Positions 1 to 64,000 of a stretch of 64,000 bases of DNA are shown here, one piece after another; the stretch's first letter is position 1; each line of letters starts with the position of its first letter. The stretch lies in assembly GCA_031280825.1 (NCBI GenBank), contig JAITGE010000011.1, positions 115-64,114 on the forward strand, given 5' to 3'. The notes under the pieces were generated by a model that saw nothing but the letters and a program-made list of their open reading frames with translations, was not told where the DNA came from and made no database searches. The position numbers and the translations under genes are program-made. Origin of the DNA: Oscillospiraceae bacterium (GTDB lineage: Bacteria > Bacillota > Clostridia > Oscillospirales > Acutalibacteraceae).

Positions 1-348
1 TCAAAGAAAAAAACCGTTTTCTTTATATTATAGAACGTTTCGGCACCCGGCACTCCTTTAATTTTGGTTATTTTATTGGGTTTTCTTGGTTTGGTTTGGC
101 GGTAGGTGACGCGTCACAACGAGCACGCCATCGGCTTCCTGAAACGCTTCAAAATCCTTGCGGAACGTTACCGCAATCGCAGAAAACGCTATGGTCTGCG
201 CGTTAACCTTCTGGCTGGTATCTGCAATTTTGACTTGGCTGCTTAATTTCGAAAGAGGTCTAATGTTGATTTTACCGGGGTTTCTCTTGTTGTCTTATGT
301 CAGGCTGGCATTGCGGGGTTTTTTTCGCTTTTGCGTAACGATTTGGGG

Positions 349-1971
349 TCAGCTTATGCCTTTCTTTCTTTTGCGCTTTTGTTTCAGCGGCAATTCGAAC
401 CAGAACTCTACGCCATCCGCTTGATTGCGCAGCCCGCAGATCCCTTCGTGCAGTTGGATAATGCTTTGCACGATGGAAAGTCCTAAACCGGTGCCCTTGT
501 TCTTATTGTCCGCCTCGTTGTTAGCCGTATAAAAATTGCCCCATACTTTCTTTTCGTCTTTTGCTTCAATGCGTGAGCCGCTGTTAAAAACACTAACCCG
601 AACCGCTTTGCGTGTGCGCGCAAGCTGCAACGCGATGCGTCCGCCGCTGGGTGTGAATTTCACGGCGTTTGAAAGGAAATTATGCACGGCAACCCGTGCA
701 TAAAACGCGTTGGCCTCCACGGCGACATCCGGGGGGATCTCCGCTTGCAGAGTGATGCCTTTTTCTTCTACCAGAGGAAGGAATTCGTCACATACATCCT
801 CCAATAGCTCGTCCAGCGCAATGGTTTCTGTTGACATTGTGGGCATGTTATCCAAACGCGAAACCGCCAAAACGTCCATAAGCCGGTTGTTCATGCGCTT
901 GATTTCTTCGCGCAGTGTGTGTGCGTATTGCTTCATGGTGGCAGCGTCGCTGTCTAACTCTATTTTTTCACCATAAAGCATTACCACGCCCATCGGTGTT
1001 TTGAGTTCGTGCGCCACTGTAACCAACAGGTCGCGCTGCGATTGAATCGTGCGTTGCTGCACTGCGCCAAACGAGCGATATTCAACGAAGATGCAAAGGA
1101 GCAAAAAAAGAATATAGAACATTAGCAACACGAGGTAGGAGGCGCTGTTAAAGCGGATCACCTCCCGGAATGCGGCGTATAGCGGTGAATACACCCCGGC
1201 GGTGCATATGTAGAAGATCTGTTCTTCATCCTCCGGTGAGCTTTCGTACCATTGTCCGTCGTCTTTTAGAATGGGATTATAAAGATCCCCTGCGAATTCA
1301 TAGAACTGATGGAATGCGGGGTTGCTGTCGGTTTGGTGCACGGATGAGAGAATTGCAAGATTTTCAGGCGGCTGTGTGTTTTCTGTAGGTCGCAGGTAAA
1401 CTTTTTCATAACTTACAAAATTCGAAACAAGGAATCGCTTTTCTTCCCTGTAATTGCTTGGGGGAAAGATTTGCCACATAAGGCGGTTGTCGCCCCAAAC
1501 AACAGCTTTTCCATCCGACCATGTTTCTTGACCGTTTTCGACACGGGCTTTGAATGCGGCTGTGTCTTTCGCCCACCCTTCCACCAAACCCTGTTTTGCG
1601 CTTTCGGGCGAAACAGCCTCTTTGATGAACTCCGATGAACCTGCCCGTTTGGCAAGATACGAAAACCAATGCGGCAGCTGTTTTCGCTCCGTACGCACAT
1701 TGGGATCGTAGAGGACAGGCTCGTTAACTAAAATGGTGTGCGAGTGCCCCAGCTTCACGGGAGGAACCGGAGCTTGCGTCTTATCTGTGGTTCTTGAATA
1801 CTGACACCACGGATTATAAGAGCCATTGCAGCCGGACGAATAAAGTGCCATTTCGTAGTTGTCTGAGCTTGTAACCAAATTCCAGCTTTCATCGTAAATG
1901 GCCACGTAGAAAGAACCTGTTGAGTAAAGCTGCGCGGCTTTGTGCTGAATGTTATCTGACAATTGAGCCAA
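349..1971 (-). CDS. Sensor histidine kinase, main body (extracytoplasmic domain, TM2, HisKA, HATPase_c)
   Basis: 540-aa ORF. H-box VAHELKTPM, N-box FLSNAVKFT, G-box GTGLGLSIV. One TM (SYLVLLMFYILFLLLCIFV) precedes the H-box. The listed start is a TTG with no RBS, and the frame is the same as ORF 2014..2268. Confidence 0.85.
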   Translation of the reverse strand: MAQLSDNIQHKAAQLYSTGSFYVAIYDESWNLVTSSDNYEMALYSSGCNGSYNPWCQYSRTTDKTQAPVPPVKLGHSHTILVNEPVLYDPNVRTERKQLPHWFSYLAKRAGSSEFIKEAVSPESAKQGLVEGWAKDTAAFKARVENGQETWSDGKAVVWGDNRLMWQIFPPSNYREEKRFLVSNFVSYEKVYLRPTENTQPPENLAILSSVHQTDSNPAFHQFYEFAGDLYNPILKDDGQWYESSPEDEEQIFYICTAGVYSPLYAAFREVIRFNSASYLVLLMFYILFLLLCIFVEYRSFGAVQQRTIQSQRDLLVTVAHELKTPMGVVMLYGEKIELDSDAATMKQYAHTLREEIKRMNNRLMDVLAVSRLDNMPTMSTETIALDELLEDVCDEFLPLVEEKGITLQAEIPPDVAVEANAFYARVAVHNFLSNAVKFTPSGGRIALQLARTRKAVRVSVFNSGSRIEAKDEKKVWGNFYTANNEADNKNKGTGLGLSIVQSIIQLHEGICGLRNQADGVEFWFELPLKQKRKRKKGIS

Positions 1972-2013
1972 AGTGAACAGCGCAGTTTCGCCCAGCGGTC
2001 TTGTGCAGGGAGT

Positions 2014-2268
2014 CTATGCATCAAAGTCGTACTGTGCATAGGGGTGCGAAGCAGTCCAACTCCAACGATTCTTCCCGGTCCACTGCGTTAGAGTATCCCC
2101 AATCAGCTTGCCGCCGACCGTTGCGCCAACCAACAGCGCAATCAATACTGCCGTGAGAACCGCAACGGTGATTTTTACCTGTTTCGCAAAACGACGCGCA
2201 GCCTGCGATAAAGTGAGCGACTCGCGTTTGTCCATCCTTGCCTCTTTACGCATATGCGAGCGTTTCAT
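2014..2268 (-). CDS. N-terminal piece of the same kinase (cytoplasmic stub + TM1), ended by an in-frame TAG
   Basis: 84-aa ORF with TM ITVAVLTAVLIALLVGATVGG. Its ATG overlaps the response-regulator stop (CAATGA). TAG at 2014..2016 is followed by 14 open codons, then the 540-aa ORF in the same frame. Confidence 0.5.
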   Translation of the reverse strand: MKRSHMRKEARMDKRESLTLSQAARRFAKQVKITVAVLTAVLIALLVGATVGGKLIGDTLTQWTGKNRWSWTASHPYAQYDFDA

Positions 2269-2957
2269 TGACCGTTGTTCTCCTTCACAAATTGGTACCC
2301 GAATCCAGGAACGAATTGGATATACTGCCCATTTTCGCCTAACGATTTTTTTAGCTTGGATATGTGCTTGTCTACCACGCGTTCGTCGTCGATATAGCCG
2401 TAATCCCAGACATCGGTGAGCAGCCGTTCGCCGATGAGCATGAAACCGGCGTTTTCCAGCAATGTGTATAACAGCCTAAACTGCTTCGGCGTCAGCTTCA
2501 GATCCTGCCCGTCTACTGTGCATATTTTGTGCTTGTCGTCAATTTCGATGCCATGCATCGATTGAACGGAACCCTTTTGCTGCAATAAGCGTGTGTGGTC
2601 AATCATAGATTTCACCCGCAAAAACAATAGACGCACAGAGTATGGCTTGACGACATAATCATGGCAGCCAAGAGAAAATCCTCGCTCTTGCTCCATCTCA
2701 TCCCCACGTGCGGTGACGAAAATTATGGGAATGTTTTTGTTCCGCTCGCGTATCCAGCGGCAGATATCATAGCCTTCATCACGGTGGCGCATCATGATAT
2801 CCAGCAAAACCAGATCAAAGCGCTGTGCGTTGAACAGCCGATATGTCTCTGTTTCGCCGCCGCAGCAAATCACTTCAGCGTCGTTTTGGGCAAAGTGTTC
2901 CTGTACCGCTTGGCAAAAGCGGGAATCGTCTTCAACCATTAGTATTCGGTAGCTCAT
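2265..2957 (-). CDS. OmpR-family response regulator
   Basis: 230 aa. Receiver domain (MSYRILMVEDD, LVLLDIMM) plus a C-terminal winged-helix domain (LTPKQFRLLYTLLEN...GFGYQF). Confidence 0.9.
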   Translation of the reverse strand: MSYRILMVEDDSRFCQAVQEHFAQNDAEVICCGGETETYRLFNAQRFDLVLLDIMMRHRDEGYDICRWIRERNKNIPIIFVTARGDEMEQERGFSLGCHDYVVKPYSVRLLFLRVKSMIDHTRLLQQKGSVQSMHGIEIDDKHKICTVDGQDLKLTPKQFRLLYTLLENAGFMLIGERLLTDVWDYGYIDDERVVDKHISKLKKSLGENGQYIQFVPGFGYQFVKENNGQ

Positions 2958-3205
2958 GCTGCACCACTCCCTTTTTTCACCATTATAGCGGATAAAAAGC
3001 GCTTTTTCAACCCCTGCTGTTCCTTCTAACGAAAAACTGCGGCTTCAAAATATGGCATATAGCATTTCAACTTGACAATCAAATGCAAAAGAATCCCAGT
3101 TTTTCCTTGCGTTTCCGCCGCGTATCCGCTATAATATCCGTGACGTTGCGGGGAACGGCGGTTCTCCCCGGTGCACCTCAATGATAGACGGTTTCGAAAG
3201 GCGGG

Positions 3206-3505
3206 ATGCTTTTGTCTTGCGAAAAAATTGCGCCCTACTGGCTGCGGGTGGCGGCAATCCTGCTCACGATGCTGGGCATTGGCTTTCCGCTCATGAACTA
3301 CCAGTTTGTGCAAAAGGAGCATGTGCAGGAATTGCGAAAGCAGATCGATGAAGCAAAAGAAGACCGCCCAAAGATTGAATCAATGTTACTTAGTGCGAGT
3401 AAACAGTTGCAGGAGAATCAAGAAAAGATCGACGCGCAAAACTGCGCGTACCAAAAAAAAGCTCGGCAATTACAAGGTGACGACGAAGGAGGCGGCAACG
3501 GATGA
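3206..3505 (+). CDS. Hypothetical small membrane-anchored coiled-coil protein
   Basis: 99 aa with one TM ([18 protein letters not shown]) then a charged helical region. Its stop overlaps the fucI start (ATGA). RBS is weak. Confidence 0.35.
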
Positions 3506-5325
3506 CCATTCCAAACAACCACCCCGTTATTGGTATTCGACCCATTATTGACGGGCGGCGCGGCGGCGTTCGCGAAAGCTTGGAGGCAAAGACCTTGGGC
3601 ATGGCGCAGGCCGCGAAGGCGCTGCTCGAAAGCAGCTGCCGCTACAGCGACGGTGAAGCCTTGCGCTGCGTGATTTCACCTTGCACCATCGGCGGTTCTG
3701 CCGAAGCGGCGCGCTGCGCGGAATTTTTCGCCGCGCAAAATGTCTGCGCAACGCTAAGCGTCACCCCGTGCTGGTGTTACGGCAGCGAAACGATGGATAC
3801 CGACCCATTGACAATCAAAGCGGTTTGGGGATTTAACGGTACGGAACGCCCCGGGGCGGTCTACCTTGCCGCCGTGTTGGCAGCGCACGCGCAGCGCGGG
3901 CTGCCGGCGTTCTCAATTTATGGGCGCGATGTGCAGGATGTGACGGATAACAGCATCCCGGCGGACGTTGCTGAAAAGCTGTTACGTTTTGCCCGCTGCG
4001 CCGCCGCATTGGGGCAAATCAGGGGGAAAAGCTACGTGGGCATTGGTTCGGTTTCCATGGGCATCGTTGGGTCATACACGGATGCGGCGGTCATGCAGCG
4101 GTATTTTGGTCTGCGCCCCGAATGGGTGGATATGAGCGAGATCAGCCGCCGGATTGACCTCGAAATTTATGATAAAGAAGAATACGCGATTGCGCTTGCG
4201 TGGGTTCGGGCGAATTGCCCGGAGGGCTTCGATAAGAATGAAATACCCTCTTCCCCGGAACGCAAGGCTTGGGAATGGGAATATGTGACGAAAATGACAT
4301 TGGTTTGCCGCGATATCTTGTTGGGCAACGCGAAGCTGCGCGATGTACGCCCTTCGGAAGCAATCGGCGGCAAGAATGGCGTTTTGCAGGATGGCTGGCA
4401 TGAAGAGGCTCTGGGGCGCAACGCGATTCTGGGCGGCTTTCAAGGGCAGCGGCAGTGGACGGATCATATGCCCAACTGTGATTTTACGGAAGCAATCCTA
4501 AATTCCGGCTTTGATTGGAATGGCAGGAAGGAGCCGCTGGTCTTCGCCACCGAAAACGACGGTCTTAACGGGCTTTCTATGCTGGCGGGCAAGCTGCTCA
4601 CAGGAACTGCCAGCCTGTTTGCCGACGTTCGCACCTATTGGAGTCCTGCGGCGGTTGCGCGCGTGACAGGTTACGCGTTGACGGGCGCGGCGGCGGGCGG
4701 CGTGATTCATATGATCAATTCCGGCGCGGCAGCGCTTGACGCCACAGGTGTGCAGCAGGATGCCGATGGCAAGCTGGGCGTCATCAAGCCTTGGTGGGAG
4801 CTGACGCAAGCCGATATTACCGCAATGCTCCAAGCAACGGATTGGTGCCCGGCGGATAAGGGTTACTTCCGGGGCGGCGGATTTTCTTCGCGTTTTAGCA
4901 CCCAAGCTGAAATGCCGCTCACGCTCATTCGGTTCAATATTGCGGAGGGCTTGGGTCCGGTGCTGCAATTTGCGGAAGGCTGGGCGGTCACTCTGCCGGA
5001 GAAAGTGCAAAACACACTTTGGCAGCGGACCGATCCCACATGGCCCACCACCTGGTTTGCCCCGCGCTGCGGCGGCGCGGGCGGCGAAGCATTCCGCGAT
5101 GTATACAGTGTGATGGCGCGCTGGGGCGCAAATCACGGAAGCCTGACATACGGGCATATCGGCGCGGATTTGATTACCCTTGCTTCCATGCTGCGCATAC
5201 CTGTGGCGATGCACAATTTGCCCGACGCCGCGCTGTTCCGTCCGCATTGTTGGGCCGCCTTTGGCACAAAGGATCCCGAGGGGGCGGATTATCGCGCCTG
5301 CAAAGCATACGGAGCAAGGTTTTAA
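3502..5325 (+). CDS. fucI: L-fucose isomerase
   Basis: 607 aa, colinear with E. coli FucI as I recall it ([72 protein letters not shown]). Confidence 0.95.
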
Positions 5326-5360
5326 GGTGATGCAGCACACATGATTTGCGAGGAAGCCGC

Positions 5361-6272
5361 ATGAGTTTTTCGTCCCTTGTTAAAGCGGAGCTGATCGCCG
5401 CCGCCGCCGCGCAGGATGTTTATTGCGCCGAGGCGCAGCTGTATGGGATGCTCCTGTTTGCCCGCGCGTTTTCTGCGCGGGAGATTCGTTTTACCACGGA
5501 ATCCGCCGCATTGGCGGAGCTGTTTTGCGCGGGACTGCGGGAATTGGTTCCGGTGGAAGCGCGTTTGCGCAAGGCAGGCCGCAAGTGGGATGCGGAAATC
5601 ACCAACGCTGCGGATTGCGCCCGTGTTTTGCGGCGCTTTGGTCACGCCGAAACGGATGTGCATCTGCACATCAACCGCATGAATCTGAGCGCGGAGTGCT
5701 GCCCCGCCGCTTTTTTACGCGGGAGCTTCCTTGCTTGCGCCGCCATCAGTGCGCCGCAGCGGCAGTATCATCTGGAATTCAACGTGCGCTATCGCCGCTT
5801 GGCAGGTGATTTGGCAAAGCTGCTGGAAGAGCAGGCGCTGCAGCCCGGCTTGATCCACCGAAAAGGCGCGTGGCTGCTTTATTTTAAGGGCAGCGAGCAG
5901 ATTGAGGATCTGCTCGCGCTGCTGGGTGCGCAACGCGCTTCGCTGGATCTGATGGGCGTGAAAATTGAGAAAGATGTGCGCAACCACGTGAATCGCCGTG
6001 TGAATTTTGAAACCGCGAACCTGCGCCGCACCGCCGGTGCTGCCGCGGCGCAGCTGGAAGCCATCCGGCAGCTGCGTGCCTGCGGCGCGCTGGACGCGCT
6101 GCCCGCGCTTTTGCGCGAGGCCGCCGATTTGCGCGCGGACAATCCGGGCGCTTCGCTTCACGAATTGAGTGAACTCGCAGCGGAGGAAACCACGCGATCC
6201 GGCATGAACCACCGGCTTAAACGGTTGGTAGAGCTTGCCGCAAAAATAAATCCAGACGGAGGGACGGCATGA
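5361..6272 (+). CDS. whiA: DNA-binding sporulation/cell-division regulator WhiA
   Basis: 303 aa from the ATG preceded by GAGGAAG. N-terminus MSFSSLVKAEL, LAGLIDADG-like middle region, C-terminal HTH (TRSGMNHRLKRLVELA). Confidence 0.85.
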   Translation: MSFSSLVKAELIAAAAAQDVYCAEAQLYGMLLFARAFSAREIRFTTESAALAELFCAGLRELVPVEARLRKAGRKWDAEITNAADCARVLRRFGHAETDVHLHINRMNLSAECCPAAFLRGSFLACAAISAPQRQYHLEFNVRYRRLAGDLAKLLEEQALQPGLIHRKGAWLLYFKGSEQIEDLLALLGAQRASLDLMGVKIEKDVRNHVNRRVNFETANLRRTAGAAAAQLEAIRQLRACGALDALPALLREAADLRADNPGASLHELSELAAEETTRSGMNHRLKRLVELAAKINPDGGTA

Positions 6273-7111
6273 AAATTAAATATTATGGCACGGCAGCCGC
6301 CGAAGGCGTTCCGGGGATGTTTTGCACCTGCCCAACCTGCCAACGCGCGCGGGAGGCGGGCGGGCGCAATCTGCGCACCCGCTCGCAGGCGCTGGTGAAC
6401 GATACGCTGCTCATCGATTTCCCGCCCGATACCTATTGGCATGTGCTGCAGCAAGGCTTACCGTTGCCCGGCATTACGACGCTGCTGGTCACGCACGCGC
6501 ACAGCGATCATCTTTACCCGCTCGATTTTGAGATGCGCCGCGCCGGTTTTGCCCATGTGGAGCAAAATGGTCGGCAGCACACCGAGCCGCTGCATATTTA
6601 CGCTTCGGCGGCGACGGTGCGTTACATTGCCAACGCTGACCCTATCAACCTTACCGTTGATGAAGCCATTGATCTGCATGTCGTTACGCCGTTCACGCCC
6701 TTTGCGGTGGATGGCTTCAACGTTACGGGTCTGAAGGCGGACCACGACGCAAAAACGGAGCCGCTGTTTTATATGATTGAAAAAGACGGCAAAGCCCTGC
6801 TATACGCAAATGACACCGGCTATTTTCCGGAAGAAACCTGGGAATATCTTGCCTCTACCAAGCCTCGGCTGGATTTTGTTTCGCTCGATTGCACGGGTAT
6901 TGTTGAAAACTACCGTCAGCACCACATGGGTGTGCAGGCAAATTATGATACGCGCGAACGCTTGCAAGCGCTGCGCTGCACACATGAAAGCACACAGTTT
7001 TGTCATCATCATTTTTCACATAACGGTCGTTTGGTTTATGATGAACAGGTTCCCTTGGCGGAAAAAAATGGCTTTCTGGTTTCGTATGACGGGATGGAGG
7101 CTGTGTTTTGA
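6269..7111 (+). CDS. MBL-fold metallo-hydrolase (PhnP-like)
   Basis: 280 aa. N-terminal CxxC (CTCPTC) and the HxHxDH motif (THAHSDH). Start overlaps the whiA stop. Confidence 0.8.
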   Translation: MKIKYYGTAAAEGVPGMFCTCPTCQRAREAGGRNLRTRSQALVNDTLLIDFPPDTYWHVLQQGLPLPGITTLLVTHAHSDHLYPLDFEMRRAGFAHVEQNGRQHTEPLHIYASAATVRYIANADPINLTVDEAIDLHVVTPFTPFAVDGFNVTGLKADHDAKTEPLFYMIEKDGKALLYANDTGYFPEETWEYLASTKPRLDFVSLDCTGIVENYRQHHMGVQANYDTRERLQALRCTHESTQFCHHHFSHNGRLVYDEQVPLAEKNGFLVSYDGMEAVF

Positions 7112-8685
7112 TGCGCGCCGTACGCCTGTTTCCCGCCTTCCCCGGGCAAAGCGCCGCCGCCGCACTTGCCGTGCTGGGGCTGCGGCAGCCGCTGCCCTGT
7201 GGCGGGCAGGGGCGCTGCGGCAATTGCGTGGTTTGGCTGCGCGGAGCGCTTGCTCTGCCGGACGAAGCTGAGCGAACCGTGCTAAAGGCACGGGTGCAGG
7301 GGAATGCGCCTTTGCCCGGTTATGTGCCTCGCCTTGCCTGCCGCTGCCGCTTGCAGGGTTACGCGGAATGCCTCTTCGCAGAGGAGGACGCGCAGGTTCA
7401 CGCCGCCGCGCCCTCGGCGGGTGATTTCACACTCCCGCCATACGTGGGCGATGCGCCCAATTCTTTGGGCTTTGCCGTGGATATCGGCACGACGACCATA
7501 ACGCTGGAGCTGTTTCGCTTCCCGGAAACGAAGCCGATTGTATCCATTAGCGAAATGAATCGCCAAAGCGCATTCGGTGCGGATGTCCTCAGCCGTATTG
7601 CCCACGCTGCGGCGCATGGTAAAGAAAGCGGCGTTTCCTGCATCCAAGAACAGCTTGCGGCGATGCTTTTCAGCGCACTGGCGCGGGCGAACGCTTCGCC
7701 GGACGAAATCACAAGAGGCTGCGCCACGGGCAACACGACCATGTTGCATTTTTTGGCGAATCTCAGCCCGGTTTCCATGGGGCAAACGCCGTTTACGCCA
7801 TGCACTTTGTTTGGGGAGGAACATGCGGCGAATGAAATTCTTCCGGTGCTGCCGCCCACGGCGCGGCTCTACTTGCCGCCTTCGGTCAGCGCTTTTGTGG
7901 GTGCGGATATCACCTGCGGTGCGCTTGCCTGCAATTTGTGCGCCACGGAAAACACCTTACTGGCAGACGTTGGCACCAACGGTGAAATGATGCTCCACAC
8001 CAAAGCCGGTGCGTTGTTTTGCTGCGCAACCGCCGCCGGTCCTGCCTTTGAAGGCGCGGAAATCACTATGGGAATGCCCGCGCTCCCCGGCGCGGTGGAT
8101 CGCGTTTGGGGCGAAGGCGGGCGGCTCTGCTGGCATATGGTTGGCGCCTTGACGGAAAACAAAGCAAAAGGGATCTGCGGCACAGGGCTTATTTCCGCCT
8201 TGCGCTTCTTTCTTGAAGATGGTACCTTGGGTGAAACCGGCGGCATTGAAGCGCAGGAGGATAACCCGTATTTGCTTTGGAGGGAGGATGGACCGGCTCT
8301 TTGGCTTGGGGAAAGCGGTGTTGTGATTACGCAGCGCGACATTCGCAAGCTCCAGCTTGTCAAGGCGTCCATCGCCGCCGGGATTGATACCCTGCTTGCC
8401 GAAAGAGGGCTTTCCCCCGCAGATTTAGGGCGGCTCTGGCTGGGGGGCGGTTTTGGAAGCTTCCTTGCGCCGGATGACGCCGCCGCCATTGGGATGCTCC
8501 CCGCCGCCGCCGCGGCCCGCGCGCAACCTGCCGGAAATATCGCTCTGCGCGGTGCGGAAATGCTGCTTTTCAACAGCGATTGCCGCGAACAAGCGCGAAA
8601 AATCGCCCAAAACGCAACAGAAATCCCGCTTGCGACGCATCCTGTTTTTCAAGATGCTTTTGTGGAGCGAATGGGGTTTCGGTGA
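7108..8685 (+). CDS. [2Fe-2S] ferredoxin-ASKHA (DUF4445, RACo/RamA-like) protein
   Basis: 525 aa. N-terminal Cys cluster (PCGGQGRCGNCVV...LACRC), then ASKHA phosphate motifs (AVDIGTTTI, LADVGTNGE, GGGFGS). Start overlaps the MBL gene stop. Confidence 0.7.
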   Translation: MMRAVRLFPAFPGQSAAAALAVLGLRQPLPCGGQGRCGNCVVWLRGALALPDEAERTVLKARVQGNAPLPGYVPRLACRCRLQGYAECLFAEEDAQVHAAAPSAGDFTLPPYVGDAPNSLGFAVDIGTTTITLELFRFPETKPIVSISEMNRQSAFGADVLSRIAHAAAHGKESGVSCIQEQLAAMLFSALARANASPDEITRGCATGNTTMLHFLANLSPVSMGQTPFTPCTLFGEEHAANEILPVLPPTARLYLPPSVSAFVGADITCGALACNLCATENTLLADVGTNGEMMLHTKAGALFCCATAAGPAFEGAEITMGMPALPGAVDRVWGEGGRLCWHMVGALTENKAKGICGTGLISALRFFLEDGTLGETGGIEAQEDNPYLLWREDGPALWLGESGVVITQRDIRKLQLVKASIAAGIDTLLAERGLSPADLGRLWLGGGFGSFLAPDDAAAIGMLPAAAAARAQPAGNIALRGAEMLLFNSDCREQARKIAQNATEIPLATHPVFQDAFVERMGFR

Positions 8686-8727
8686 CGCTTTTCCATACAA
8701 AAATAAACAGCAAAAGGAGACGAACAC

Positions 8728-11040
8728 ATGAGCAATACCGACCAACTCTGGTATGACAAGCCCGCACCGCGCTGGGTCTATGCCCTGCCAATCGGAAACG
8801 GACACCTGGGCGGCATGGTTTTTGGCGGGGTGCAAAGCGAACGCGTCGCCCTGAACCATGATGAACTGACCACCGGTTACCCCCGCAAAATCAATCGCCC
8901 CGCAGGAGCGGAGCACTTTCGCAAAGCCCGCGCGCTCGCGCTTGCCGGGGATCTAAAGGCAGCGCAGGAGGTTGCGGAGGATCACGCGTGGCAAGCGCTG
9001 CGCTGCCAAGCCTACATGCCGCTGGGGGATTTGCGGTTGGAGCTGGACATACCGCCGGACGCGCCGATTGCGGACTATAAGCGCTGCTTGGATTTACAGA
9101 ATGCCGTGACCAAAACCGCCTTCACCGTCGCGGGCAGCGCATATGAAAGAATCTGCTTCGCTTCCTTCCCCGCCAATAGTATCGCACTGCAGCAAACCGC
9201 GCAGGTGCCGTTCAGCTGCACAGCGTTTCTTGAAAGCAAGCTAAAATCCACCGCGCAGGCTGCGGGGGATGTTTGCGCGCTGCACGGCGAATGCCCCGGC
9301 AATTTTTTTGATGAATATGAAACTGAGGGCGATGAAAAGTTCGCCTACTATGATGCGCCGGAGCAGCGCGGAGTGCGTTTTCTTGCGGGGCTGCGTGCTT
9401 TCAGTGACGGCACGATTACCTCGGCAGAGAACGCGCTGCGTATTGAAAACGCCACTTGGCTGGAGCTTTATTTCACCGCCGAAAGCAGCTTTAACGGGCC
9501 GCACAAGCATCCCTTTCTAGAAGGCAAGTCATATGAAGCCCCTGTGCGGGATCGCCTTGCCGACCTGTCGGCAGGGCAATGGGACGACCTGCTGGCTGCG
9601 CATATCGCGGATCATCGCGCTTTTTATGACCGCGTGCAGCTGCGGCTTGAAAGCGCCAACGGGAATGCCGCGCTGCCAACAGATCAGCGTATGATCGCAT
9701 ATGAAAATGACAAAAGCGACAATGCGCTTTGCGTGCTGACATACAATTTCGGGCGTTATTTGGCGATTGCGGGCAGCCGTCCCGGCACCTCCGCGCTCAA
9801 TTTGCAAGGCATTTGGAACGATCAGATGGATCCGCCCTGGCGCTGCAATTATACCACCAATATCAATACGCAAATGAATTATTGGCCTATGCTGGGTGCG
9901 GCGCTCCCGGAGCTGATGGAACCGCTGCAGCGCTTGGTGGAAGCCCTTGCGGAAAACGGCAAACATACAGCGCGGGAGCAATACGGTATGCCCGGCAGCT
10001 GCGCGCATCACAACGTGGATCTTTGGGCGTTCCCATACCCTGCGCGCGGCAGTGCCTGTTGGTCGTTCTTCCCCATGACACTGGGATGGCTTTGCAATAA
10101 CCTTTGGGAATATTGGCGCTATACACGTGATTTTCCTTATTTGCGCGATCGTATGCTGCCAATCCTCCGCAGTGCGGCTGAATTTTTACTGGCAATGCTC
10201 AGTGAATATGAAGGCTACTTGATCCTTGCTCCCGGTACTTCGCCGGAAAATCACTTTTTCCTTCGTGGGGAAGAAGGCGATATCGTCACAATTTCACAGA
10301 CCAGCACCATCAGCATGGCGATTGTACGCGAGCTGTTCACGAATCTTTGTTGCGCTTACGATACGCTTGGGTTGGCGGACGACACGCTGGTCGAGGGGAT
10401 TCGCGCGGCACTGCCAAGGCTGCTTCCCTATAGGATTGGCAGCAAGGGGCAGATGCTGGAGATGTATGCCGAAATGGGTGAGCCGGATCCGCACCATCGG
10501 CATGCGTCGCATATGTACCCGCTGCACCCCGGGCATGAGATTACACCAGAAAAAACGCCGGAGCTGCACGAAGCCTGCAAAAAATCGCTCTTGTTACGCG
10601 GCGACGATGCTACAGGCTGGAGCTTAGCTTGGAAGATCAACTTTTGGGCGCGTCTGCGTGACGGCGACCATGCCCTGCGGTTGCTGGAAATGCAGCTGCG
10701 CCTCGTACAAACCGAGGATTTCAAATATCGCCATGGCGGCGGCGGGAGCTACGCCAATCTGTTTGACGCGCACCCGCCCTTTCAAATCGATGGCAATTTC
10801 GGCTGCACCTCCGGCGTGAATGAGATGCTTCTGCAATCCCCGGAAGACGGCGTGCTGCTGCTTCTGCCCGCGCTGCCCGGCAAATGGATAAACGGATGCG
10901 TTACAGGGCTTGCCGCGCCGGACAATGTACGCGTGGATATGGAATGGAAGAATGGAAGACTGTTCCGTTGGAGCGTCAAAAATGCGGCGGTTGACTGCAA
11001 AATTATCTATTGCGGAAAAGAAATTGCCGCTGCGGGTTAG
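8728..11040 (+). CDS. Glycoside hydrolase family 95 (alpha-L-fucosidase type)
   Basis: 770 aa. Typical GH95 N-terminus ([24 protein letters not shown]) and core ([32 protein letters not shown]). Ends in TAG. Confidence 0.85.
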
Positions 11041-11399
11041 GATTTCGCTTTTGTCAGCAGCTCTTTTCCGCCAACAAGAATTAGGAAGCCGCCGAAAATC
11101 CACGCAAGCCATTTTGCTTCCAGCATCCCCGTGACCCAAATGCCCAAGCCTGCGGCGGGCAGCCCGCCCAGCGTAAGCTTGAGCGCGGTTTTCCAATCCA
11201 CCAGCTTGCGTTTCGTGTTAATTATCAAAGAAATCACCGCGCAGGGCAAGAAGAAGAGCAAATTCACACCCTGCGCGGCGATTTGCGGCACGGCGAGCAC
11301 CAACGTGAGGTAAATGACCAATATACCGCCGCCGCCCATGCCCATCGCGCCCAGCGCGCCCGCGCCTAAGCCTGCCAAGATATTCCACAGCCATTGCAT
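11037..11399 (-). CDS. TSUP/TauE-SafE family transporter, C-terminal half-size unit (4 TM)
   Basis: 120 aa from [25 protein letters not shown]. Its ATG shares one base with the upstream stop (TGATG). Confidence 0.7.
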
Positions 11400-11764
11400 C
11401 AGCGCATCACCATCCGAATCCCCGCCCAAATCATGAAGGCGGCAAAGATCTTGCGCAGCCATTTCGCCGGAAGCTTTGCAAGCAATAGACCGCCCAGCAA
11501 CGCGCCGACCGTGCCGGGCAGCAAAAAGACAACCGCATCCTCAACCGTAAAGCGATCCAGTAAATAATACGCGACTGTGCTCAGTGCCGCCAGCGGAAAG
11601 ATCACTGCCACTGCGGTTGCGTGGGCGTTTGTTTGCTGCAAGCCCAGCTTTTTAAGCAGAGGCACAGCGAGCATCCCGCCGCCAGCGCCCAGCAACCCGT
11701 TCATAAACCCGACAAAAACGCCGCCGCCTATGCTGAGCAGCGTTTTTTTCTTGCCTTCTTCCAT
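11399..11764 (-). CDS. TSUP/TauE-SafE family transporter, N-terminal half-size unit (4 TM)
   Basis: About 121 aa (GLLGAGGGMLAVPLL motif). Start is uncertain: the ATG at 11764 directly abuts AGGAGG, and 11782 is an alternative. Confidence 0.65.
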   Translation of the reverse strand: MEEGKKKTLLSIGGGVFVGFMNGLLGAGGGMLAVPLLKKLGLQQTNAHATAVAVIFPLAALSTVAYYLLDRFTVEDAVVFLLPGTVGALLGGLLLAKLPAKWLRKIFAAFMIWAGIRMVMR

Positions 11765-11856
11765 CCTCCTAGCGCACCTCATCCCGGCTTTTCCAGCCAT
11801 TGATGCGTTTAGTTTGCGCTATATTTTTGCATCTATGCTTTGGCGCCTGTGTGAAA

Positions 11857-12693
11857 TTATTGTTCGCTTGCGGCATAGCTCTGCGCCTGCCGGTGAAACA
11901 TTTCGGCATATTTTCCGCCAAGAGCCAGCAGCTCTTCATGTGTGCCTTCCTCAGCGACGCTGCCGTTATCAAGCAAATAGATGCGATCCGCGCTGCGGAT
12001 GGTTCCCAGCCGGTGGGCAATCATAATGGTCGTAGTGGTTGAATCTTCGAACATACGCTTTGCCATGCGATATTCAGCAAGAGGGTCAAGCGCACTGGAG
12101 GGTTCATCCAGAAGGAGCAGACCGAGTTCGCCGTGCAAAAGCCGCGCTAAGCCCAGCTTTTGCGCTTCCCGCGCCCGGCATCAAAAAACTCACGCGTTAC
12201 CTCTTCCTCCAACGCCAGATCCAGTTCCACGGAACGCAGAGACTCACGCAATGAAGCGTCGTCCGAGATTCACAATAGACCTCTAAATTGTTGCGCACAG
12301 GCAGGGCATAAATCTGCGGGTTTCATCCATGTTGCGCAAATCGGTTTGCAGAGCACGGTTGAAAATATCGCGGTCAATCTCGCTTTCCAGCCGCAAACGG
12401 CGCAAATCCAAAAAAAACGTGCCAAAGGTGCTGTTGACCGCTTCGCAGCCGACGGCGATCGCGGTGTAAAGCAGCCCGATTTGCAAAGCGGCGCCAAAAC
12501 CGCTGCCGTCCTGAATTTTTTCGATGACGGCCTGTGCCAGCCGAACCGAAAACCATGTGCCGACCGGTCCGAAAACGCCAGTTACGAAGGCATGCGTGAG
12601 CAGCATCCATTTGGCGTATTTCCACCAGGGGCGCAACAAAAAAATCATATTGCGCAACGGTCGGAAGGGTTTCTTTTTCTGTTTTCTTTTCAT
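11857..12693 (-). pseudogene. Remnant of an ABC exporter (fused TMD-NBD type) with an internal deletion and a frameshift
   Basis: The N-terminal 136-aa ORF is the start of a TMD (LRPWWKYAKWMLL...). The 3' part encodes only the end of an NBD (EAQKLGLARLL, Walker B LLLLDEPSSALD, H-loop MIAHRL). A middle piece (ISDDASLRESL...VTREFFDAG) lies in a third frame. TM3-6, Walker A and the Q-loop are absent. Confidence 0.75.
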
Positions 12694-12720
12694 AAATTCC
12701 TTTCGTGGCAGGAGCGTGCG

Positions 12721-15700
12721 CTATTCCACGGATTTTAACGATTCCACCATGCTGATTGCTTTGATGCGTCTATGCATGAGGGCGTTGATGCCTACGGCGA
12801 AAACAGCGGTAATAATGGCGGCAAACACATAATTGAACGGCGCAAGCGTGCGCACGAACATCATGCTCTCAATTTCCGCCGTGCGGATAACGAAGGCGTG
12901 GATAGGTATGCCTAACAGCAGCCCCGCGCCGACACCTAAAACCGTGAGAATTATATTTTCGCGGTAAATATACATAGATGCTTCAAAATCATGAAAACCC
13001 AGCACCTTAATGGTCGCAAGCTCGCGTACACGCTCATAAATGTTGATATTGTTAAGGTTATACAGCACTACGAACGCCAGCGCGCCCGCCGCCATAACGA
13101 AAACCGCCAAAATAACTTTTTCCATAATATCCAGCATCGCGCCGACTTTATCGATGATCGCAGAATTGTAGACCAATGCCACGACCTCTGCCTCGTCTGT
13201 TAAATCGCGCGAAAGCTGTGCCTTGGCTTCCTTGGCTGCGTTAACGGCCGCCTTGCTGCCGGCGGTGACGTTCAGGCTGTCGTCAAGCTTGAGCAGCACG
13301 GCGTTGAACTGCGTCGCGCCCTGGTTAAAGTAGGCTTCATAGGTCGCGGGCGTCATATAGACATAATGATATACATAGTTGCGTACAATACCCGCGACCG
13401 GGATTTCCGCTTTCGTCGCACCTGATTCGATGGTAATGCGCTGCCCGACCTTGAGATTCATCAGTTCCGCCGTTTTGCCGTTGATATAAATGCCGCCATC
13501 GCGAAAGCCCAATTCTTCCCCGCTTTTATCGTCGGCAAGGGAAACGAACTCGGCGGCGATATCGGCATCACGCGGGACGGCCATCACGACCTCCAATGCC
13601 CGGGCAAAACCGTGCAACGGTGCGGAAGCATACATATTCTTCATGAAAATCGGCAACGCCTCAGCAATGCGGCCGGGCTGCTCAAAAACCTTCATTGTTT
13701 CTGTATCCGCCGCCGTAATAGGGGAGCTGAGCAGAGCTTGCCCGTCGAAGCGCATCACGCTTTCGGATCCGAACTGGTGATCCAGCATGGTTCCGATAGA
13801 ATTGCCGATGCCAAAGCCGGTGAGAAGCAAAGCCGTGCAGGCCATGATACCCGCAAAGGTCATAATAAAGCGCTTTTTGTTGCGCATCAGGTTGCGTACG
13901 GTTACTTTTCCGTCAAAGCTCAGCCCGCGCCACAGCGGCGTGACGCGTTCCAACAGAATGCGTTTCCCCGCCTTGGGAGCTTTTGGGCGCATCAACTGCG
14001 CCGGACGCAGCTGCAGGGAGCGGAACACCGCAAAAATCACCGCACCCACAGTGGAAAGCACTGCGGCACCCAAGGAAATCGCCGCCGTATCCAAATAAAA
14101 GGTCGGCGTCATTTCCGGAATAAGGTACAGGATGCTATAAGCCTTAAAAATGGCTTGGGGTATGAGCGTAAAGCCCAGCGCTAAGCCGATAGCACTGCCC
14201 AAAACCGCCGTGGTTGCGGCGTAAAAGAAATACTTAAAGGCAATTGCGCCGCTTGAATAGCCGGCGGCCTTAAGCACGCCCAGCTGCAAGCGCTCATCCT
14301 CCACCATGCGCGTCATCGTGGTTAAGCTTACCAGCGCGGCAATCAGGAAAAACAGAACAGGGAACACCAGCGCAAAAGCTTCCATATTTCCGGCCGTGTC
14401 GCCATAGTTGGTGTAGCCTGCGAATTCGTCGCGCGTGGCGATGTTCCACATGGCGTTTGGCAGGGCTTCAATCGCGTTTTCCCCTTGCTTCACGCGTCGC
14501 TCGGAGTTCGGAATCTGCTCTTGCATGATGTGCAAAAAAGCGTCGCCGTCAGCAATTTGTTGCTGCGCCTTGGCAAGCTCCGAAGTGAGAAGCCGCTTTC
14601 CCTGCTCCAGCTCCAGCGTGCCGGTGTCGAGCTGCCCCTGCGCGTCGGCAAGCCTTCGCTGCGCGTCCGCAAGCTTGGTGTAGCTTTCGGCAAGCAGCTT
14701 TTCGCCCTTGCGGAATTCCTCGAGCTGCTTCATGAGCGGCTCGGCTGCCGCCATCTGCTTCTTTCCTTCGGCGATCTGCTTTTCAGCATCCTTGAGCGCA
14801 TCTTCTTGGTTGTTCAGTTCAATTTCAGCCTCGGCAATCTGCTTGCGCAGTCCTTCAAGCGTTGTATCTTCTGGCTCCAGCGGGAAGTAGAGCGCAAGTA
14901 TTCCCATGGCGTGCTCAATACGTGCGCTGTTTTCACTATCCAGCGCTTTGCGGGCGGTGCTGAGCGCGGAGCGCCCAACCTCAACTGCCGATCTGGCAAT
15001 GTTGTAGCTGGCTTCCGCTTGCTCCAGCTTGTTTTTACCGGCGATGTATTCGCCCTCGGCGTCGGCGTTGGCGACGACGATTTCGCGCGCTTTTTGGTAT
15101 TCCGCATATTTCTTGTTGTATTCGCCCAGTTGCCTGTTGTATTCGGCGGATTGCCTGTCGTATTCCTTGCGCCCGTCCGCCAGCTTCGCTTCACTGTCGG
15201 CGATTTCCTTCTCCATTTCCGCTTTCTGGCGTTCATAGGCTTTCGGTGCCTCGGCGCCGGCTTTTTCGGCAAAGGGGAACATTTGCCGGGCAAGCTCCAG
15301 CTCTTTTTTACCGTCAAGAATCTGGTTGGCGACGTCTTTTTCCGCTTCCGCGCCTTCCTTCACCGAAGACTGCATCTGGTGGAGCTGCTCCATCAGCTTG
15401 CGCATGGCGGTTTGATCTTCTTCGCCGAGTATGGGGAGCAGCGTTGCGGCCTGCGTCAAAAACTGTCCGATTTTTTTGCGTTCCGCCACCGCCTGCTCGG
15501 CGATGGTTTTGCCCATGCGTTCGGCGCGCGCGGCGACGATGGGAGCGGAAAATTCCTCCACCAGCGCGTCCTTCCAGGCGCGGATAACATCGTCATAAGC
15601 CTCGGAATATGCCGCAGCGGTATCGGAGCCTTTGATGCCGATGTACATTTTGGTGTAATAATCCATTAAAAATTCGCTGTCGGCAACATAAATATAGCCG

Positions 15701-16353
15701 CAAAGCTCGCCGCCGCCGGCTTGTGAGGAGCCAAGCTCCATGGAAACAAATTCCGGCGTGTAAACTGTGCCGACCACGGTATACTCCGTGGTTTGGATGC
15801 TGTCAAGCAGATCCTCGTGGTCGCCCTTCACACTGATTTTGTTGCCGATTTTGTAACGGTCACGATTTTCATCCTGCAAATTGATTTCGCTCTCATAAAC
15901 GCTTACGACGCATTCACCGGGATTTTTTGGGAAGCGGCCGTTCACCAGCTCCAGCTGGTTGCGCCGCGCTGTGCCTGAGCCAGCCGCCTGCGCAAAATCA
16001 TAGCCGATCACGCGTAAGACATACGCAGTTCCGCTCAGAGATTGCGCCAGCTGCCCGTTTTCATTATAAACCAAGCCATCCACAAAACGGGAGGGCGTCG
16101 CGGCTTCTACGCCTTCAATGGCAAGCAGGGCATCCCGATCCTGCGCGTCAAAGCCTACGGTCGAGGTCAAAACCAAATCACAGAGCTTCAAATCGCTGTA
16201 AAAGGAATCAGCGGCGGCTTTCATGTTCGGCGAAACGGCCTTTAAGCCCGCCAGAAAGCCGACCCCCAGCGCAACGATAATTACAATAGAAATAAAACGG
16301 GAAAGCGTTTTGCGGATGGCCCGCAGGGTGTCCCGAAACAAGGCTTTTGTCAC
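12721..16353 (-). CDS. FtsX/MacB-type ABC transporter permease, double module, with a long coiled-coil insert
   Basis: 1210 aa. Two TM1-ectodomain-3TM modules (..ERLQLGVLKAAGYS.. and ..ELATIKVLGFHD..). Residues ~285-640 are heptad-like and rich in E/K/A/Q. Confidence 0.85.
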   Translation of the reverse strand: MTKALFRDTLRAIRKTLSRFISIVIIVALGVGFLAGLKAVSPNMKAAADSFYSDLKLCDLVLTSTVGFDAQDRDALLAIEGVEAATPSRFVDGLVYNENGQLAQSLSGTAYVLRVIGYDFAQAAGSGTARRNQLELVNGRFPKNPGECVVSVYESEINLQDENRDRYKIGNKISVKGDHEDLLDSIQTTEYTVVGTVYTPEFVSMELGSSQAGGGELCGYIYVADSEFLMDYYTKMYIGIKGSDTAAAYSEAYDDVIRAWKDALVEEFSAPIVAARAERMGKTIAEQAVAERKKIGQFLTQAATLLPILGEEDQTAMRKLMEQLHQMQSSVKEGAEAEKDVANQILDGKKELELARQMFPFAEKAGAEAPKAYERQKAEMEKEIADSEAKLADGRKEYDRQSAEYNRQLGEYNKKYAEYQKAREIVVANADAEGEYIAGKNKLEQAEASYNIARSAVEVGRSALSTARKALDSENSARIEHAMGILALYFPLEPEDTTLEGLRKQIAEAEIELNNQEDALKDAEKQIAEGKKQMAAAEPLMKQLEEFRKGEKLLAESYTKLADAQRRLADAQGQLDTGTLELEQGKRLLTSELAKAQQQIADGDAFLHIMQEQIPNSERRVKQGENAIEALPNAMWNIATRDEFAGYTNYGDTAGNMEAFALVFPVLFFLIAALVSLTTMTRMVEDERLQLGVLKAAGYSSGAIAFKYFFYAATTAVLGSAIGLALGFTLIPQAIFKAYSILYLIPEMTPTFYLDTAAISLGAAVLSTVGAVIFAVFRSLQLRPAQLMRPKAPKAGKRILLERVTPLWRGLSFDGKVTVRNLMRNKKRFIMTFAGIMACTALLLTGFGIGNSIGTMLDHQFGSESVMRFDGQALLSSPITAADTETMKVFEQPGRIAEALPIFMKNMYASAPLHGFARALEVVMAVPRDADIAAEFVSLADDKSGEELGFRDGGIYINGKTAELMNLKVGQRITIESGATKAEIPVAGIVRNYVYHYVYMTPATYEAYFNQGATQFNAVLLKLDDSLNVTAGSKAAVNAAKEAKAQLSRDLTDEAEVVALVYNSAIIDKVGAMLDIMEKVILAVFVMAAGALAFVVLYNLNNINIYERVRELATIKVLGFHDFEASMYIYRENIILTVLGVGAGLLLGIPIHAFVIRTAEIESMMFVRTLAPFNYVFAAIITAVFAVGINALMHRRIKAISMVESLKSVE

Positions 16354-16391
16354 GGCTACTCTCCTTTATCAGTACGCGCACCGGCGGTTCC

Positions 16392-17108
16392 TTACCATTC
16401 AATATCGGCAACATCCTTTGGCTTTGGGTTGAGCGAAACCTGATGCACCTTGCCGCTGCGCATACGAATGACGCGATCCGCAATCGGCTCAATGGCGGCG
16501 TTGTGGGTGATGATGATGATGGTTTTCCCCGTTTGGCGGCAGGTGTTCTGCAGCATGGTAAGGATCTGCTTGCCCGTTGCATAATCCAGCGCGCCGGTTG
16601 GCTCGTCGCAGAGCAGCAAGCGTGGGTTCTTTGCCAGCGCGCGGGCGATGGAAACACGCTGCTGCTCGCCGCCGGAAAGCTGCGCCGGAAAGTTCTCCGT
16701 GCGATCCGCTAAGCCGACCTGCGCCAGAACATCTGTTGGGGCAAGGGGTTTTTCACTCAGCTGCGTGGCAATCTCAAGGTTTTCCAACGCGGTCAGGTTG
16801 GGGATCAAATTGTAGAACTGAAACACGAAGCCCACCTGGTTGCGGCGGTATTCGGTCAGCTTCCGGTTGCTCAGGCGGGTGATCTCCTTGCCGTCCACCC
16901 AAACCTCGCCGCCGTCGCCGTCGGCGGAATCCATGCCGCCGAGAATATTGAGCACAGTGGTTTTGCCCGCGCCGCTGGAGCCGACAATCAGCGCCAACTC
17001 ACCTTCGTGAATTTCAAAATCCACGCTGTCCGCCGCTTTGATGGTGACTTCACCCATCTGATAGGTCTTTGAAACATTCTTGAACGTGATGAAGCTTTCC
17101 GCCATCAT
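16392..17108 (-). CDS. ABC transporter ATP-binding protein (MacB/LolD type)
   Basis: Walker [10 protein letters not shown], signature [15 protein letters not shown], Walker [13 protein letters not shown]. The start is one of the tandem ATGs after GGGGGA. Confidence 0.9.
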
Positions 17109-17148
17109 GATCCCCCATCTCTTAATACACAAATATTACTATCATACG

Positions 17149-17178
17149 ATAATATCCAGAGAAATGGTCGTATGACAA
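17149..17178 (-). promoter_or_regulatory. Candidate sigma-A promoter for the ABC pair
   Basis: On the minus strand: TTGTCA, 18 nt, TATTAT, about 40 nt upstream of the ATPase start. Confidence 0.4.
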
Positions 17179-17189
17179 GCAAAAAATCC

Positions 17190-18404
17190 TTAATCTTGAA
17201 AATCCGCACCCAACAGCTGCAGAAATTTAGCGGCTTCCCCCTCGTTTCCGGCAATATCGTGCAGATTCTCCTGCAAGCGCTGGCGTAAGGGAGCGTTTTC
17301 CAGCAGGGCTTTGATTTTGTCGGCCAGGTCTTCCGGCGAGATATCTGCCAACACACCCGTTACGCCATCCGTGATTTGGTTGGCAACCGTGCCATAGCGT
17401 GTGGTCACGATGGGCTTGCCCAGCGCCTTTGCTTCCTCCAAAGCGATGCTTTTCCCTTCAAAGCGTGAGGGCTGCACATAAAGATCGCAAGCAGCTAGCG
17501 CGGGATAAGGATTTTCACGCTCGCCGAGCAGAAAAAAACAGTCGGTTACGCCTTGCTCCGCGATCAGCGTCTGCAAGGCGAACGGATCCCCACCCCCGAG
17601 CACATACCAGCGCAGCGCAACACCCGCCTTTCGAAGCAAGGCACAGGCACGAATCGCGATATCAACGCCTTTGCAAGAATCCAGCCGCGCGACGGTTAAA
17701 ATAGCAGGTGTGTTCGCAGGTTGCCAGGGCGGGTCTGCCTGCCGTGCGAGGGAACGCAATAAAACCGGGGAAACAATGTTTTCAACGCATGAAATTCGGC
17801 TGGCATATTCCGGGAAGATTTCTTGCAAAATGCGCACACAATCCGAAGAAACACCTACGATGGTGTCGAACGCCGCAAAGCTTTTTTTATCCATTGCGTA
17901 TTGCGCCATAAAGTTTTGATAATCGCTGTGGAAAAAAGAGAGCTTGTGCGCAGCGCGCACTTTTTCGGCACAGTACCAAGTAGCGTTGCCCTCAAGATAC
18001 GCAATTGCCGCGGTGTATCTATGCCGCAAGCGCGGCAGGGCGTAACGCAGGGCATTCCATACACGCATGGGACGTTCCCCGGGCGGTGCATGAAACGCGC
18101 GGGCATAGCGTACCCGCGCAAGCAATAAATCCAACCGTCCGCGCGGCAAAAAATAAGGCAGCGCGCGCTTCCAGTCGCCAGTGAAACGTTTGTAGGTCTC
18201 GCCAAAATCCAGAACGCGCACCCAAGGCGGCACCTGGGGAAGGAATAACCCCTGCTTTTCAAGCAGAAGCAAATCCACGGCAAAGCGCTCGCCTGCATCG
18301 TGCCGCTCACCCAGCACGCGCAGAAGCGTGACAAGGCTCTTTTCCGCACCGCCGCTCGTAAGGTTTGGCATAACGAACAGCAAACGAGGGAGTTGTTTCG
18401 GCAT
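17190..18404 (-). CDS. Glycosyltransferase family 4 (GT-B)
   Basis: 404 aa. N-terminal GGAEKSLVTLL; C-terminal YVQPSRFEGKSIALEEAKALGKPIV (EX7E region). Confidence 0.85.
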   Translation of the reverse strand: MPKQLPRLLFVMPNLTSGGAEKSLVTLLRVLGERHDAGERFAVDLLLLEKQGLFLPQVPPWVRVLDFGETYKRFTGDWKRALPYFLPRGRLDLLLARVRYARAFHAPPGERPMRVWNALRYALPRLRHRYTAAIAYLEGNATWYCAEKVRAAHKLSFFHSDYQNFMAQYAMDKKSFAAFDTIVGVSSDCVRILQEIFPEYASRISCVENIVSPVLLRSLARQADPPWQPANTPAILTVARLDSCKGVDIAIRACALLRKAGVALRWYVLGGGDPFALQTLIAEQGVTDCFFLLGERENPYPALAACDLYVQPSRFEGKSIALEEAKALGKPIVTTRYGTVANQITDGVTGVLADISPEDLADKIKALLENAPLRQRLQENLHDIAGNEGEAAKFLQLLGADFQD

Positions 18405-18408
18405 GATA

Positions 18409-19620
18409 CTATCCTTTCTGCAAAAATAAATGTTCGTAGAGCTTCACAAGCTGCGCGGAACTGCTGTAATCGCCCGCGGCGGCGTTTTCCGCCAAGCGCC
18501 GCCGCTCAGCGGGATCGTTCAGCAGCGCTGCGATACTCTCCGCCGCGCCATCGTTTTCAAGGGGAACAATGCGCGCGTCATAGCCATCCCGCACCTGCGC
18601 GGCGGCGGTGGGGAAGTCCGTCACCGCCACGGGCTTGCCGAGGGTGAGCGCTTCCATGACGGTCACCGCTTTTCCTTCATAGCGCGAGGGCTGCACATAC
18701 AAATCGCAGGCAGCAATATACGGCGCGGGATTTTCGCGCTTGCCCAGGAAGGTGAAGCAATCTGTCACATCCAACTCCCGCGCCAAACGCGGGAGAGCCT
18801 GTTCGTCGCCGCCGTAGCCGATGATATACCAGTGGAAACGAACCTCCATTGCCTTCATTTTTTGCGCAATACGCAGCGCGTTGTCGAAGGCTTTCGCATA
18901 GCAGTTGCGCCCAACGGTCAAAAGGATAGATCCGCCCGGCGGACGCAAAAAATCACTTGGCGAGTAAGCGGCGGCGCGTTCACGCAGCGCGGCGGCATCC
19001 AGTAAATTTTCAAACACAAAACAGCGTTCGCGCAGCGAAGGATGCACATGGCAAAAGCTTTCCAGAACGCCTTGTGAAACGCAGGCAATGCCGTCAAAGC
19101 GTTCCCAAACACGCAAATCCGCCGTGATGTCCAGCGTGGTTTTGGTGAAATCCGTGTGTACCCACGCCAACTTGCGCGGCGCGGCGCAATGATACGCCGC
19201 CAAATGGTGCGGCCATTGGAAGCTGATAACCGCATCGTAGTCGTCGCTTACGCGCGGTAAAAGCCGGTTGGAATTGCTCCAGTACGCCTGCAGCAAAGCA
19301 TAGACCACAGCATCTGAACCGTAGGGCGGGCAGGGGAACCGCCGCCTGATTTTTTGCTTTGCCAGCACTCTTGCGCAGGCAAAAAGCGGATGCTGCGCGG
19401 CAATGGCTGCAATCGGACGCAAAAAGGTTGCCAGCTTCGCGTTTTCCGGTAGCAAGCGGATGCCTTGCGGTATTTCCCGCAGCAGCGGTCCTGTGTGCGA
19501 GCACAGCAGCAGATCCACATCAATATGTGAAAGCTCCAGTCCGCGCAGCAGCTCGATTAAGCTGCGTTCAATCCCGCCGATTTCCATGCAAAAGCTCGTG
19601 ATGAGCAGCTTTTTTTTCAT
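18409..19620 (-). CDS. Glycosyltransferase family 4 (GT-B), paralog of the neighbouring gene
   Basis: 403 aa. GGIERSLIELL and YVQPSRYEGKAVTVMEALTLGKPV. The ATG overlaps the ilvN stop (ATGA). Confidence 0.85.
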   Translation of the reverse strand: MKKKLLITSFCMEIGGIERSLIELLRGLELSHIDVDLLLCSHTGPLLREIPQGIRLLPENAKLATFLRPIAAIAAQHPLFACARVLAKQKIRRRFPCPPYGSDAVVYALLQAYWSNSNRLLPRVSDDYDAVISFQWPHHLAAYHCAAPRKLAWVHTDFTKTTLDITADLRVWERFDGIACVSQGVLESFCHVHPSLRERCFVFENLLDAAALRERAAAYSPSDFLRPPGGSILLTVGRNCYAKAFDNALRIAQKMKAMEVRFHWYIIGYGGDEQALPRLARELDVTDCFTFLGKRENPAPYIAACDLYVQPSRYEGKAVTVMEALTLGKPVAVTDFPTAAAQVRDGYDARIVPLENDGAAESIAALLNDPAERRRLAENAAAGDYSSSAQLVKLYEHLFLQKG

Positions 19621-20141
19621 GACAAAGCATCGGGCAGACGGCTTTTCTTCAGCTTATAGCGCGGTTCCCCACGCTGCAATGCCGTTATGCCTGTGCGGCA
19701 CATCTCCAGCAGCGGGTGCTGCGCCAGCATTTCCAGGAAAGCGTCAATTTTCTCCGGCTCGCCCGTTAGCTCGAAAATCATGCTGCCGGGCGAAAGATCA
19801 ATGATTTTTGCTTTGTAAACGGTTGCGATTTCGCGCAGGGCAGGGCGGGTGGCTTCATCCGCCCCGACCTTTACGAGCAGCAACTCGCGCAAAACGCCCA
19901 TGCCTGGCTCAATATGGAATACCGCGCGGGTTTCCGTTAGCTTTTCGGTTTGCCGCAGGATTTGCTCCAGTTCTGTTGCGTCGCCGCGCACAACAATGGT
20001 GACGCGCGAAAGCCCGGCGTCGTCCGTCGCCGAAACACTCAGGGAATCGATATTAAAGCCCCGTCTGCCAAACAGGGAGGATACCCTCGCCAGCACCCCG
20101 GCGTGGTTATCCACCAAAACACTCAAAACATTGCGTGACAT
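19617..20141 (-). CDS. ilvN: Acetolactate synthase small (regulatory) subunit
   Basis: 174 aa, colinear with E. coli IlvH as recalled (LSVLVDNHAGVLARVSSLFGRRGFNIDSLSV..TDD..LSRVTIVV). Confidence 0.85.
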   Translation of the reverse strand: MSRNVLSVLVDNHAGVLARVSSLFGRRGFNIDSLSVSATDDAGLSRVTIVVRGDATELEQILRQTEKLTETRAVFHIEPGMGVLRELLLVKVGADEATRPALREIATVYKAKIIDLSPGSMIFELTGEPEKIDAFLEMLAQHPLLEMCRTGITALQRGEPRYKLKKSRLPDALS

Positions 20142-20146
20142 GCCAT

Positions 20147-20767
20147 TTACTCCTTTGTTAGGTTGAAGCCAAGCCGATGCACAGGGCTTGCGCCGTATTC
20201 CTTTAAAGCGATATAATGCGCTTTTGTTCCATAGCCCTTGTGCCGGGCAAAGCCATATTGCGGGTAGAGCGCGTCCAATTCCAGCATCGTCCTATCGCGC
20301 GAAACCTTTGCTAAAACCGAGGCGGCGGCTATGGAGGCGCAGAGCGCGTCCCCCTTCACAACCGTTTGGCAGGGGATTGCCAGCGGCGGCGCACGGTTAC
20401 CGTCCACCAGGGCAAAAGCTGCAGGGGAGGGGAGTCCTTCCACGGCACGGCGCATGGCAAGCAATGCCGCGCCAAGGATATTCAGCCGCGCAATCTCCTC
20501 CAAATTTGCCGAAGCGACGCGATAAGCAACCGCGCCGGCCGTGATGCTTTCAAATAACGCGTCGCGGCGCTTTTCTGTCAGCTGCTTGGAGTCGTTCAAG
20601 CCCGGCGGAATCCACCCTTCAGGCAAAATCACGGCGGCGGCATAAACATCGCCCGCCAGCGGACCGCGCCCGACTTCATCCACACCGCAAACCGCCGCGT
20701 AGCCGCGCCGCGCGATTTCGGCTTCAAACGGCTGAAAGCTGTGTTCCGGCAAGCTGTTCAAGCACAT
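20147..20767 (-). CDS. rnhB: Ribonuclease HII
   Basis: 206 aa with the GVDEVGRGPLAGDV catalytic motif. The listed start overlaps the thrC 3' end by 44 nt, so the true start may be later. Confidence 0.85.
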   Translation of the reverse strand: MCLNSLPEHSFQPFEAEIARRGYAAVCGVDEVGRGPLAGDVYAAAVILPEGWIPPGLNDSKQLTEKRRDALFESITAGAVAYRVASANLEEIARLNILGAALLAMRRAVEGLPSPAAFALVDGNRAPPLAIPCQTVVKGDALCASIAAASVLAKVSRDRTMLELDALYPQYGFARHKGYGTKAHYIALKEYGASPVHRLGFNLTKE

Positions 20768-22268
20768 ACTCCTTCATCTTCCATGGTGAGCAGTTATCCG
20801 TGAAGCGAACCGCTTTATCGCGCAACCGCTTCAGCGGCGTGGGGCAGGGGACACCCGTGAGCGCCTCCAGCGCTACGACGGCGGAAAATTCATCCCCACC
20901 TTCCGGTTCGTTCCCCGTGATTGCGCCCAATACGCTGGCAGCAAATTTGTAGGGGCTGGCGGTGGAAACAACCACCGCCGGGGCGGTGTCGCCCGTCGTG
21001 TTACGGTAATCCTCCAGCACACGCAGCGCAACGGCGGTATGCGTATCGGCAAGATAACCGCAGCGCGTGTAATACTGATGAATCGTGTTCTTGGTCTGCG
21101 TATCATTACAAGCGCCGCCAATAAAGGTTTCATTTAACTCCGCCAGTAGCTCCGGCGGGATCTCATACGTTCCGGTTGCCGCAAGTTGTTTCATCCAGCC
21201 CGCAATTTTTTCACAATCTCCACCTGTCGCCAGCCAGAGCAGCCGCTCAAGGTTGCTGGAAATCAAGATATCCATGGACGGCGAAAGGGTTGTGAAAAAC
21301 GGACGGTTGCGGTCATAGCGCCCTGTTGCAAAAAAATCCGCTAAAATACGGTTGCGGTTGGAGGCGCAGATCAGTTTATCGATGGGCAGCCCCATTTGCT
21401 TGGCAAAATAACCTGCCAAGATATTCCCAAAGTTGCCCGTTGGCACCGCAAAATGCACCGCCTCACCCGGCCACAGGCGCTTCTGGTTGCGCAGATCGCA
21501 ATATGCGCTCACATAGTAAACGATTTGCGGCACAAGCCGCCCCCAATTGATAGAGTTTGCGGAGGAAAAGACCCGCCCCGTTTTTGCCATCGTTTCACGG
21601 AGCGCCGCATCTGTGAAAATCTCTTTGATGCCGCTTTGCGCGTCGTCAAAATTACCGCTTACTCCCGCAACGAGAACGTTGCCGCCTTCCTGCGTAACCA
21701 TTTGCAGCTTTTGCACAGCGCTGACGCCGTCACCGGGGTAAAAGACCATGATGCGCGTCCCGGGGACGTCACGGAAGCCCTCCAGCGCTGCCTTGCCCGT
21801 GTCGCCCGAGGTCGCTACCAGAATGACGATTTCTTTGCCTTGCTGCGTTTTTGCGGCGGAAGCCGTGAGTAAATATGGCAGCAATTGCAGCGCCAAATCT
21901 TTAAAGGCGCAGGTCGGTCCGTGGAAGAGTTCCAACACCGAAAGCGCGCCGCCTTGGCTTGGCAGCGGGCGAACCGGCGCGACGGCAGGGCTTGTGAAGC
22001 CGCTCTCATATGCTGCGCGCGCACATTGGGATACCTGCTCACGCTTCCAGCCGCTGCTTGTGCTGCCGCCGTCCTCGGTTAAAAATTTCGCAAGGATATG
22101 CTCCGCGCGGCCGATATAATCCAGCCGCGCCAGAACGTCCAGCTCGCCCGGCGTAAATTTCGGTATGCTTTCCGGCACAAACAAACCGCCCTCGCGCGAG
22201 ATGCCTTGGGCAATCGCCTGCGCGGCGGTAACGCGAACCTTGCTCTCGCGTGTGCTGGTATAAAGCAT
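20724..22268 (-). CDS. thrC: Threonine synthase (long form)
   Basis: 514 aa. MLYTSTR N-terminus and the PLP-lysine motif FHGPTCAFKD. Confidence 0.9.
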   Translation of the reverse strand: MLYTSTRESKVRVTAAQAIAQGISREGGLFVPESIPKFTPGELDVLARLDYIGRAEHILAKFLTEDGGSTSSGWKREQVSQCARAAYESGFTSPAVAPVRPLPSQGGALSVLELFHGPTCAFKDLALQLLPYLLTASAAKTQQGKEIVILVATSGDTGKAALEGFRDVPGTRIMVFYPGDGVSAVQKLQMVTQEGGNVLVAGVSGNFDDAQSGIKEIFTDAALRETMAKTGRVFSSANSINWGRLVPQIVYYVSAYCDLRNQKRLWPGEAVHFAVPTGNFGNILAGYFAKQMGLPIDKLICASNRNRILADFFATGRYDRNRPFFTTLSPSMDILISSNLERLLWLATGGDCEKIAGWMKQLAATGTYEIPPELLAELNETFIGGACNDTQTKNTIHQYYTRCGYLADTHTAVALRVLEDYRNTTGDTAPAVVVSTASPYKFAASVLGAITGNEPEGGDEFSAVVALEALTGVPCPTPLKRLRDKAVRFTDNCSPWKMKEYVLEQLAGTQLSAV

Positions 22269-22298
22269 GGATTCATCCCCCTGTGTAGTTTACGGTGT

Positions 22299-22327
22299 AT
22301 TGTAGCATGAAACAGCAATAAAAGCAA
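22299..22327 (-). promoter_or_regulatory. Candidate sigma-A promoter of thrC
   Basis: Minus strand: TTGCTT, 17 nt, TACAAT, ending ~30 nt upstream of the thrC ATG (RBS GGGGGA). Confidence 0.55.
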
Positions 22328-22567
22328 GCGTTTTTACCGGTTTGGCGGTGACAGCAGGGGAGAGAGGCGGGAGTGTGCGGTGTTTTAACGTGGATCCGTG
22401 CCTTGAGTCTCGAAAATTCCTTCTTTAATAGCGGCGGATACGCTATGCGTACATAAAGTATACTGCTTACGGGTGCACAGCAACAGCGCCAGCCGGTGGC
22501 GCGGGGGATTGTAGGCAAACGAAACGCAAAGGCGAAACTAACTTCGCAAAACTTTTTAGCAGGGGAG

Positions 22568-23884
22568 TCACTCTAGAAGCTTTGCGGTGCAGCTGTCATC
22601 CTCCACAGAAATAATTTCCACCTGTGCAATGCGGTTTTTTGGCGGCACATCGTCTGCTGCCGCAGCCGCGTTGGTCAAAACGCGCACGGGCGTATAGTTC
22701 GACGTGTACCCCTGCCAGCCACCGAGGGGATGGGGTTGTTCCAGCAACACAGCCGTGCGCTTGCCAACCTGCGAGGCAAGAAACGCGCCGCGCAATTCGG
22801 CAGCCACATCCAAAAGGGCATGGGCACGTTGCTGTTTTTTCGATTTACTACACTGATGCGGAAAATCGGCAGCCGGCGTGCCTTTGCGTGGGGAATACGG
22901 GAACACATGCACTTTTGCAAATTCGCTTTCGCGCACGAAAGTGAGTGTTTCCGCAAAATCCGCGTCGCTTTCACCGGGGAACCCGACAATTACATCTGTT
23001 GTAAGCGCCGCATCCGGAAAACGTAATTTTATTTCGCGCATTAAATCGAAGAACTCTTTTGCTGTATAGTGTCGACGCATGGCGCGTAAGGTCTTGTCGC
23101 AACCGCTTTGCAGGGAAATATGAAAGTGGTTGCATAACGATTTAAAACACAAAAGCGTTTCAAGCGTTTTTGCTGATAGATAATTTGGCTCCAGCGAACC
23201 CAACCGCACACGCGCAATGCCTGGTGTTGCATCCGCCAACCGCACTGCGTCGCAAAGCTCGCAACCCAAATCACGCCCATAGGCTGAAAGATTGATGCCC
23301 ACCAGAACGACCTCCGCAAAGCCTTGCGCAGCAATCCCTTGCAGTTCTTTTTGCAACGCAGGCAGAGGCTTTGAACGAACTGGACCGCGAGCATGGGGGA
23401 TAATGCAGTAGGCGCAAAAACGGTCACAGCCATCTTCAATTTTGACGGTTGCGCGCGTACGCTGCAGCCCTGCTACAGTGATTGCTTCTGTGTCAAACGA
23501 TTCACCAAGATGATGTGATGAAACGGAGACGATGCGCTGCCCGCATCGCAAAAAAGCATCTAAATGCGCGGGTAAAGCCTGTGCGTCATGGTGCCCTAAA
23601 AGCAAATCAGCATCCGGGTAATCATACGCGGCACGGGGATTCGTCTGCACAGCGCATCCTGTTAACACAAGAATTGCGTCGCGATTTAATACGCGAAACC
23701 CCCGGAGCTTTTGCCGCACCTTCCGCTCGCTTTCCGCCGTTACAGCGCAGGAATTGAGAAGAATCACATCAGCGCTTTCTATTGCTAAAGCGTCTGTGTG
23801 CCCTGCGATCAGCAACGCTGCCCGCAGGGCCTGCGTATCACTTTGGTTCACCTTGCAGCCCAAAGTATAAAAGAACACTTTCAC
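22568..23884 (-). CDS. mtaB: Radical-SAM tRNA methylthiotransferase (MtaB/MiaB family)
   Basis: 438 aa from a GTG preceded by AAAGGA. N-terminus KVFFYTLGCKVNQ, radical SAM box CDRFCAYCIIP, C-terminal TRAM-like region. Confidence 0.8.
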   Translation of the reverse strand: MKVFFYTLGCKVNQSDTQALRAALLIAGHTDALAIESADVILLNSCAVTAESERKVRQKLRGFRVLNRDAILVLTGCAVQTNPRAAYDYPDADLLLGHHDAQALPAHLDAFLRCGQRIVSVSSHHLGESFDTEAITVAGLQRTRATVKIEDGCDRFCAYCIIPHARGPVRSKPLPALQKELQGIAAQGFAEVVLVGINLSAYGRDLGCELCDAVRLADATPGIARVRLGSLEPNYLSAKTLETLLCFKSLCNHFHISLQSGCDKTLRAMRRHYTAKEFFDLMREIKLRFPDAALTTDVIVGFPGESDADFAETLTFVRESEFAKVHVFPYSPRKGTPAADFPHQCSKSKKQQRAHALLDVAAELRGAFLASQVGKRTAVLLEQPHPLGGWQGYTSNYTPVRVLTNAAAAADDVPPKNRIAQVEIISVEDDSCTAKLLE

Positions 23885-24005
23885 GTGATAAATTCCTTTC
23901 GTTAATGTCGATGATGTCAATGAATGCATGATAATAGCAATGGTGAAGTATGAACCGCCGTTGCTAGGCATATGAATGAGCGAAAACAATCAAAGGGGTG
24001 TTTAT

Positions 24006-25238
24006 ATGCTAGGGAAGAAATATCCGCATCGCTTTATAAAGGGGTTGGTGTCTGCCATTGCAGTATTGCTGTTGCTGCATGGAAGCTCATCAATTTACAT
24101 CGCTAAAGAATCGGAAATTCCAGCAACGGAAGCAAAAGCGACGCCGCAAGCGCAAACATCGGATAGCACGCTGCCAGTAGAAATTGCCGCAAAGGCGGCT
24201 GTCCTCATGGATGCCGGAACAGGTAAGCTGCTGGTGAACTATAACCCGGACGCGCGGTTGTTCCCGGCCTCGGTCACAAAAATCATGCCGCTTTTGCTGG
24301 TGGGGGAAGCCATAGACAGCGGCAAAATCAAGCTCAGCGACCCTGTAACGGTCAGCGCGGCAGCTGCGGGCAAGGGCGGTTCGCAGATCTGGCTCAAGGA
24401 AGGCGAAACCATGACCGTGGAAGAACTGGTGAAAGCAACAGCGATTTACAGCGCGAATGATGCTTGCACGGCATTGGGTGAGTTCCTTGCCGGGAGCGAA
24501 GAAGGCATTGTCAAAATGATGAATGACCGCGCAAAGGAATTGGGAATGCGGAACACAACGTTTGTGAATTGCACGGGCTTGGATGACGACACCACGGAGC
24601 ACCTGACGACCGCGCGGGATATTGCTATCATGAGTCGGGAGCTGCTCAAACATGATTCGGTGATCCGGTTTTCTTCTATCTGGATGGATTCGTTGCGCGA
24701 CGGCAAAACAGAACTGGTGAACACAAACCGCCTCGTGCGCTTTTATGAAGGAGCAACGGGGCTGAAGACTGGCACAACAAGCAAGGCGGGCTGCTGCATT
24801 TCCGCCAGTGCGCTGCGTGAGGGAACGCATCTCGTCGCAGTTGTTTTAGGCAGCGAAAGCAGCAATGATCGCTTTGACACGGCAAAGCGCTTACTGAACT
24901 GGGGCTTTGCAAACTATGCCAGCGTCGTTCCGGAAATTGATCCCGCAGCATTTGCACAGGTGCGCGTGCTGCGCGGTGCGCAACGTTGGATTGTGCCGGA
25001 GCTTCCGGAAGCGATTCGTATCCTCGTGCCAAAGGGAAGCGAGAAGGATTTGCAGCAGCAAATTGATTTGCCATTGGATGTGCAAGCGCCTGTGGAAGCG
25101 GGGCAGACGCTGGGAAAGATTTCTATACTTTTGGACGGTGAAGTGCTTGGCAGCTTCCCACTGAAAGCGGCGGCTTCGGTAGCAAAGCTGGATTTTAAAA
25201 CAGCGTTGCTGCGTGCTCTTTGCGCTTTAGTTGGATAA
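24006..25238 (+). CDS. D-alanyl-D-alanine carboxypeptidase (S11, PBP5-type)
   Basis: 410 aa from the ATG after AAGGGG. Signal/TM segment, SxxK (SVTK), SxN (SAND), KTG (KTGTT). Confidence 0.9.
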   Translation: MLGKKYPHRFIKGLVSAIAVLLLLHGSSSIYIAKESEIPATEAKATPQAQTSDSTLPVEIAAKAAVLMDAGTGKLLVNYNPDARLFPASVTKIMPLLLVGEAIDSGKIKLSDPVTVSAAAAGKGGSQIWLKEGETMTVEELVKATAIYSANDACTALGEFLAGSEEGIVKMMNDRAKELGMRNTTFVNCTGLDDDTTEHLTTARDIAIMSRELLKHDSVIRFSSIWMDSLRDGKTELVNTNRLVRFYEGATGLKTGTTSKAGCCISASALREGTHLVAVVLGSESSNDRFDTAKRLLNWGFANYASVVPEIDPAAFAQVRVLRGAQRWIVPELPEAIRILVPKGSEKDLQQQIDLPLDVQAPVEAGQTLGKISILLDGEVLGSFPLKAAASVAKLDFKTALLRALCALVG

Positions 25239-25269
25239 ATTTGCTTTCACGTACTGAAGTGTTCGTCGG

Positions 25270-25304
25270 CGGCTGTGCGGCGCAACCCGCATAGCCGTTT
25301 TGTT
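25270..25304 (+). terminator. Rho-independent terminator after the carboxypeptidase gene
   Basis: CGGCTGTGCGG-cgcaac-CCGCATAGCCG (11-bp stem with one G-U pair) followed by TTTTGTT. Confidence 0.8.
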
Positions 25305-25398
25305 CAGGAATATCCCGCGCGTCTTGCACATAGACATGAAAAAAGAAAATGCGGACAAGAAAGCGAACGCCGGAAAATCGAAAGGACGGAACAAGCGA

Positions 25399-26088
25399 AT
25401 GAAATGGATTGCAGCCTTCCCAAATTTACGCGATCTCTTGCCACGCCGCAAACCACTGGGCATCCCAACTCACCTGCCCGGCGCGATGGTCGAAAAAAGT
25501 GCCGAAACCATCCGGCTGCATTGGCAGAAGCTTGCCCTTTTGGGGTTGTTTGGGCTTGGGCTGTTCCTAGGTGCAAGGATGGCGAACGGCAGTGCGCCCG
25601 ATTGGCAGGCGCAATTGGTGCAGCTGCTGCGTTCGGAGCGCTTTGGGCAAGCGCAGCAGAGCCTGCTGGGCAATGCCTTGGGATACTTTTTTGCTGACGG
25701 ACTGTTTCTCTTGGCAGCGTATTTGTTTGGACTTTGCGCGGCAGGCTTGCCTTTCGTGCTTGCGCTGCCGGTGATTCGCGGCTTGGGGCTGGGCGCGGTC
25801 AGCGGTTGGCTCTTTGCGCAATATGGCTTGAGCGGCTTGGGTTACAGCATTCTTGTGCTGTTTCCCTCGGCAGTGCTTTCCATGCTGGTGATGCTTGCTG
25901 CCTGCAAAGAAAGCATGCTCATGAGCGGCGATATGTTGCTCATCGCAAGCGGAAAATCGGATCGCGTGGAAAGCAATTTCCGGATGTTTACCGCCCGCTA
26001 CTTTGTGCTACTACTGCTTTGCGCAGGCGCTGCGATCCTCGACGCCGCTTGCTTCCGCGCGTTTTCCGGAATGTTTCCGGCAATCTGA
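25399..26088 (+). CDS. Polytopic membrane protein, SpoIIM-like (tentative)
   Basis: About 229 aa with 5-6 TM segments. Position next to a Xer-type recombinase recalls the B. subtilis spoIIM-fur-ripX neighbourhood. Weak sigma-E-like ATA, 16 nt, CATAgACA at 25310..25336. Start chosen after the terminator. Confidence 0.4.
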   Translation: MKWIAAFPNLRDLLPRRKPLGIPTHLPGAMVEKSAETIRLHWQKLALLGLFGLGLFLGARMANGSAPDWQAQLVQLLRSERFGQAQQSLLGNALGYFFADGLFLLAAYLFGLCAAGLPFVLALPVIRGLGLGAVSGWLFAQYGLSGLGYSILVLFPSAVLSMLVMLAACKESMLMSGDMLLIASGKSDRVESNFRMFTARYFVLLLLCAGAAILDAACFRAFSGMFPAI

Positions 26089-26120
26089 TAGCAAGCGTTG
26101 GCGCGCGTCGAAACGCGGCG

Positions 26121-27137
26121 TCATCCGTCGGTATCCGGTTGAACGCCTTCCATGGCCAGCGGATTTTTCTCCACAGCCTCGCGCAACTGACGGCTCGCCA
26201 AATGGGTATAGATCTCCGTGGTCGTAAGATTTTCGTGTCCAAGGATTTCTTTGAGCTGCAGTACGTCCACATCGTTTTGATATAGCAGTGTCGCCGCCGT
26301 GTGGCGCAGCTTATGGACGGAATAGCCGCGTCCGTCAAGACCTGCCAGCTTCAGGTATTTTTCCAGCATCAGCTCCACTGAACGCTGGTTGATGCGACGG
26401 TTGTTGCGGCTGATAAACAGCGCATCCCGATCCTTCTGTTGCACAGAATCCTGCGGGCGCACGCGTAAGTATCGCCCAATAGCGGCAATGCAGGCGTGGT
26501 TCAGGTAGACCACGCGTTCCTTGCTGCCCTTGCCGCGAATGCGCAGTGTTCCTTCCTGCAACCGGATATCCGGTAAATTGATACCGCATAGCTCCGAAAG
26601 ACGCATGCCGCAATTCAGAAATAGAATCAACATGCAGCTGTCGCGTTCACGGTAATCGCCTTCAACGGCATCTAGCAGGGATCGGCATTCTTCCAAAGAA
26701 AGGTATTTCGGCAGCGTCTTGTCAATTTTCGGCGATGTCAGCTCCTCCATGGGGTTGGATTCCAAAATATGCCGCGAAACGACCAGCCAGCGAAAGAAGC
26801 GATTGATGGAAACAGTCTTGCGGGCGCGGGTGCGGGGATTGTTGTCGCGTTCCGTGCGGCAATAGGCAAGAAATTCTGTCGCGATTTGCACGGAAATCGC
26901 GCCAAAGAAGTCTTCAGCGGGCTTGCCGTCGATCCAACTGAGGTTTTCAGCGTCATAATCCACGCCGGGGAAGCAGTGCGCGCACAACGCCGGCTCGTGT
27001 TCTACGATAAAAGCAAAAAAACAGCGTAAATCGGAGGCGTATTCCAGGATCGTCAGATCCGCCTTGCTCAGGTTGGTCAGGTAATCCAAATAATAGCGCA
27101 CCAAGGGCGGGAGGGTATGAAAATCATCGCGTTTCAT
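26121..27137 (-). CDS. Tyrosine site-specific recombinase, Xer family (XerD/XerS-like)
   Basis: 338 aa. Catalytic region GMRLSEL, HKLRHTAAT, LGHENLTTTEIYTH. The N-terminal domain is extended relative to ~300-aa XerC/D. Confidence 0.9.
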   Translation of the reverse strand: MKRDDFHTLPPLVRYYLDYLTNLSKADLTILEYASDLRCFFAFIVEHEPALCAHCFPGVDYDAENLSWIDGKPAEDFFGAISVQIATEFLAYCRTERDNNPRTRARKTVSINRFFRWLVVSRHILESNPMEELTSPKIDKTLPKYLSLEECRSLLDAVEGDYRERDSCMLILFLNCGMRLSELCGINLPDIRLQEGTLRIRGKGSKERVVYLNHACIAAIGRYLRVRPQDSVQQKDRDALFISRNNRRINQRSVELMLEKYLKLAGLDGRGYSVHKLRHTAATLLYQNDVDVLQLKEILGHENLTTTEIYTHLASRQLREAVEKNPLAMEGVQPDTDG

Positions 27138-27162
27138 AGGAGACTCTCCATCTCTTAGATTA

Positions 27163-27190
27163 ACTTCGCATAATTCATATTTTACGAATC
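27163..27190. other. Candidate dif-like recombinase core site (11-6-11)
   Basis: ACTTCGCATAA-TTCATA-TTTTACGAATC. The arms are imperfect inverted repeats (7/11). The site lies 26-53 nt upstream of the recombinase ATG. Confidence 0.4.
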
Positions 27191-27234
27191 TTAGGGCTTA
27201 GAAGGCGAATACGGGCACATGCGGGCTATGCGCT

Positions 27235-27263
27235 ATTTTAACACAACCCTGCGCGTGCGTCAA
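27235..27263 (-). promoter_or_regulatory. Candidate sigma-A promoter of the recombinase gene
   Basis: Minus strand: TTGACG, 17 nt, TAAAAT, about 100 nt upstream of the ATG. Confidence 0.55.
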
Positions 27264-27475
27264 CGCCCACGCAAAATCCGCAGAAAACACGGCGCTAACT
27301 CCTGCCAGTATTCCAGCCGCACCCGCGCTTCCAGAAGCTCCAGCAGGTCGAGCGCATCCACCTGCCGCTCCTGACACAGACGGTAACGGCACATCTGCAC
27401 GTATGCCGCTTCTACCCTGTCATGTTCCCACATCACGAGGTTCGACAACTGCAGCAGCTTGTCTTCAGCGGTCAT
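27260..27475 (-). CDS. Hypothetical 71-aa helical protein
   Basis: The ATG overlaps the stop of the Zot-like gene (ATGA). No family recognised. Confidence 0.45.
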   Translation of the reverse strand: MTAEDKLLQLSNLVMWEHDRVEAAYVQMCRYRLCQERQVDALDLLELLEARVRLEYWQELAPCFLRILRGR

Positions 27476-28185
27476 ACGGCGAACACGCCCAGTTCTTCCA
27501 GCGACGGCAAAGGCTCACGGACAACAGGCGTGTAATATGTGTCGTACAGCCCATAGTACGGCTTACGCGCGAATTTGCAGTCTTTTACGTGTGCTTCGCA
27601 AACCTCCCAAGATACCTTACGCAATCCGCGCTTTAACCCTCTGCCTACAAGCTCTGTGTTACGGTCGGCTACCTTGGCTAGGGTTGTCTTGCTGATGTCA
27701 ACATAAGATGTATTTCGAAAAAACGGATGCTGGGAAAGATGCACGCAATAATCTGCGGCTCGGCGAATATTCAGGTCAACGGCATCATAAGCTTGCGAGG
27801 ATAACCACAGGCGGATATTGTTCTTGCGGAGAAAGTTGAAAAACTCATCATCGGAAGCAGTCCAATCTTTGTAACCACGAGCTGGCCAGAGAGTACGACA
27901 CTCATCAAGGAGAATAATACAATCGTGAAAATCATGATTATAGAGAAAAGCTTTATCCAGTTCCATGCGGTGAACACCTTGTTTAACGACTTCAACCAAA
28001 GGCAAACGAACAGCTCCATTGACAGGATAAGTGGAGAATAATGTCAAATCCAAGCGTTCCGAAATCTCTGTAGCCATACACAAAAGCGAAGACTTACCGG
28101 CACCACGGTCACCAACGATAAAAAGACATGTAGCATCGCCCAGAAGCCTTTTTATTTTTCTATTAATGAAATTTGAGAACCACAT
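27472..28185 (-). CDS. Zot/pI-like P-loop NTPase (inovirus assembly-ATPase family)
   Basis: 237 aa. Walker A GDRGAGKSS, Walker B CIILLDECRTLWPAR, then FFNFLRKNNIRLWLSSQAYDAVDLNIRR, matching the Zot-family pattern DEaq..w..R...f..hRh.g.d....Q....id..iR. The N-terminal two thirds are AT-rich. Confidence 0.7.
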   Translation of the reverse strand: MWFSNFINRKIKRLLGDATCLFIVGDRGAGKSSLLCMATEISERLDLTLFSTYPVNGAVRLPLVEVVKQGVHRMELDKAFLYNHDFHDCIILLDECRTLWPARGYKDWTASDDEFFNFLRKNNIRLWLSSQAYDAVDLNIRRAADYCVHLSQHPFFRNTSYVDISKTTLAKVADRNTELVGRGLKRGLRKVSWEVCEAHVKDCKFARKPYYGLYDTYYTPVVREPLPSLEELGVFAV

Positions 28186-28187
28186 AT

Positions 28188-28337
28188 TTAAAGCCTAACC
28201 ACCTTCCGAAACAGTAAAATAATGGAAATAAACGACAAAATGCCAGACAAAAACAAAGCCCAACGAATATCAGGTGTGACAAAAAACCACGTTAACCAAT
28301 CATAAAAACGGCTAAAAAAATCTGACCAGTAAGCCAT
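28188..28337 (-). CDS. 49-aa membrane protein with filamentous-phage coat-like architecture
   Basis: MAYWSDFFSRFYDWLTWFFVTPDIRW (amphipathic/acidic), ALFLSGILSFISIILLF (TM), RKVVRL (basic tail). RBS AAAGGGG lies 6 nt upstream. The gene ends 2 nt before the Zot-like ATG. Confidence 0.5.
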   Translation of the reverse strand: MAYWSDFFSRFYDWLTWFFVTPDIRWALFLSGILSFISIILLFRKVVRL

Positions 28338-28343
28338 AACAAA

Positions 28344-28359
28344 CCCCTTTCGAAAGGGG
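28344..28359. repeat. Perfect 16-bp palindrome CCCCTTTCGAAAGGGG
   Basis: Read directly. On the minus strand it is followed by TTTGTT and then the ATG of the 49-aa ORF. Confidence 0.9.
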
Positions 28360-28401
28360 ACTTCGTTAAAAATAAACCACACCTGACTGTCTGCCGGAAA
28401 A

Positions 28402-28659
28402 ATGAATTTCCCGCGCGTGGTGAAATTAAAACCCCGGCAACCGCGAAGCCTGGAATACATTCCTAAAAGCGCGAAAGTCGGCAGAACCCACGATGATTTT
28501 CTGGCGCATGTGGTTGGAAACGGTCTCAATTCCTGGGTCGAAACGGACACCGTGATCGGACGCGTCGGCGGAAAAGTCATCCTTACGCCGGATTTCACGT
28601 TCTGCAATTTTCAGGCGGGGCTGCTGCCGGACAACAGAACCTCGCCGGAAGCCGCCCTG
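28402..28659 (+). pseudogene. Relic of an IS30-family transposase (central fragment only)
   Basis: The plus-frame translation ...GNGLNSWVETDTVIGRVGGKVILT...LLPDNRTSPEA resembles the IS30 DDE region G(H/D)WE.DTV.G..G.k..LlTl.ER...lpdkts.av. There is no N-terminal HTH and no distal D/E region. Confidence 0.35.
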
Positions 28660-28766
28660 AGGAGCCCTCTTTTCGGAGTTGTTTGCCTTTGCCTTGTTAT
28701 CGGCGCACCTCCCCAAGATCCCTGTCCATCGCATTTCCGGTTCCTTTCCCATGCTTACCGCAGCGC

Positions 28767-30761
28767 TCACCCAGGTGGGGCGTGCCCCGTGCCGCCCTGC
28801 AATTCCTCAATGCGATCCCGCAAATAGGCGGCGTGCTCAAATTCCAACAGCTTCGCCGCCGCCTTCATTTCCACCGTCAACTGGCGTATCATCACTTCCC
28901 GCTCAGCGCGAGAGAGCCGCTTTGTTCCGTCGCTTGGCTTTTCCTTTGTGTCCTTCGGGATTTTACCCGTGATTTCGATGATTTCGCGCACATCCTTGCG
29001 AATGGTTTGCGGCACGATGCCGTGGGCTTCGTTATACGCGAGCTGCCTCTCACGGCGACGCTGGGTTTCCAGTAGCGCGCGCTCCATGGAAGGCGTCACT
29101 TCATCCCCATAAAGAATTACACGCCCCTCAGCGTTCCGCGCAGCGCGACCGATGGTTTGGATCAGCGACGTTTGTGAGCGTAAAAATCCTTCCTTGTCAG
29201 CATCCAACACCGCAACAAGCGATACCTCCGGCAAATCCAATCCCTCGCGAAGCAAATTGATGCCCACCAGCACATCGAATTCGCCCAAGCGCAAATCCCG
29301 CACGATTTCCATGCGCTCCATCGTTTGCACGTCACTGTGCATATATCGCACACGAATTCCGACCTTCTCAAAATACGCCGTCAAATCCTCCGCCATGCGC
29401 TTGGTGAGCGTTGTAACCAGAACACGTTCGCTCCGCGCGGCGCGGATATTGATTTCTGAAACCAGATCATCGATCTGCCCGGGCGTGGGGCGCACCTCAA
29501 CTTCGGGATCCACCAATCCTGTAGGGCGAATGATCTGCTCGGCGACCGCGCCGCTGTTTTGATATTCAAATTCGCCGGGCGTTGCACTGACGAAGATCTT
29601 CTGCCCAAACCGCTCCCAGACCTCGTCAAAGCACAGGGGGCGGTTATCATACGCGGAGGGCAAACGAAAGCCGTAGCCGATCAATTCATCCTTACGCGCG
29701 CGGTCGCCGGCGTACATTGCCCGGAGCTGCGGCAGCATCACGTGGGATTCATCCACAAACACAAGAAAATCCGAAGGGAAAAAATCCAGCAGCGTGAACG
29801 GTGCAGAACCGGGCGACCGCCCCGCCATCACGCGGGAATAATTTTCAATTCCCTTGCAAAAGCCTGTTTCACGCAGCATTTCCATGTCATAAAGCGTGCG
29901 CTGTCGAATGCGCTGCGCCTCAATAAGCTTCCCGCCACGCTCAAATTCCGCCACGCGATCCATCATTTCCGCCTGGATGGTTACGATGGCGTCCTCCAAA
30001 CGCTCCGGCGGCACAACATAATGTGAAGCCGGATAAATCGCCACATGCTGCAGCGTCGCCCGCACCTCGCCTGTAAGCGCAGTAATTTCGCTGATGCGCT
30101 CAATCTCATCGCCGAAAAACTCCACGCGCAGCGCAACCTCGCTGGATCTTGAAGGAAAAATTTCGACAACATCACCGCGCACACGGAACTTATTGCGCGT
30201 GAAGCTCAGATCGTTGCGTTCATAACGAATTTCTATCAGCCGCCCAATCAGCCATTCGCGGCTGCGTTCCATGCCGGGGCGCAGCGAAACCACCATACGC
30301 TTATAATCATCGGGCGTGCCCAGTGAATAAATGCACGAAACGCTCGAAACGATGATTACATCCCGCCGCTCCACCAACGCAGAGGTTGCGGAATGGCGCA
30401 GTTTATCAATTTCCTCATTGATAGAGGAATCCTTTTCAATGTAGGTATCGGTCGCGGAAATATACGCTTCGGGCTGATAATAATCATAGTAGCTCACAAA
30501 ATATTCAACTGCGTTTTTGGGAAAGAACTCGCGGAACTCACCACAGAGTTGCGCTGCCAGGGTCTTGTTATGCGCAAGCACCAAAGCCGGGCGGTTCGCT
30601 TGGGCAATGATGTTCGCCATGGTGAAGGTTTTACCCGAACCCGTAACGCCCAGTAGCGTCTGCGCGTCCTCCCCTGCCCGCAGCCCGGCAAGCAGTGCGG
30701 CGACCGCCTGCGGTTGGTCGCCCGTCGGCGCAAAAGTGGAATGCAACTGAAACGCATCCAT
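28767..30761 (-). CDS. uvrB: Excinuclease ABC subunit B
   Basis: 664 aa. [10 protein letters not shown], Walker [10 protein letters not shown]-terminal UVR domain ([14 protein letters not shown]). Confidence 0.97.
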
Positions 30762-30776
30762 AGCTTGCTTCCTTTC

Positions 30777-32699
30777 TCAGCTTTTTGCCGGTCTGCGCGC
30801 CGCGCGCAAAAGCGCGTCTAACAGGCAATTGGTGTAAATCTGTATGGCCGGCGCGTCGGCGGCATTGCTCTTAAAATGCGTTTTATCCGCCTGCAGCAAA
30901 TCCGCTCTGCCGTCAATCGCCGCCGCCCAATCCGCCACCGTTACATAGCTGTATTTCGCCTCCAGCGTACGCATATACTGCATTGTTTTGTAGGCGCTCC
31001 AGCCTGCGTCCCAACGCCCGTCAAAGGGCGTAACAAAAATCAACCGGTGCCCCGGCGGCAAATCCGCGGCAATATCCTCAATCGCTTTGACGTATGGATG
31101 GATGCCGTTCGCACCCAAAGCGACGATCACGGTTTCACGCAGCACATCCGCCTGCACCCACGCGCGCAAAAGAGCAAGCCCCTGCGTAAGGTTACGCGAA
31201 CCCTTGGCATCAATCACGCAGTTGGGCATCGCAGCCAGCAAAGCCGTGCGAGCGTCCAGGCAAACAGAATCCCCAATAACCGAAACGCCCCGCAGAATGC
31301 CGCTCACAGGCTTAGCGGCGCTTGCAGACGGCGCGGCAGCCGCGGGCGGCTTCAGTGGCTTTGGCAGGCTCTTTTGCAGCTGCGGCAATGCGTTAAACCC
31401 ATCAGCAAACCGCACGGGACGCGGGTGGAGCGCTGCCGCAAGCCGCTTGACATCGCGCACCGCATCCGCATCCTGCGCAATTTCCTGCAACAGCAGTCCT
31501 TCTTCAATGGAATTCACCGCCGGTGCGCGATAAAGCATATAACCGTTCAGCCCAACGCACGCGCAAAGCAGCGCCGCCAAAGCAGGCTTGGCGAATTTCA
31601 GTTTAATTGCAAGAGCCTTTCCCTGCCAAACAGGCTCCAGCAAATAGTATTCGAACGCCGAAAAAGCCAAGGAAAGCGAAAATGACGCCAGCGCCGCCCC
31701 GGCAGGAGGTTTGACGCGCTGCGAAAGCACAATAAACAGCGGCCAATGGTACAGATACATATTATAGGAAAGCTCACCCAAAACCGACAGCAGCTTGGGT
31801 TCGCCGCGGCGCGAGGACACGCTTTCATGGAGCACCCTTGCTGAAAAGATCAACAAAGCGGAAAAAATACCCGCCAGCGGCATACCCAGCAAAAACGCTT
31901 TTTGCTCGGCGAAGGAAAGCTTCGCCGCCAGCACACCAAGCCCGGCAACGGAAACGCACAGCCCTGTGGCAGACAACGCGCGCACGGGTATCATTTTCAG
32001 CAAGCGAGCTGCCCGTTCCCCCGTGCGCATTCCAAAGAGCGCACCGACCGCCGCACCCAGCATAAAGGGAAAGCCATGTGACGCGGTGGAATAATAGGGC
32101 GCGGAAAAATCACCCGCAGCCTCCCGCACCGCAAGAAACATTTTGAGGTAGGACAGCCCCGCCAAGAGCAAAGCCACACCAAACAGGGCAATGCGCAAAT
32201 CCGCACGGCGGCGCGGCGCACATTTTGTGTACAATCTGCTCAGCACAGCGAACAATAAGCCCCAAATGATGTAAAAATGCGCTTCCACAGCCAGCGACCA
32301 GGTGTGCAAAAGCAGATGCGGCAGCAGCCGCGCCTCGTAGCCGCCGCCGCGCAGTGTTTCATAATAGTTCGTAATAAACCCCAGCGCAGCAGCAGCCTGC
32401 CGCCTGAGATCCGCCGTAAAATCAGGCGCAACCAGGAGCGCAAAGGGCAGCGCAAGCCCCACCGCGCAGGCAAGCGCGGGAAAAATGCGCAAAAAACGCC
32501 GTCTTGCGTAAGCAAGCAGCGAAAATCGCCCGCTTTTACGATATTCCTCCAGGAGCAGTGCGGTGATAAGGTAGCCTGAAAAAACAAAAAAAACATCCAC
32601 GCCAAGAAAGCCGCCGGGCAGCAGCTTGGGGAAGAAATGATATACCAGCACCAGCGACAAGCCCAGCACCCGCACGATGCTAAACCAACGAATCCGCAT
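30777..32699 (-). CDS. Acyltransferase-3 / SGNH two-domain O-acetyltransferase (OatA-like)
   Basis: 640 aa. N-terminal multi-TM AT3 domain (GFLGVDVFFVFSGYLIT) and a C-terminal SGNH domain with a GDS block (VIGDSV). Confidence 0.85.
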   Translation of the reverse strand: MRIRWFSIVRVLGLSLVLVYHFFPKLLPGGFLGVDVFFVFSGYLITALLLEEYRKSGRFSLLAYARRRFLRIFPALACAVGLALPFALLVAPDFTADLRRQAAAALGFITNYYETLRGGGYEARLLPHLLLHTWSLAVEAHFYIIWGLLFAVLSRLYTKCAPRRRADLRIALFGVALLLAGLSYLKMFLAVREAAGDFSAPYYSTASHGFPFMLGAAVGALFGMRTGERAARLLKMIPVRALSATGLCVSVAGLGVLAAKLSFAEQKAFLLGMPLAGIFSALLIFSARVLHESVSSRRGEPKLLSVLGELSYNMYLYHWPLFIVLSQRVKPPAGAALASFSLSLAFSAFEYYLLEPVWQGKALAIKLKFAKPALAALLCACVGLNGYMLYRAPAVNSIEEGLLLQEIAQDADAVRDVKRLAAALHPRPVRFADGFNALPQLQKSLPKPLKPPAAAAPSASAAKPVSGILRGVSVIGDSVCLDARTALLAAMPNCVIDAKGSRNLTQGLALLRAWVQADVLRETVIVALGANGIHPYVKAIEDIAADLPPGHRLIFVTPFDGRWDAGWSAYKTMQYMRTLEAKYSYVTVADWAAAIDGRADLLQADKTHFKSNAADAPAIQIYTNCLLDALLRAARRPAKS

Positions 32700-32745
32700 C
32701 TTACCCCCACATTTTCCCTGCTTTTACACACAAATCAGCATCCGC

Positions 32746-33642
32746 TCAATTTCCCCGGTATCTTGCACCCATATTCCACACGCCCATTTCCTGCTTGCCG
32801 TTTTTTTCTATGATGGCTCCGATGCCGTCAAACACGCCCGCGCGAAAGCCACCCTCATATCGCCAACCCTCCGGGCTGCGGTAGATGCCTGTGCCATCCG
32901 GCAGCCCTGCCGCAAATGAGCCTTCATATCGCACAGCTTCACCCTCATAATACACCCCGTGCCCCTCAAACAAGCCGCTCAAAAAGCCGCCTTCATAGCG
33001 AAACGTGCCCTGCGGATCTTTATATTCGCCCTGCCCCTCAAAATGTCCGCCCGCAAAGTCTCCTTGGTAGACCAACGCCCCGCCGACGGCGCAATATGTC
33101 CCCGCACCCCATGCGTCCCCGCGCAAAAATCCGCCCGTGTAGCAGCTGCCGTCAGCGAAGATAAAGCGCCCCTGCCCCGTTTGCCCGCGCTCACCCCAAA
33201 GCCCCTCATAATCCCAACCGTATTCCGAAAAAAAACGCGGTCGCCGCGACTCATCCGCAGCAAACGTCAGCACGCCGCCGCTTTCGCTTTCCAAAACGCC
33301 CTCACCCGTCATTTCCCCTTGCGCAAATTGCCCGGCATAACGCCAGCCCTCAACCGAAGCGAATGTACCCGCGCCGTCAAAACGACCGTTGGCAAATGTG
33401 CCGATATAAACGCTGCCATCGGCGAAGGTTACCGCGCCGCTGCCGTCAAAGCGACCGAGGCGCAGCGTGCCTGAATACCGCAGCAAAGCGGCGTAATCGT
33501 GCCGATCCTGCCTTGAAACAACGCCAAACACTCCCAGCGCGTAACACGCAAGGAAGAGCATAAGCAACAGAACGCCGCACGCTTTCAGCCGCGTTGACGC
33601 AAAAAATTTCGACATCTTCCGGATGGCCGGCATTCGCTTCAT
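32746..33642 (-). CDS. Membrane-anchored MORN-repeat protein
   Basis: 298 aa from MKRMPAIRK; the ATG overlaps the upstream stop (ATGA). One TM, then ~10 repeats of the Y.G.F..G...G.G type. Confidence 0.75.
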   Translation of the reverse strand: MKRMPAIRKMSKFFASTRLKACGVLLLMLFLACYALGVFGVVSRQDRHDYAALLRYSGTLRLGRFDGSGAVTFADGSVYIGTFANGRFDGAGTFASVEGWRYAGQFAQGEMTGEGVLESESGGVLTFAADESRRPRFFSEYGWDYEGLWGERGQTGQGRFIFADGSCYTGGFLRGDAWGAGTYCAVGGALVYQGDFAGGHFEGQGEYKDPQGTFRYEGGFLSGLFEGHGVYYEGEAVRYEGSFAAGLPDGTGIYRSPEGWRYEGGFRAGVFDGIGAIIEKNGKQEMGVWNMGARYRGN

Positions 33643-35291
33643 CCCCCGCTCAGGTTCTCCTCCGCGTCCTCGCGCAGCGCGGTCAAAAGCCGCCGCGCCG
33701 CTTCCTCCATCGTGCATTCGCCGGGCGGGAACTGTACCGCCGCCATGGTCTGGTGTCCACCGCCACCCATTCGTTCCATGATCCGCTGCACATTGCGCGC
33801 ACCCAGCGAACGCGCGGAAATGCAAATTTGCTCATTTTCGCTGAAAAGAACGAACGCGGCGTCTACATCCTCCAGGTTCAGCAGCTCGTCGGCCGCCTGT
33901 GCGCAAAGCAACCGCCATGTGCCGCCTTCGCCCTCCCCAGCCTCCGCCGAGCCAAGCGCCACGCTCACAGCGCAATGATCAAAGAGCTTCGCGCCGGCAA
34001 CAATCTCCGTGCGGCGGCGAAATTCCTCCTGCCCGCCAGCGAACAGGCGGCGCACGCGAACCGTATCCGCGCCACGCCCGCGCAGCCATGCCGCCGCCTC
34101 AAAGGTGGACGCCGCCGTGCGCAGCAAAAATCCGCGTGTGTCCAAATAAATCCCGGCTAAAAGCGCTTCTGCCTGCACACGGCTGAGCTTGGGCGCGGGC
34201 GCGGAATACTGCAGCAGCTCCACCACCATTTCGCTGGCGGAGGACGCTCCCGGCTCATGGTGAAATACCACCGCGCCGCGCAAATAATCCACCGCCTGCC
34301 GGTGATGGTCAATCACCGCCAATGCTTTTGCCTGCGCGCACAGCTCCGGGCTTTCAGCCTGGTGCGCCGTATGGGTATCCACCACAATCACCAGTGTTTT
34401 AACGCTCAGTTCCGCGATCGCCTGCTTTGGCGGCAAAATCGGAATAGCGCTTGCATCCACCCGCAAATGCTCCACAAGCGGCTGCGCAAGCGAATTTGCC
34501 ACATCCATAACAATCGCTGCGGGCTTGCCAAGGCATCGCGCCAACGCGCAAACGCCCACCGCCGCGCCAAGGCAATCAAAATCGCCGCTGCGGTGCCCCA
34601 TCACCAACACGCGCTCGCTGCCCTTGATAAGCTCTGCAAAGGCCGTGGCAAGAATGCGCACACGCACCTTTTCGGTTTTTTCAACGCGCTTGCTCACCCC
34701 GCCAAAAAACTGATAACTCAGATCGGGATTTTTCACCGCTGCCTGATCGCCGCCGCGCCCCAACGCCAATTCCAGCGCCTGGCGGCTGTTTTTCTCACAT
34801 TCGGCAAAGCTCTCGCCCTGCCCAACACCGATAGAAAGCGTCACATCCACCTTGCGTTCGCGGAAAGTGAAGCCCCGCACGGCATCCAAAATTGGGAAAC
34901 GGGTTTGCAGCATCTGCTCCAGCGCGGGTTGCAGCACAATGAGCAAAAAACGGTTATCCGCCAGCTTTGCCAGCAGACCGCTGTGCTTGACCGCCCATTC
35001 CTCCAGAAGCGCCTCCACGCCCGCGCGGATTTCTACCCGTTCGCTTTCACGCAGTTCCTGCCGCAGTTCATCCACACCGTCAAGCGCAATGCGCAGCACG
35101 CAGGCATGGCGGCGTTTCAGCTGTCGGCGCAGCGCTGCGGGATCGTCGGTTTCCGGCGAAAGCGCCTCCGCTTCCTGCCGCTTGCGCTTGCGGCGAAGGC
35201 GGAACAATGCCGCGGCAAGCAGCACACAAGCAACCAGCAGCAACACCGCCGCTCCGAACAAGGCGGCAATCAGGCGATCTGTTCCCTCCAT
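33639..35291 (-). CDS. GdpP-like DHH/DHHA1 phosphoesterase with a degenerate GGDEF domain
   Basis: 550 aa. One N-terminal TM, GGDEF-like region (LSIGVGQGESF), DHH-family motifs (GHRSGDFDCLGA, VVDTH) and the DHHA1 GGGH motif (MGGGGHQ). Confidence 0.7.
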   Translation of the reverse strand: MEGTDRLIAALFGAAVLLLVACVLLAAALFRLRRKRKRQEAEALSPETDDPAALRRQLKRRHACVLRIALDGVDELRQELRESERVEIRAGVEALLEEWAVKHSGLLAKLADNRFLLIVLQPALEQMLQTRFPILDAVRGFTFRERKVDVTLSIGVGQGESFAECEKNSRQALELALGRGGDQAAVKNPDLSYQFFGGVSKRVEKTEKVRVRILATAFAELIKGSERVLVMGHRSGDFDCLGAAVGVCALARCLGKPAAIVMDVANSLAQPLVEHLRVDASAIPILPPKQAIAELSVKTLVIVVDTHTAHQAESPELCAQAKALAVIDHHRQAVDYLRGAVVFHHEPGASSASEMVVELLQYSAPAPKLSRVQAEALLAGIYLDTRGFLLRTAASTFEAAAWLRGRGADTVRVRRLFAGGQEEFRRRTEIVAGAKLFDHCAVSVALGSAEAGEGEGGTWRLLCAQAADELLNLEDVDAAFVLFSENEQICISARSLGARNVQRIMERMGGGGHQTMAAVQFPPGECTMEEAARRLLTALREDAEENLSGG

Positions 35292-35293
35292 GA

Positions 35294-37261
35294 TTACGAC
35301 TCCATTACCATTGGCACAATGATGGGGCTGCGCTTTGTGCGTTCATACATCAGGCGCGAAATATCCTCGCGCAGCCGCCCCCGCGCCTGGTTCCAATCCC
35401 GCAGACTGTAGCGCCCATGCGTTTCCTCCAGCGCCCGGATGGCGCGCTCCTTCGCCTCGAGCATTAAATCCTCAGATTCCTTCACATACACGAAGCCCTT
35501 GGAAATAATCTCGGGACCTGTCAAAATCCGCCCGGTTTCACGCTCCACCGTCGCCGCAACGATGATGATGCCATCCTGCGCCAAGTGCTTACGATCGCGC
35601 AGAACGGTTGAGCCGACATCGCCCACGCCATAGCCATCGACAAATACAGGTCCGGCTTGCACAGGCTCGCCCACACGCATTTCCGCGTTCGACAGCTCCA
35701 GGCAAACGCCGTTATCGGCGATCATGATATTGTGCGGGTTAATGCCCATGCTCTGCGCCAACCCGGCGTGCTTGGCCAGATGCTTCTGCTCACCGTGCAC
35801 GGGGATGAAGTACTTCGGGCGCACCAGTCCCAGCATAAGCTTCAATTCCTCCTGGCAGGCGTGCCCGGAAACATGCACATCATACATAGATTCATAGACC
35901 ACCTGCGCCCCCAGCTTCAGCAACTCGTTGATCACCTTGCCAACCGCCTTTTCGTTGCCGGGGATAGGTGTGGCCGAAATAAAGATGCAATCCTGCGGTC
36001 CGATTTCCACCTTGCGGTGGTCGGAAAGCGACATGCGCGTCAACGCGCTCATCGGCTCGCCCTGGCTGCCCGTGGTAATGATCACCAGCTGCTCCGGCGT
36101 ATAACGCTGAATCATATCAACACTGATCAGCAGTCCCTCCGGCACACGAAGATAACCCAGCTCCATGCCGACATTCACAACATTTTCGAGGCTGCGCCCC
36201 AGCAGCGCCACCTTACGCCCCAATGCTTGCGCAACATCCATAATCTGCTGCACGCGGTGCACGTTGGAAGAAAACGTCGCCACCAAAATACGCCGGTCGC
36301 CCGCACGACGGAACAAGCTGCCGAAGCTCTCGCCTACCTTGCTCTCGCTCATGGTGTAACCCGGGCGTTCGGCATTCGTGGAATCCGAAAGCAGCGCCAG
36401 CACGCCCTTTTTGCCATAATGCGCAAATCGCGCGAGATCAATCATACCGCCGTCAATCGGCGTGGTGTCGATCTTAAAATCACCGGTTTGGATGACCGTC
36501 CCCGCACCGCAGGTGATAGCGTAGCCCAGCGCGTCCGGAATGGAATGGTTCACATGAATCGCTTCCACCTGAAAGCCGCCAAGCGTTATCAAATCCCCGG
36601 GCTTGACCTCATGCAGCTTTGCCTTTTCCAGCAGCCGGTGCTCACGCAATTTACCGCGAATCAGCCCCAGGGTAAGCTTCGTGCCATAAATCGGCACATT
36701 GATACGCTTGAGCAAATACGGAAGCGCGCCGATATGATCCTCATGCCCATGCGTGATGACCACGCCCTTAATACTGGCGTAGTTCTCCTCCAAAAACGTG
36801 AAATCGGGGATGACCAGATCCACGCCGGGCATGTCTTGATCCGGGAATGCCAGCCCGCAATCCACCGCTATGCGTTCACCGCGGTATTCGTATACCGTCA
36901 AGTTTTTGCCAACCTCATTCAACCCGCCAAGAAAACATATCCGCAGGGGATCAGGTCCCCCGCTGCGGGGAGACTTGCCGCGCCGCGCCGGCTGCTGCTG
37001 CCGGATTTGCTGCGCCGCCTGCATCTTTTGCGCGGCCACAGTCGCCGCGGAAGGCAAAGCTGCCGGCGCGGGCGGCTTCGGGACTTCCGCCCGCACAGCA
37101 GGCTGCTGCTGCGCAACCCTTGCCGGTCTGCCGCGCTTTTTCTGCTGCTGCTGCGGTTTCTCCGTGCCCACAGCGCCGCTCCGCTCGCCTTTCTGCAAAA
37201 CGTAAGGCTTTTTGCCCCGGACAGACGCATCCAGAACCACTTTTTTTTCTTTTTCACTCAT
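35294..37261 (-). CDS. rnj: Ribonuclease J
   Basis: 655 aa. MBL/beta-CASP core (FLGGLNEVGKN, HGHEDHIGALPYL, VSGHACQEEL) preceded by a ~100-aa low-complexity extension. Confidence 0.9.
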   Translation of the reverse strand: MSEKEKKVVLDASVRGKKPYVLQKGERSGAVGTEKPQQQQKKRGRPARVAQQQPAVRAEVPKPPAPAALPSAATVAAQKMQAAQQIRQQQPARRGKSPRSGGPDPLRICFLGGLNEVGKNLTVYEYRGERIAVDCGLAFPDQDMPGVDLVIPDFTFLEENYASIKGVVITHGHEDHIGALPYLLKRINVPIYGTKLTLGLIRGKLREHRLLEKAKLHEVKPGDLITLGGFQVEAIHVNHSIPDALGYAITCGAGTVIQTGDFKIDTTPIDGGMIDLARFAHYGKKGVLALLSDSTNAERPGYTMSESKVGESFGSLFRRAGDRRILVATFSSNVHRVQQIMDVAQALGRKVALLGRSLENVVNVGMELGYLRVPEGLLISVDMIQRYTPEQLVIITTGSQGEPMSALTRMSLSDHRKVEIGPQDCIFISATPIPGNEKAVGKVINELLKLGAQVVYESMYDVHVSGHACQEELKLMLGLVRPKYFIPVHGEQKHLAKHAGLAQSMGINPHNIMIADNGVCLELSNAEMRVGEPVQAGPVFVDGYGVGDVGSTVLRDRKHLAQDGIIIVAATVERETGRILTGPEIISKGFVYVKESEDLMLEAKERAIRALEETHGRYSLRDWNQARGRLREDISRLMYERTKRSPIIVPMVMES

Positions 37262-37395
37262 GCAACTAAAATGCTCCTTACTGACGCCCGCGCCCTTTCC
37301 CCGCAGGGAGGGCGCAGAGCTTTATGAATTATGTGCCGTTTCGGTATTCGACCGGAATCTATATCATGGAAGTCTGTTCACTTCCATTACATACT

Positions 37396-37433
37396 AAAAA
37401 AGCGTCTATATTATACCCCGAAAAAAAGCGTCT
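37396..37433. repeat. 12-nt direct repeat AAAAAAGCGTCT x2 bracketing the rnj -10 box
   Basis: Copies at 37396..37407 and 37422..37433, with starts 26 bp apart. Confidence 0.85.
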
Positions 37434-37438
37434 GTCAA
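37410..37438 (-). promoter_or_regulatory. Consensus sigma-A promoter of rnj
   Basis: Minus strand: TTGACA, 17 nt, TATAAT. Implies a ~140-nt 5' UTR. Confidence 0.7.
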
Positions 37439-37476
37439 GAAATTTTCAAAACATGGCTACTTTCTGCAAAGAGCAC

Positions 37477-37505
37477 TTGACAAGCCACGAAAAAAATAGT
37501 ATAAT
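37477..37505 (+). promoter_or_regulatory. Consensus sigma-A promoter of phoH-ybeY
   Basis: TTGACA, 17 nt, TATAAT, about 50 nt upstream of the phoH ATG. Confidence 0.7.
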
Positions 37506-37557
37506 CCAACAAAAATCAATTTGATTTCTGTAACAAATGTCAATTTACGGAGGTTGC

Positions 37558-38535
37558 ATGACTGCAGAGCAGGTTCTTCAGATCGATCGCATGGAGCAGG
37601 CCGTTCGCTTGTTCGGGAATTTTGATGAAAATATCCGCGTGATCGAAAACGAATTCCGCGTCAAGGTGATTTGCCGCGGAACGGAGGTCAAGGTATCCGG
37701 GGACGTAGAAAACACCGCGCTGGCGGTGCGGGGAATCAACGGCTTGCTCACGCTCATCAACAAAGGCGAGGAGCTGACGGAGCAGGCAGTACGCTATGTC
37801 ATCACCATGGTGCGCGAGGATGGGGGCGAGGCGGAAGAAAAGCTTGCTGCCATGACCGCCGATTGCGTTTGCATGACCGCGCGCGGCAAGCCGGTGAAGC
37901 CGAAAACGCTTGGCCAAAAGAAATATGTCGAAGCCATACGCGGCAATACCGTCACCTTGGGCGTGGGACCTGCCGGCACAGGCAAAACGTATTTGGCGGT
38001 CGCCATGGCGGTCACCGCCTTCCGCGCAAAAGAAATCAACCGCATCATTCTGACGCGCCCGGCGGTGGAGGCCGGCGAAAAGCTGGGCTTCTTGCCGGGG
38101 GATTTACAGCAAAAGGTCGATCCCTATCTTCGCCCGCTGTATGACGCGCTGTTTGACATGCTCGGCGCGGAGAGCTTCCAGAAGCAGCAGGAGCGCGGCG
38201 CAATCGAAGTCGCGCCGCTGGCATATATGCGCGGGCGCACGCTGGACGACAGCTTCATTATCCTGGATGAAGCACAGAACACCAGCACGGAACAAATGAA
38301 AATGTTCCTCACCCGCCTTGGCGGCAACGCGAAAATGGTCGTCACAGGCGACATTACACAAATTGATTTGCCTGACGGCAAGCTCTCAGGGCTGGTGAAC
38401 GCCGCAAAGGTGCTCAAAAACATCGAAGACATCGCCATCGTGAAATTCAGCGAAAAGGATGTTGTTCGCCACCGCTTGGTGCAAGCAATCATAAAAGCAT
38501 ATGAGAAAGAGGAGGTTCGGCGCAATGGCAAGTAA
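37558..38535 (+). CDS. phoH: PhoH-family ATPase
   Basis: 325 aa from the ATG after GGAGG. Walker A GPAGTGKTYLAVA, Walker B FIILDEAQN. Confidence 0.9.
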   Translation: MTAEQVLQIDRMEQAVRLFGNFDENIRVIENEFRVKVICRGTEVKVSGDVENTALAVRGINGLLTLINKGEELTEQAVRYVITMVREDGGEAEEKLAAMTADCVCMTARGKPVKPKTLGQKKYVEAIRGNTVTLGVGPAGTGKTYLAVAMAVTAFRAKEINRIILTRPAVEAGEKLGFLPGDLQQKVDPYLRPLYDALFDMLGAESFQKQQERGAIEVAPLAYMRGRTLDDSFIILDEAQNTSTEQMKMFLTRLGGNAKMVVTGDITQIDLPDGKLSGLVNAAKVLKNIEDIAIVKFSEKDVVRHRLVQAIIKAYEKEEVRRNGK

Positions 38536-39028
38536 GGTCAAGGTCATCATCACGGATGACCAACAGGAGATAAAAATCCCAACCGGCATCCGGATGCTGC
38601 TCCGCCGCGCCTGCACCGCCGTTTTGGTGCAGGAAAAATTTCCGGAAACCGCGGAAGTCAGCGTTCGCTTCATTGACGACATCATCATGCAAAGCCTCAA
38701 CAAAGCCCACAGGGGCATTGACGACACCACGGATGTGCTGAGCTTCCCGCTTGGGGAAAACGGGATTTTCGACAAAAACCTCAGCACCGGCGCACTGGTG
38801 CTGGGGGATATTGTGATCTCCCTCCCCCGTGCCCTGCACCAAGCGAAGCTCTACGGGCATACCCTTCAGCGGGAGCTTGCGTTTTTGACCGTGCATTCTA
38901 TGATGCATCTGCTGGGCTACCACCACGAAAGCGGCGGGCTGGAGAGTGTGCGTATGCGCGAAAAAGAAGAAGCAGTTCTTGTGAAGCTTGGGCTGCCGAG
39001 GGGACACAACTATACGCTGGAAGAATAG
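38525..39028 (+). CDS. ybeY: rRNA maturation endoribonuclease YbeY
   Basis: 167 aa. Zinc motif HSMMHLLGYHH. RBS GAGGAGG. Confidence 0.9.
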   Translation: MASKVKVIITDDQQEIKIPTGIRMLLRRACTAVLVQEKFPETAEVSVRFIDDIIMQSLNKAHRGIDDTTDVLSFPLGENGIFDKNLSTGALVLGDIVISLPRALHQAKLYGHTLQRELAFLTVHSMMHLLGYHHESGGLESVRMREKEEAVLVKLGLPRGHNYTLEE

Positions 39029-39040
39029 GCGCGCTGACTG

Positions 39041-40879
39041 TCACGCGGATTCATCGTGAAAGGCTGCCCACACCTGCCTGGCCGCTTTTGTGTTCATCCC
39101 TTTCACCTTTGATAAGTCCTCCACAGTCGCCGCGCGGATTGCCTTCATAGTCTTGAACTGCTGCAAAAGCACGCGCGCGCGCGCTTCGCCAATGCCGGGG
39201 ATCTCCGTCAGAGAGGACGTCAGCCCGCGTGCCCGGTGTTTTGTGTGGTGATACGCCACAGCAAAACGATGCACCTCATCTTGGATCGCCGTAACCAGAG
39301 CGAAGGCTCTGCGCGTAGCGTTGAAAGCGATCTCACCGCCCGAAGCCGCGATTGCCCGTGTGCGGTGCTTCCCATCTTTCACCATGCCAAAAAGCGGAAT
39401 CTCCAAGCCGAACGCGCGCAAAACAGGCTCGACCGCGTGCACCTGCCCAACGCCGCCGTCAAGCAAAATCAAATCCGGCAGCCGCCCGAAGCCTTCGCCC
39501 GCATCCCGCTGCTCCTGCCACCGTGCAAGGCGGCGGCGCAGCACCTCCGCCATGGAAGCGTAATCGTCCTGCCCGGTGAACCCCTTGATAGAAAACCGCT
39601 TATATGCTGACCGCAATGGTTCCCCGCCTTTGAAAACAACCATACCGGCGACATTATCGCTGCCGCCTGTGTGGGAAATATCATAAGCCTCAACGTATTC
39701 CGGCGGCGCGGGCAGCCCCAGCAGCTGCGCAAGCTCCTCCAAGTCCGCGATGCTCCTGCTCTCGCGCCCCACATGGTGCGCAAGCTGTTCAACCGCGTTT
39801 TTTCGGCAAAGCTCCACTAGGCGCAGCGGCTCACCGCGCTGCGCTGTCTGCACGGCAACCGACCGCCCAGCCAGCGTTCCCAGCCACTGCGCCAGCAAAT
39901 CCATGCCGTTTGCCTCTTCGTCCAGTAGCACGCGGCGCGGCAAATCTTCGTTGCGCATAGCGTAATAGCGTTCCAGCAGCTCCTGCCGTGCTTCGGCAAA
40001 ATCCGCCGGGCGCTCCAAAAAGAAATGCTCGCTTTCAATCAGGCGCCCGCCACGGAAGCGTAGCACCATCCAGCAAGCCTGCGTTTGCTCCGCCGCAAGC
40101 GCAAACACATCCCGCTCTTCAACGGCGACGCTCACAACGTGCTGCTTTGCGCGCAAAGCTTCAATTGCCTTGATGCGATCCCGTAGCCGCGCAGCCGCTT
40201 CAAAATCCAATGCCTCCGCCGCTGCTTCCATGCGTTCACGCAGCAGGGCGACGCTTTGCGTGCCACCCCGGCGGATATATTCCACCGCGTCGGCGACGCT
40301 TTGCGCATAGACCTCGCGCGTGATCTTCTTCGCGCAAGGCGCAGAGCAAAGTTCAATAAAATACCGCAGACAGGGTCTGCTCTTGCCCACGTCGCGGGGG
40401 AAGCTCCTGCCGCAATCGGGCAGCCTGAAAACCTCGCGCACCTCTTCCATTGCAGTGTTCACAGCGTAAGCGTTTGTATATGGTCCCAAATATTCCGCGC
40501 CGTCGCCGTGCTTTTGCTTGGCGACCGAAAGGCGTGGCCAATCGCCGCTCTCCAAACGGATCCAGCGGTAACCCTTGTCGTCCTTGAGTAAAATATTATA
40601 TTTCGGCGCGTGGCGCTTAATCAGGGAACATTCCAGCACCAGCGCTTCAAACTCTGAATCCACAACAATATAGTCAAAATCCGCCACATGCGCAAGCATA
40701 GCCAATACCTTGCCGCCGTGGTTCGTTGGCGCGCCAAAGTACTGGCTGACGCGATTCTTCAGCACCTTTGCCTTGCCGATGTAGATCACGCCGCCCTTGC
40801 TGTCCTTCATAATGTAGATGCCGGGCAGCAACGGCAGCGCCATTGCTCTGGCGCGTAAAGCCGCCAAACGCGGGTTCAT
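39041..40879 (-). CDS. uvrC: Excinuclease ABC subunit C
   Basis: 612 aa from MNPRLAAL (RBS AGGGGGG). GIY-YIG motif (PGIYIMKD..VIYIGKAKVLKNRVSQYF), UVR domain, C-terminal HhH. Confidence 0.93.
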   Translation of the reverse strand: MNPRLAALRARAMALPLLPGIYIMKDSKGGVIYIGKAKVLKNRVSQYFGAPTNHGGKVLAMLAHVADFDYIVVDSEFEALVLECSLIKRHAPKYNILLKDDKGYRWIRLESGDWPRLSVAKQKHGDGAEYLGPYTNAYAVNTAMEEVREVFRLPDCGRSFPRDVGKSRPCLRYFIELCSAPCAKKITREVYAQSVADAVEYIRRGGTQSVALLRERMEAAAEALDFEAAARLRDRIKAIEALRAKQHVVSVAVEERDVFALAAEQTQACWMVLRFRGGRLIESEHFFLERPADFAEARQELLERYYAMRNEDLPRRVLLDEEANGMDLLAQWLGTLAGRSVAVQTAQRGEPLRLVELCRKNAVEQLAHHVGRESRSIADLEELAQLLGLPAPPEYVEAYDISHTGGSDNVAGMVVFKGGEPLRSAYKRFSIKGFTGQDDYASMAEVLRRRLARWQEQRDAGEGFGRLPDLILLDGGVGQVHAVEPVLRAFGLEIPLFGMVKDGKHRTRAIAASGGEIAFNATRRAFALVTAIQDEVHRFAVAYHHTKHRARGLTSSLTEIPGIGEARARVLLQQFKTMKAIRAATVEDLSKVKGMNTKAARQVWAAFHDESA

Positions 40880-40982
40880 GCCATCCCCCCTCATAGACAC
40901 GCCGAAACGCTCAAAATAAAGAAAAACCACGTCCTTCACGGGCGCAGTCTGTTCTTAACCTCCATACGGCAAAAGCACACGT

Positions 40983-41249
40983 TTATTGCTCGGCAAAGCC
41001 AGTGTTCACCAAGCCAACCAAAGCCTCAACCGCGCTTTCTTCATCCTGCCCGCCGGCAAGAATACGGATATCCGTCCCGCCAACGATGCCAAGCGAAAGC
41101 ACACCAAGTAAGCTCTTGGCGTTTACGCGGCGATCCTCGCGCTCCACCCAAATGGAAGCCTTGAACTCGTTTGCCTTCTGAATGAAAAACGTTGCCGGGC
41201 GCGCGTGCAGCCCCACATGATTTTGAACCGTTACTTCTTTTGAATACAT
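40983..41249 (-). CDS. ptsH: Phosphocarrier protein HPr
   Basis: 88 aa. His15 context GLHARPA and Ser46 context NAKSLLGVLSLG. Confidence 0.9.
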   Translation of the reverse strand: MYSKEVTVQNHVGLHARPATFFIQKANEFKASIWVEREDRRVNAKSLLGVLSLGIVGGTDIRILAGGQDEESAVEALVGLVNTGFAEQ

Positions 41250-41318
41250 ACGCTGCCTCTCTCCCACCTGAATGATAATTGCTTCGCTCAAGCGCCAAAG
41301 TGCCGTATCTACAATTTT

Positions 41319-41346
41319 ATTATACCACGTTTTCGCCAACAGTCAA
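41319..41346 (-). promoter_or_regulatory. Candidate sigma-A promoter of ptsH
   Basis: Minus strand: TTGACT, 16 nt, TATAAT, with an extended -10 TG. Confidence 0.6.
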
Positions 41347-41439
41347 CGGCTTTCGCAGAACTTCGGATAGAAAGCCAAAGAAGCGAAAGCCAAGAATTCA
41401 TTCTTTATGCAAGTTGACAGACGCACCCGGGAAAATTTC

Positions 41440-41468
41440 TTTACAAACCTGTTTCGCTGTGCTAAAAT
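41440..41468 (+). promoter_or_regulatory. Candidate sigma-A promoter of the GH116 gene
   Basis: TTTACA, 17 nt, TAAAAT, about 35 nt upstream of the ATG (RBS GGGAGG). Confidence 0.55.
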
Positions 41469-41501
41469 AGAGCATCCGAATCGGCTTTTGGGAGGTCAAG
41501 T

Positions 41502-44081
41502 ATGCAATTCCACTATGATACCGCGCACCAAAGCGAAATTTCCTTTCCGCTCGGCGGGATCGGCACGGGCTGCATCGGTCTTGCCGGCAACGGGCGGCTG
41601 GTTGACTGGGAGATCTATAACCGCCCCAGCAAAGGCAGCGAAAACGGCTACACCCACTTTGCGGTTAAATGCACGCGTGACGGCAAGCTGCTGGACGCAA
41701 GGCTTCTGCAGGGGGATCTCACCGGTTCGCTGCAAGGCAGCTTTACGCGCACAATCTGGCAGGGCGCATTCGGTTGGGGACCCGCGCAGGAAAGCATGGC
41801 AGGCTACCCGCACTTTGCGCAACTGGATTTTGAAGGTCGCTATCCATTCGCCACGCTGCGTTTTGCCGATGAGACTTTCCCCGGTAATGCGCAGCTACGC
41901 GCCTTCAACCCGTTTATTCCCTTGGACGCCGACAATTCCAGTCTCCCGGCGGCGTTTTTTGAAATCACGCTGGAAAACACAAACGACTTTGATGCGGATT
42001 ACACCGTCGCCTTTACGCTGCGCAATCCGTTTGACAGCATGACAAGGCTTGCGCAGGGCGGCATTTATTTTGATTCCAAGCAAGAAAAAAACAGCGTGAA
42101 ATACGGCAATATGACCGTGCTGACAGACGCGCGGGATGTAGATCTTCAGGAGCAATGGTTTCGCGGCGCTTGGAATGACGCGCAAACGGTCTACTGGAGG
42201 CAATTCACGCAGGAACAGCGGTTGCCCGCGCGGCGCTATGAAGACGGTGGGCGGAACGGCGACCACGCAACGCTCGCGGCGCACGCGCGTATCCCCGCGG
42301 GCGCGTCGAAGCGCTTCCGCTTTTTACTTTCATGGAGTAGCCCCAACTGCGAAAATTATTGGAGTCCCCCGCCGGAGGGGGAGCCAAACGCTTGGAAAAA
42401 CTACTACGCAACGCAATTCGCCAGTTCCCTGGAAAGCGCGGTTTATGCCCTGCAAAGCTGGGATTCCCTGCAGGCGCGCACGGAACGGTTTGCTGAAATT
42501 CTGCAGCACTCCAGTCTGCCGCCGGCCGCGCTTGAAGCGCTTGTTTCCAACCTTGCCATCCTCAAAAGCCCCACGGTGCGGCGCCTGGAGGATGGTGCGC
42601 TCTGGGGCTTTGAGGGCGTAAGCGCCACAAGCGGCATATGCCCCGGTAGCTGTACCCACGTTTGGAATTACGCCTATGCCTTTGCGTTCCTGTTCCCCGC
42701 GCTGGAGCGTTCCATGCGTTCGCTAGATTACAAATATAACCTTTGCGCCGATGGCAGGATGCCCTTCCGGCTACAGCTGCCGCTCACACGCAACCTTGGG
42801 GGCGACCACGGCGGCGGAGCCTGCGCGGACGGGCAGTTGGGCGGGGTCATCAAAACATACCGCGATTGGAAAATTTCCGGCGACGATGCGTGGCTGCGCT
42901 CCATCTGGCCGGCGGTAAAAGCCTCGCTGGAATTCGCCTGGAACGAACGGAACCGGGATTGTTGGGACCGCGACAAGGACGGTGTGCTGGAGGGTCGCCA
43001 GCATCATACCCTGGATATGGAGCTTTTTGGTCCAAACAGCTGGCTGACGGGCTTCTATCTGGGCGCGCTCAAGGCAGGCGCGGAAATGGCGGAATATTTG
43101 GGCGAGACGGAAAACGCGGTCGCATGGCGCAGGCTCTTTGAAAATGGGAAGACCTTTTGCGATGAAAAGCTCTTCAACGGGGAATATTATTGCCAGCTTG
43201 TGGATTTAAAGGATCGAGCGCAACTTGATCGCTACAACGGCTACGGACGCCACGAATGCAATGGCAGCAATATTTACGCCTCCTACTGGAACGAAGAGGC
43301 GCAGGAACTGAAATACCAAATTGCCGACGGCTGTGAAATCCAGCAGGTGATGGCGCAATGGCACGCAAATCTATGCGGGCTGGGGGAGCTTTTCGATCCG
43401 GCACAGGTAAAAACCGCGCTGCGCTCCCTCTTTCGGTATAATTTTGTGCCGCAAATGCGCAAAATCGCTAATTTTTGGCGCAACTACTGCCTGGACGATG
43501 AAGGCGGTCTGCTGATCGCCACCTGGCCGGCGGGCAAATACCGCCCCGCCGTGCCGCTGCCCTACGAAACGGAAACGCAGAACGGCTATGAATACCAAGC
43601 GCTCATTCACATGATACAGGCAGGCTTGGCGGAGGAAGGTCTGCGCGGTATCGCCGCGATCCGCGCGCGCTACGACGGCGCAAAGCGCAACCCCTGGAAC
43701 GAGTTTGAGTGCGGCGGAAACTACGCGCGTTCCATGGCATCCTACGCCCTGCTGCCGACGTTCAGCGGCTTCCAATATGATATGGTGCGCGGGCACATCG
43801 GCTTTGCCCCGGCAGACGCTCCGGAGCTGCCGCCTGTGCGGCGGTTCTTTTGGTCTTTGGATTGCGCGTGGGGCGAGGTCGTGCTGGCGGAGGACTTTGC
43901 CGAGCTGACCGTGGCGGAAGGCACGCTGACCCTGCGCAGCTTCGCCTTTCACACGCAGACACTGCGCTTCCCCGAAGCGATCACGTTGCGGAGCGAAGAA
44001 ACAAAACGATTTGACTTCCCGCGTGTTTGCGCGAAGAAAGAGAACAAACAGGAGGGACAGCAATGCGGGGAAACTATCTGA
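41502..44081 (+). CDS. Glycoside hydrolase family 116 (GBA2-type beta-glucosidase/glucosylceramidase)
   Basis: 859 aa. N-terminal FPLGGIGTGCIGLAGNGRLVDWEIYN and a catalytic-domain block (DGQLGGVIKTYRDWKISGDDAWL...WDRDKDGVLEGRQHHTLDMELFGPN). Confidence 0.8.
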   Translation: MQFHYDTAHQSEISFPLGGIGTGCIGLAGNGRLVDWEIYNRPSKGSENGYTHFAVKCTRDGKLLDARLLQGDLTGSLQGSFTRTIWQGAFGWGPAQESMAGYPHFAQLDFEGRYPFATLRFADETFPGNAQLRAFNPFIPLDADNSSLPAAFFEITLENTNDFDADYTVAFTLRNPFDSMTRLAQGGIYFDSKQEKNSVKYGNMTVLTDARDVDLQEQWFRGAWNDAQTVYWRQFTQEQRLPARRYEDGGRNGDHATLAAHARIPAGASKRFRFLLSWSSPNCENYWSPPPEGEPNAWKNYYATQFASSLESAVYALQSWDSLQARTERFAEILQHSSLPPAALEALVSNLAILKSPTVRRLEDGALWGFEGVSATSGICPGSCTHVWNYAYAFAFLFPALERSMRSLDYKYNLCADGRMPFRLQLPLTRNLGGDHGGGACADGQLGGVIKTYRDWKISGDDAWLRSIWPAVKASLEFAWNERNRDCWDRDKDGVLEGRQHHTLDMELFGPNSWLTGFYLGALKAGAEMAEYLGETENAVAWRRLFENGKTFCDEKLFNGEYYCQLVDLKDRAQLDRYNGYGRHECNGSNIYASYWNEEAQELKYQIADGCEIQQVMAQWHANLCGLGELFDPAQVKTALRSLFRYNFVPQMRKIANFWRNYCLDDEGGLLIATWPAGKYRPAVPLPYETETQNGYEYQALIHMIQAGLAEEGLRGIAAIRARYDGAKRNPWNEFECGGNYARSMASYALLPTFSGFQYDMVRGHIGFAPADAPELPPVRRFFWSLDCAWGEVVLAEDFAELTVAEGTLTLRSFAFHTQTLRFPEAITLRSEETKRFDFPRVCAKKENKQEGQQCGETI

Positions 44082-45340
44082 CGATAAACGCAATCATCCG
44101 TTTCAATCAAATTGAAGCGCGCCCCGACCTTCACATCGGCGAGGATGAAAGCGGAATGCACTCCGTTGCGTCCGTCGAAAATTTCCGCAACGCCGTTGCG
44201 AAGGGCTTCCCCGGCGGGCGCATTACCTGGGCATTCACTTGGAAGGCGCTGCAATCGGAACTGCCGCAATACGCGGCGATTCGGCAGCGCGTGCGCGCGT
44301 TTGCGCTGCAATACGGCGACGACGTCACCTATAACCCCGGCGCGTATTTCGCAAACGCCTACAGCACACGGGGAGAAGTGAACCTTGAGCTTGACGGCGG
44401 CATCGCCATGCTGCGCGGCTTTATGGGGGAGGAATACACGCCCAAATCAGTCGTCGCCGGTTTTCTATCCGCCGAAAACCAGCGGCATTTGGCGGAAAAA
44501 TGGGGCGTCCACGTGTGCCAAGGCAACATCTGGAGCCAATACGCGATTGATAACCAGGACGGAGACGGCTCTGTATGCTATCCCTATTATCCTTCAAAGG
44601 AGCATTTTTGCAAGCCGGCGCAGGGCGCGGCGGATTTCATTGACTGCGTAAACCTAGACGGCTGGACGGTAGATTTTTTAGCCGGACGGCACAAAGGTCA
44701 CGGGGAGTACAGCTCGCGCACAGGTGCCGGTCCGATCGAAACGCTTTTGTTTCGCGGGGCATTGGATGGAATGCGGATTTTACAAAGCACAACGCACCTG
44801 CATTTTGAAGAAAACCGCATACACAACGATTTCGGCTGGGTTACCGCCAGCTGGGAAAATTGCCTGGAATACCATTCCGCGCAGTATGGCTACGGCGCGG
44901 GGGCATTTTTGGGCAAGCTCACGGAATGGCTGCAATGGGTGCGCCGGCAATGGCCTGCTGCGCAAATGCCGACGCTCGGGGAATTCGGTCTGCAATGGCG
45001 CAACGCGCACCCGTGCAATGATTTCGCCTATCGTTTTGACGAAGACGGCACACCCGAAAGCGGTTCGGACGCGGATTTGCACATCCGATGGTATATGCGT
45101 CCACAGTTCCGCCTCGCACTGCTTTGGCCAAAGAAAAGCCCGGAGCAAGTGCGTGTGATTGATTTCACTCGCTACGATCTTCCGGCAAAGGAGCCAAAAA
45201 GCCCCGTGCGCAATTGGAGCTTGCTGGGCGACATCAACCAAAAACAAACCCGCCCGCAGGATCAGCCCCTGCGCGTCGCCGATTGCGGCGAAGAAATCAA
45301 AAGGGCACTGCGCGCAGTCGGTTATTTTGAAACCTGCTGA
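44063..45340 (+). CDS. Hypothetical 425-aa protein, probably carbohydrate-related by context
   Basis: Start after AGGAGG, overlapping the GH116 3' end by 19 nt. No signal peptide or TM, and no family I can name with confidence. Confidence 0.6.
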   Translation: MRGNYLTINAIIRFNQIEARPDLHIGEDESGMHSVASVENFRNAVAKGFPGGRITWAFTWKALQSELPQYAAIRQRVRAFALQYGDDVTYNPGAYFANAYSTRGEVNLELDGGIAMLRGFMGEEYTPKSVVAGFLSAENQRHLAEKWGVHVCQGNIWSQYAIDNQDGDGSVCYPYYPSKEHFCKPAQGAADFIDCVNLDGWTVDFLAGRHKGHGEYSSRTGAGPIETLLFRGALDGMRILQSTTHLHFEENRIHNDFGWVTASWENCLEYHSAQYGYGAGAFLGKLTEWLQWVRRQWPAAQMPTLGEFGLQWRNAHPCNDFAYRFDEDGTPESGSDADLHIRWYMRPQFRLALLWPKKSPEQVRVIDFTRYDLPAKEPKSPVRNWSLLGDINQKQTRPQDQPLRVADCGEEIKRALRAVGYFETC

Positions 45341-45408
45341 CGCGGCGCCCAAATCTGCAAATCCTGTAAGGAAGCCACACTATGAACGAAAAAAAACGCA
45401 CCCGCCTG

Positions 45409-45837
45409 CTAATCGCGCTGCTCGTCGGCTCGGCGCTCCTTGCCGTTGCCGGCATCCTGCTCATTAAGCTCGGGCAATAAGCCCTCCTCCGCAAGGATTT
45501 CGAGAAGCTCTTCCTTTTGGTGCAAGCCTACCAGCGTACGAACGACCTCGCCGCGGCGAAAAAGAAGCATCGTCGGCAGGTTCATCACATGGTACTCAAG
45601 GATAAGACGGAATTTTTCCTTCAGGTCGTCCTCGCTCTCACCGTCTTCTTGATCAACATTGAACGCGCAGATTTTTAGGCGATCCGCAAATTCCTCCGCC
45701 AGCTCCTGTAAAATGGGCTTTTGAACACGGCAAGGCATGCAGCGTACCGCCCAAAAATCCACCAGAACCGGCATCTCCGCCGCCAGCACCTCTTCGGCGA
45801 AGGAATGCAGTTGCACCGCGATCGGCATATGTATCAA
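45409..45837 (-). CDS. Thioredoxin-fold protein with a CMPC active site
   Basis: VLVDFWAVRCMPCR. An acidic insert (VDQEDGESEDDLKEKF) precedes the cis-Pro region (NLPT). Extended hydrophilic C-terminus. Confidence 0.75.
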   Translation of the reverse strand: MIHMPIAVQLHSFAEEVLAAEMPVLVDFWAVRCMPCRVQKPILQELAEEFADRLKICAFNVDQEDGESEDDLKEKFRLILEYHVMNLPTMLLFRRGEVVRTLVGLHQKEELLEILAEEGLLPELNEQDAGNGKERRADEQRD

Positions 45838-45886
45838 CTCCTTTTCTTGCTCCTATAGTATACGTTATTGAGAAAGGTTTTGCAAC

Positions 45887-46786
45887 ATGAATCAACAGCA
45901 TTACGACGCGCTGGTTATCGGGCAAGGTCCTGCGGGCTGCTCGGCGGCGCTGTATCTCTGCCGCGCGGGACTGTGCGTCGCCGTGGTCGGCAAGCGTGAC
46001 AGCGCGCTGCACGGCGCGGAAAAAATCGAAAATTATTATGGGCTGGCGCAGCCGCTCAGCGGGCTGGCGCTTTCAGATATCGGGCGCGGGCAATGCCGCA
46101 CCCTTGGAGCGGAACTGCTGGAAGACGAGGTTCTTTCACTTGATTGGCTGGAAGACGGGCACTTTACCGCCGCGCTGGCTTCCGGTACGGTGCTCCAAGC
46201 TCCCGCCGCGCTGCTCGCCACAGGCAAAGCGAAAACCGCGCCCGCCATTGAAGGCTTGCCTGGTTTGGTGGGCAAAGGCGTGAGCTACTGCGCGGTGTGC
46301 GACGGCTTTTTGTATCGCGGGCGCAGTGTAGCGGTTTTGGGCGGCGGCGCCTACGCCAAGCACGAGATGGAAGCTCTTCTGCCCCTGGCAGGTAAGGTCA
46401 CCCTGCTCACCCACGGCGCGGAGCCGGAATTCGCCCTGCCTGAAACTGTTACACTGTTCCGTGAGCCTCTGCTGCGCCTGCAAGGTGAAGACACGCTGCA
46501 GACCGCCGTCTTGAGTGACGGGTCGGAGCTGCCGCTGAACGGTCTGTTTGTCGCCATGGGTTCGGCTTCAGCCGGCGATTTGGCGGTGAAGCTGGGTATC
46601 CGGCTGGAAAAAAACGCGATTCCTGTCAACGCCAAGCAGGAAACCGCGCTCCCCGGGCTTTATGCCGCAGGAGATTGCACAGGCTCCTTTGCGCAGATTG
46701 CCTTCGCGGTCGCGGAAGGCGCGAAGGCTGCGCTTGCAATGACACCCTATATCCGCAAGGCAAAGCATCAACGCCAACCAGCCTAA
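45887..46786 (+). CDS. Thioredoxin-reductase-like flavoprotein lacking the NADPH-binding motifs
   Basis: 299 aa. FAD GxGxxG (GQGPAGCSAA), redox CAVC, GD motif (YAAGDC). GGGAYAKHE and LLTHGAEPEF occupy the positions of GGGxSA and HRRxxxR. Confidence 0.75.
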   Translation: MNQQHYDALVIGQGPAGCSAALYLCRAGLCVAVVGKRDSALHGAEKIENYYGLAQPLSGLALSDIGRGQCRTLGAELLEDEVLSLDWLEDGHFTAALASGTVLQAPAALLATGKAKTAPAIEGLPGLVGKGVSYCAVCDGFLYRGRSVAVLGGGAYAKHEMEALLPLAGKVTLLTHGAEPEFALPETVTLFREPLLRLQGEDTLQTAVLSDGSELPLNGLFVAMGSASAGDLAVKLGIRLEKNAIPVNAKQETALPGLYAAGDCTGSFAQIAFAVAEGAKAALAMTPYIRKAKHQRQPA

Positions 46787-47922
46787 ATCCGCCGATCCAG
46801 TCTTTCCGCATGTTCGGCATGGAAAGCGGTGAAACGCTCCTGCGTAATCGCTTCGCGAATTTCCGCCATCAAATGATTATAAAACCAGAGATTGTGCATG
46901 ACGCACAGACGCAAAGCAAGCAGCTCCCCCGCTTTGCGCAAATGGCGCAGGTAAGCGCGGGAATGCCCTCCTTGGCAAACCGGACAGCCGCATGTCGGAT
47001 CAATCGGCAGCGGATCGCGCTCATATTTCGCGTTGTTAAGGTTCATCACCCCCGCCCGCGTGAAGAGGTGCCCGTGCCGCGCGTTTCGGCTTGGCATCAC
47101 GCAATCAAAAAGATCCATCCCCCGCCGCACGGCTTCAAGAATGTTCCCCGGCGTGCCAACGCCCATCAGATAGCGCGGCTTCCCTTGCGGCATGACCGGT
47201 TCGACGATCGAAATGACGCGATACATGTCTTCCTTCGGTTCCCCCACTGCCAGCCCGCCAATCGCATAGCCGTCCAACTCCAGTGCGGCGATCTGTTCCA
47301 TGTGCCGCAAGCGCAGCGCATCATAGGTGCAGCCCTGGTTAATTCCAAACAGCAGCTGCAGGGGATTCACCGCGCCCGGCACGGCGCTGCAGCGCTTCAG
47401 CTGCTCCTTGCAGCGCAGCAGCCAGCGGTAGGTGCGCGCGCAGGCTGCTTCCGCGTACGCAAACTCCGCCGGATTTTCAACACATTCATCAAACGCCATG
47501 GCAATGGTAGAGCCAAGCGCGGACTGGATCTGTATACTCTCCTCCGGTCCCATGAAAATTTTCTCGCCGCTGATGTGCGAAGCAAAGGTTACACCGTCCT
47601 CCCGTATATTGCGCAGCCGGGCAAGGCTGAACACCTGAAAGCCGCCGCTGTCTGTGAGGATGGGTCCGTCCCAGCCCGTAAAAGAGCGAAGCCCGCCCAA
47701 TTGGTGCAGAACGTCCTCGCCCGGGCGCAGGTGCAGATGATACGTGTTGCAAAGCTGCACCTGGCAGCCCAGCGTGCGCAAATCATATGCCGAAACACCG
47801 CCCTTGATCGCGCCGCAGGTAGCGACGTTCATGAACGCGGGGGTTTGCACCGTGCCATGCGGCGTCACGAACACACCGCGCCGCGCTTTGCCCTCAAACG
47901 CAAGTAACCGAAATGACGACAT
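46783..47922 (-). CDS. tgt: Queuine tRNA-ribosyltransferase
   Basis: 379 aa from the ATG after GGAGGG. ARRGVFVTPHGTVQTPAFM, and zinc site CGCPVC...H. Confidence 0.93.
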   Translation of the reverse strand: MSSFRLLAFEGKARRGVFVTPHGTVQTPAFMNVATCGAIKGGVSAYDLRTLGCQVQLCNTYHLHLRPGEDVLHQLGGLRSFTGWDGPILTDSGGFQVFSLARLRNIREDGVTFASHISGEKIFMGPEESIQIQSALGSTIAMAFDECVENPAEFAYAEAACARTYRWLLRCKEQLKRCSAVPGAVNPLQLLFGINQGCTYDALRLRHMEQIAALELDGYAIGGLAVGEPKEDMYRVISIVEPVMPQGKPRYLMGVGTPGNILEAVRRGMDLFDCVMPSRNARHGHLFTRAGVMNLNNAKYERDPLPIDPTCGCPVCQGGHSRAYLRHLRKAGELLALRLCVMHNLWFYNHLMAEIREAITQERFTAFHAEHAERLDRRI

Positions 47923-48021
47923 TCTGCCCTCCAAAACAATTCTCACCCTAGTATCCTAGCGGCAAACACAAAAAATGTCAAGCAAAAGATTGCGAACAGA
48001 ATGTAAATTCCCAAAAAACCC

Positions 48022-48050
48022 TTGCATTGCAGCGCAAAATCCGCTATAAT
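48022..48050 (+). promoter_or_regulatory. Candidate sigma-A promoter of yajC
   Basis: TTGCAT, 17 nt, TATAAT, about 40 nt upstream of the ATG (RBS AGAGGAG). Confidence 0.65.
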
Positions 48051-48091
48051 AGTTTTGTAGCTTATACCGTAAGGAAAGAGGAGAAACGCCT

Positions 48092-48499
48092 ATGTTTGGT
48101 TCCGGCAGTGGAGGGAGCAACCCCGCCTTGATGATCGTGCTGATGGTCGGTATGATCGCGGTGATGTATTTTGTAACAATCCGCCCGCAAAAAAAACGCC
48201 AAAAAGAAGAACAGACCATGCGCGACAACCTGCAAATCGGCGATGAAATCACCACCATCGGCGGCATCATGGGGCGTGTTGTGACAGTAAAGGAAGACAG
48301 CATCGTCATTGAAACCGGTGCTGACCGCACAAAACTGCGTATGGTGCGCTCCGCTGTCGGCACAAACAATACCCAGCAAGAAAAGCTCGCCGAAGAACGC
48401 GAGGCAGCGAAGAAGGAACAAGAAGCCGCGCGCGACGAAAGACTCGCAGCCGCCGGCAAAAAACGCAAAAAAAGCCGCAAGGACGGCGACGAAGAATAA
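48092..48499 (+). CDS. yajC: Preprotein translocase subunit YajC
   Basis: 135 aa. TM followed by IRPQKKRQKE...GDEITTIGGIMGRV, with a Lys/Glu-rich C-terminal tail. Confidence 0.88.
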   Translation: MFGSGSGGSNPALMIVLMVGMIAVMYFVTIRPQKKRQKEEQTMRDNLQIGDEITTIGGIMGRVVTVKEDSIVIETGADRTKLRMVRSAVGTNNTQQEKLAEEREAAKKEQEAARDERLAAAGKKRKKSRKDGDEE

Positions 48500-48586
48500 G
48501 AATATTCCTGCATATTTTGGACGTACACTTCATAGGAATGGCTTGAAGTGTACGTCCTTATTTTGCGGGGAGGAATCATTTTGGAG

Positions 48587-49039
48587 ATGAACTGGAAGCG
48601 CAAGCCCGGCACAAAAAAAGCAAGAAGGCGCGCGCCCGCCGAAGCGAAAACCGGGCTGCACCCACTGGCGCGGCGAATTTTGCCTGCGGTTATGCTTTCG
48701 GCGCTGGTCTTTGCGCTGCTGCTGCTGCCTCTGGCGGCGCTGATCCTCAAGCTGGATTTGCCGCAGGAGCTATTGCCGCTGCTGGTGATTTCTGTGGCAG
48801 CGCTCACAGCGCTGCTTGCAGGCTACTTCAGTGTTCGCCCCACGCGCAAGCAGGGCCTGCCGGTTGGCTTGCTTGCCGCCGGCGCGCTTTATTTGTGCAT
48901 TTTGCTACTTGCGTGGCTGCCTCTGCGCTGCCCGCTGGGCATGAATGCTGTCGTCCTTTTGTTCTCCATGCTCCTCGCCGGAGGGCTTGGCGGCATTCTG
49001 GCAGCGAATAAACCCGCAAAACAAGGAAAAAAATGGTAG
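48587..49039 (+). CDS. Small polytopic membrane protein (yajC-adjacent; possibly the TIGR04086-type family)
   Basis: 150 aa with a basic N-terminus and four hydrophobic segments. The family name is a recollection only. Confidence 0.55.
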   Translation: MNWKRKPGTKKARRRAPAEAKTGLHPLARRILPAVMLSALVFALLLLPLAALILKLDLPQELLPLLVISVAALTALLAGYFSVRPTRKQGLPVGLLAAGALYLCILLLAWLPLRCPLGMNAVVLLFSMLLAGGLGGILAANKPAKQGKKW

Positions 49040-49080
49040 ATTCAGAGGTTTTCTGCGAAAAAATCTACCATTGTTGTATT
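49034..49080 (+). terminator. Hairpin/terminator after the yajC operon
   Basis: TGGTAGATT (49034..49042) pairs with AATCTACCA (49062..49070): 9-bp perfect stem, 19-nt loop, then TTGTTGTATT. Confidence 0.5.
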
Positions 49081-49107
49081 GAAACATGTTAAACTTTGCC
49101 ACATAAT
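49079..49107 (+). promoter_or_regulatory. Candidate sigma-A promoter
   Basis: TTGAAA, 17 nt, CATAAT. It overlaps the listed TTG start of ORF 49079..49417 and so argues for a later start. Confidence 0.5.
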
Positions 49108-49147
49108 AGACGTAGAGAGCGAAAGAATTCAGAAAGAAGGCGATTGT

Positions 49148-49417
49148 GTGGCATGGTATGAAAAACCGACCGCAAAACCCCTACTGGATTATGGCTGTGA
49201 AACGCAGCTGTTGCGCGACGAAGATGGCACAATTCGCAAGGGATACCGCTTCAATGTCTTTGACGTCGGCGGAAAAGCTCCGCGCCTGCTCTGCTATGTA
49301 AACGACATATGCAGCTCCGCGGCGGACGCGCGGAACCTGGTACAGCTGTTCCGCCACAACAAGGTAGCGCTTTGCCACGTGCACGAAGTGCTGGAGGATT
49401 GGCTGGATCGGCATTAG
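49148..49417 (+). CDS. Hypothetical 89-aa cytoplasmic protein
   Basis: GTG start 7 nt after GAAGG. No family recognised. Confidence 0.45.
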   Translation: MAWYEKPTAKPLLDYGCETQLLRDEDGTIRKGYRFNVFDVGGKAPRLLCYVNDICSSAADARNLVQLFRHNKVALCHVHEVLEDWLDRH

Positions 49418-49425
49418 AGGGCGCT

Positions 49426-50208
49426 TCAGCCGAGCGCGACATCCAGCACCATCATGAGCACAAAGCCGGCAGCAGTGCCGATGATCCCGATGTTGGAGTG
49501 CTTTCCCTCCTGCAATTCGGGGATCAGCTCCTCGACAACAACGTACACCATTGCGCCTGCAGCAAACGCCAACAAATACGGCAGAACCGGCACAAGGATA
49601 GCCGTGAGCAAAATGGTGATCAGGGCGGCGACCGGTTCCACCGCGCCGGAAAGCAGACCAAGCAAGAACGCTTTGGGCTTTGACGCACCGGCGGCTCTGA
49701 GCGGCATGGATACGATTGCGCCTTCAGGAAAATTTTGCAGCGCGATACCGATCGACAGCGCAAGCGCGGCGGGCATTGTCATATCCGCCGTGCCCGCCAG
49801 GACGCCGGCAAACACAACGCCCACTGCCATGCCTTCCGGGATATTGTGCAGCGTCACCGCAAGCAGAAGCATCGTGTTTTTGCCCGCGCGGCTGGGCAAG
49901 CCCTCAGCCTGATCGCTGCTCTTATGTAAGTGCGGAATCAAGCTATCCAACAGCAGCAAAAAGCCGACGCCCAAAAAGAACCCCATGGCGGCAGGAAACC
50001 AGGCAGGGAGCCTGCCGCCCTCCGATTGTTCCATGGCGGGGATGAGCAGCGACCAAACCGAAGCCGCCAGCATCACCCCGGAAGCGAAACCGAGCAGAAG
50101 CTTTTGCAGCCCATCACGCATTTCGTGGCGCAAAACGAAAAGCGCCGCCGCGCCCATCGCCGTCCCGGCAAAAGGAATCATCAGCCCCAAAAACAGCTCC
50201 ATTCGCAA
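49426..50208 (-). CDS. ZIP-family divalent metal transporter (ZupT-like)
   Basis: 260 aa and polytopic. HNIPEGMAVG and QNFPEGA motifs. Confidence 0.88.
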   Translation of the reverse strand: MRMELFLGLMIPFAGTAMGAAALFVLRHEMRDGLQKLLLGFASGVMLAASVWSLLIPAMEQSEGGRLPAWFPAAMGFFLGVGFLLLLDSLIPHLHKSSDQAEGLPSRAGKNTMLLLAVTLHNIPEGMAVGVVFAGVLAGTADMTMPAALALSIGIALQNFPEGAIVSMPLRAAGASKPKAFLLGLLSGAVEPVAALITILLTAILVPVLPYLLAFAAGAMVYVVVEELIPELQEGKHSNIGIIGTAAGFVLMMVLDVALG

Positions 50209-50226
50209 ACGAACCTCCTATGAGCG

Positions 50227-50877
50227 TTACGCGCTTTCGCCCGCGCGCGAACCCGTCAAATAATACAGCACCCATTCCGCTAAATTCTCGGCGTGATCGC
50301 CAATACGCTCCAAATATTTGGCGATCATGAGCAAATCAATGCAATCCTTGGCATATTCACGGCGTTGGCTGAGCAGCTCCACCAGCTCCTCTTTGATTTC
50401 CTCAAAGAGGCGATCCACAACGTCATCATATGCCACAACACCGTGCGCCAACGCAGTATCCTTGCGCACAAAGGCTTCGATCGCATCGGTGACCATCTTG
50501 CTCGCGCCCCGCGCCATCTCAGAAATATGCACGTCGCTCTTAACAGGGCTGCCCTGCATATATTCCGAAATTTCGGCGATATCCCGCGCTTGGTCGCCAA
50601 TGCGCTCCATATCCACCACCATCCTCTGCGCCGCGGTAACATGACGCAAATCGCTTGCCATCGGCTGCTGGTGCAGCAGCAGCCGCACGCAGAGCTGCTC
50701 AATATCGCGCTGCGCGTTGTCGATTTCCCGCTCCGCTTCAACCGCCTTCTGCCGCAGAACGGTATCGCCCTCCAGAAGCGCCTTCACCGCGCAGGCAATG
50801 GCGGCCTCGCAGAGCGCACCCATCTCCAGTAGCTGTTCGTGCAGCTCTACAAGCTGCAGTTCATAAGCCTTGCGCAC
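50227..50877 (-). CDS. phoU: Phosphate signalling regulator PhoU
   Basis: About 216 aa with two PhoU repeats (EREIDNAQRDIE; DDVVDRLFEEI). The start (GTG at 50877, or TTG at 50886) is uncertain. Confidence 0.85.
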   Translation of the reverse strand: MRKAYELQLVELHEQLLEMGALCEAAIACAVKALLEGDTVLRQKAVEAEREIDNAQRDIEQLCVRLLLHQQPMASDLRHVTAAQRMVVDMERIGDQARDIAEISEYMQGSPVKSDVHISEMARGASKMVTDAIEAFVRKDTALAHGVVAYDDVVDRLFEEIKEELVELLSQRREYAKDCIDLLMIAKYLERIGDHAENLAEWVLYYLTGSRAGESA

Positions 50878-50878
50878 T

Positions 50879-51637
50879 TCAACCAAACCTTCCCGTAATA
50901 TAATCTTCTGTTCTTTTATCCTTCGGCATGGCGAAAAGCGCATCCGTCGCGCCGAATTCAATCAATTCACCCAGCAGGAAAAACGCCGTTTTATCCGAAA
51001 TACGCGCCGCCTGCTGCATGTTATGCGTTACGATCACAATCGTATACGCCGCTTTTAGCTCAAAGCACAAATCCTCGATTTTTGAGGTGGAAATGGGATC
51101 CAGCGCGGAGGTTGGCTCGTCCATCAGCAAAACCTCCGGCTGCACCGCCAGTGCTCGCGCGATGCAAAGCCGCTGCTGCTGCCCGCCGGAAAGCCCGAGA
51201 GCGCTTTTTTTCAGCCGATCCTTGCATTCATCCCAAATCGCTGCCTGCCGCAGCGCCTGCTCCACCAAGTCATCCAGCTTTGGTTTCGCGCGTGTGCCAT
51301 GTGTGCGCGGACCGTAGGCTACGTTATCATAAATGCTCATGGGGAAGGGGTTGGGCTTTTGGAACACCATGCCCACGCGGCGGCGCAAGGCGTTGATGTC
51401 CATATCCCTGGCGTAAATGTTTTCGCCGTCCAGCAGCATTTGACCTGTAATTTTGCAGCCCTCCACCAAATCATTCATACGGTTCAGGCTCTTGAGCAGC
51501 GTTGATTTCCCGCAGCCGGAGGGACCGATAAACGCCGTGATTTCATTTGCCTCAATTTCAACATTGACCTTTTTCAGCGCCTGGAACGCGCCGTAAAACA
51601 AATCCACATCCTGCACCGAAAGCTTACTGCGTTTCAT
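50879..51637 (-). CDS. pstB: Phosphate ABC transporter ATP-binding protein
   Basis: Walker [10 protein letters not shown], signature [15 protein letters not shown], Walker [12 protein letters not shown]. Confidence 0.95.
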
Positions 51638-52473
51638 GAAGCACACTTACCTCCCTTGCTCATTTTCCCCGCCGCAAGACTCGAAAGACCATTGATGCCC
51701 AGCACCATCACCATCAGCACCACAGCCGTCGCATAAGATTCCTTCACGTGCAAGCCCTCGCCGGCAAGGTGATACATATGCACCGAAAGCGTCGCGGCAG
51801 AATCCAGCGGACTTTTTACCAGCTCCTCCAGCGCCCCGGCCGTATATATCAGCGCCGCTGTTTCACCTGCGACGCGCCCCACCGCTAGGATCACACCCGC
51901 TAAAATGCCCGGCACCGCAGCGGGCAGCACGATGGTGAACACCGTGCGCAGCCGCCCCGCACCTAAGCCAAACGAACCCTCGCGATAGCTATCCGGAACA
52001 GCCAGGAGTGCTTCCTCCGTCGTGCGCATCAGCACGGGCAAAACCATCATCGCCAGCGTAAACGCACCCGCCAGCAAGGAATAGCCCCATTTGAGCGCCG
52101 TCACAAAAAAGATCAGACCGAACAATCCGTAAACAATAGAAGGGATGCCCGCAAGCGTTTCGGAAGCAAGGCGAATGACCTTCACAAGCCTGTTGCCACG
52201 CTTTGCGTATTCCACAAGATAGATCGCGGAAAAAGCCCCCAGCGGCGCCGCGATGAACAGCGACAGCCCCGTCATCATCAAGGTGTTGAGCAGCGCGGGG
52301 AGCATGGAAACGTTGCTTGTGGTGTATTTTAGCGCAAACAGCGAGGGCTTGAGCTGTGGCACGCCGTTGATCAAAACATAGCCCGCAATGACCAGCACCA
52401 GCACAGTTGTGACCAACGCAGCGGCACGAACGAGCCAGCGCAGCAAGAAAGAAAGGACGTCCGGCTTTTTCAT
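51634..52473 (-). CDS. pstA: Phosphate ABC transporter permease PstA
   Basis: 279 aa, 6 TM, EAA-loop region ([17 protein letters not shown]). Confidence 0.9.
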
Positions 52474-53366
52474 GCCCTATCTCCTCGTTTCACCCGCGCA
52501 AGCAAGAGATTGATCAGCAAAATGAACACGAACAGTGCAGTTGCCGTAGCAATCAGCGCCTCACGGTGCAGATCCTGCGCGTAGCCCATTTCCAGCACAA
52601 TATTTGCGGTCATGGTGCGCACACCCTCCAAAACGCCGCCCGGCAGGCGCGCCTGATTCCCCGCAACCATCACGACAGCCATGGTTTCGCCGACCGCACG
52701 CCCAACGCCCAGCACAATCGAAGCCAAAATGCCCGATTTTGCCGCCGGTAGCACCACAAAAAACGTACTGCGTTCATGGCTTGCACCCAACGCCAGCGCG
52801 CCCTCGTGGTAGGAACCAGGCACAGCGCGCAGCGCGCTTTCGGACACGCCAATGATCGTGGGCAAAATCATCATCCCCAGCAATATAGACGCCGTCAAGA
52901 TGCTCTTGCCGCGCCCCGGTCCCCCCAACAGCTCCCGCAACAACGGCACCAGCACCACCAGCCCAAAAAAGCCATAAACAATCGACGGCAAGCCCGCCAT
53001 GAGGGAAACCAGCGGGCGCAGCACTCCTGCCGTGCGGCTGCCCGCAAATTTCGCCAAATAAACCGCCGTGAGCAAGCCAACCGGCACGCCAAACAGAATC
53101 GCGCCGCCGGTAACGCAAACGCTCCCCACAAGCATGGGCAAGATGCCAAAAATATTACGGTTCGGATCCCACCGCACGCCGCCCAAAAATTGCAGCGGTC
53201 CGATTTTCGCCAGCGCGGGCAGCGCCGTCGCGAACAGGTATGCACATATCAACGCCACGCACAGGACGCAGACACAGGCTGCCGCAAGGAAAACGAACCT
53301 CGCAACAGCCTCGTTGTTTCTTTGCAATAAGCCCTGCGCGCGGCCTTTTTTCACGGGGGCGGTCAC
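52470..53366 (-). CDS. pstC: Phosphate ABC transporter permease PstC
   Basis: 298 aa, 6 TM, EAA loop (YHEGALALGASHERSTF). Confidence 0.9.
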   Translation of the reverse strand: MTAPVKKGRAQGLLQRNNEAVARFVFLAAACVCVLCVALICAYLFATALPALAKIGPLQFLGGVRWDPNRNIFGILPMLVGSVCVTGGAILFGVPVGLLTAVYLAKFAGSRTAGVLRPLVSLMAGLPSIVYGFFGLVVLVPLLRELLGGPGRGKSILTASILLGMMILPTIIGVSESALRAVPGSYHEGALALGASHERSTFFVVLPAAKSGILASIVLGVGRAVGETMAVVMVAGNQARLPGGVLEGVRTMTANIVLEMGYAQDLHREALIATATALFVFILLINLLLARVKRGDRA

Positions 53367-54235
53367 GCCGTGACCTCCGCCCAGCGGGTAAGCTCGCCCA
53401 GGTAAATCCTCTTGATCTGCTCCATGGTCAGATCGCTTACGTTGCTTTCGCGGTTCACAATCACAGCGATGCCATCCTTTGCGATAAAGGTCGCCGCCGC
53501 ACCCCTTTCTGTTTCGCTGCTCTTCAACTCGCGCGAAGCCATACCAATATCCGAACGTCCTTCCAGCACATCCGTCACACCCATCGTGGAATCGCTTCCG
53601 CTCACCTGCACCTTGACGCCCGTTCCTGCATACCGCGCCATAAAGCCCTCGGCGAGCTTTTCCATCAACGGCGTCACAGAAGAAGAACCGGTTACCGTGA
53701 TTGTCTGCTTCCGCAAATCCGCAGGCGCCGCGTCCGCCAACGCACGCGGCGCGTCAATGCTCACGTAGCCGTTGCCGATCACAAGTCCCTGCCCTTCCGT
53801 GCTGAGTACATACTCCAAAAACGCCTTCGCGGCGGGCTTTAGTTCGCCTTTCGTCACCACATGAAACGGGCGGGCAATCGGATAGCTACCATCCCGGATC
53901 GTGTCAATATGCGGCGCAACACCATCCACCTTCGCCGCCCTGACCGTTCCGTTCAGCGAACCCAACGAAACGTAACCGATAGCATTCATATCCCCCGCAA
54001 CCGTGGTAAGCATTACATTGGTGCTGCCGGTTACCTCTGCGGTGTCTACCGTATTGTCATACTTTTGACCGTTTTCATCCTTGCCCTCCAAGCCGGTCAG
54101 TTCGACGAACGCGCCACGTGTGCCGGAGCTTTTCTCGCGGGTCAGAACATAGATGCTGTCATCGCTCTTTGCGCAGCCCGCCGCGCCGGTGAGCAAAACC
54201 GCTGCCACAGCAAAAATCCCCAGTAATCTCTTCAT
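53363..54235 (-). CDS. pstS: Phosphate-binding lipoprotein PstS
   Basis: 290 aa from MKRLLGIF. Lipobox LTGAAGC, and SGSSS/GSDST phosphate-binding segments. Confidence 0.9.
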   Translation of the reverse strand: MKRLLGIFAVAAVLLTGAAGCAKSDDSIYVLTREKSSGTRGAFVELTGLEGKDENGQKYDNTVDTAEVTGSTNVMLTTVAGDMNAIGYVSLGSLNGTVRAAKVDGVAPHIDTIRDGSYPIARPFHVVTKGELKPAAKAFLEYVLSTEGQGLVIGNGYVSIDAPRALADAAPADLRKQTITVTGSSSVTPLMEKLAEGFMARYAGTGVKVQVSGSDSTMGVTDVLEGRSDIGMASRELKSSETERGAAATFIAKDGIAVIVNRESNVSDLTMEQIKRIYLGELTRWAEVTA

Positions 54236-54298
54236 CAATTCAGTATCCTTCCCATCTCTCATTCTTCCAAAGTATATCCCGCTAGCAGGGACACGTCC

Positions 54299-54327
54299 AT
54301 TGTAGCGGCAAGCCCATCAAAATGCAA
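54299..54327 (-). promoter_or_regulatory. Candidate sigma-A promoter of the pst operon
   Basis: Minus strand: TTGCAT, 17 nt, TACAAT, about 60 nt upstream of the pstS ATG. Confidence 0.6.
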
Positions 54328-54362
54328 GAGGGTCGCACGTGAAAATAATTCAAAAAGGATTT

Positions 54363-55658
54363 TTACACCCTTTCTGTACACTTTGCCATGAAAATCGCAC
54401 GCAATTCTCCTGCCAGAAAGAAGGATCCGCACACCACCAGTACAGCGCCGGGATCCTCTGCCTGCAGTGCCAATACCGCCCGCGCCGCAGCGACAGGCTC
54501 GTCAATCGCCCGCGCCTCCCCCGCCCCGGCTTGCGCGGCCGCAGCCAACAGCTTATCCGTCTCCATTGCCCGCACCCCGGCGGGGCGGCAGGCGACAAAA
54601 ACAGAGGCAAGCGGAACAATATGCTTTAAGTATGCCCCAATATCCTTATCCGCCATCATGCCGCAAAGCACGAGGATATGCCGCCCCGGCCAAAACTGCC
54701 GCAGCAGCGCGGCAAGCGCTTGCCCTGCGTCCGGATTGTGCCCGCCATCAAGCAAAACCGGCGGTTCCGCGCAGAGCAGCTCCATTCGCGCGGGCAAACG
54801 CGCCGCGGCAATTCCCGCCGCAATCGCCGCTTCCGGCAGCTCCAGCGCACCCAAGCTCCCGAGCAAACGCGCCGATGTAACGCAGGTCAGCGCATTGCGG
54901 CACATGTGCGCACCCGCAAAGGGGACACGCACCCGCAGCCCCGCCAGCAGCGCGCTGCTCCCGCCCGGATCTGCCGCAAGAATCGCGCACTCGCGTTCGT
55001 TTGGAATAACCAGCGGGCAGCCAAGCCGCGCCGCCGTTTCCTGAATCACATTATAAGCTTGCGGCGGTTGCTCGCAGCAAGCAATCACCGCGCAGCCGGG
55101 TTTGAGGATACCGCACTTTTCCGCCGCAATCTCTTCAACGGTGTTGCCCAGCACCTGCGTGTGATCCAGCGATATTTTTGTGATCACGCTACAAAGCGAC
55201 GCTTCTATGATATTTGTTGCGTCCCAGCGCCCGCCCAACCCGGTCTCCAGCACAACGCAATCGCATTTCTGCTCCGCAAACCAAGCAAAAGCAAGCCCTG
55301 TGACGAATTCAAACTCTGTTATTGCCTCCGGAAGATTCGCCGCCAAGGCGAACCCACGCGCCGCCCAGCGGGCAAGATCGCCCTTCGGGATCATTTGCCC
55401 GTCAATTTGCATTCGCTCGCGAAAATCCAGCACATAAGGAGAGGTATACAGCCCCGTCTTATATCCGGCGGCTTGCAGAATCCCCGCCAGCATTGCGCTG
55501 GTGGAGCCTTTGCCGTTCGTCCCCGCAACGTGGATACAGCGCAGCCTTCGCTGCGGGTCGCCCAGCGCAGCGCAAAACGCGCGAACGCGCTCCAGCCCCG
55601 GCTTTATGCCGAAACGCTCGAGCGCGTGTATTTTTGCAAGAGCCTGCGCGTATTCCAT
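54363..55658 (-). CDS. folC: Folylpolyglutamate synthase / dihydrofolate synthase
   Basis: 431 aa. P-loop HVAGTNGKGST; Mur-ligase architecture. Confidence 0.9.
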   Translation of the reverse strand: MEYAQALAKIHALERFGIKPGLERVRAFCAALGDPQRRLRCIHVAGTNGKGSTSAMLAGILQAAGYKTGLYTSPYVLDFRERMQIDGQMIPKGDLARWAARGFALAANLPEAITEFEFVTGLAFAWFAEQKCDCVVLETGLGGRWDATNIIEASLCSVITKISLDHTQVLGNTVEEIAAEKCGILKPGCAVIACCEQPPQAYNVIQETAARLGCPLVIPNERECAILAADPGGSSALLAGLRVRVPFAGAHMCRNALTCVTSARLLGSLGALELPEAAIAAGIAAARLPARMELLCAEPPVLLDGGHNPDAGQALAALLRQFWPGRHILVLCGMMADKDIGAYLKHIVPLASVFVACRPAGVRAMETDKLLAAAAQAGAGEARAIDEPVAAARAVLALQAEDPGAVLVVCGSFFLAGELRAIFMAKCTERV

Positions 55659-55662
55659 CGCG

Positions 55663-56358
55663 TCAACCGACTGCGGGCAAGGTCGCCGGTTCGGGATAAA
55701 CGACGCCGAAGGTTTCTGCCGTCACACTTTTGATTACAACAGGTGTGATAAGCCTATCCGGCTGTTGCGCGCCGGGGGAGCTATAGGTCACCGGACTGGT
55801 CGCAATCGCGTCCACGACATCCATTCCCTCAATCACCTTGCCAAAGGCAGCGTACTCATTATCCAAGTACCCAGCCGCACCGTGCATGATAAAAAACTGG
55901 CACGAAGCGGAATCGTACAGCCCATTTAACCGCGCCATGGAAAGCACGCCCTGCGTATGCGAAATATCGTTCTGCGCAAAGCCGTTGTTCTTCATTTCGC
56001 CCTTGATGGAATACGGAAAGCCCTTGGACGTTCCGTCGCCCGTGGGGGAACCGCCTTGGATCATAAAACCGCTCATGGCGCGATGAAAAACCTTGCCCGC
56101 AAAATAACCGCTGTTTGCGAGGCTGATAAAATTGCTGACGGTGTTAGGCGCTTTTTCAGGATAAAGCTCCGCGACAATCCTTCGCCCGTCCTCCAATGCA
56201 ATCGTCACGCGCGGGTTGGTGGTGATTTCGCCCAATGTAATGCCCTCCCCTGTTGATTGTGTGGTTTTTGTATCCTCCGTTTTGCCGCAACCGAACAGCG
56301 CGGCAAGCAGCAACGCGGTGCAAAGCAACGCAAAAACACGTTTGCCGGTAACTCTCAT
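55663..56358 (-). CDS. Cyclophilin-type peptidyl-prolyl isomerase, lipoprotein
   Basis: Lipobox LFGCG; FHRAMSGFMIQGG; FFIMHG. Confidence 0.9.
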   Translation of the reverse strand: MRVTGKRVFALLCTALLLAALFGCGKTEDTKTTQSTGEGITLGEITTNPRVTIALEDGRRIVAELYPEKAPNTVSNFISLANSGYFAGKVFHRAMSGFMIQGGSPTGDGTSKGFPYSIKGEMKNNGFAQNDISHTQGVLSMARLNGLYDSASCQFFIMHGAAGYLDNEYAAFGKVIEGMDVVDAIATSPVTYSSPGAQQPDRLITPVVIKSVTAETFGVVYPEPATLPAVG

Positions 56359-56518
56359 TTTCCTTTTCCTGCTTTCCACAGTTTATTTCACGAACATATT
56401 ATACAAAACCCGCGCCGGGAAGTCAAGCAAATCTTTCCACCACAGTCCTGCATATTTTGGCGCGGCTACGTTCAAACTACCCATACACCCGGAATCATAC
56501 TGCAAGGAGATGAAACGA

Positions 56519-56734
56519 ATGTTAGACCGCATCGCGTTGGTATTGGTCGTCCTCGGTGCGCTGAATTGGGGCAGCATCGGGTTGTTTCAATTTGATATTG
56601 TGGCGTGGATTTTTGGCGGGCAGGGCGCAATCGTCAGCCGCATCCTTTACACGCTGGTGGCTCTGGCCGGTATCTGGTGCGTTTCGCTGCTTTTCCGCGA
56701 ACGCTCTTTGCTGGAAGGTCAGGACGAAACCTAA
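56519..56734 (+). CDS. DUF378-family small membrane protein
   Basis: 71 aa (LVVLGALNWGSIGLFQFDIVAWIFG). The second ATG lies 9 nt after AAGGAG. Confidence 0.8.
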   Translation: MLDRIALVLVVLGALNWGSIGLFQFDIVAWIFGGQGAIVSRILYTLVALAGIWCVSLLFRERSLLEGQDET

Positions 56735-56752
56735 TCCAACGCAATGATAAAC

Positions 56753-56788
56753 GCAGCCCCGCACTGCGACGCGGGGCTGCGGCTTTTT
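56753..56788 (+). terminator. Rho-independent terminator (convergent genes)
   Basis: GCAGCCCCGC-actgcgac-GCGGGGCTGC (10-bp perfect stem) followed by GGCTTTTT. Confidence 0.85.
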
Positions 56789-56797
56789 CGGCAAGCC

Positions 56798-57946
56798 TCA
56801 ATAATCCGGCGGGTAATTTGGCTCAAGACCGTATCCCTCGTCGTAACGCGACATATCCGCCGCACCATCCACCCACGCGGGATAGGTATGTGTTGTGCGC
56901 ACCGTAGTGGTGGTGGTGGCGGTCGTTGCCGCCGTGCTCGGCGCCGTGGACGGCTTCGCCGTCGCAGGCCGTGTCGTATAGCTATACCGCCCGCTGGTTG
57001 TGGTTGTGACGGTCGTTACCGTTTCTGTGCGCGTGGTTGTCGTCCCCGTCCCCGTGTTGCCGGTTGCGGTCGGCGCTACGCCTGTGCCGGATTTTGTCGT
57101 GCCTGCTGTTGGCAAAACCGGCGCGGTCGTCCCGGCGGTAGGAATGATTTGCGAAGGCTTCGCTGTCGTACGTGTCGCGGGTCGCCCGGTGATTGGTCTC
57201 GTCATCGTTGGAATCGGCAAATGTCCGCTGTCCAGCGTTGGATACGTCACGGTGCCAAGTGTCCAGCGGTTACGCGTGGTCGTGCCGGGTTGCGTGGGCA
57301 CAGGCGTGCCATCCGGCAGCGTTTCCGGCTGAACGGGCGCGGTTTGCCCAGGTGCGAGCGTTACGATCGAAATTGAAGCGCAAACCTCAACATAATCCGT
57401 AACCGCGCCTTTTTTGGCGCACATTTTCAGCGGCGGCGAGGATTCCAGCGGCAGTCCGTCCATTTCCCAGGCAAGCAGCGTGCCGCTGTCCAACGCCAAA
57501 TCCGCCGGATAAACAACGCTTTGCCCCGTGACAGAACGCACCGTCACACTCTGCACCTTCTCCGCCGGAACGCCGACAAAGCCAAGCAGGGAGCGCAGCG
57601 TAATTCCCGTATACGTACGCGTCGTCGCAATGCCGTAAGCGGCGTCCGTCACCGTCATGGCCAAATTGGTGACCGTTTGGCAGAATTTCGCGTCATTGCT
57701 GGTGAACTCGCTGATGTTTGCCCCGCGCACGGCGATACGCCAAGCGTAATTTGGCGCAGTCGTCGCCTCCATCGCGCTCAAGTTCGGGTCGCCTCGGCTC
57801 TCGTCGCCCGCAACCGGCTGCGCACCGGGGTCGCTTGCCGTGCTTTTGCCTTCACTGCGTTTGGTGCAAGCGGCAAAACCCAGAGCAAGCAACAGCGCCA
57901 GCAACAACGCTCCCCAGCGCAGCCGCTTTTTGTGCGGTTTACTCAC
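56798..57946 (-). CDS. Lipoprotein with a globular N-domain and a Thr/Pro-rich C-terminal region
   Basis: GTG start after GGAGGAGG. Lipobox ALGFAAC. Residues ~250-355 are dominated by T/P/A/G. Confidence 0.7.
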   Translation of the reverse strand: MSKPHKKRLRWGALLLALLLALGFAACTKRSEGKSTASDPGAQPVAGDESRGDPNLSAMEATTAPNYAWRIAVRGANISEFTSNDAKFCQTVTNLAMTVTDAAYGIATTRTYTGITLRSLLGFVGVPAEKVQSVTVRSVTGQSVVYPADLALDSGTLLAWEMDGLPLESSPPLKMCAKKGAVTDYVEVCASISIVTLAPGQTAPVQPETLPDGTPVPTQPGTTTRNRWTLGTVTYPTLDSGHLPIPTMTRPITGRPATRTTAKPSQIIPTAGTTAPVLPTAGTTKSGTGVAPTATGNTGTGTTTTRTETVTTVTTTTSGRYSYTTRPATAKPSTAPSTAATTATTTTTVRTTHTYPAWVDGAADMSRYDEGYGLEPNYPPDY

Positions 57947-58082
57947 AAAATCGCCTCCTCCCGGCGGTTACATAGAAAAACCGCCTACCCTTCCCCCTTA
58001 TTATAGCGCAAACGGATACGCTTTGCAATACCTTGTTTGGGACAAAATTGCGCCCTATATCTCCCTCAAATTGCAGGCATTG

Positions 58083-59711
58083 CTAAAATTCCATATTTTT
58101 CACCAAATGCCCGAAGGCTTTTAGCAATGCGGGCGCGGCTTGTGCACTCGCGGCGTTGATCTCCTCATTGCCAAAAAGGACGAAGCTGCGCACATCGTTT
58201 GGCAACAGAATATACCCGCTTTGATCGTTCGTCAAGCCAAAAATGAGCAGCGCACAATCGCCGATCGTTTCCTGCATGGATTGAAGGGCATAGTTCGTGC
58301 CGCGCCAAGCCCGTGCGGCATCCAAACCGCCGCCGTAGGCAAGCGCGGGTTCCAGCTCGCCCGGCACAATCGCCGCCGCCAGGCTTTCGCCAAAGGTCAC
58401 ATAGCCGACTTCCGTCCACAGGCGCATATTCCAGCCAAGCGCGTCCGTCTTTTCCACCGTCGCGCTCACCAGACCCGCGCGGAAGAAAATTATGTGTAGC
58501 GGGTTATCCACCGCAAAGCTATATTCCGCATGGCGAACATTGAGCAAGGGCGTTACCTCCGTTTCCGCCGCCGCCGGAATACCCGTAAGCTTTGCGCCCA
58601 ACGCACGCCCGTAGGCTTGCATCCGCTCAAAACGGTCGTCGCTCTGCGCCCCGCCGGTCGAGGTCTCACAGGTTATTGCCAGCTGCGCCCCCTGGATCAG
58701 CTGAAAATTCGCGCCCGCCGCATTTACGGTTTCTTCCATATAGTATGGAAAATCGCCCGTAACCGCGCGGGGGCTTGCGCCTGTGCCAAGGCAATGGATC
58801 GCCAGATTGCACAGCCATGTTTCTTTTGAACCCGGAGCGCTCGGCACAAAACGCAGCCGATGCGCATATTCGTCAAACACGATTGGCTCGCGCTTGTCAT
58901 GCATGTATTCCCTGATGTTCGTTTTCGAATAATAAAGCGTCCCCGGCGCAAGCGCGGCGACCGCTTCGCGTATCGCCGCCGCGGTCACATGATGCAAATG
59001 CTTCATAAATCCTGTATTCTTACCGCTGCGGGGCGCAAACAAGCCTGTAGCGTTGGCAAGCGGATTAAGGAACAACGCTTTGAGCAGCGGTGCGTTCATG
59101 CCCATAGTATCAATCACACTATGCTGGTGCAGCGCCGAAACATTGATGCTCACAATATTGTTTTCAACGGCAAAATCGCGCAGCAAAGCGCGAATCGCAC
59201 GCACATCGGGCGAAGTCAGCCCAAAGGCGTCAAGCGAAGCGAAAATCACAGTGCCCCGCCCGCTGCCGTCGTTGATAGCGGTCACACGCACCCGCTGGTC
59301 GTCCAGAAGAACCGTCGGCGTTTTTTCATCGATGAGCAGTCGCTGCCCCTCGCCAATCAAGCCTCCGCCCACATAATGCTTGCCGTCAAAAACATTTTGC
59401 CCCTGCAACAGCGACGCGCTCGCGTAACCTACATGCCATTGCGCTTCCGGTAGCGGCGCCCCCAAAAAAGCATCCATCCCGGGGTAAAAATCCGCGCTGC
59501 CCGAATACGCCGAAGGAATATCGAAATTCGGGAACAGTAGCGCGACGCAGCGCAGCAGGGACTTTACCAACGCATCCGCCAAATCATAGAAAAACGCCGT
59601 GGCAGCATCCGGCGGCGCGGCTTGCGCGGCGGATACCGGCATCATGCCCATGCCGCACAGCAGGCAAAGGCTCAGCAACAAGCAGATCAACCGCAAGCGC
59701 AGCTTTTTCAT
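58083..59711 (-). CDS. Secreted protein, neutral/alkaline ceramidase-like N-terminal domain (tentative)
   Basis: 542 aa from MKKLRLRL with a signal peptide. The segments VIFASLDAFGL, VSALHQHSVIDT and IVPGELEP resemble ceramidase-family blocks as recalled. Confidence 0.4.
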   Translation of the reverse strand: MKKLRLRLICLLLSLCLLCGMGMMPVSAAQAAPPDAATAFFYDLADALVKSLLRCVALLFPNFDIPSAYSGSADFYPGMDAFLGAPLPEAQWHVGYASASLLQGQNVFDGKHYVGGGLIGEGQRLLIDEKTPTVLLDDQRVRVTAINDGSGRGTVIFASLDAFGLTSPDVRAIRALLRDFAVENNIVSINVSALHQHSVIDTMGMNAPLLKALFLNPLANATGLFAPRSGKNTGFMKHLHHVTAAAIREAVAALAPGTLYYSKTNIREYMHDKREPIVFDEYAHRLRFVPSAPGSKETWLCNLAIHCLGTGASPRAVTGDFPYYMEETVNAAGANFQLIQGAQLAITCETSTGGAQSDDRFERMQAYGRALGAKLTGIPAAAETEVTPLLNVRHAEYSFAVDNPLHIIFFRAGLVSATVEKTDALGWNMRLWTEVGYVTFGESLAAAIVPGELEPALAYGGGLDAARAWRGTNYALQSMQETIGDCALLIFGLTNDQSGYILLPNDVRSFVLFGNEEINAASAQAAPALLKAFGHLVKNMEF

Positions 59712-59733
59712 AGCATATCCGCCCCCTGAAAAA

Positions 59734-60978
59734 TCACTTTTTCTTGGAATATTTCCGCACGTACACCAGGCGCATAATCGCGGCATCTAAAAACCCAATC
59801 GGTTTGATTTTCCGCGTGAACAAATCCGCCGAAAGTGTGACCGCACAGTTCTTTTCCGTCACAGTCTCTACCGCGCGGGCTTCCTCCTGATTGCTGCCCA
59901 CGCAAAGCGCGCCGTTATTTTCAAGCAACACGGCGCTGCGCCCCTTGAGAGCCTTTGCCGCCAGCTTCGCGCCTTCCAACGGATTGTTTACGTCGAACCG
60001 CGCAAAGCGTAAATTTACGCCCGCAATCTGCGCGAAGTCGTCCAAATAGGGCTTTAACCGCTTCACGCGGTTGCCCGACGCGCGGCGGATATCCGGCGAC
60101 GCAGAATGCACAATCGCGTTGATGCCGCTGTTTTTGCGGTAAATCGCGCGGTGCAGCTCCATTGTTAAAGGTTTTTCGGCAGGGGCTTCGCCCAAAACGG
60201 AGCCATCCCACAGGCGGATATCCAGATAATCCCCCGCCCCGCTTTCCGGCTTCATGCAAAACGCGTCGCCGCTGCGGAAACTCTCGTAAGGCGTCAGCTC
60301 CGGCGCGGAAGCGGTGACCGGTGTGTTTTGCGCGCGGCGCTTGGCCACCAGCGCATGAATACCCTCAAGGGTTTCGGCAAGCTCGCCCGTGGCTTCAAGC
60401 AGCTTGCGGGCAAGCTTCGCCTGGCAAGCCTGCTCCAGCGCGTCGGCGACGCGGAAGGCTTCCTCCGCGTTTTTACCCACGCAAAGCGCCCCATGGTGCG
60501 CCATGAGCACCGCATTGGCGTCGGGATTGCTCTGCAAAGCCTTCGTCACGCCCTTGCACAGCTTACCGGTGCCGGGCAAGCCGTAGCTTGCCAGCGGCAC
60601 GACAGGTCCCAGCAAATCCGCCCACCAGCCCCCCGCGCCGCCCAAACGCAGATCACCACCCATCACGCTAAGGATCGACGCGTTTTTTTGATGGGTATGA
60701 ATCACAAAGCCCACTTCCGGGCGCTGCGCGTAGGCTTGCGCGTGAATCCCCTTCTCGCTGCTGGGCTTCACACCGCCTTCGTAAGATAGATCCCCGATTT
60801 TGACCTGTACAATATCCTCCGGCGTCAGGCGGTCATACGCCTTGCCCGAAGGCGTGATGACGAAGCTCCCGTCGTCCACCCTCGCGCTTACATTGCCCCA
60901 GGTGCGGGCGATAAGCCCCGTTTCTACCAAACGCAGCCCTGCCGCAATGACAGTCTGCCTTGCCTGTATCAGCTCCAT
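59734..60978 (-). CDS. Tandem (double) class II aldolase/adducin-domain protein
   Basis: 414 aa from MELIQARQ (RBS GGGGG). The first domain has GNVSAR..FVITPSG..HTH; the second, more degenerate domain has IVHSASP...LLENNGALCVG. Confidence 0.7.
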   Translation of the reverse strand: MELIQARQTVIAAGLRLVETGLIARTWGNVSARVDDGSFVITPSGKAYDRLTPEDIVQVKIGDLSYEGGVKPSSEKGIHAQAYAQRPEVGFVIHTHQKNASILSVMGGDLRLGGAGGWWADLLGPVVPLASYGLPGTGKLCKGVTKALQSNPDANAVLMAHHGALCVGKNAEEAFRVADALEQACQAKLARKLLEATGELAETLEGIHALVAKRRAQNTPVTASAPELTPYESFRSGDAFCMKPESGAGDYLDIRLWDGSVLGEAPAEKPLTMELHRAIYRKNSGINAIVHSASPDIRRASGNRVKRLKPYLDDFAQIAGVNLRFARFDVNNPLEGAKLAAKALKGRSAVLLENNGALCVGSNQEEARAVETVTEKNCAVTLSADLFTRKIKPIGFLDAAIMRLVYVRKYSKKK

Positions 60979-61058
60979 AGGTACACCCCCATATGTTCGT
61001 TTTGGCTTGTTTAGATTAATCAGAAGAAATCCTGCGCGCATGGCACGGTCAATTGGTT

Positions 61059-62543
61059 TCACGCACCCGCAGGTATCCTTTCACAATTGGCAAAGACACG
61101 CTCAAAGCGATCCAGCGCATCCTGAATCAGTTCCGGCGTGTAGGCTGCGCTCGTATACAGACGGCTGCCCGCAAGCGTCACAATCCCCTCGGCCATATAC
61201 GCCGCGCCCATGTGCTCCATTTCCTTTTTGCGCACGCTCGTCGCCTTCAGCACGCCGGGGATGCCCCAAGGCTTCATCCAGTCAATGGCGTAATGCATCG
61301 TTCCCGCGTTATCTAGGTGACAGATGCTGCCTTGGTTAAACACCACGAAGGGCAGCTTGTATTTCCGCACAAGCGCCTTCAGCCCGGCGGTAAGCAGGTC
61401 GCCCATTGCGCCCGCTTTTGCGCAGGCGTCCGTGCGGTCAATCTCTTCGAGCGTATAGTACCCTGCCACGCAGCTGATAGGCGTAGCCGCCATCGTGCCG
61501 CCAATAAGCGCCTTCTTTACCTTGGATGTGCCGTCCAACCCCGCGCCAAGATATTTCATGTACTCTTTTTTGCCGCCTATGCCGCCCGCGCCGGGATAAC
61601 CGCCCGCCACGACCTTGCCGAAAATCGTCAGATCGGGCGACACGCCGAAATACCCCTGCGCACCCGACATGCCGATGCGGAAGCCCGTCACGACCTCATC
61701 GAAGACCAGCAGCGCGCCGTATTTGCGGCAGAGCCTCTCGACACCCTTGTTGAAATCAAAATCCAACGGACGCGTGCCGCTTTCGGGTCCGACAGGCTCC
61801 ATATATACCGCCGCCGTGCCGCCGCTGAACTTATTCAAAAACAGCACGCGCTCAAGCGAATCCAAGTCGTTCGGGAAGAACTCCTGCGTGTGCTTAAAAA
61901 GATACAGCGGCACGCCGTTCGCCTGCGTGAACTTGCTCCCCGGCACACGGATTCCATATGCCAGCTGATCGCTCCAGCCATGGTAAGCGCCACCCATCTT
62001 AACGATATTCTTCTTCTTCGTCGCCAGCCGCGCCACGCGCGCCGCCGCCATGCAAGCCTCGCTCCCCGAACCCATCATTCGGAACATATCCACGGTCTCA
62101 ATGCTGTCGGCAATCTTTTTGGCCAGCTTATATTCGAATTCATGAAACAGACCCGTGGATGGTCCGCAGGTATCCAGCAGCTCCTTCACCTGCGCGCGGA
62201 TGCTCGGCGGGTTCGAGCCAAGCACCGTCGGACCGCCAGCCTGTAAAAAATCCAAGTATTCGTTGCCGTCGGCGTCCACCAGATAATGATCCTGCGCCTT
62301 GGTGAACACCAGCGGGAAGGGATAATTGAACGCCAGATTGTGCTGCACCCCGCCCGGGATGATCTTGCGGGCTTCCTCCAGCATCGCCTTGGATTTGGTG
62401 CACTTTTTGCCGTAATACTCGGCTTTGTATTCTGCTAGCTTCTCCTTTTTCACCGAATAGATTGGCTTTTGGATTAACTGATCCAGCTCCCGTGTCACCG
62501 CCTTCGCGTCGAGATACGTTTTGATTGCGAATGAACCGCCCAT
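61059..62543 (-). CDS. Class III aminotransferase-fold PLP enzyme (GSA-aminomutase-like)
   Basis: 494 aa from MGGSFAIK (RBS GGGAGGG). MGSGSEA, VFDEVVTGFR, and the PLP-lysine context DLTIFGKVVAGGYP. Confidence 0.8.
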   Translation of the reverse strand: MGGSFAIKTYLDAKAVTRELDQLIQKPIYSVKKEKLAEYKAEYYGKKCTKSKAMLEEARKIIPGGVQHNLAFNYPFPLVFTKAQDHYLVDADGNEYLDFLQAGGPTVLGSNPPSIRAQVKELLDTCGPSTGLFHEFEYKLAKKIADSIETVDMFRMMGSGSEACMAAARVARLATKKKNIVKMGGAYHGWSDQLAYGIRVPGSKFTQANGVPLYLFKHTQEFFPNDLDSLERVLFLNKFSGGTAAVYMEPVGPESGTRPLDFDFNKGVERLCRKYGALLVFDEVVTGFRIGMSGAQGYFGVSPDLTIFGKVVAGGYPGAGGIGGKKEYMKYLGAGLDGTSKVKKALIGGTMAATPISCVAGYYTLEEIDRTDACAKAGAMGDLLTAGLKALVRKYKLPFVVFNQGSICHLDNAGTMHYAIDWMKPWGIPGVLKATSVRKKEMEHMGAAYMAEGIVTLAGSRLYTSAAYTPELIQDALDRFERVFANCERIPAGA

Positions 62544-62743
62544 TTGCTTGCCCTCCCAAATCATGAATTTTAATTCATATTCGCTGTACAGCATTATACC
62601 ATAGATGCAGATAAAGCGCAACCTGCTTGCATGAAGTTACAAAACGTTCATATTTCCTATGGGATAAGTTCACATTATATTCCAAATTCGAATTATTCTA
62701 GAGAAAATTTGTGTTACAATGCTCAAAAGTAGAAATGAAATGA

Positions 62744-63871
62744 GTGATTGCTTTGGCTAAGAAGACGGTTTTTCTAACAGGGTCATCCGGGAACATGGGC
62801 TGGCACGGCTTCAAAGAGCTTTATAAGCGCAAGAACAAATACAATCTTGTGCTGCTCAACCGGGACAGCGAAAAATCCCGGGCGATGTTTGCGCCATACG
62901 TGAACGACCCTGCCGTGAAGCTCATTTGGGGCGACCTGCGCAATTATGAAGACGTTCTGGCAGGCGTGACGGGCGCGGATGTGGTGCTGCATGTGGGCGG
63001 CATGGTCAGCCCCGCGGCGGATTATGATCCGCGCGGAACAATCAAAACCAACACAACAGCGGCGCGGAACATCGTTAACGCGGTGAAGGCGCAGCCCAAC
63101 GCAGACGAAATTCGCACGGTTTATATCGGCACCGTCGCCGAAACAGGCGAACGTGACGCTCCTATTCACTGGGGGCGCTGCGGCGACCCCATCAAGGTCA
63201 GCGTGTATGATCACTACGCCATCAGCAAAGTGATCGCCGAAAGCGTCTTCGCCGAATCCGGCTTGAAGCACTGGGTTTCGCTGCGCCAAAGCGGCATCCT
63301 GTATGCCAACATCATCAAAAATTACGACCCGATCATGTTCCACGTGCCAATGAACGGCGTGCTGGAATGGGCGACGGTAGAGGACAGCGGTCGCTTGTTG
63401 GCCAACGTTTGCGAGGATTGGGTTCCGGAGGACTTCTGGCGCAATTTTTACAACATCGGCTCGGGCGCGGATTACCGCATCACAAACTTCGAGTTTGAAT
63501 CCTATCTGCTGGGCGCGCTGGGTCTTGGCTCGCCTAAGCAGCTGTTCAACATCAACTGGCATACTCTGCGCAATTTCCACGGGCAATGGTATGCGGATTC
63601 AGACAGGCTGGAGGAATTTCTGCACTTTCGCGAAAACAAGCCCATCCGGCAATATTTCGCCGAAATTGCCGCCGATCTGCCGTGGTTCTATAAGCTGGCG
63701 AAGATTGCGCCCAAGGGCTTGGTCAAAAACCTCGGCATGAAGCGCCTGACAAAAATGCCCGTCTATGGCACCATGCACTGGATTGAAAACAACAACGAGC
63801 CGCGCATCAACGCCTATTTCGGCAGTCGCGCCGCGTGGGAAGCCATTGGAACGTGGGAAAGCTGTACATGA
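62744..63871 (+). CDS. NAD-dependent epimerase/dehydratase-family (extended SDR) protein
   Basis: 375 aa. Rossmann motif VFLTGSSGNMG and YxxxK (YAISK). The start codon (GTG or a nearby TTG) is uncertain. Confidence 0.75.
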   Translation: MIALAKKTVFLTGSSGNMGWHGFKELYKRKNKYNLVLLNRDSEKSRAMFAPYVNDPAVKLIWGDLRNYEDVLAGVTGADVVLHVGGMVSPAADYDPRGTIKTNTTAARNIVNAVKAQPNADEIRTVYIGTVAETGERDAPIHWGRCGDPIKVSVYDHYAISKVIAESVFAESGLKHWVSLRQSGILYANIIKNYDPIMFHVPMNGVLEWATVEDSGRLLANVCEDWVPEDFWRNFYNIGSGADYRITNFEFESYLLGALGLGSPKQLFNINWHTLRNFHGQWYADSDRLEEFLHFRENKPIRQYFAEIAADLPWFYKLAKIAPKGLVKNLGMKRLTKMPVYGTMHWIENNNEPRINAYFGSRAAWEAIGTWESCT

Positions 63872-64000
63872 CCAGCCAATCAGCTCATAACGAGCAATTT
63901 CCGAGTAAAGGCAGGTCTGGCAAGACAGGCGGCGACGGTTCGGCCGAACAGCTGGCCATGCCAGAAACGGCGGTTAAACCGGAAGCAAAACTCGTCTAAA

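Follow-up and report, generated by a model that had tools for sequence, protein, structure and literature searches.

In the open-access literature, to which our search was confined, the only single-recombinase Xer systems named are XerS, XerH, XerL and archaeal XerA, and a Clostridia system is not described. XerS acts on difSL in streptococci and lactococci (Le Bourgeois 2007, PMC1914069; Nolivos 2010, PMC2965235), XerH on difH in Helicobacter and Campylobacter (Debowski 2012, PMC3325230; Bebel 2016, PMC5241119), and XerL on the dif of Legionellales, with the mobile element LME-1 (PMC9765430). The two-recombinase XerCD/dif system is exploited in turn by filamentous-phage IMEXs of the CTX, VGJ and TLC types in Vibrio and Xanthomonas (reviewed in PMC5357621). 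Regarding Clostridia, canonical dif sites have been predicted near the GC-skew shift in Peptococcaceae; the sites predicted for C. botulinum lie about 174 degrees from that shift, and none was obtained for C. perfringens or C. beijerinckii (Kono 2011, PMC3025954).

The locus described here recalls the first of these arrangements. In the window (the whole 64-kb stretch of DNA analysed), the 28-mer ACTTCGCATAA-TTCATA-TTTTACGAATC, at 27163..27190 of the forward strand, lies 26-53 nt upstream of the ATG (27137, reverse strand) of a gene for a Xer-family tyrosine recombinase. In the orientation of that gene it reads GATTCGTAAAA TATGAA TTATGCGAAGT, an 11-6-11 layout with arms complementary at 7/11 positions. 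A sequence-only reading had taken it for a tyrosine-recombinase core site in a difSL/xerS-like arrangement, and had its sequence, position, arm match and distance from the ATG right. We regard it as likely that the recombinase encoded 26 nt downstream uses the 28-mer as its core recombination site, and that this is a dif-type site at the replication terminus. Four lines of evidence, counted as independent, appear to support this: conservation of the site with co-variation of its arms, a GC-skew switch, the converging polarity of GGGNAGGG motifs, and phage attL/attR junctions. The coordinates of the features are collected in table 1.

Table 1. Features of the window that bear on the candidate site, with strand and supporting evidence.
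Feature	Position	Strand	Evidence
Four GGGNAGGG motifs, pointing to the site	19328..20849	+	Genes and GC skew of the region favour the opposite strand
338-aa Xer-family tyrosine recombinase	26121..27137	-	Profile matches, motifs, synteny with SpoIIM and DacB
28-bp 11-6-11 core site, dif-like; read as attR and as the site that the chromosome now uses	27163..27190	-	Sequence; orthologous palindromes; same position as attR in 10 prophage-bearing loci
Gene-proximal arm TTATGCGAAGT, read as the host arm	27163..27173	-	Identical in L001, L002 and L004
6-nt central (crossover) region TATGAA	27174..27179	-	6-nt spacer constant; attL/attR repeats end just after the centre
Gene-distal arm GATTCGTAAAA, degenerate	27180..27190	-	Integration topology; phage attP arm and centre; CCCT-N-A flank
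Remnant of an inovirus-like prophage, truncated and low in GC (IMEX stump), in the orientation of the recombinase gene	27191..28359	-	Profile matches and homologues
Promoter-like TTGACG-17-TAAAAT, TG-extended, towards the site and recombinase gene	27235..27263	-	In phage-derived DNA; overlaps the orf71 stop at 27260
orf71 (71 aa), homologue of orf81, the last ORF before attP in free phage L063/L066	27260..27475	-	MTAEDKLL.. vs MTDAEKLL..; same place after the Zot-like gene
237-aa Zot-family P-loop morphogenesis ATPase	27472..28185	-	Pfam Zot, E 9.4e-6; PHROG Zot-like, 1.6e-7
49-aa hydrophobic ORF directly upstream of the Zot-like gene; counterpart of a 48-aa ORF in L064	28188..28337	-	Position and hydrophobicity only
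Possible second junction GTCAGGTGTGG TTTATT TTTAACGAAGT (tentative)	28360..28387	-	Right arm alone site-like, 8/11
Six consecutive GGGNAGGG motifs, pointing to the site	30672..38827	-	Motif scan

Downstream of the recombinase gene, and converging on it, lie genes for SpoIIM (25300..26088) and a DacB-type carboxypeptidase (23976..25238). On the other side, the phage ORFs are followed by about 400 nt of uncertain origin and then by uvrB; a 141-aa ORF at 28402-28827, considered as IS30-transposase-like, has no Pfam or PHROG match and we make no claim for it. The nearest relatives retain synteny with SpoIIM, DacB and a radical-SAM gene. The flank upstream of the site differs, with radA, a methyltransferase and a GNAT acetyltransferase in two of these relatives (L002 and L004) versus uvrB in the window.

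Judged on the window alone, the 7/11 symmetry of the site is at the level of chance: 699 inverted repeats (565 + 113 + 14 + 7) of the 11-6-11 type reach at least 7/11 in the 64 kb. Canonical dif sequences of E. coli, B. subtilis and D. hafniense served as references for window-only scoring; the site differs from them at 6-7 of the 22 arm positions, and random matches tie with it. The arm matches given in the sequence-only reading, 8/11 between the left arm and E. coli or B. subtilis dif and 5/11 between the right arm and XerD arms, are arithmetically correct. Read as a complement, the arm TTATGCGAAGT agrees at 10/11 positions with the XerC-side arm of the dif predicted for Heliobacterium modesticaldum; it agrees at 9/11 with the XerD-side arm of D. 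hafniense, and at 8-9/11 with XerD-side arms generally. The B. subtilis-type dif sequence was checked against the supplement of Kono 2011 (PMC3025954). The 28-mer occurs once in the 64-kb window when up to 3 mismatches are allowed, neither a second full site nor a second tyrosine recombinase gene was found there, and the site is likewise single within each of the 3-20 kb loci compared. All the evidence for a real site comes from the comparison with other genomes.

Two further candidates in the window were rejected as neither significant nor conserved. One is an exact copy of the 11-mer ACTTCGCAAAA at 22541. The other is the possible second half-site at 28360-28387, which is followed by a hairpin, CCCCTTTCGAAAGGGG, at 28344..28359; by our own estimate, a match of its quality would turn up in a region of that size with a chance of about 0.2. 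The TCTTAG repeats that had been noted on either side of the 28-mer are present (27153..27158 and 27189..27194), but they were not found in the orthologous loci. Tyrosine recombinases produce no target duplication.

The orthologues were sampled at one genome per species, giving 62 Clostridia loci with proteins 27-78% identical to the recombinase. A comparison of their upstream regions, close to a check that the sequence-only reading had proposed, reveals a conserved, symmetric 11-6-11 site: a palindrome, mostly of 10-11/11, is found upstream of the gene in 29 of the 62. In 20 of the 62 loci it is of 9-11/11 and lies within 400 nt of the gene, one further copy being partly masked by Ns, and in 8 further loci it lies 0.66-2 kb upstream. 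The spacer is always 6 nt long and its sequence varies between lineages. The inner part of the arms, C(A/T)AAA-N6-TTT(A/T)G, is conserved across the orthologous sites. The outer 6 nt vary by lineage (ACTTCG, ATTTCG, ATTATA, ACCCGG, TTGTCG, TAGTCA, ATTCTA, ATTGCG, GCTAAG) yet remain symmetric, as in the arm pairs ACTTCGCAAAA/TTTTGCGAAGT, ATTTCGCTAAA/TTTAGCGAAAT, ATTATACAAAA/TTTTGTATAAT, ACCCGGCAAAA/TTTTGCCGGGT and TAGTCACAAAA/TTTTGTGACTA. The three loci that share the gene-proximal arm of the window letter for letter (table 1) have recombinases that are 56-78% identical, and the distal arm GATTCGTAAAA is mismatched to its counterpart in L004, ACTTCGTAAAA, at the two outermost bases only. The linkage of gene and site is not universal, since roughly one orthologous gene in two lacks an adjacent site and is not at a skew switch. 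In Clostridium sensu stricto a better palindrome, of the canonical XerD-arm type, is found 0.6-0.8 kb downstream of the gene, so the 8/11 match upstream may not be the site in that group.

The same loci provide clues on the chromosomal position of the site. In 19 of the 21 loci that have the palindrome, GC skew changes from positive on the upstream side to negative on the downstream side (group means +0.11 and -0.08); none of the 13 loci that lack it shows this change (group means -0.08 and -0.10). The skew switch goes with the site and not with the gene, and the pattern does not arise artificially from the use of the gene to orient the loci. In 14/17 loci the highest cumulative skew falls between -1.2 and +2.6 kb from the site, and in the window, within 6 kb on each side, at +46 nt. 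Furthermore, in the closed 1.55-Mb chromosome of Amygdalobacter indicium (CP118866) the site lies at 51% of the sequence, counted from the start of the record, wherever that falls. Against a terminal position, the cumulative maximum of the whole 64-kb window lies near 11 kb and not at 27 kb; the left flank between 11 and 24 kb has a slightly negative skew and minus-strand genes, and gene orientation on the left is mixed overall. The suggestion of the sequence-only reading that this might be a terminus locus is borne out by the site-bearing loci and by the local maximum in the window, the profile of the whole window being less clear on its left side.

Motif polarity would fit this picture. GGGNAGGG is the canonical KOPS motif, which may not be the one that a Clostridial FtsK reads; 14 of its 17 copies in the window point to the site, the nearest 10 all included. 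Pooled over 28 loci, 29 of 35 copies point towards the site, a polarity that is not independent of the skew, since G-rich motifs partly follow it. No motif clearly better than GGGNAGGG emerged from an unbiased k-mer polarity search. Overall, the data support a location of the site at the replication terminus.

The recombinase itself belongs to the Xer subgroup of tyrosine recombinases, closest to XerC, XerD and XerA. It has the full set of motifs with conserved catalytic residues: GMRLSEL (from residue 177), GKGSKER (202), HKLRHT (275), LGHENL (299) and EIYTH (308). Its best NCBIfam matches are XerC (TIGR02224, 210 bits against a cutoff of 335), XerD (TIGR02225, 199 against 330) and XerA (194 against 220), all under the equivalog cutoffs. 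The XerS model (NF003462) gives 142.5 bits against 267 and aligns with residues 163-324 only, which contradicts the earlier impression of a XerS-like N-terminus. The best PDB chains are XerA (4a8e, 120 bits) and XerD, at 119-121 bits, with XerH at 77 bits and no Cre chain among the matches at E <= 1e-5. By these measures the protein falls outside the families XerS, XerH, XerC, XerD and XerA as defined by sequence. In public databases members of the family are named 'tyrosine-type recombinase/integrase', 'XerC' or 'XerD'.

These matches raise an alternative that deserves most weight, namely a conventional two-recombinase system with the site as its dif, in which the neighbouring gene would be the XerC or XerD (CodV/RipX) orthologue and its partner a second Xer encoded elsewhere. 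The ranking of XerC and XerD as top models, the names in public records and the 8-10/11 likeness of the arms to canonical dif arms all agree with it. Further points on the same side are that ripX of B. subtilis also adjoins spoIIM and that C. difficile has several non-mobile recombinases. Yet the XerC and XerD scores are far below the cutoffs, the arms of most lineages are perfectly or nearly perfectly symmetric over 11 positions, unlike XerC/XerD sites, and in Clostridium the canonical approach of Kono 2011 gave implausibly placed sites or failed. We therefore consider a two-recombinase system unlikely. The 11/11 arm symmetry suggests that the adjacent enzyme most likely acts on the arms as a homodimer.

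Phages that integrate at the site furnish evidence of another kind. A 10.6-kb viral contig with a terminal repeat resolves into a circular genome of 8,443 nt with genes for an XRE-type repressor, a Rep-like protein, small hydrophobic proteins, a Zot-like ATPase, orf60 and orf81; PHROG annotation yields the repressor and a weak Zot match and nothing else useful. Some 200 nt past orf81, in the same order as in the window, lies its attP, ACTTCGCAAAA CATATC ACCTTGGAAAT, in which a perfect host-type distal arm and centre are followed by an unrelated arm. About 40 viral and metagenome contigs encode a relative of the window's Zot-like protein, with 44-51% identity. A metagenome scan for such relatives returned 36 further loci, 10 of which are on long contigs. 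In all 10 the Zot-like gene lies 1.2-9 kb upstream of a recombinase orthologue (47-54% identical) and is co-oriented with it, and in 9 of the 10 SpoIIM lies beyond the recombinase gene. Neither the free phage nor the prophages contain a recombinase or integrase gene detectable by tblastn, Pfam or PHROGs.

In nine of the ten long contigs the recombinase gene is preceded, at a distance of 65-362 nt, by a full palindrome. It is perfect in eight, ATTATACAAAA TAAAT(A/G) TTTTGTATAAT, and 10/11 in the ninth (L099), ATTTCGCAAAA TTAATA TTTTGCGTAAT. The same nine have a partial site 6.9-10.4 kb further upstream, consisting of the distal arm and centre (17/17 identical) and an unrelated other arm. The direct repeat stops immediately behind the central 6 nt in each of the nine attL/attR pairs, while on the other side it may extend for 2-75 bp, so that the crossovers are bounded by the centre of the site. 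The tenth contig (L101) holds a tandem array, with a degenerate distal arm at the gene-side site and a second, G2P-encoding element in between that mimics the opposite arm. In L099, the host DNA to the left of attL shows homology to the flank on the radA side of empty loci; none of the empty genomes among the loci is close enough for a comparison of the DNA itself, the identity being only 65-70%. The phages encode G2P-type or viral Rep proteins, with REP_ORF2-G2P matches of 1.9e-14 and 1.9e-15 in L078 and L101. The putative inovirus-type traits of these elements, as known from sequence, are a weak Zot match (E 9e-6 for the protein of the window), a Gp8 match that is weak only, and genomes of 7-10 kb. 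The junction pattern, with full and partial copies of the site, an attP that mimics it and no integrase of the element's own, is the one typical of IMEXs. When viral contigs were scanned for the pattern, the result was mostly unrelated tailed-phage contexts and distant recombinase-plus-site modules, and no more IMEXs of the window type.

The order found in the window, with the Zot-like gene, orf71, about 70 nt, the distal arm, the centre, the proximal arm and the recombinase gene, is that of the right end of the prophages compared, and the window site therefore corresponds to the gene-side junction (attR). We interpret it as the gene-side junction of a truncated phage that integrated at a dif-like site, the only junction to survive. 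The prophage appears since to have been reduced to about 1.2 kb containing a small ORF, the Zot-like ATPase and orf71. The IMEX remnant postulated from the sequence thus gains support both from the attL/attR pairs of relatives and from the truncated Zot-like prophage in the window. The degenerate distal arm GATTCGTAAAA was most likely contributed by the phage attP. Outside it lies CCCTAA, which resembles the attP flank gccctga-ACTTCGCAAAA, CCCT-N-A being common to the window and phage L066. A phage-derived distal arm accounts for the window copy being the least symmetric of the family. It also replaces the view of this right arm as a poor XerD arm: the degenerate arm is the gene-distal one and probably not of host origin.

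The vicinity of the phage invites a second alternative, in which the 338-aa protein is a prophage integrase and the 28-mer its attL/attR core, with no role in chromosome maintenance. The remnant does adjoin the site, PHROG 'integrase' families match the recombinase, and similar palindromes are found about 100-500 nt upstream of distant tyrosine recombinases (26-30% identity) on some viral contigs of 25-45 kb. However, the gene lies outside the attL-attR interval in 10/10 occupied loci, gene and site occur together in about 29 loci without a Zot-type phage, the gene keeps its host synteny (SpoIIM, DacB), a recombinase gene is missing from the free circular phage and from the prophages, and the site follows the GC-skew switch. 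With the gene outside the att-bounded element, and present where there is no phage, we reject this reading as very improbable.

Slightly less credible still is a regulatory role, with the palindrome acting as a transcriptional operator or as a 5'-UTR RNA hairpin of the recombinase gene and not as a recombination site. It does have a promoter-like site on one side and the start codon on the other, a perfect palindrome is able to form a hairpin, and binding of the enzyme at the site could autoregulate the gene, which would be compatible with our main explanation. The promoter-like sequence that the sequence-only reading called good is indeed present and runs into the 3' end of the phage orf71. 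It therefore probably belongs to the phage DNA, from which it would read into the recombinase gene, and is probably not the native promoter of that gene. Against regulation as the function of the palindrome, the phage junctions break exactly at the central 6 nt, the site follows the skew switch whatever its distance from the gene (-45 to -1954 nt), and the A-U-closed stems, fixed 6-nt spacer and conserved inner arm fit recognition by a protein. A hairpin in the leader RNA is not favoured either, the arms being unpaired in the minimum free energy (MFE) structure and the MFE z-score being -0.23. Finally, a functionless chance inverted repeat, which the roughly 700 comparable repeats in the window might suggest, is the least plausible explanation of all, contradicted by a gene-proximal arm identical in three orthologous loci and a family conserved across Clostridia, and opposed as well by the skew, the GGGNAGGG motifs and the junctions.

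Taking the 28-mer as a dif-type core site, we put forward the following mechanism. Two monomers of the recombinase would bind the two 11-bp arms, and two sites would synapse, presumably within a tetramer as in Xer, Cre and other tyrosine recombinases. Cleavage at positions 6 bp apart would then allow strand exchange over the 6-bp centre. For the host, the most likely role is chromosome dimer resolution at division, probably under the control of FtsK/SpoIIIE; this role, like the single-recombinase status, we infer. Small inovirus-like phages without an integrase, whose attP copies one arm and the centre, would use the host enzyme to integrate, after which the attL at the far end would be dead and the site beside the recombinase gene live. 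Integration through the host Xer enzyme would make them IMEXs (integrative elements that exploit Xer).

In a wider scenario, to which we give even chances, many Clostridia (Oscillospiraceae and relatives, Tissierellales-type lineages and some Clostridium) would rely for chromosome dimer resolution on a single XerC/D-derived recombinase and a near-perfectly palindromic dif. They would then add another independent single-recombinase system to XerS, XerH, XerL and archaeal XerA. Its dif would travel with the gene in about half of the lineages and be parasitised by two or more families of Gram-positive gut inoviruses that have no integrase and mimic opposite arms. Clostridia are a large class of medical and ecological importance, and canonical dif prediction has failed or been implausible in Clostridium; a defined site and enzyme would fill that gap, also for the Oscillospiraceae that are dominant in the human gut. 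The site could serve as a simple terminus marker in draft and metagenome-assembled genomes. It would also explain lysogeny of integrase-less, filamentous-type phages in Gram-positive anaerobes, and exact att sites help to locate such phages, as in the approximately 40 contigs recovered here. In addition, genetic work in Clostridia could benefit from a compact recombinase whose site, of 28 bp, is loxP-like.

Among the known systems, XerS/difSL shares with this locus a single Xer-family gene with the site immediately upstream, a position at the terminus and a host in the Firmicutes. It differs in the protein, the XerS model matching the catalytic half only (142 bits versus 267), in the site, difSL being asymmetric and of 31 bp whereas the Clostridia family has a near-perfect palindrome of 28 bp (11-6-11), and in the linkage of gene and site, which here holds in only about half of the orthologous loci. 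With XerH/difH the common points are a dif near the gene and, if our reading of the Clostridia enzyme is correct, a single recombinase; the arm sequences differ, and the recombinase here matches XerH less well (77 bits) than it does XerA or XerD (about 120 bits). The case of XerL and LME-1 is similar in that integration of a mobile element revealed the dif, in the long uninterrupted inverted arms and, presumably, in the single recombinase. Orthologues without an adjacent site also resemble xerL, whose gene and dif are far apart. In contrast to that case, the recombinase here is of another lineage and the exploiting elements are inovirus-like phages. Like the CTX, VGJ and TLC IMEXs, these phages have no integrase, carry a dif-mimicking attP, can form tandem arrays (L101) and decay to remnants, and leave one junction dead and one live. 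Unlike them, they have Gram-positive anaerobes as hosts and target a symmetric site, to which a single protein species probably binds; any one attP reproduces one arm and the centre, and the two phage families copy opposite arms. The loxP site of phage P1, set in the 11-6-11 frame, is ACTTCGTATAG CATACA TTATACGAAGT. Its right arm is identical to that of L003 and matches the window's gene-proximal arm at 10/11 positions, and Cre/loxP is likewise a module of a recombinase and an adjacent site with a 6-bp crossover. The likeness to Cre/loxP is in the DNA site only, however, and the role here would be a chromosomal one at the terminus. Archaeal XerA/dif also has a single Xer, as we propose for Clostridia, and by PDB sequence XerA is as close to the recombinase as XerD is; nevertheless, the NCBIfam XerA score stays below its cutoff and the host is bacterial. 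The Clostridia system itself is apparently undescribed, and as to its kind it is best filed as a single-recombinase Xer/dif module with an IMEX.

The palindrome adjacent to the recombinase gene is absent at about half of the orthologous genes. Thirteen of these palindrome-less loci had sufficient flanking sequence for a skew test, and all 13 lie in DNA of uniformly negative skew, that is, on the lagging strand and away from the terminus. If these recombinase genes have sites at all, the sites must lie in other parts of the genome. At the loci of Clostridium sensu stricto we found a second palindrome, with 10-11/11 matching arms of the canonical XerD-arm type (e.g., AGTTAACATAA TAATTA TTATGTTAACT), which follows the recombinase gene at a distance of 0.6-0.8 kb, near the skew switch. 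This second palindrome may be the real dif in these genomes. Published predictions for the genus are available (Kono et al. 2011, supplementary table, PMC3025954): Clostridium perfringens 13 and C. beijerinckii are without a dif prediction, and the dif sequences predicted in C. botulinum E3 and B are probably wrong, because they fall approximately 174-176 degrees off the GC-skew shift point.

Conservation of the site extends beyond its arms. A CCCT-N-A element abuts the outer end of the gene-distal arm in the window, in the orthologous loci L001-L004, L015, L025, L029 and L055, and in the attP of the free phage L066; its complement, T-N-AGGGG(A/G), abuts the outer end of the gene-proximal arm in L012, L017, L024, L026, L030 and L071-L099. 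This flank element is conserved and restricted to one side of the site, with none of the loci compared carrying it on both. It may confer polarity on a site that is symmetric in other respects. Alternatively, it may be a Shine-Dalgarno-like element.

Among the integrase-less prophages (IMEXs), we identified a tandem array in the metagenome contig L101, whose second element, of approximately 5.5 kb, encodes G2P and has the opposite gene orientation. The attP of this element, TGTTCGAAAAG TAAATA TTTTGTATCAA, mimics the gene-proximal arm, and thus opposite arms of the same site have been copied by two phage families. Furthermore, in five prophage contigs (L071, L072, L076, L078 and L079) the attL/attR direct repeat runs 30-75 bp past the arm on the distal side; in L071 and L072 the extended repeat, in the left flanks, is 67 bp long and 100% identical. 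The extension reflects either additional host-like sequence on the phage or a host flank that is itself what remains of a previous phage, as seen in the window. Six prophage-like viral contigs of 25-45 kb (L103, L105, L107, L113, L114 and L119) contain ATTTCGCATAA-N6-TTATGCGAAGT approximately 100-500 nt upstream of a tyrosine recombinase. These recombinases are distant (26-30% identity), the L114 protein being 297 aa in length. Together, enzyme and site resemble a module carried by the phage, with a site of the type described here.

Two further site-like sequences occur in the window. A half-site immediately precedes the hairpin CCCCTTTCGAAAGGGG and the first ORF of the phage remnant; it has no statistical significance, and could represent the junction at the far end of a mini-element of 1.2 kb. 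The family arm recurs as an exact copy 4.6 kb away from the site, just beyond the point where the radical-SAM gene ends (3'). Its conservation was looked for in L001 and L002 and is absent from both, and it may be a chance match or an old junction. Separately, an ORF fragment near the remnant had an apparent resemblance to the middle portion of a transposase of the IS30 type; Pfam and PHROGs gave no match.

Coordinates of the site-related features (window positions unless a locus is named)
Feature	Location	Strand	Sequence or remark
Flanks of the site	27152..27162 and 27191..27197		compared with site flanks of orthologous and prophage loci
loxP-like stretch	27163..27177	-	TTATGCGAAGTTAAT
Half-site	28360..28387	-	GTCAGGTGTGG TTTATT TTTAACGAAGT
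Family arm copy	22541..22551	+	ACTTCGCAAAA; minus-strand reading AAAAAG TTTTGCGAAGT
ORF fragment	28402..28827	+	between phage remnant and uvrB
Second palindrome	L016, L019, L027: +1532..+1740; L038: +3904; L041: -1382		from gene start
Tandem IMEX array	L101 8594..14127		
No adjacent palindrome	L008-L010, L018, L020-L022, L031, L032, L039, L040, L046, L048, L059, L061		

With respect to known systems, the arms of the site in the window and in the orthologous locus L003 strikingly resemble, in nucleotide sequence, those of loxP, which in the 11-6-11 frame is ACTTCGTATAG CATACA TTATACGAAGT. The right arm of the L003 site is identical to the loxP arm and the gene-proximal arm of the window matches it at 10/11 positions. 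The recombinase of the window is not Cre-like in protein sequence.

Follow-up and report, generated by a model that had tools for sequence, protein, structure and literature searches.

Filamentous phages that integrate by means of host Xer recombinases (IMEX), and the prophage relics found in bacterial genomes, are well known from Vibrio, Xanthomonas, Neisseria and other hosts (PMC4246890, PMC5357621). The Vibrio IMEX phages CTXphi, VGJphi and TLCphi do not encode an integrase and insert into the dif site of the chromosome; tandem arrays and relics or partial copies occur in their hosts. The attP sites of TLCphi and GGI match one dif arm and the central region, the other arm being degenerate (PMC5357621). 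In streptococci and lactococci, a recombination site of 31 bp, difSL, is linked to the gene of its recombinase XerS (PMC1914069, PMC5357621).

The morphogenesis protein pI is the marker gene used to find inoviruses (Roux et al., PMC6813254). In the Ff phages (M13/f1), the gene for pI follows the structural genes. The N-terminal part of this protein is a P-loop ATPase domain bearing the Walker A and B motifs; a transmembrane (TM) segment is present as well, and a domain in the periplasm makes contact with the secretin pIV. Among Gram-positive gut bacteria, short-pI inoviruses have been described from viromes and from Enterocloster, the prophage ends of the latter having direct repeats (PMC9723715, PMC10061712). 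In this group (Propionibacterium phage B5-type gpI; Enterocloster, PMC10061712; bajarodino virus 43), Zot/pI is about 235-260 aa long and TM-less, genomes are 5-8.5 kb in size and many small ORFs encode a single TM segment.

Here we describe a segment of a 64-kb contig (the window) from a metagenome-assembled genome (MAG) of Oscillospiraceae. With a probability of roughly 80%, this segment is the right-hand ~1.2 kb of an inovirus prophage that hijacked Xer to integrate at dif and was truncated later. Its ATPase resembles Ff pI in the P-loop domain, the Walker motifs and the position after structural genes, but neither it nor its clade has the TM segment or the periplasmic domain. It shares the short TM-less Zot/pI with the Gram-positive gut inoviruses, and its full-length relatives share with them the many small single-TM ORFs, the genome size and the flanking direct repeats. 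Like the Vibrio IMEX phages, these relatives lack an integrase, integrate at dif and form tandem arrays; in their attP, as in those of TLCphi and GGI, one arm and the spacer are conserved and the other arm is degenerate (PMC5357621). They differ from the Vibrio phages in that the hosts are Gram-positive Oscillospirales and that dif lies immediately upstream of xer; in the copy in the window, moreover, attL and the majority of the genes are gone. The linkage of site and recombinase gene recalls XerS/difSL; the site here, however, is a classical 28-bp dif of the 11-6-11 type rather than a 31-bp difSL, and the recombinase is nearer to the XerC/XerD models. In the open-access literature, we found no description of dif/Xer integration of short-pI Gram-positive inoviruses, nor of dif directly before xer in Oscillospirales.

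Gene arrangement and base composition of the locus

Between uvrB (28767-30761) and an Xer-type recombinase gene, there are three closely packed ORFs on the minus strand (27260-28337). The stop codon of the 49-aa ORF (p49) lies 2 nt ahead of the ATG of the 237-aa ORF, and the latter shares an ATGA overlap with the 71-aa ORF (p71); the tight packing and the ATGA overlap had been reported in the preliminary description. It had also reported a low-GC segment with flanks of about 60%. The stretch 27801-28400 indeed has the lowest GC content of any 600 nt in the 64 kb (0.402; mean 0.562, sd 0.039), and GC is 0.38-0.44 across 27.7-28.45 kb, but the flanks are at 0.53-0.59 rather than 0.60. The low GC is also less extensive than was thought. 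In the ATPase gene, it takes in the 5' half (0.41) but not the 3' half (0.50); the p49 gene lies within it (0.36), and the 71-aa gene, which at 0.58 is host-like, lies outside.

The 237-aa protein is a Zot/pI-type morphogenesis ATPase

The 237-aa ORF (27472..28185, minus strand) is intact. Its product matched the Pfam family Zot (PF05707) with 25.7 bits (gathering score 20.3; E 9.4e-6) and PHROG 197, 'Zot-like toxin', at 1.6e-7. Among 50,697 phage records, it matched inovirus genomes only. The top match was the Zot protein of bajarodino virus 43 (46.6% identity over 88% of the query, 5e-62), a circular genome of 8,022 nt from the pig/rodent faecal inovirus group (PQ006155). A large protein collection yielded 75 homologues, mostly of 233-260 aa, the nearest being 79% identical. 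In an alignment of 21 family members, Walker A (GDRGAGKS, residues 25-32) and Walker B (LLDE, 92-95) are both invariant, and the protein encoded in the window retains 26 of the 26 invariant columns.

The profile of the 21-sequence alignment retrieved 2R2A, the N-terminal domain of Zot, as the first PDB entry (1e-7). Employing Foldseek with an AF2 model of the protein (pLDDT 88), we again obtained 2R2A first (E 1.9e-8, TM-score 0.50/0.61), followed by the packaging ATPase B204 of STIV2. Because profile and fold both lead to 2R2A and the family matches agree, the assignment as a Zot/pI morphogenesis ATPase, already made in the preliminary description, is secure. A non-phage P-loop family was considered as well and rejected, as the matches besides Zot, to AAA/ABC P-loop families, were all below threshold.

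No hydrophobic segment was found in the protein (maximum Kyte-Doolittle value 1.01), which bears out the earlier remark that the C-terminal TM region of classical pI is missing. Comparison with classical pI gives no sign of decay, however: a C-terminal hydrophobic segment was seen in none of the 21 aligned members, and complete genomes of the clade likewise encode a Zot of 233-260 aa without a C-terminal TM. As judged from these sequences, the absence is a trait of the subfamily.

The small proteins encoded on either side of zot

p49 (28188..28337, minus strand) is encoded directly upstream of Zot and is a small single-pass membrane protein, with one hydrophobic segment at residues 24-42 (Kyte-Doolittle 2.14) and a tail, FRKVVRL, containing 3 basic residues. 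It showed no match to Pfam or PHROG. The 49-aa ORF of L002, the contig with the closest Zot, is 45% identical to it. In 15 of 17 related loci, an ORF of 45-55 aa abuts or overlaps the start of Zot, and the products of these ORFs are alike in having an amphipathic N-terminus, a single TM segment and a tail that is short and basic. On account of this recurrence, p49 is a conserved small membrane partner of Zot. Since this Zot has no membrane segment of its own, p49 may serve as its membrane anchor.

p49 had been likened to a filamentous-phage major coat protein. It does fit the coat-type layout (30-90 aa, a single TM, a basic C-terminal tail), but ORFs of its type go with Zot, and the relatives have better coat candidates upstream. 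In L002, ORFs of 73 aa and 76 aa lie upstream of the 49-aa ORF, with a terminator hairpin after the second of the two. Their basic tails are longer than that of p49, as expected of coat proteins in contact with DNA, and on sequence grounds they are the better candidates for the major coat protein. Counterparts of these two ORFs are missing at the locus in the window. p49 is probably not the major coat protein.

p71 (27260..27475, minus strand) is a small acidic protein, the product of an accessory gene of one inovirus subclade. It is 49% identical to a 72-aa ORF of L002 and 42% identical to an 81-aa ORF of L009-L011, all placed after Zot; the family is limited to these contigs, and in other subclades unrelated ORFs or Rep follow Zot. 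A full HMMER search retrieved 3-4 homologues among 1.84 billion representative proteins, and a word-index search retrieved the protein itself alone. p71 has no hydrophobic segment, and no family match was found in Pfam, PHROG or the other collections searched. AF2, given the single sequence, modelled p71 as a helical hairpin with low confidence (pLDDT 65), in line with the helical protein foreseen earlier; the model had no fold match.

Full-length relatives are integrated at dif upstream of xer

The closest Zot (79% identity) is encoded on L002, a contig of 7,316 bp. The order in L002 is small TM ORFs, 49-aa ORF, zot, 72-aa ORF, dif and xer; from the 49-aa ORF onward, order and orientation are as in the window (p49, Zot, p71 and Xer are 45%, 79%, 49% and 73% identical, respectively). 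Upstream, L002 continues for a further 5.4 kb with ORFs of phage type, among them small TM ORFs, and these are absent from the window. Eleven distinct related contigs have an Xer homologue (46-73% identical) 0.3-3.5 kb downstream of Zot, and in most of them spoIIM follows xer in convergent orientation. Inoviruses of this clade, 7.2-8.9 kb in size, directly precede xer and spoIIM of the host.

In 9 of 9 loci, a 28-bp imperfect palindrome of the 11-6-11 type is present just upstream of xer. In five full-length relatives, the left arm of this dif together with the spacer recurs as an exact 17-nt repeat 7.2-8.9 kb farther upstream; the two copies are at 3321 and 11020 in L012, 1290 and 9646 in L009, 5172 and 14050 in L005, 3357 and 10590 in L021, and 128 and 8266 in L015. 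L010 and L011 are circular or concatemeric contigs that contain the phage alone. Their attP consists of ACTTCGCAAAACATATC joined to ACCTTGGAAAT (full string ACTTCGCAAAACATATCACCTTGGAAAT) and has the 17 nt of left arm and spacer in common with dif, while at the prophage-host junction of L009 (attR) ACTTCGCAAAACATATC is joined to TTATGCGAAGT. The sequence of L010 starts over after 8,356 nt, which is also the distance from attL to attR in L009. L010 and L011 contain no integrase domain and no Xer gene. Relatives have Rep domains of PF23343 or PF01719, and L006 and L009 hold tandem prophage arrays. Because half-site repeats of dif flank the prophages, attP matches and no integrase is present, these phages are Xer-exploiting elements that integrate at dif by means of the host Xer.

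Empty sites were found as well. In the loci of the nearest Xer relatives, L030 (78%) and L031 and L032 (64% each), dif and xer follow a GNAT acetyltransferase gene without phage genes in the interval; spoIIM, dacB and a miaB-like gene come next. The site ahead of xer is empty in some relatives and occupied in others by 7.2-8.9-kb inoviruses carrying a related Zot. The supposed link of the segment to Xer and dif is upheld by the full-length relatives at the same site, and the three genes are not universally conserved at this position.

The window has the corresponding site at 27163..27190 (minus strand), GATTCGTAAAA-TATGAA-TTATGCGAAGT, which is unique in the window and would represent attR. Its right arm, TTATGCGAAGT, is identical in the dif of L009, L030, L031 and L032. 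The site ends 25 nt before the ATG of xer, and about 70-75 nt separate it from p71. dif is placed equally ahead of xer in empty and occupied loci, and in the high-GC Oscillospiraceae group it lies 4-44 nt ahead of the xer start codon. GC skew gave a suggestive but noisy signal for the replication terminus, weakly supporting the site at 27163-27190 as a functional dif at the terminus.

By itself, the segment in the window is a routine prophage remnant, and its worth lies in the comparison that it prompted. This comparison shows that the short-pI Gram-positive inoviruses, which are gut/faeces-associated and abundant in pig/rodent viromes, are Xer-exploiting elements, with attP and attB resolved to single bases. 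The position of dif directly ahead of xer in Oscillospirales provides a simple rule for locating such prophages and dif itself, and for predicting hosts in MAGs.

The left edge and the junction with uvrB

Based on tblastx, homology to L002 extends from 28376 to the end of p71. The left edge of the phage homology (28344..28376, minus strand) includes a terminator-like hairpin, CCCCTTTCGAAAGGGG followed by TTTGTT (28359-28344, minus strand), detected by a terminator scan immediately ahead of the p49 ATG. The fold of this hairpin is at the level of shuffled sequences (z = -0.03), so that it counts as a pattern match only; L002 has an analogous hairpin at the equivalent place, after the 76-aa gene. 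From the relic to the uvrB stop codon, there are 390 bp of junction DNA (28377..28766; GC 0.54). Neither of its long ORFs had a family match, and it showed no similarity to any phage or host locus compared.

The right-hand synteny of the window (xer, spoIIM, dacB, miaB-like gene) is as in the relatives. The left flank is rearranged, with uvrB in the place of radA, a methyltransferase gene and the GNAT gene, and TauE homologues that appear inverted at 11.0-11.8 kb. When four full-length relatives were compared with the whole window by tblastx, the Zot region alone was matched. The left arm of dif with its spacer was not found a second time within the 64 kb. A lone 11-mer resembling the right arm, TTTAACGAAGT (28361-28371, 8/11 matches), was considered as attL and rejected, since by rough estimate the probability of so good a match arising by chance when the boundary region is searched is about 0.1.

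Origin and present state of the segment

The segment comprises 3 of about 15-20 phage genes. Genes for Rep, ssDNA-binding, adsorption and coat proteins were not found in the window, nor was attL; the segment is too small for a complete inovirus, as had been pointed out. We propose that an inovirus of 7-8.5 kb used the host Xer to insert into the chromosomal dif that lies just ahead of xer. A later deletion or rearrangement would have removed the left 5-7 kb, including the genes for the repressor, rolling-circle Rep, ssDNA-binding, adsorption and coat proteins and attL, and would have joined the remainder of the prophage to DNA downstream of uvrB. The terminator hairpin, p49, the Zot/pI ATPase, p71, an outward-facing promoter and dif would be the survivors. 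The copy in the window would accordingly be a truncated former IMEX. Lacking those genes and attL, it is presumably inert, being unable to replicate, to excise or to form particles.

The intact state of the three ORFs implies that the truncation is recent or that the genes are tolerated or used. It speaks against an old relic, because a long-dead copy should show damage and all invariant residues of Zot are kept; dS relative to L002 is saturated. The preliminary description had left the choice between a decayed prophage and a domesticated module. In the latter case, the host would have retained p49 and Zot (with or without p71), either because they work as an ATPase unit at the membrane or for interference with superinfecting inoviruses. 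The intact ORFs with their full set of catalytic and invariant residues, the translational coupling of the genes and the p49-Zot pairing conserved in the clade would all fit such a role. Yet the three nearest relatives lack the module and have empty sites, the same truncated form was seen in no other locus examined, and the identical Zot sequence is confined to one contig. Moreover, the terminator-like hairpin stands directly upstream of the genes, the sole promoter match is weak (9/12) and lies inside the p49 ORF, and the GC content of the 5' part is still foreign. We regard domestication as very improbable; of the two earlier options, the decayed prophage is the one that stands.

The same short segment might be taken for a miniature satellite IMEX mobilised by a helper inovirus, as it is small and adjoins dif, and Vibrio has satellite IMEXs such as TLCphi and RS1 (PMC5357621, PMC6744903). 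A second dif-like site, Rep and a recognisable origin are all absent, however, and gene for gene the element lines up with one end of a full-length relative. Inovirus satellites are known to retain genes for replication and regulation rather than those for morphogenesis. This reading is hardly credible. An assembly artefact or a population polymorphism, in which a full-length prophage or an empty site is real and the right end of the phage was misjoined to the uvrB flank in the MAG, bears on the left junction. In an independent assembly of run SRR14710902 (Logan), the contigs match the window with 100% identity on both sides but end at 28594 and 28097, so that p49, the terminator and the junction (28097-28594) are carried by the MAG contig alone, and the 390 bp of junction DNA are without any match. 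On the other hand, the gap falls in the stretch of lowest GC; there, low coverage is a sufficient explanation, as it would by itself interrupt an assembly built on strict k-mers. No further phage fragment is present in the window, NCBI and JGI both hold the same record, and L036 independently confirms the right end of the phage beside dif-xer. Look-ups with uvrB, p71 and p49 for other strains of the species returned contigs of one sequencing run or nothing. Misassembly or polymorphism is improbable, and truncation of a dif-integrated prophage remains our preferred reading.

The host xer gene and its promoter

The Xer-type tyrosine recombinase (26121..27137, minus strand; Pfam Phage_integrase, 6.9e-41) lies outside the phage. 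It is nearest to the XerC/XerD models, at scores below their cut-offs, and a search at E <= 1e-60 gave over 7,700 homologues. That it might be the integrase of the phage itself was considered and rejected: the gene occurs at empty sites in spoIIM-dacB-miaB synteny and is absent from L010 and L011.

Because dif is located just ahead of the xer start codon, transcription of xer must cross dif. A sigma-70-like promoter, TTGACG-17-TAAAAT with TG (10/12 matches), is positioned at 27235..27263 on the minus strand, 44 nt upstream of dif, and is directed through dif into xer. In sequence and spacing, it resembles the promoter at the empty site of L030. Since the stretch between p71 and dif thus resembles a host promoter, the right border of the relic may not be exactly at dif.

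A more speculative proposal, which we consider unlikely, is that phage insertion cuts xer off from its own promoter and supplies an outward-facing one located beside attP, so that the right end has to be kept if dimer resolution is not to be silenced. If true, the phage would control expression of the recombinase that it exploits, and the survival of exactly the right-hand end would be explained.

The dif-like site and promoters upstream of xer

A 28-bp dif-like site is present in front of xer at 27163-27190 in the window, at 9646-9673 in L009 (a contig with a full-length prophage) and, at the empty sites, at 1019-1046 (L030), 9936-9963 (L031) and 9931-9958 (L032), the last three positions being back-calculated from the dif-to-ATG distances. 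In the high-GC group, the start codon of xer lies 4-44 nt downstream of the site in empty and occupied loci alike; in the low-GC group, the site, with the sequence ATTATACAAAA-N6-TTTTGTATAAT, is located 43-333 nt upstream of the xer start. The xer gene and its dif-like site are genetically linked, resembling XerS/difSL, for which the recombinase gene is likewise linked to its own site.

All prophage-bearing loci have a sigma-70-like promoter (8-11/12 match) directed into xer and at most 84 nt upstream of attR, the prophage end at dif. This promoter was found at 27235-27263 in the window, at about 9530-9560 in L009, at about 10990-11020 in L012 (another full-length prophage) and also in L010 and L011, circular or concatemeric phage contigs with attP; in L009, L010 and L011, it belongs to the phage genome. 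At the empty site L030, a promoter is present upstream of dif. Without a promoter near attR, integration at dif would cut xer off from a promoter of the L030 type.

Left flank and left junction of the relic

Compared to its nearest relatives, the window has a rearranged left flank of dif (11043-11765 and 28767-30761). In L031 and L032, the TauE genes are found about 5 kb to the left of xer; in the window, they lie on the opposite side and in inverted orientation (11043-11765). The uvrB gene, which in L009 is located to the right of xer at a distance of 8 kb, adjoins the relic in the window (28767-30761).

Two Logan contigs (run SRR14710902) are 100% identical to the window but end at 28594 and 28097, so the stretch with p49, the terminator and the junction (28097-28594) is without support from the Logan assembly. 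Just upstream of the terminator hairpin, TTTAACGAAGT occurs on the minus strand at 28361-28371; it is identical to the right arm of dif in L008, a related contig, and shares 8 of 11 positions with the right arm of dif in the window. The sequence may be a stray half-site marking the point of truncation, or the match may be due to chance.

Arrangements in related contigs

Tandem inovirus prophages are present at dif in L006 (5172-19700) and L009 (1-9673). In L024, xer is 5 kb from the Zot gene and inverted relative to it, suggesting that the site has undergone an inversion. L015 (DBFJSK010000432.1), binned as Tannerellaceae, has the prophage-dif-xer-spoIIM order that is also seen in L005 and L006, both of them Acutalibacteraceae loci; its placement in a Tannerellaceae MAG is probably a binning error. 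In the window itself, the second lowest-GC spot (0.445) is at 62250-63000, where two long ORFs meet.
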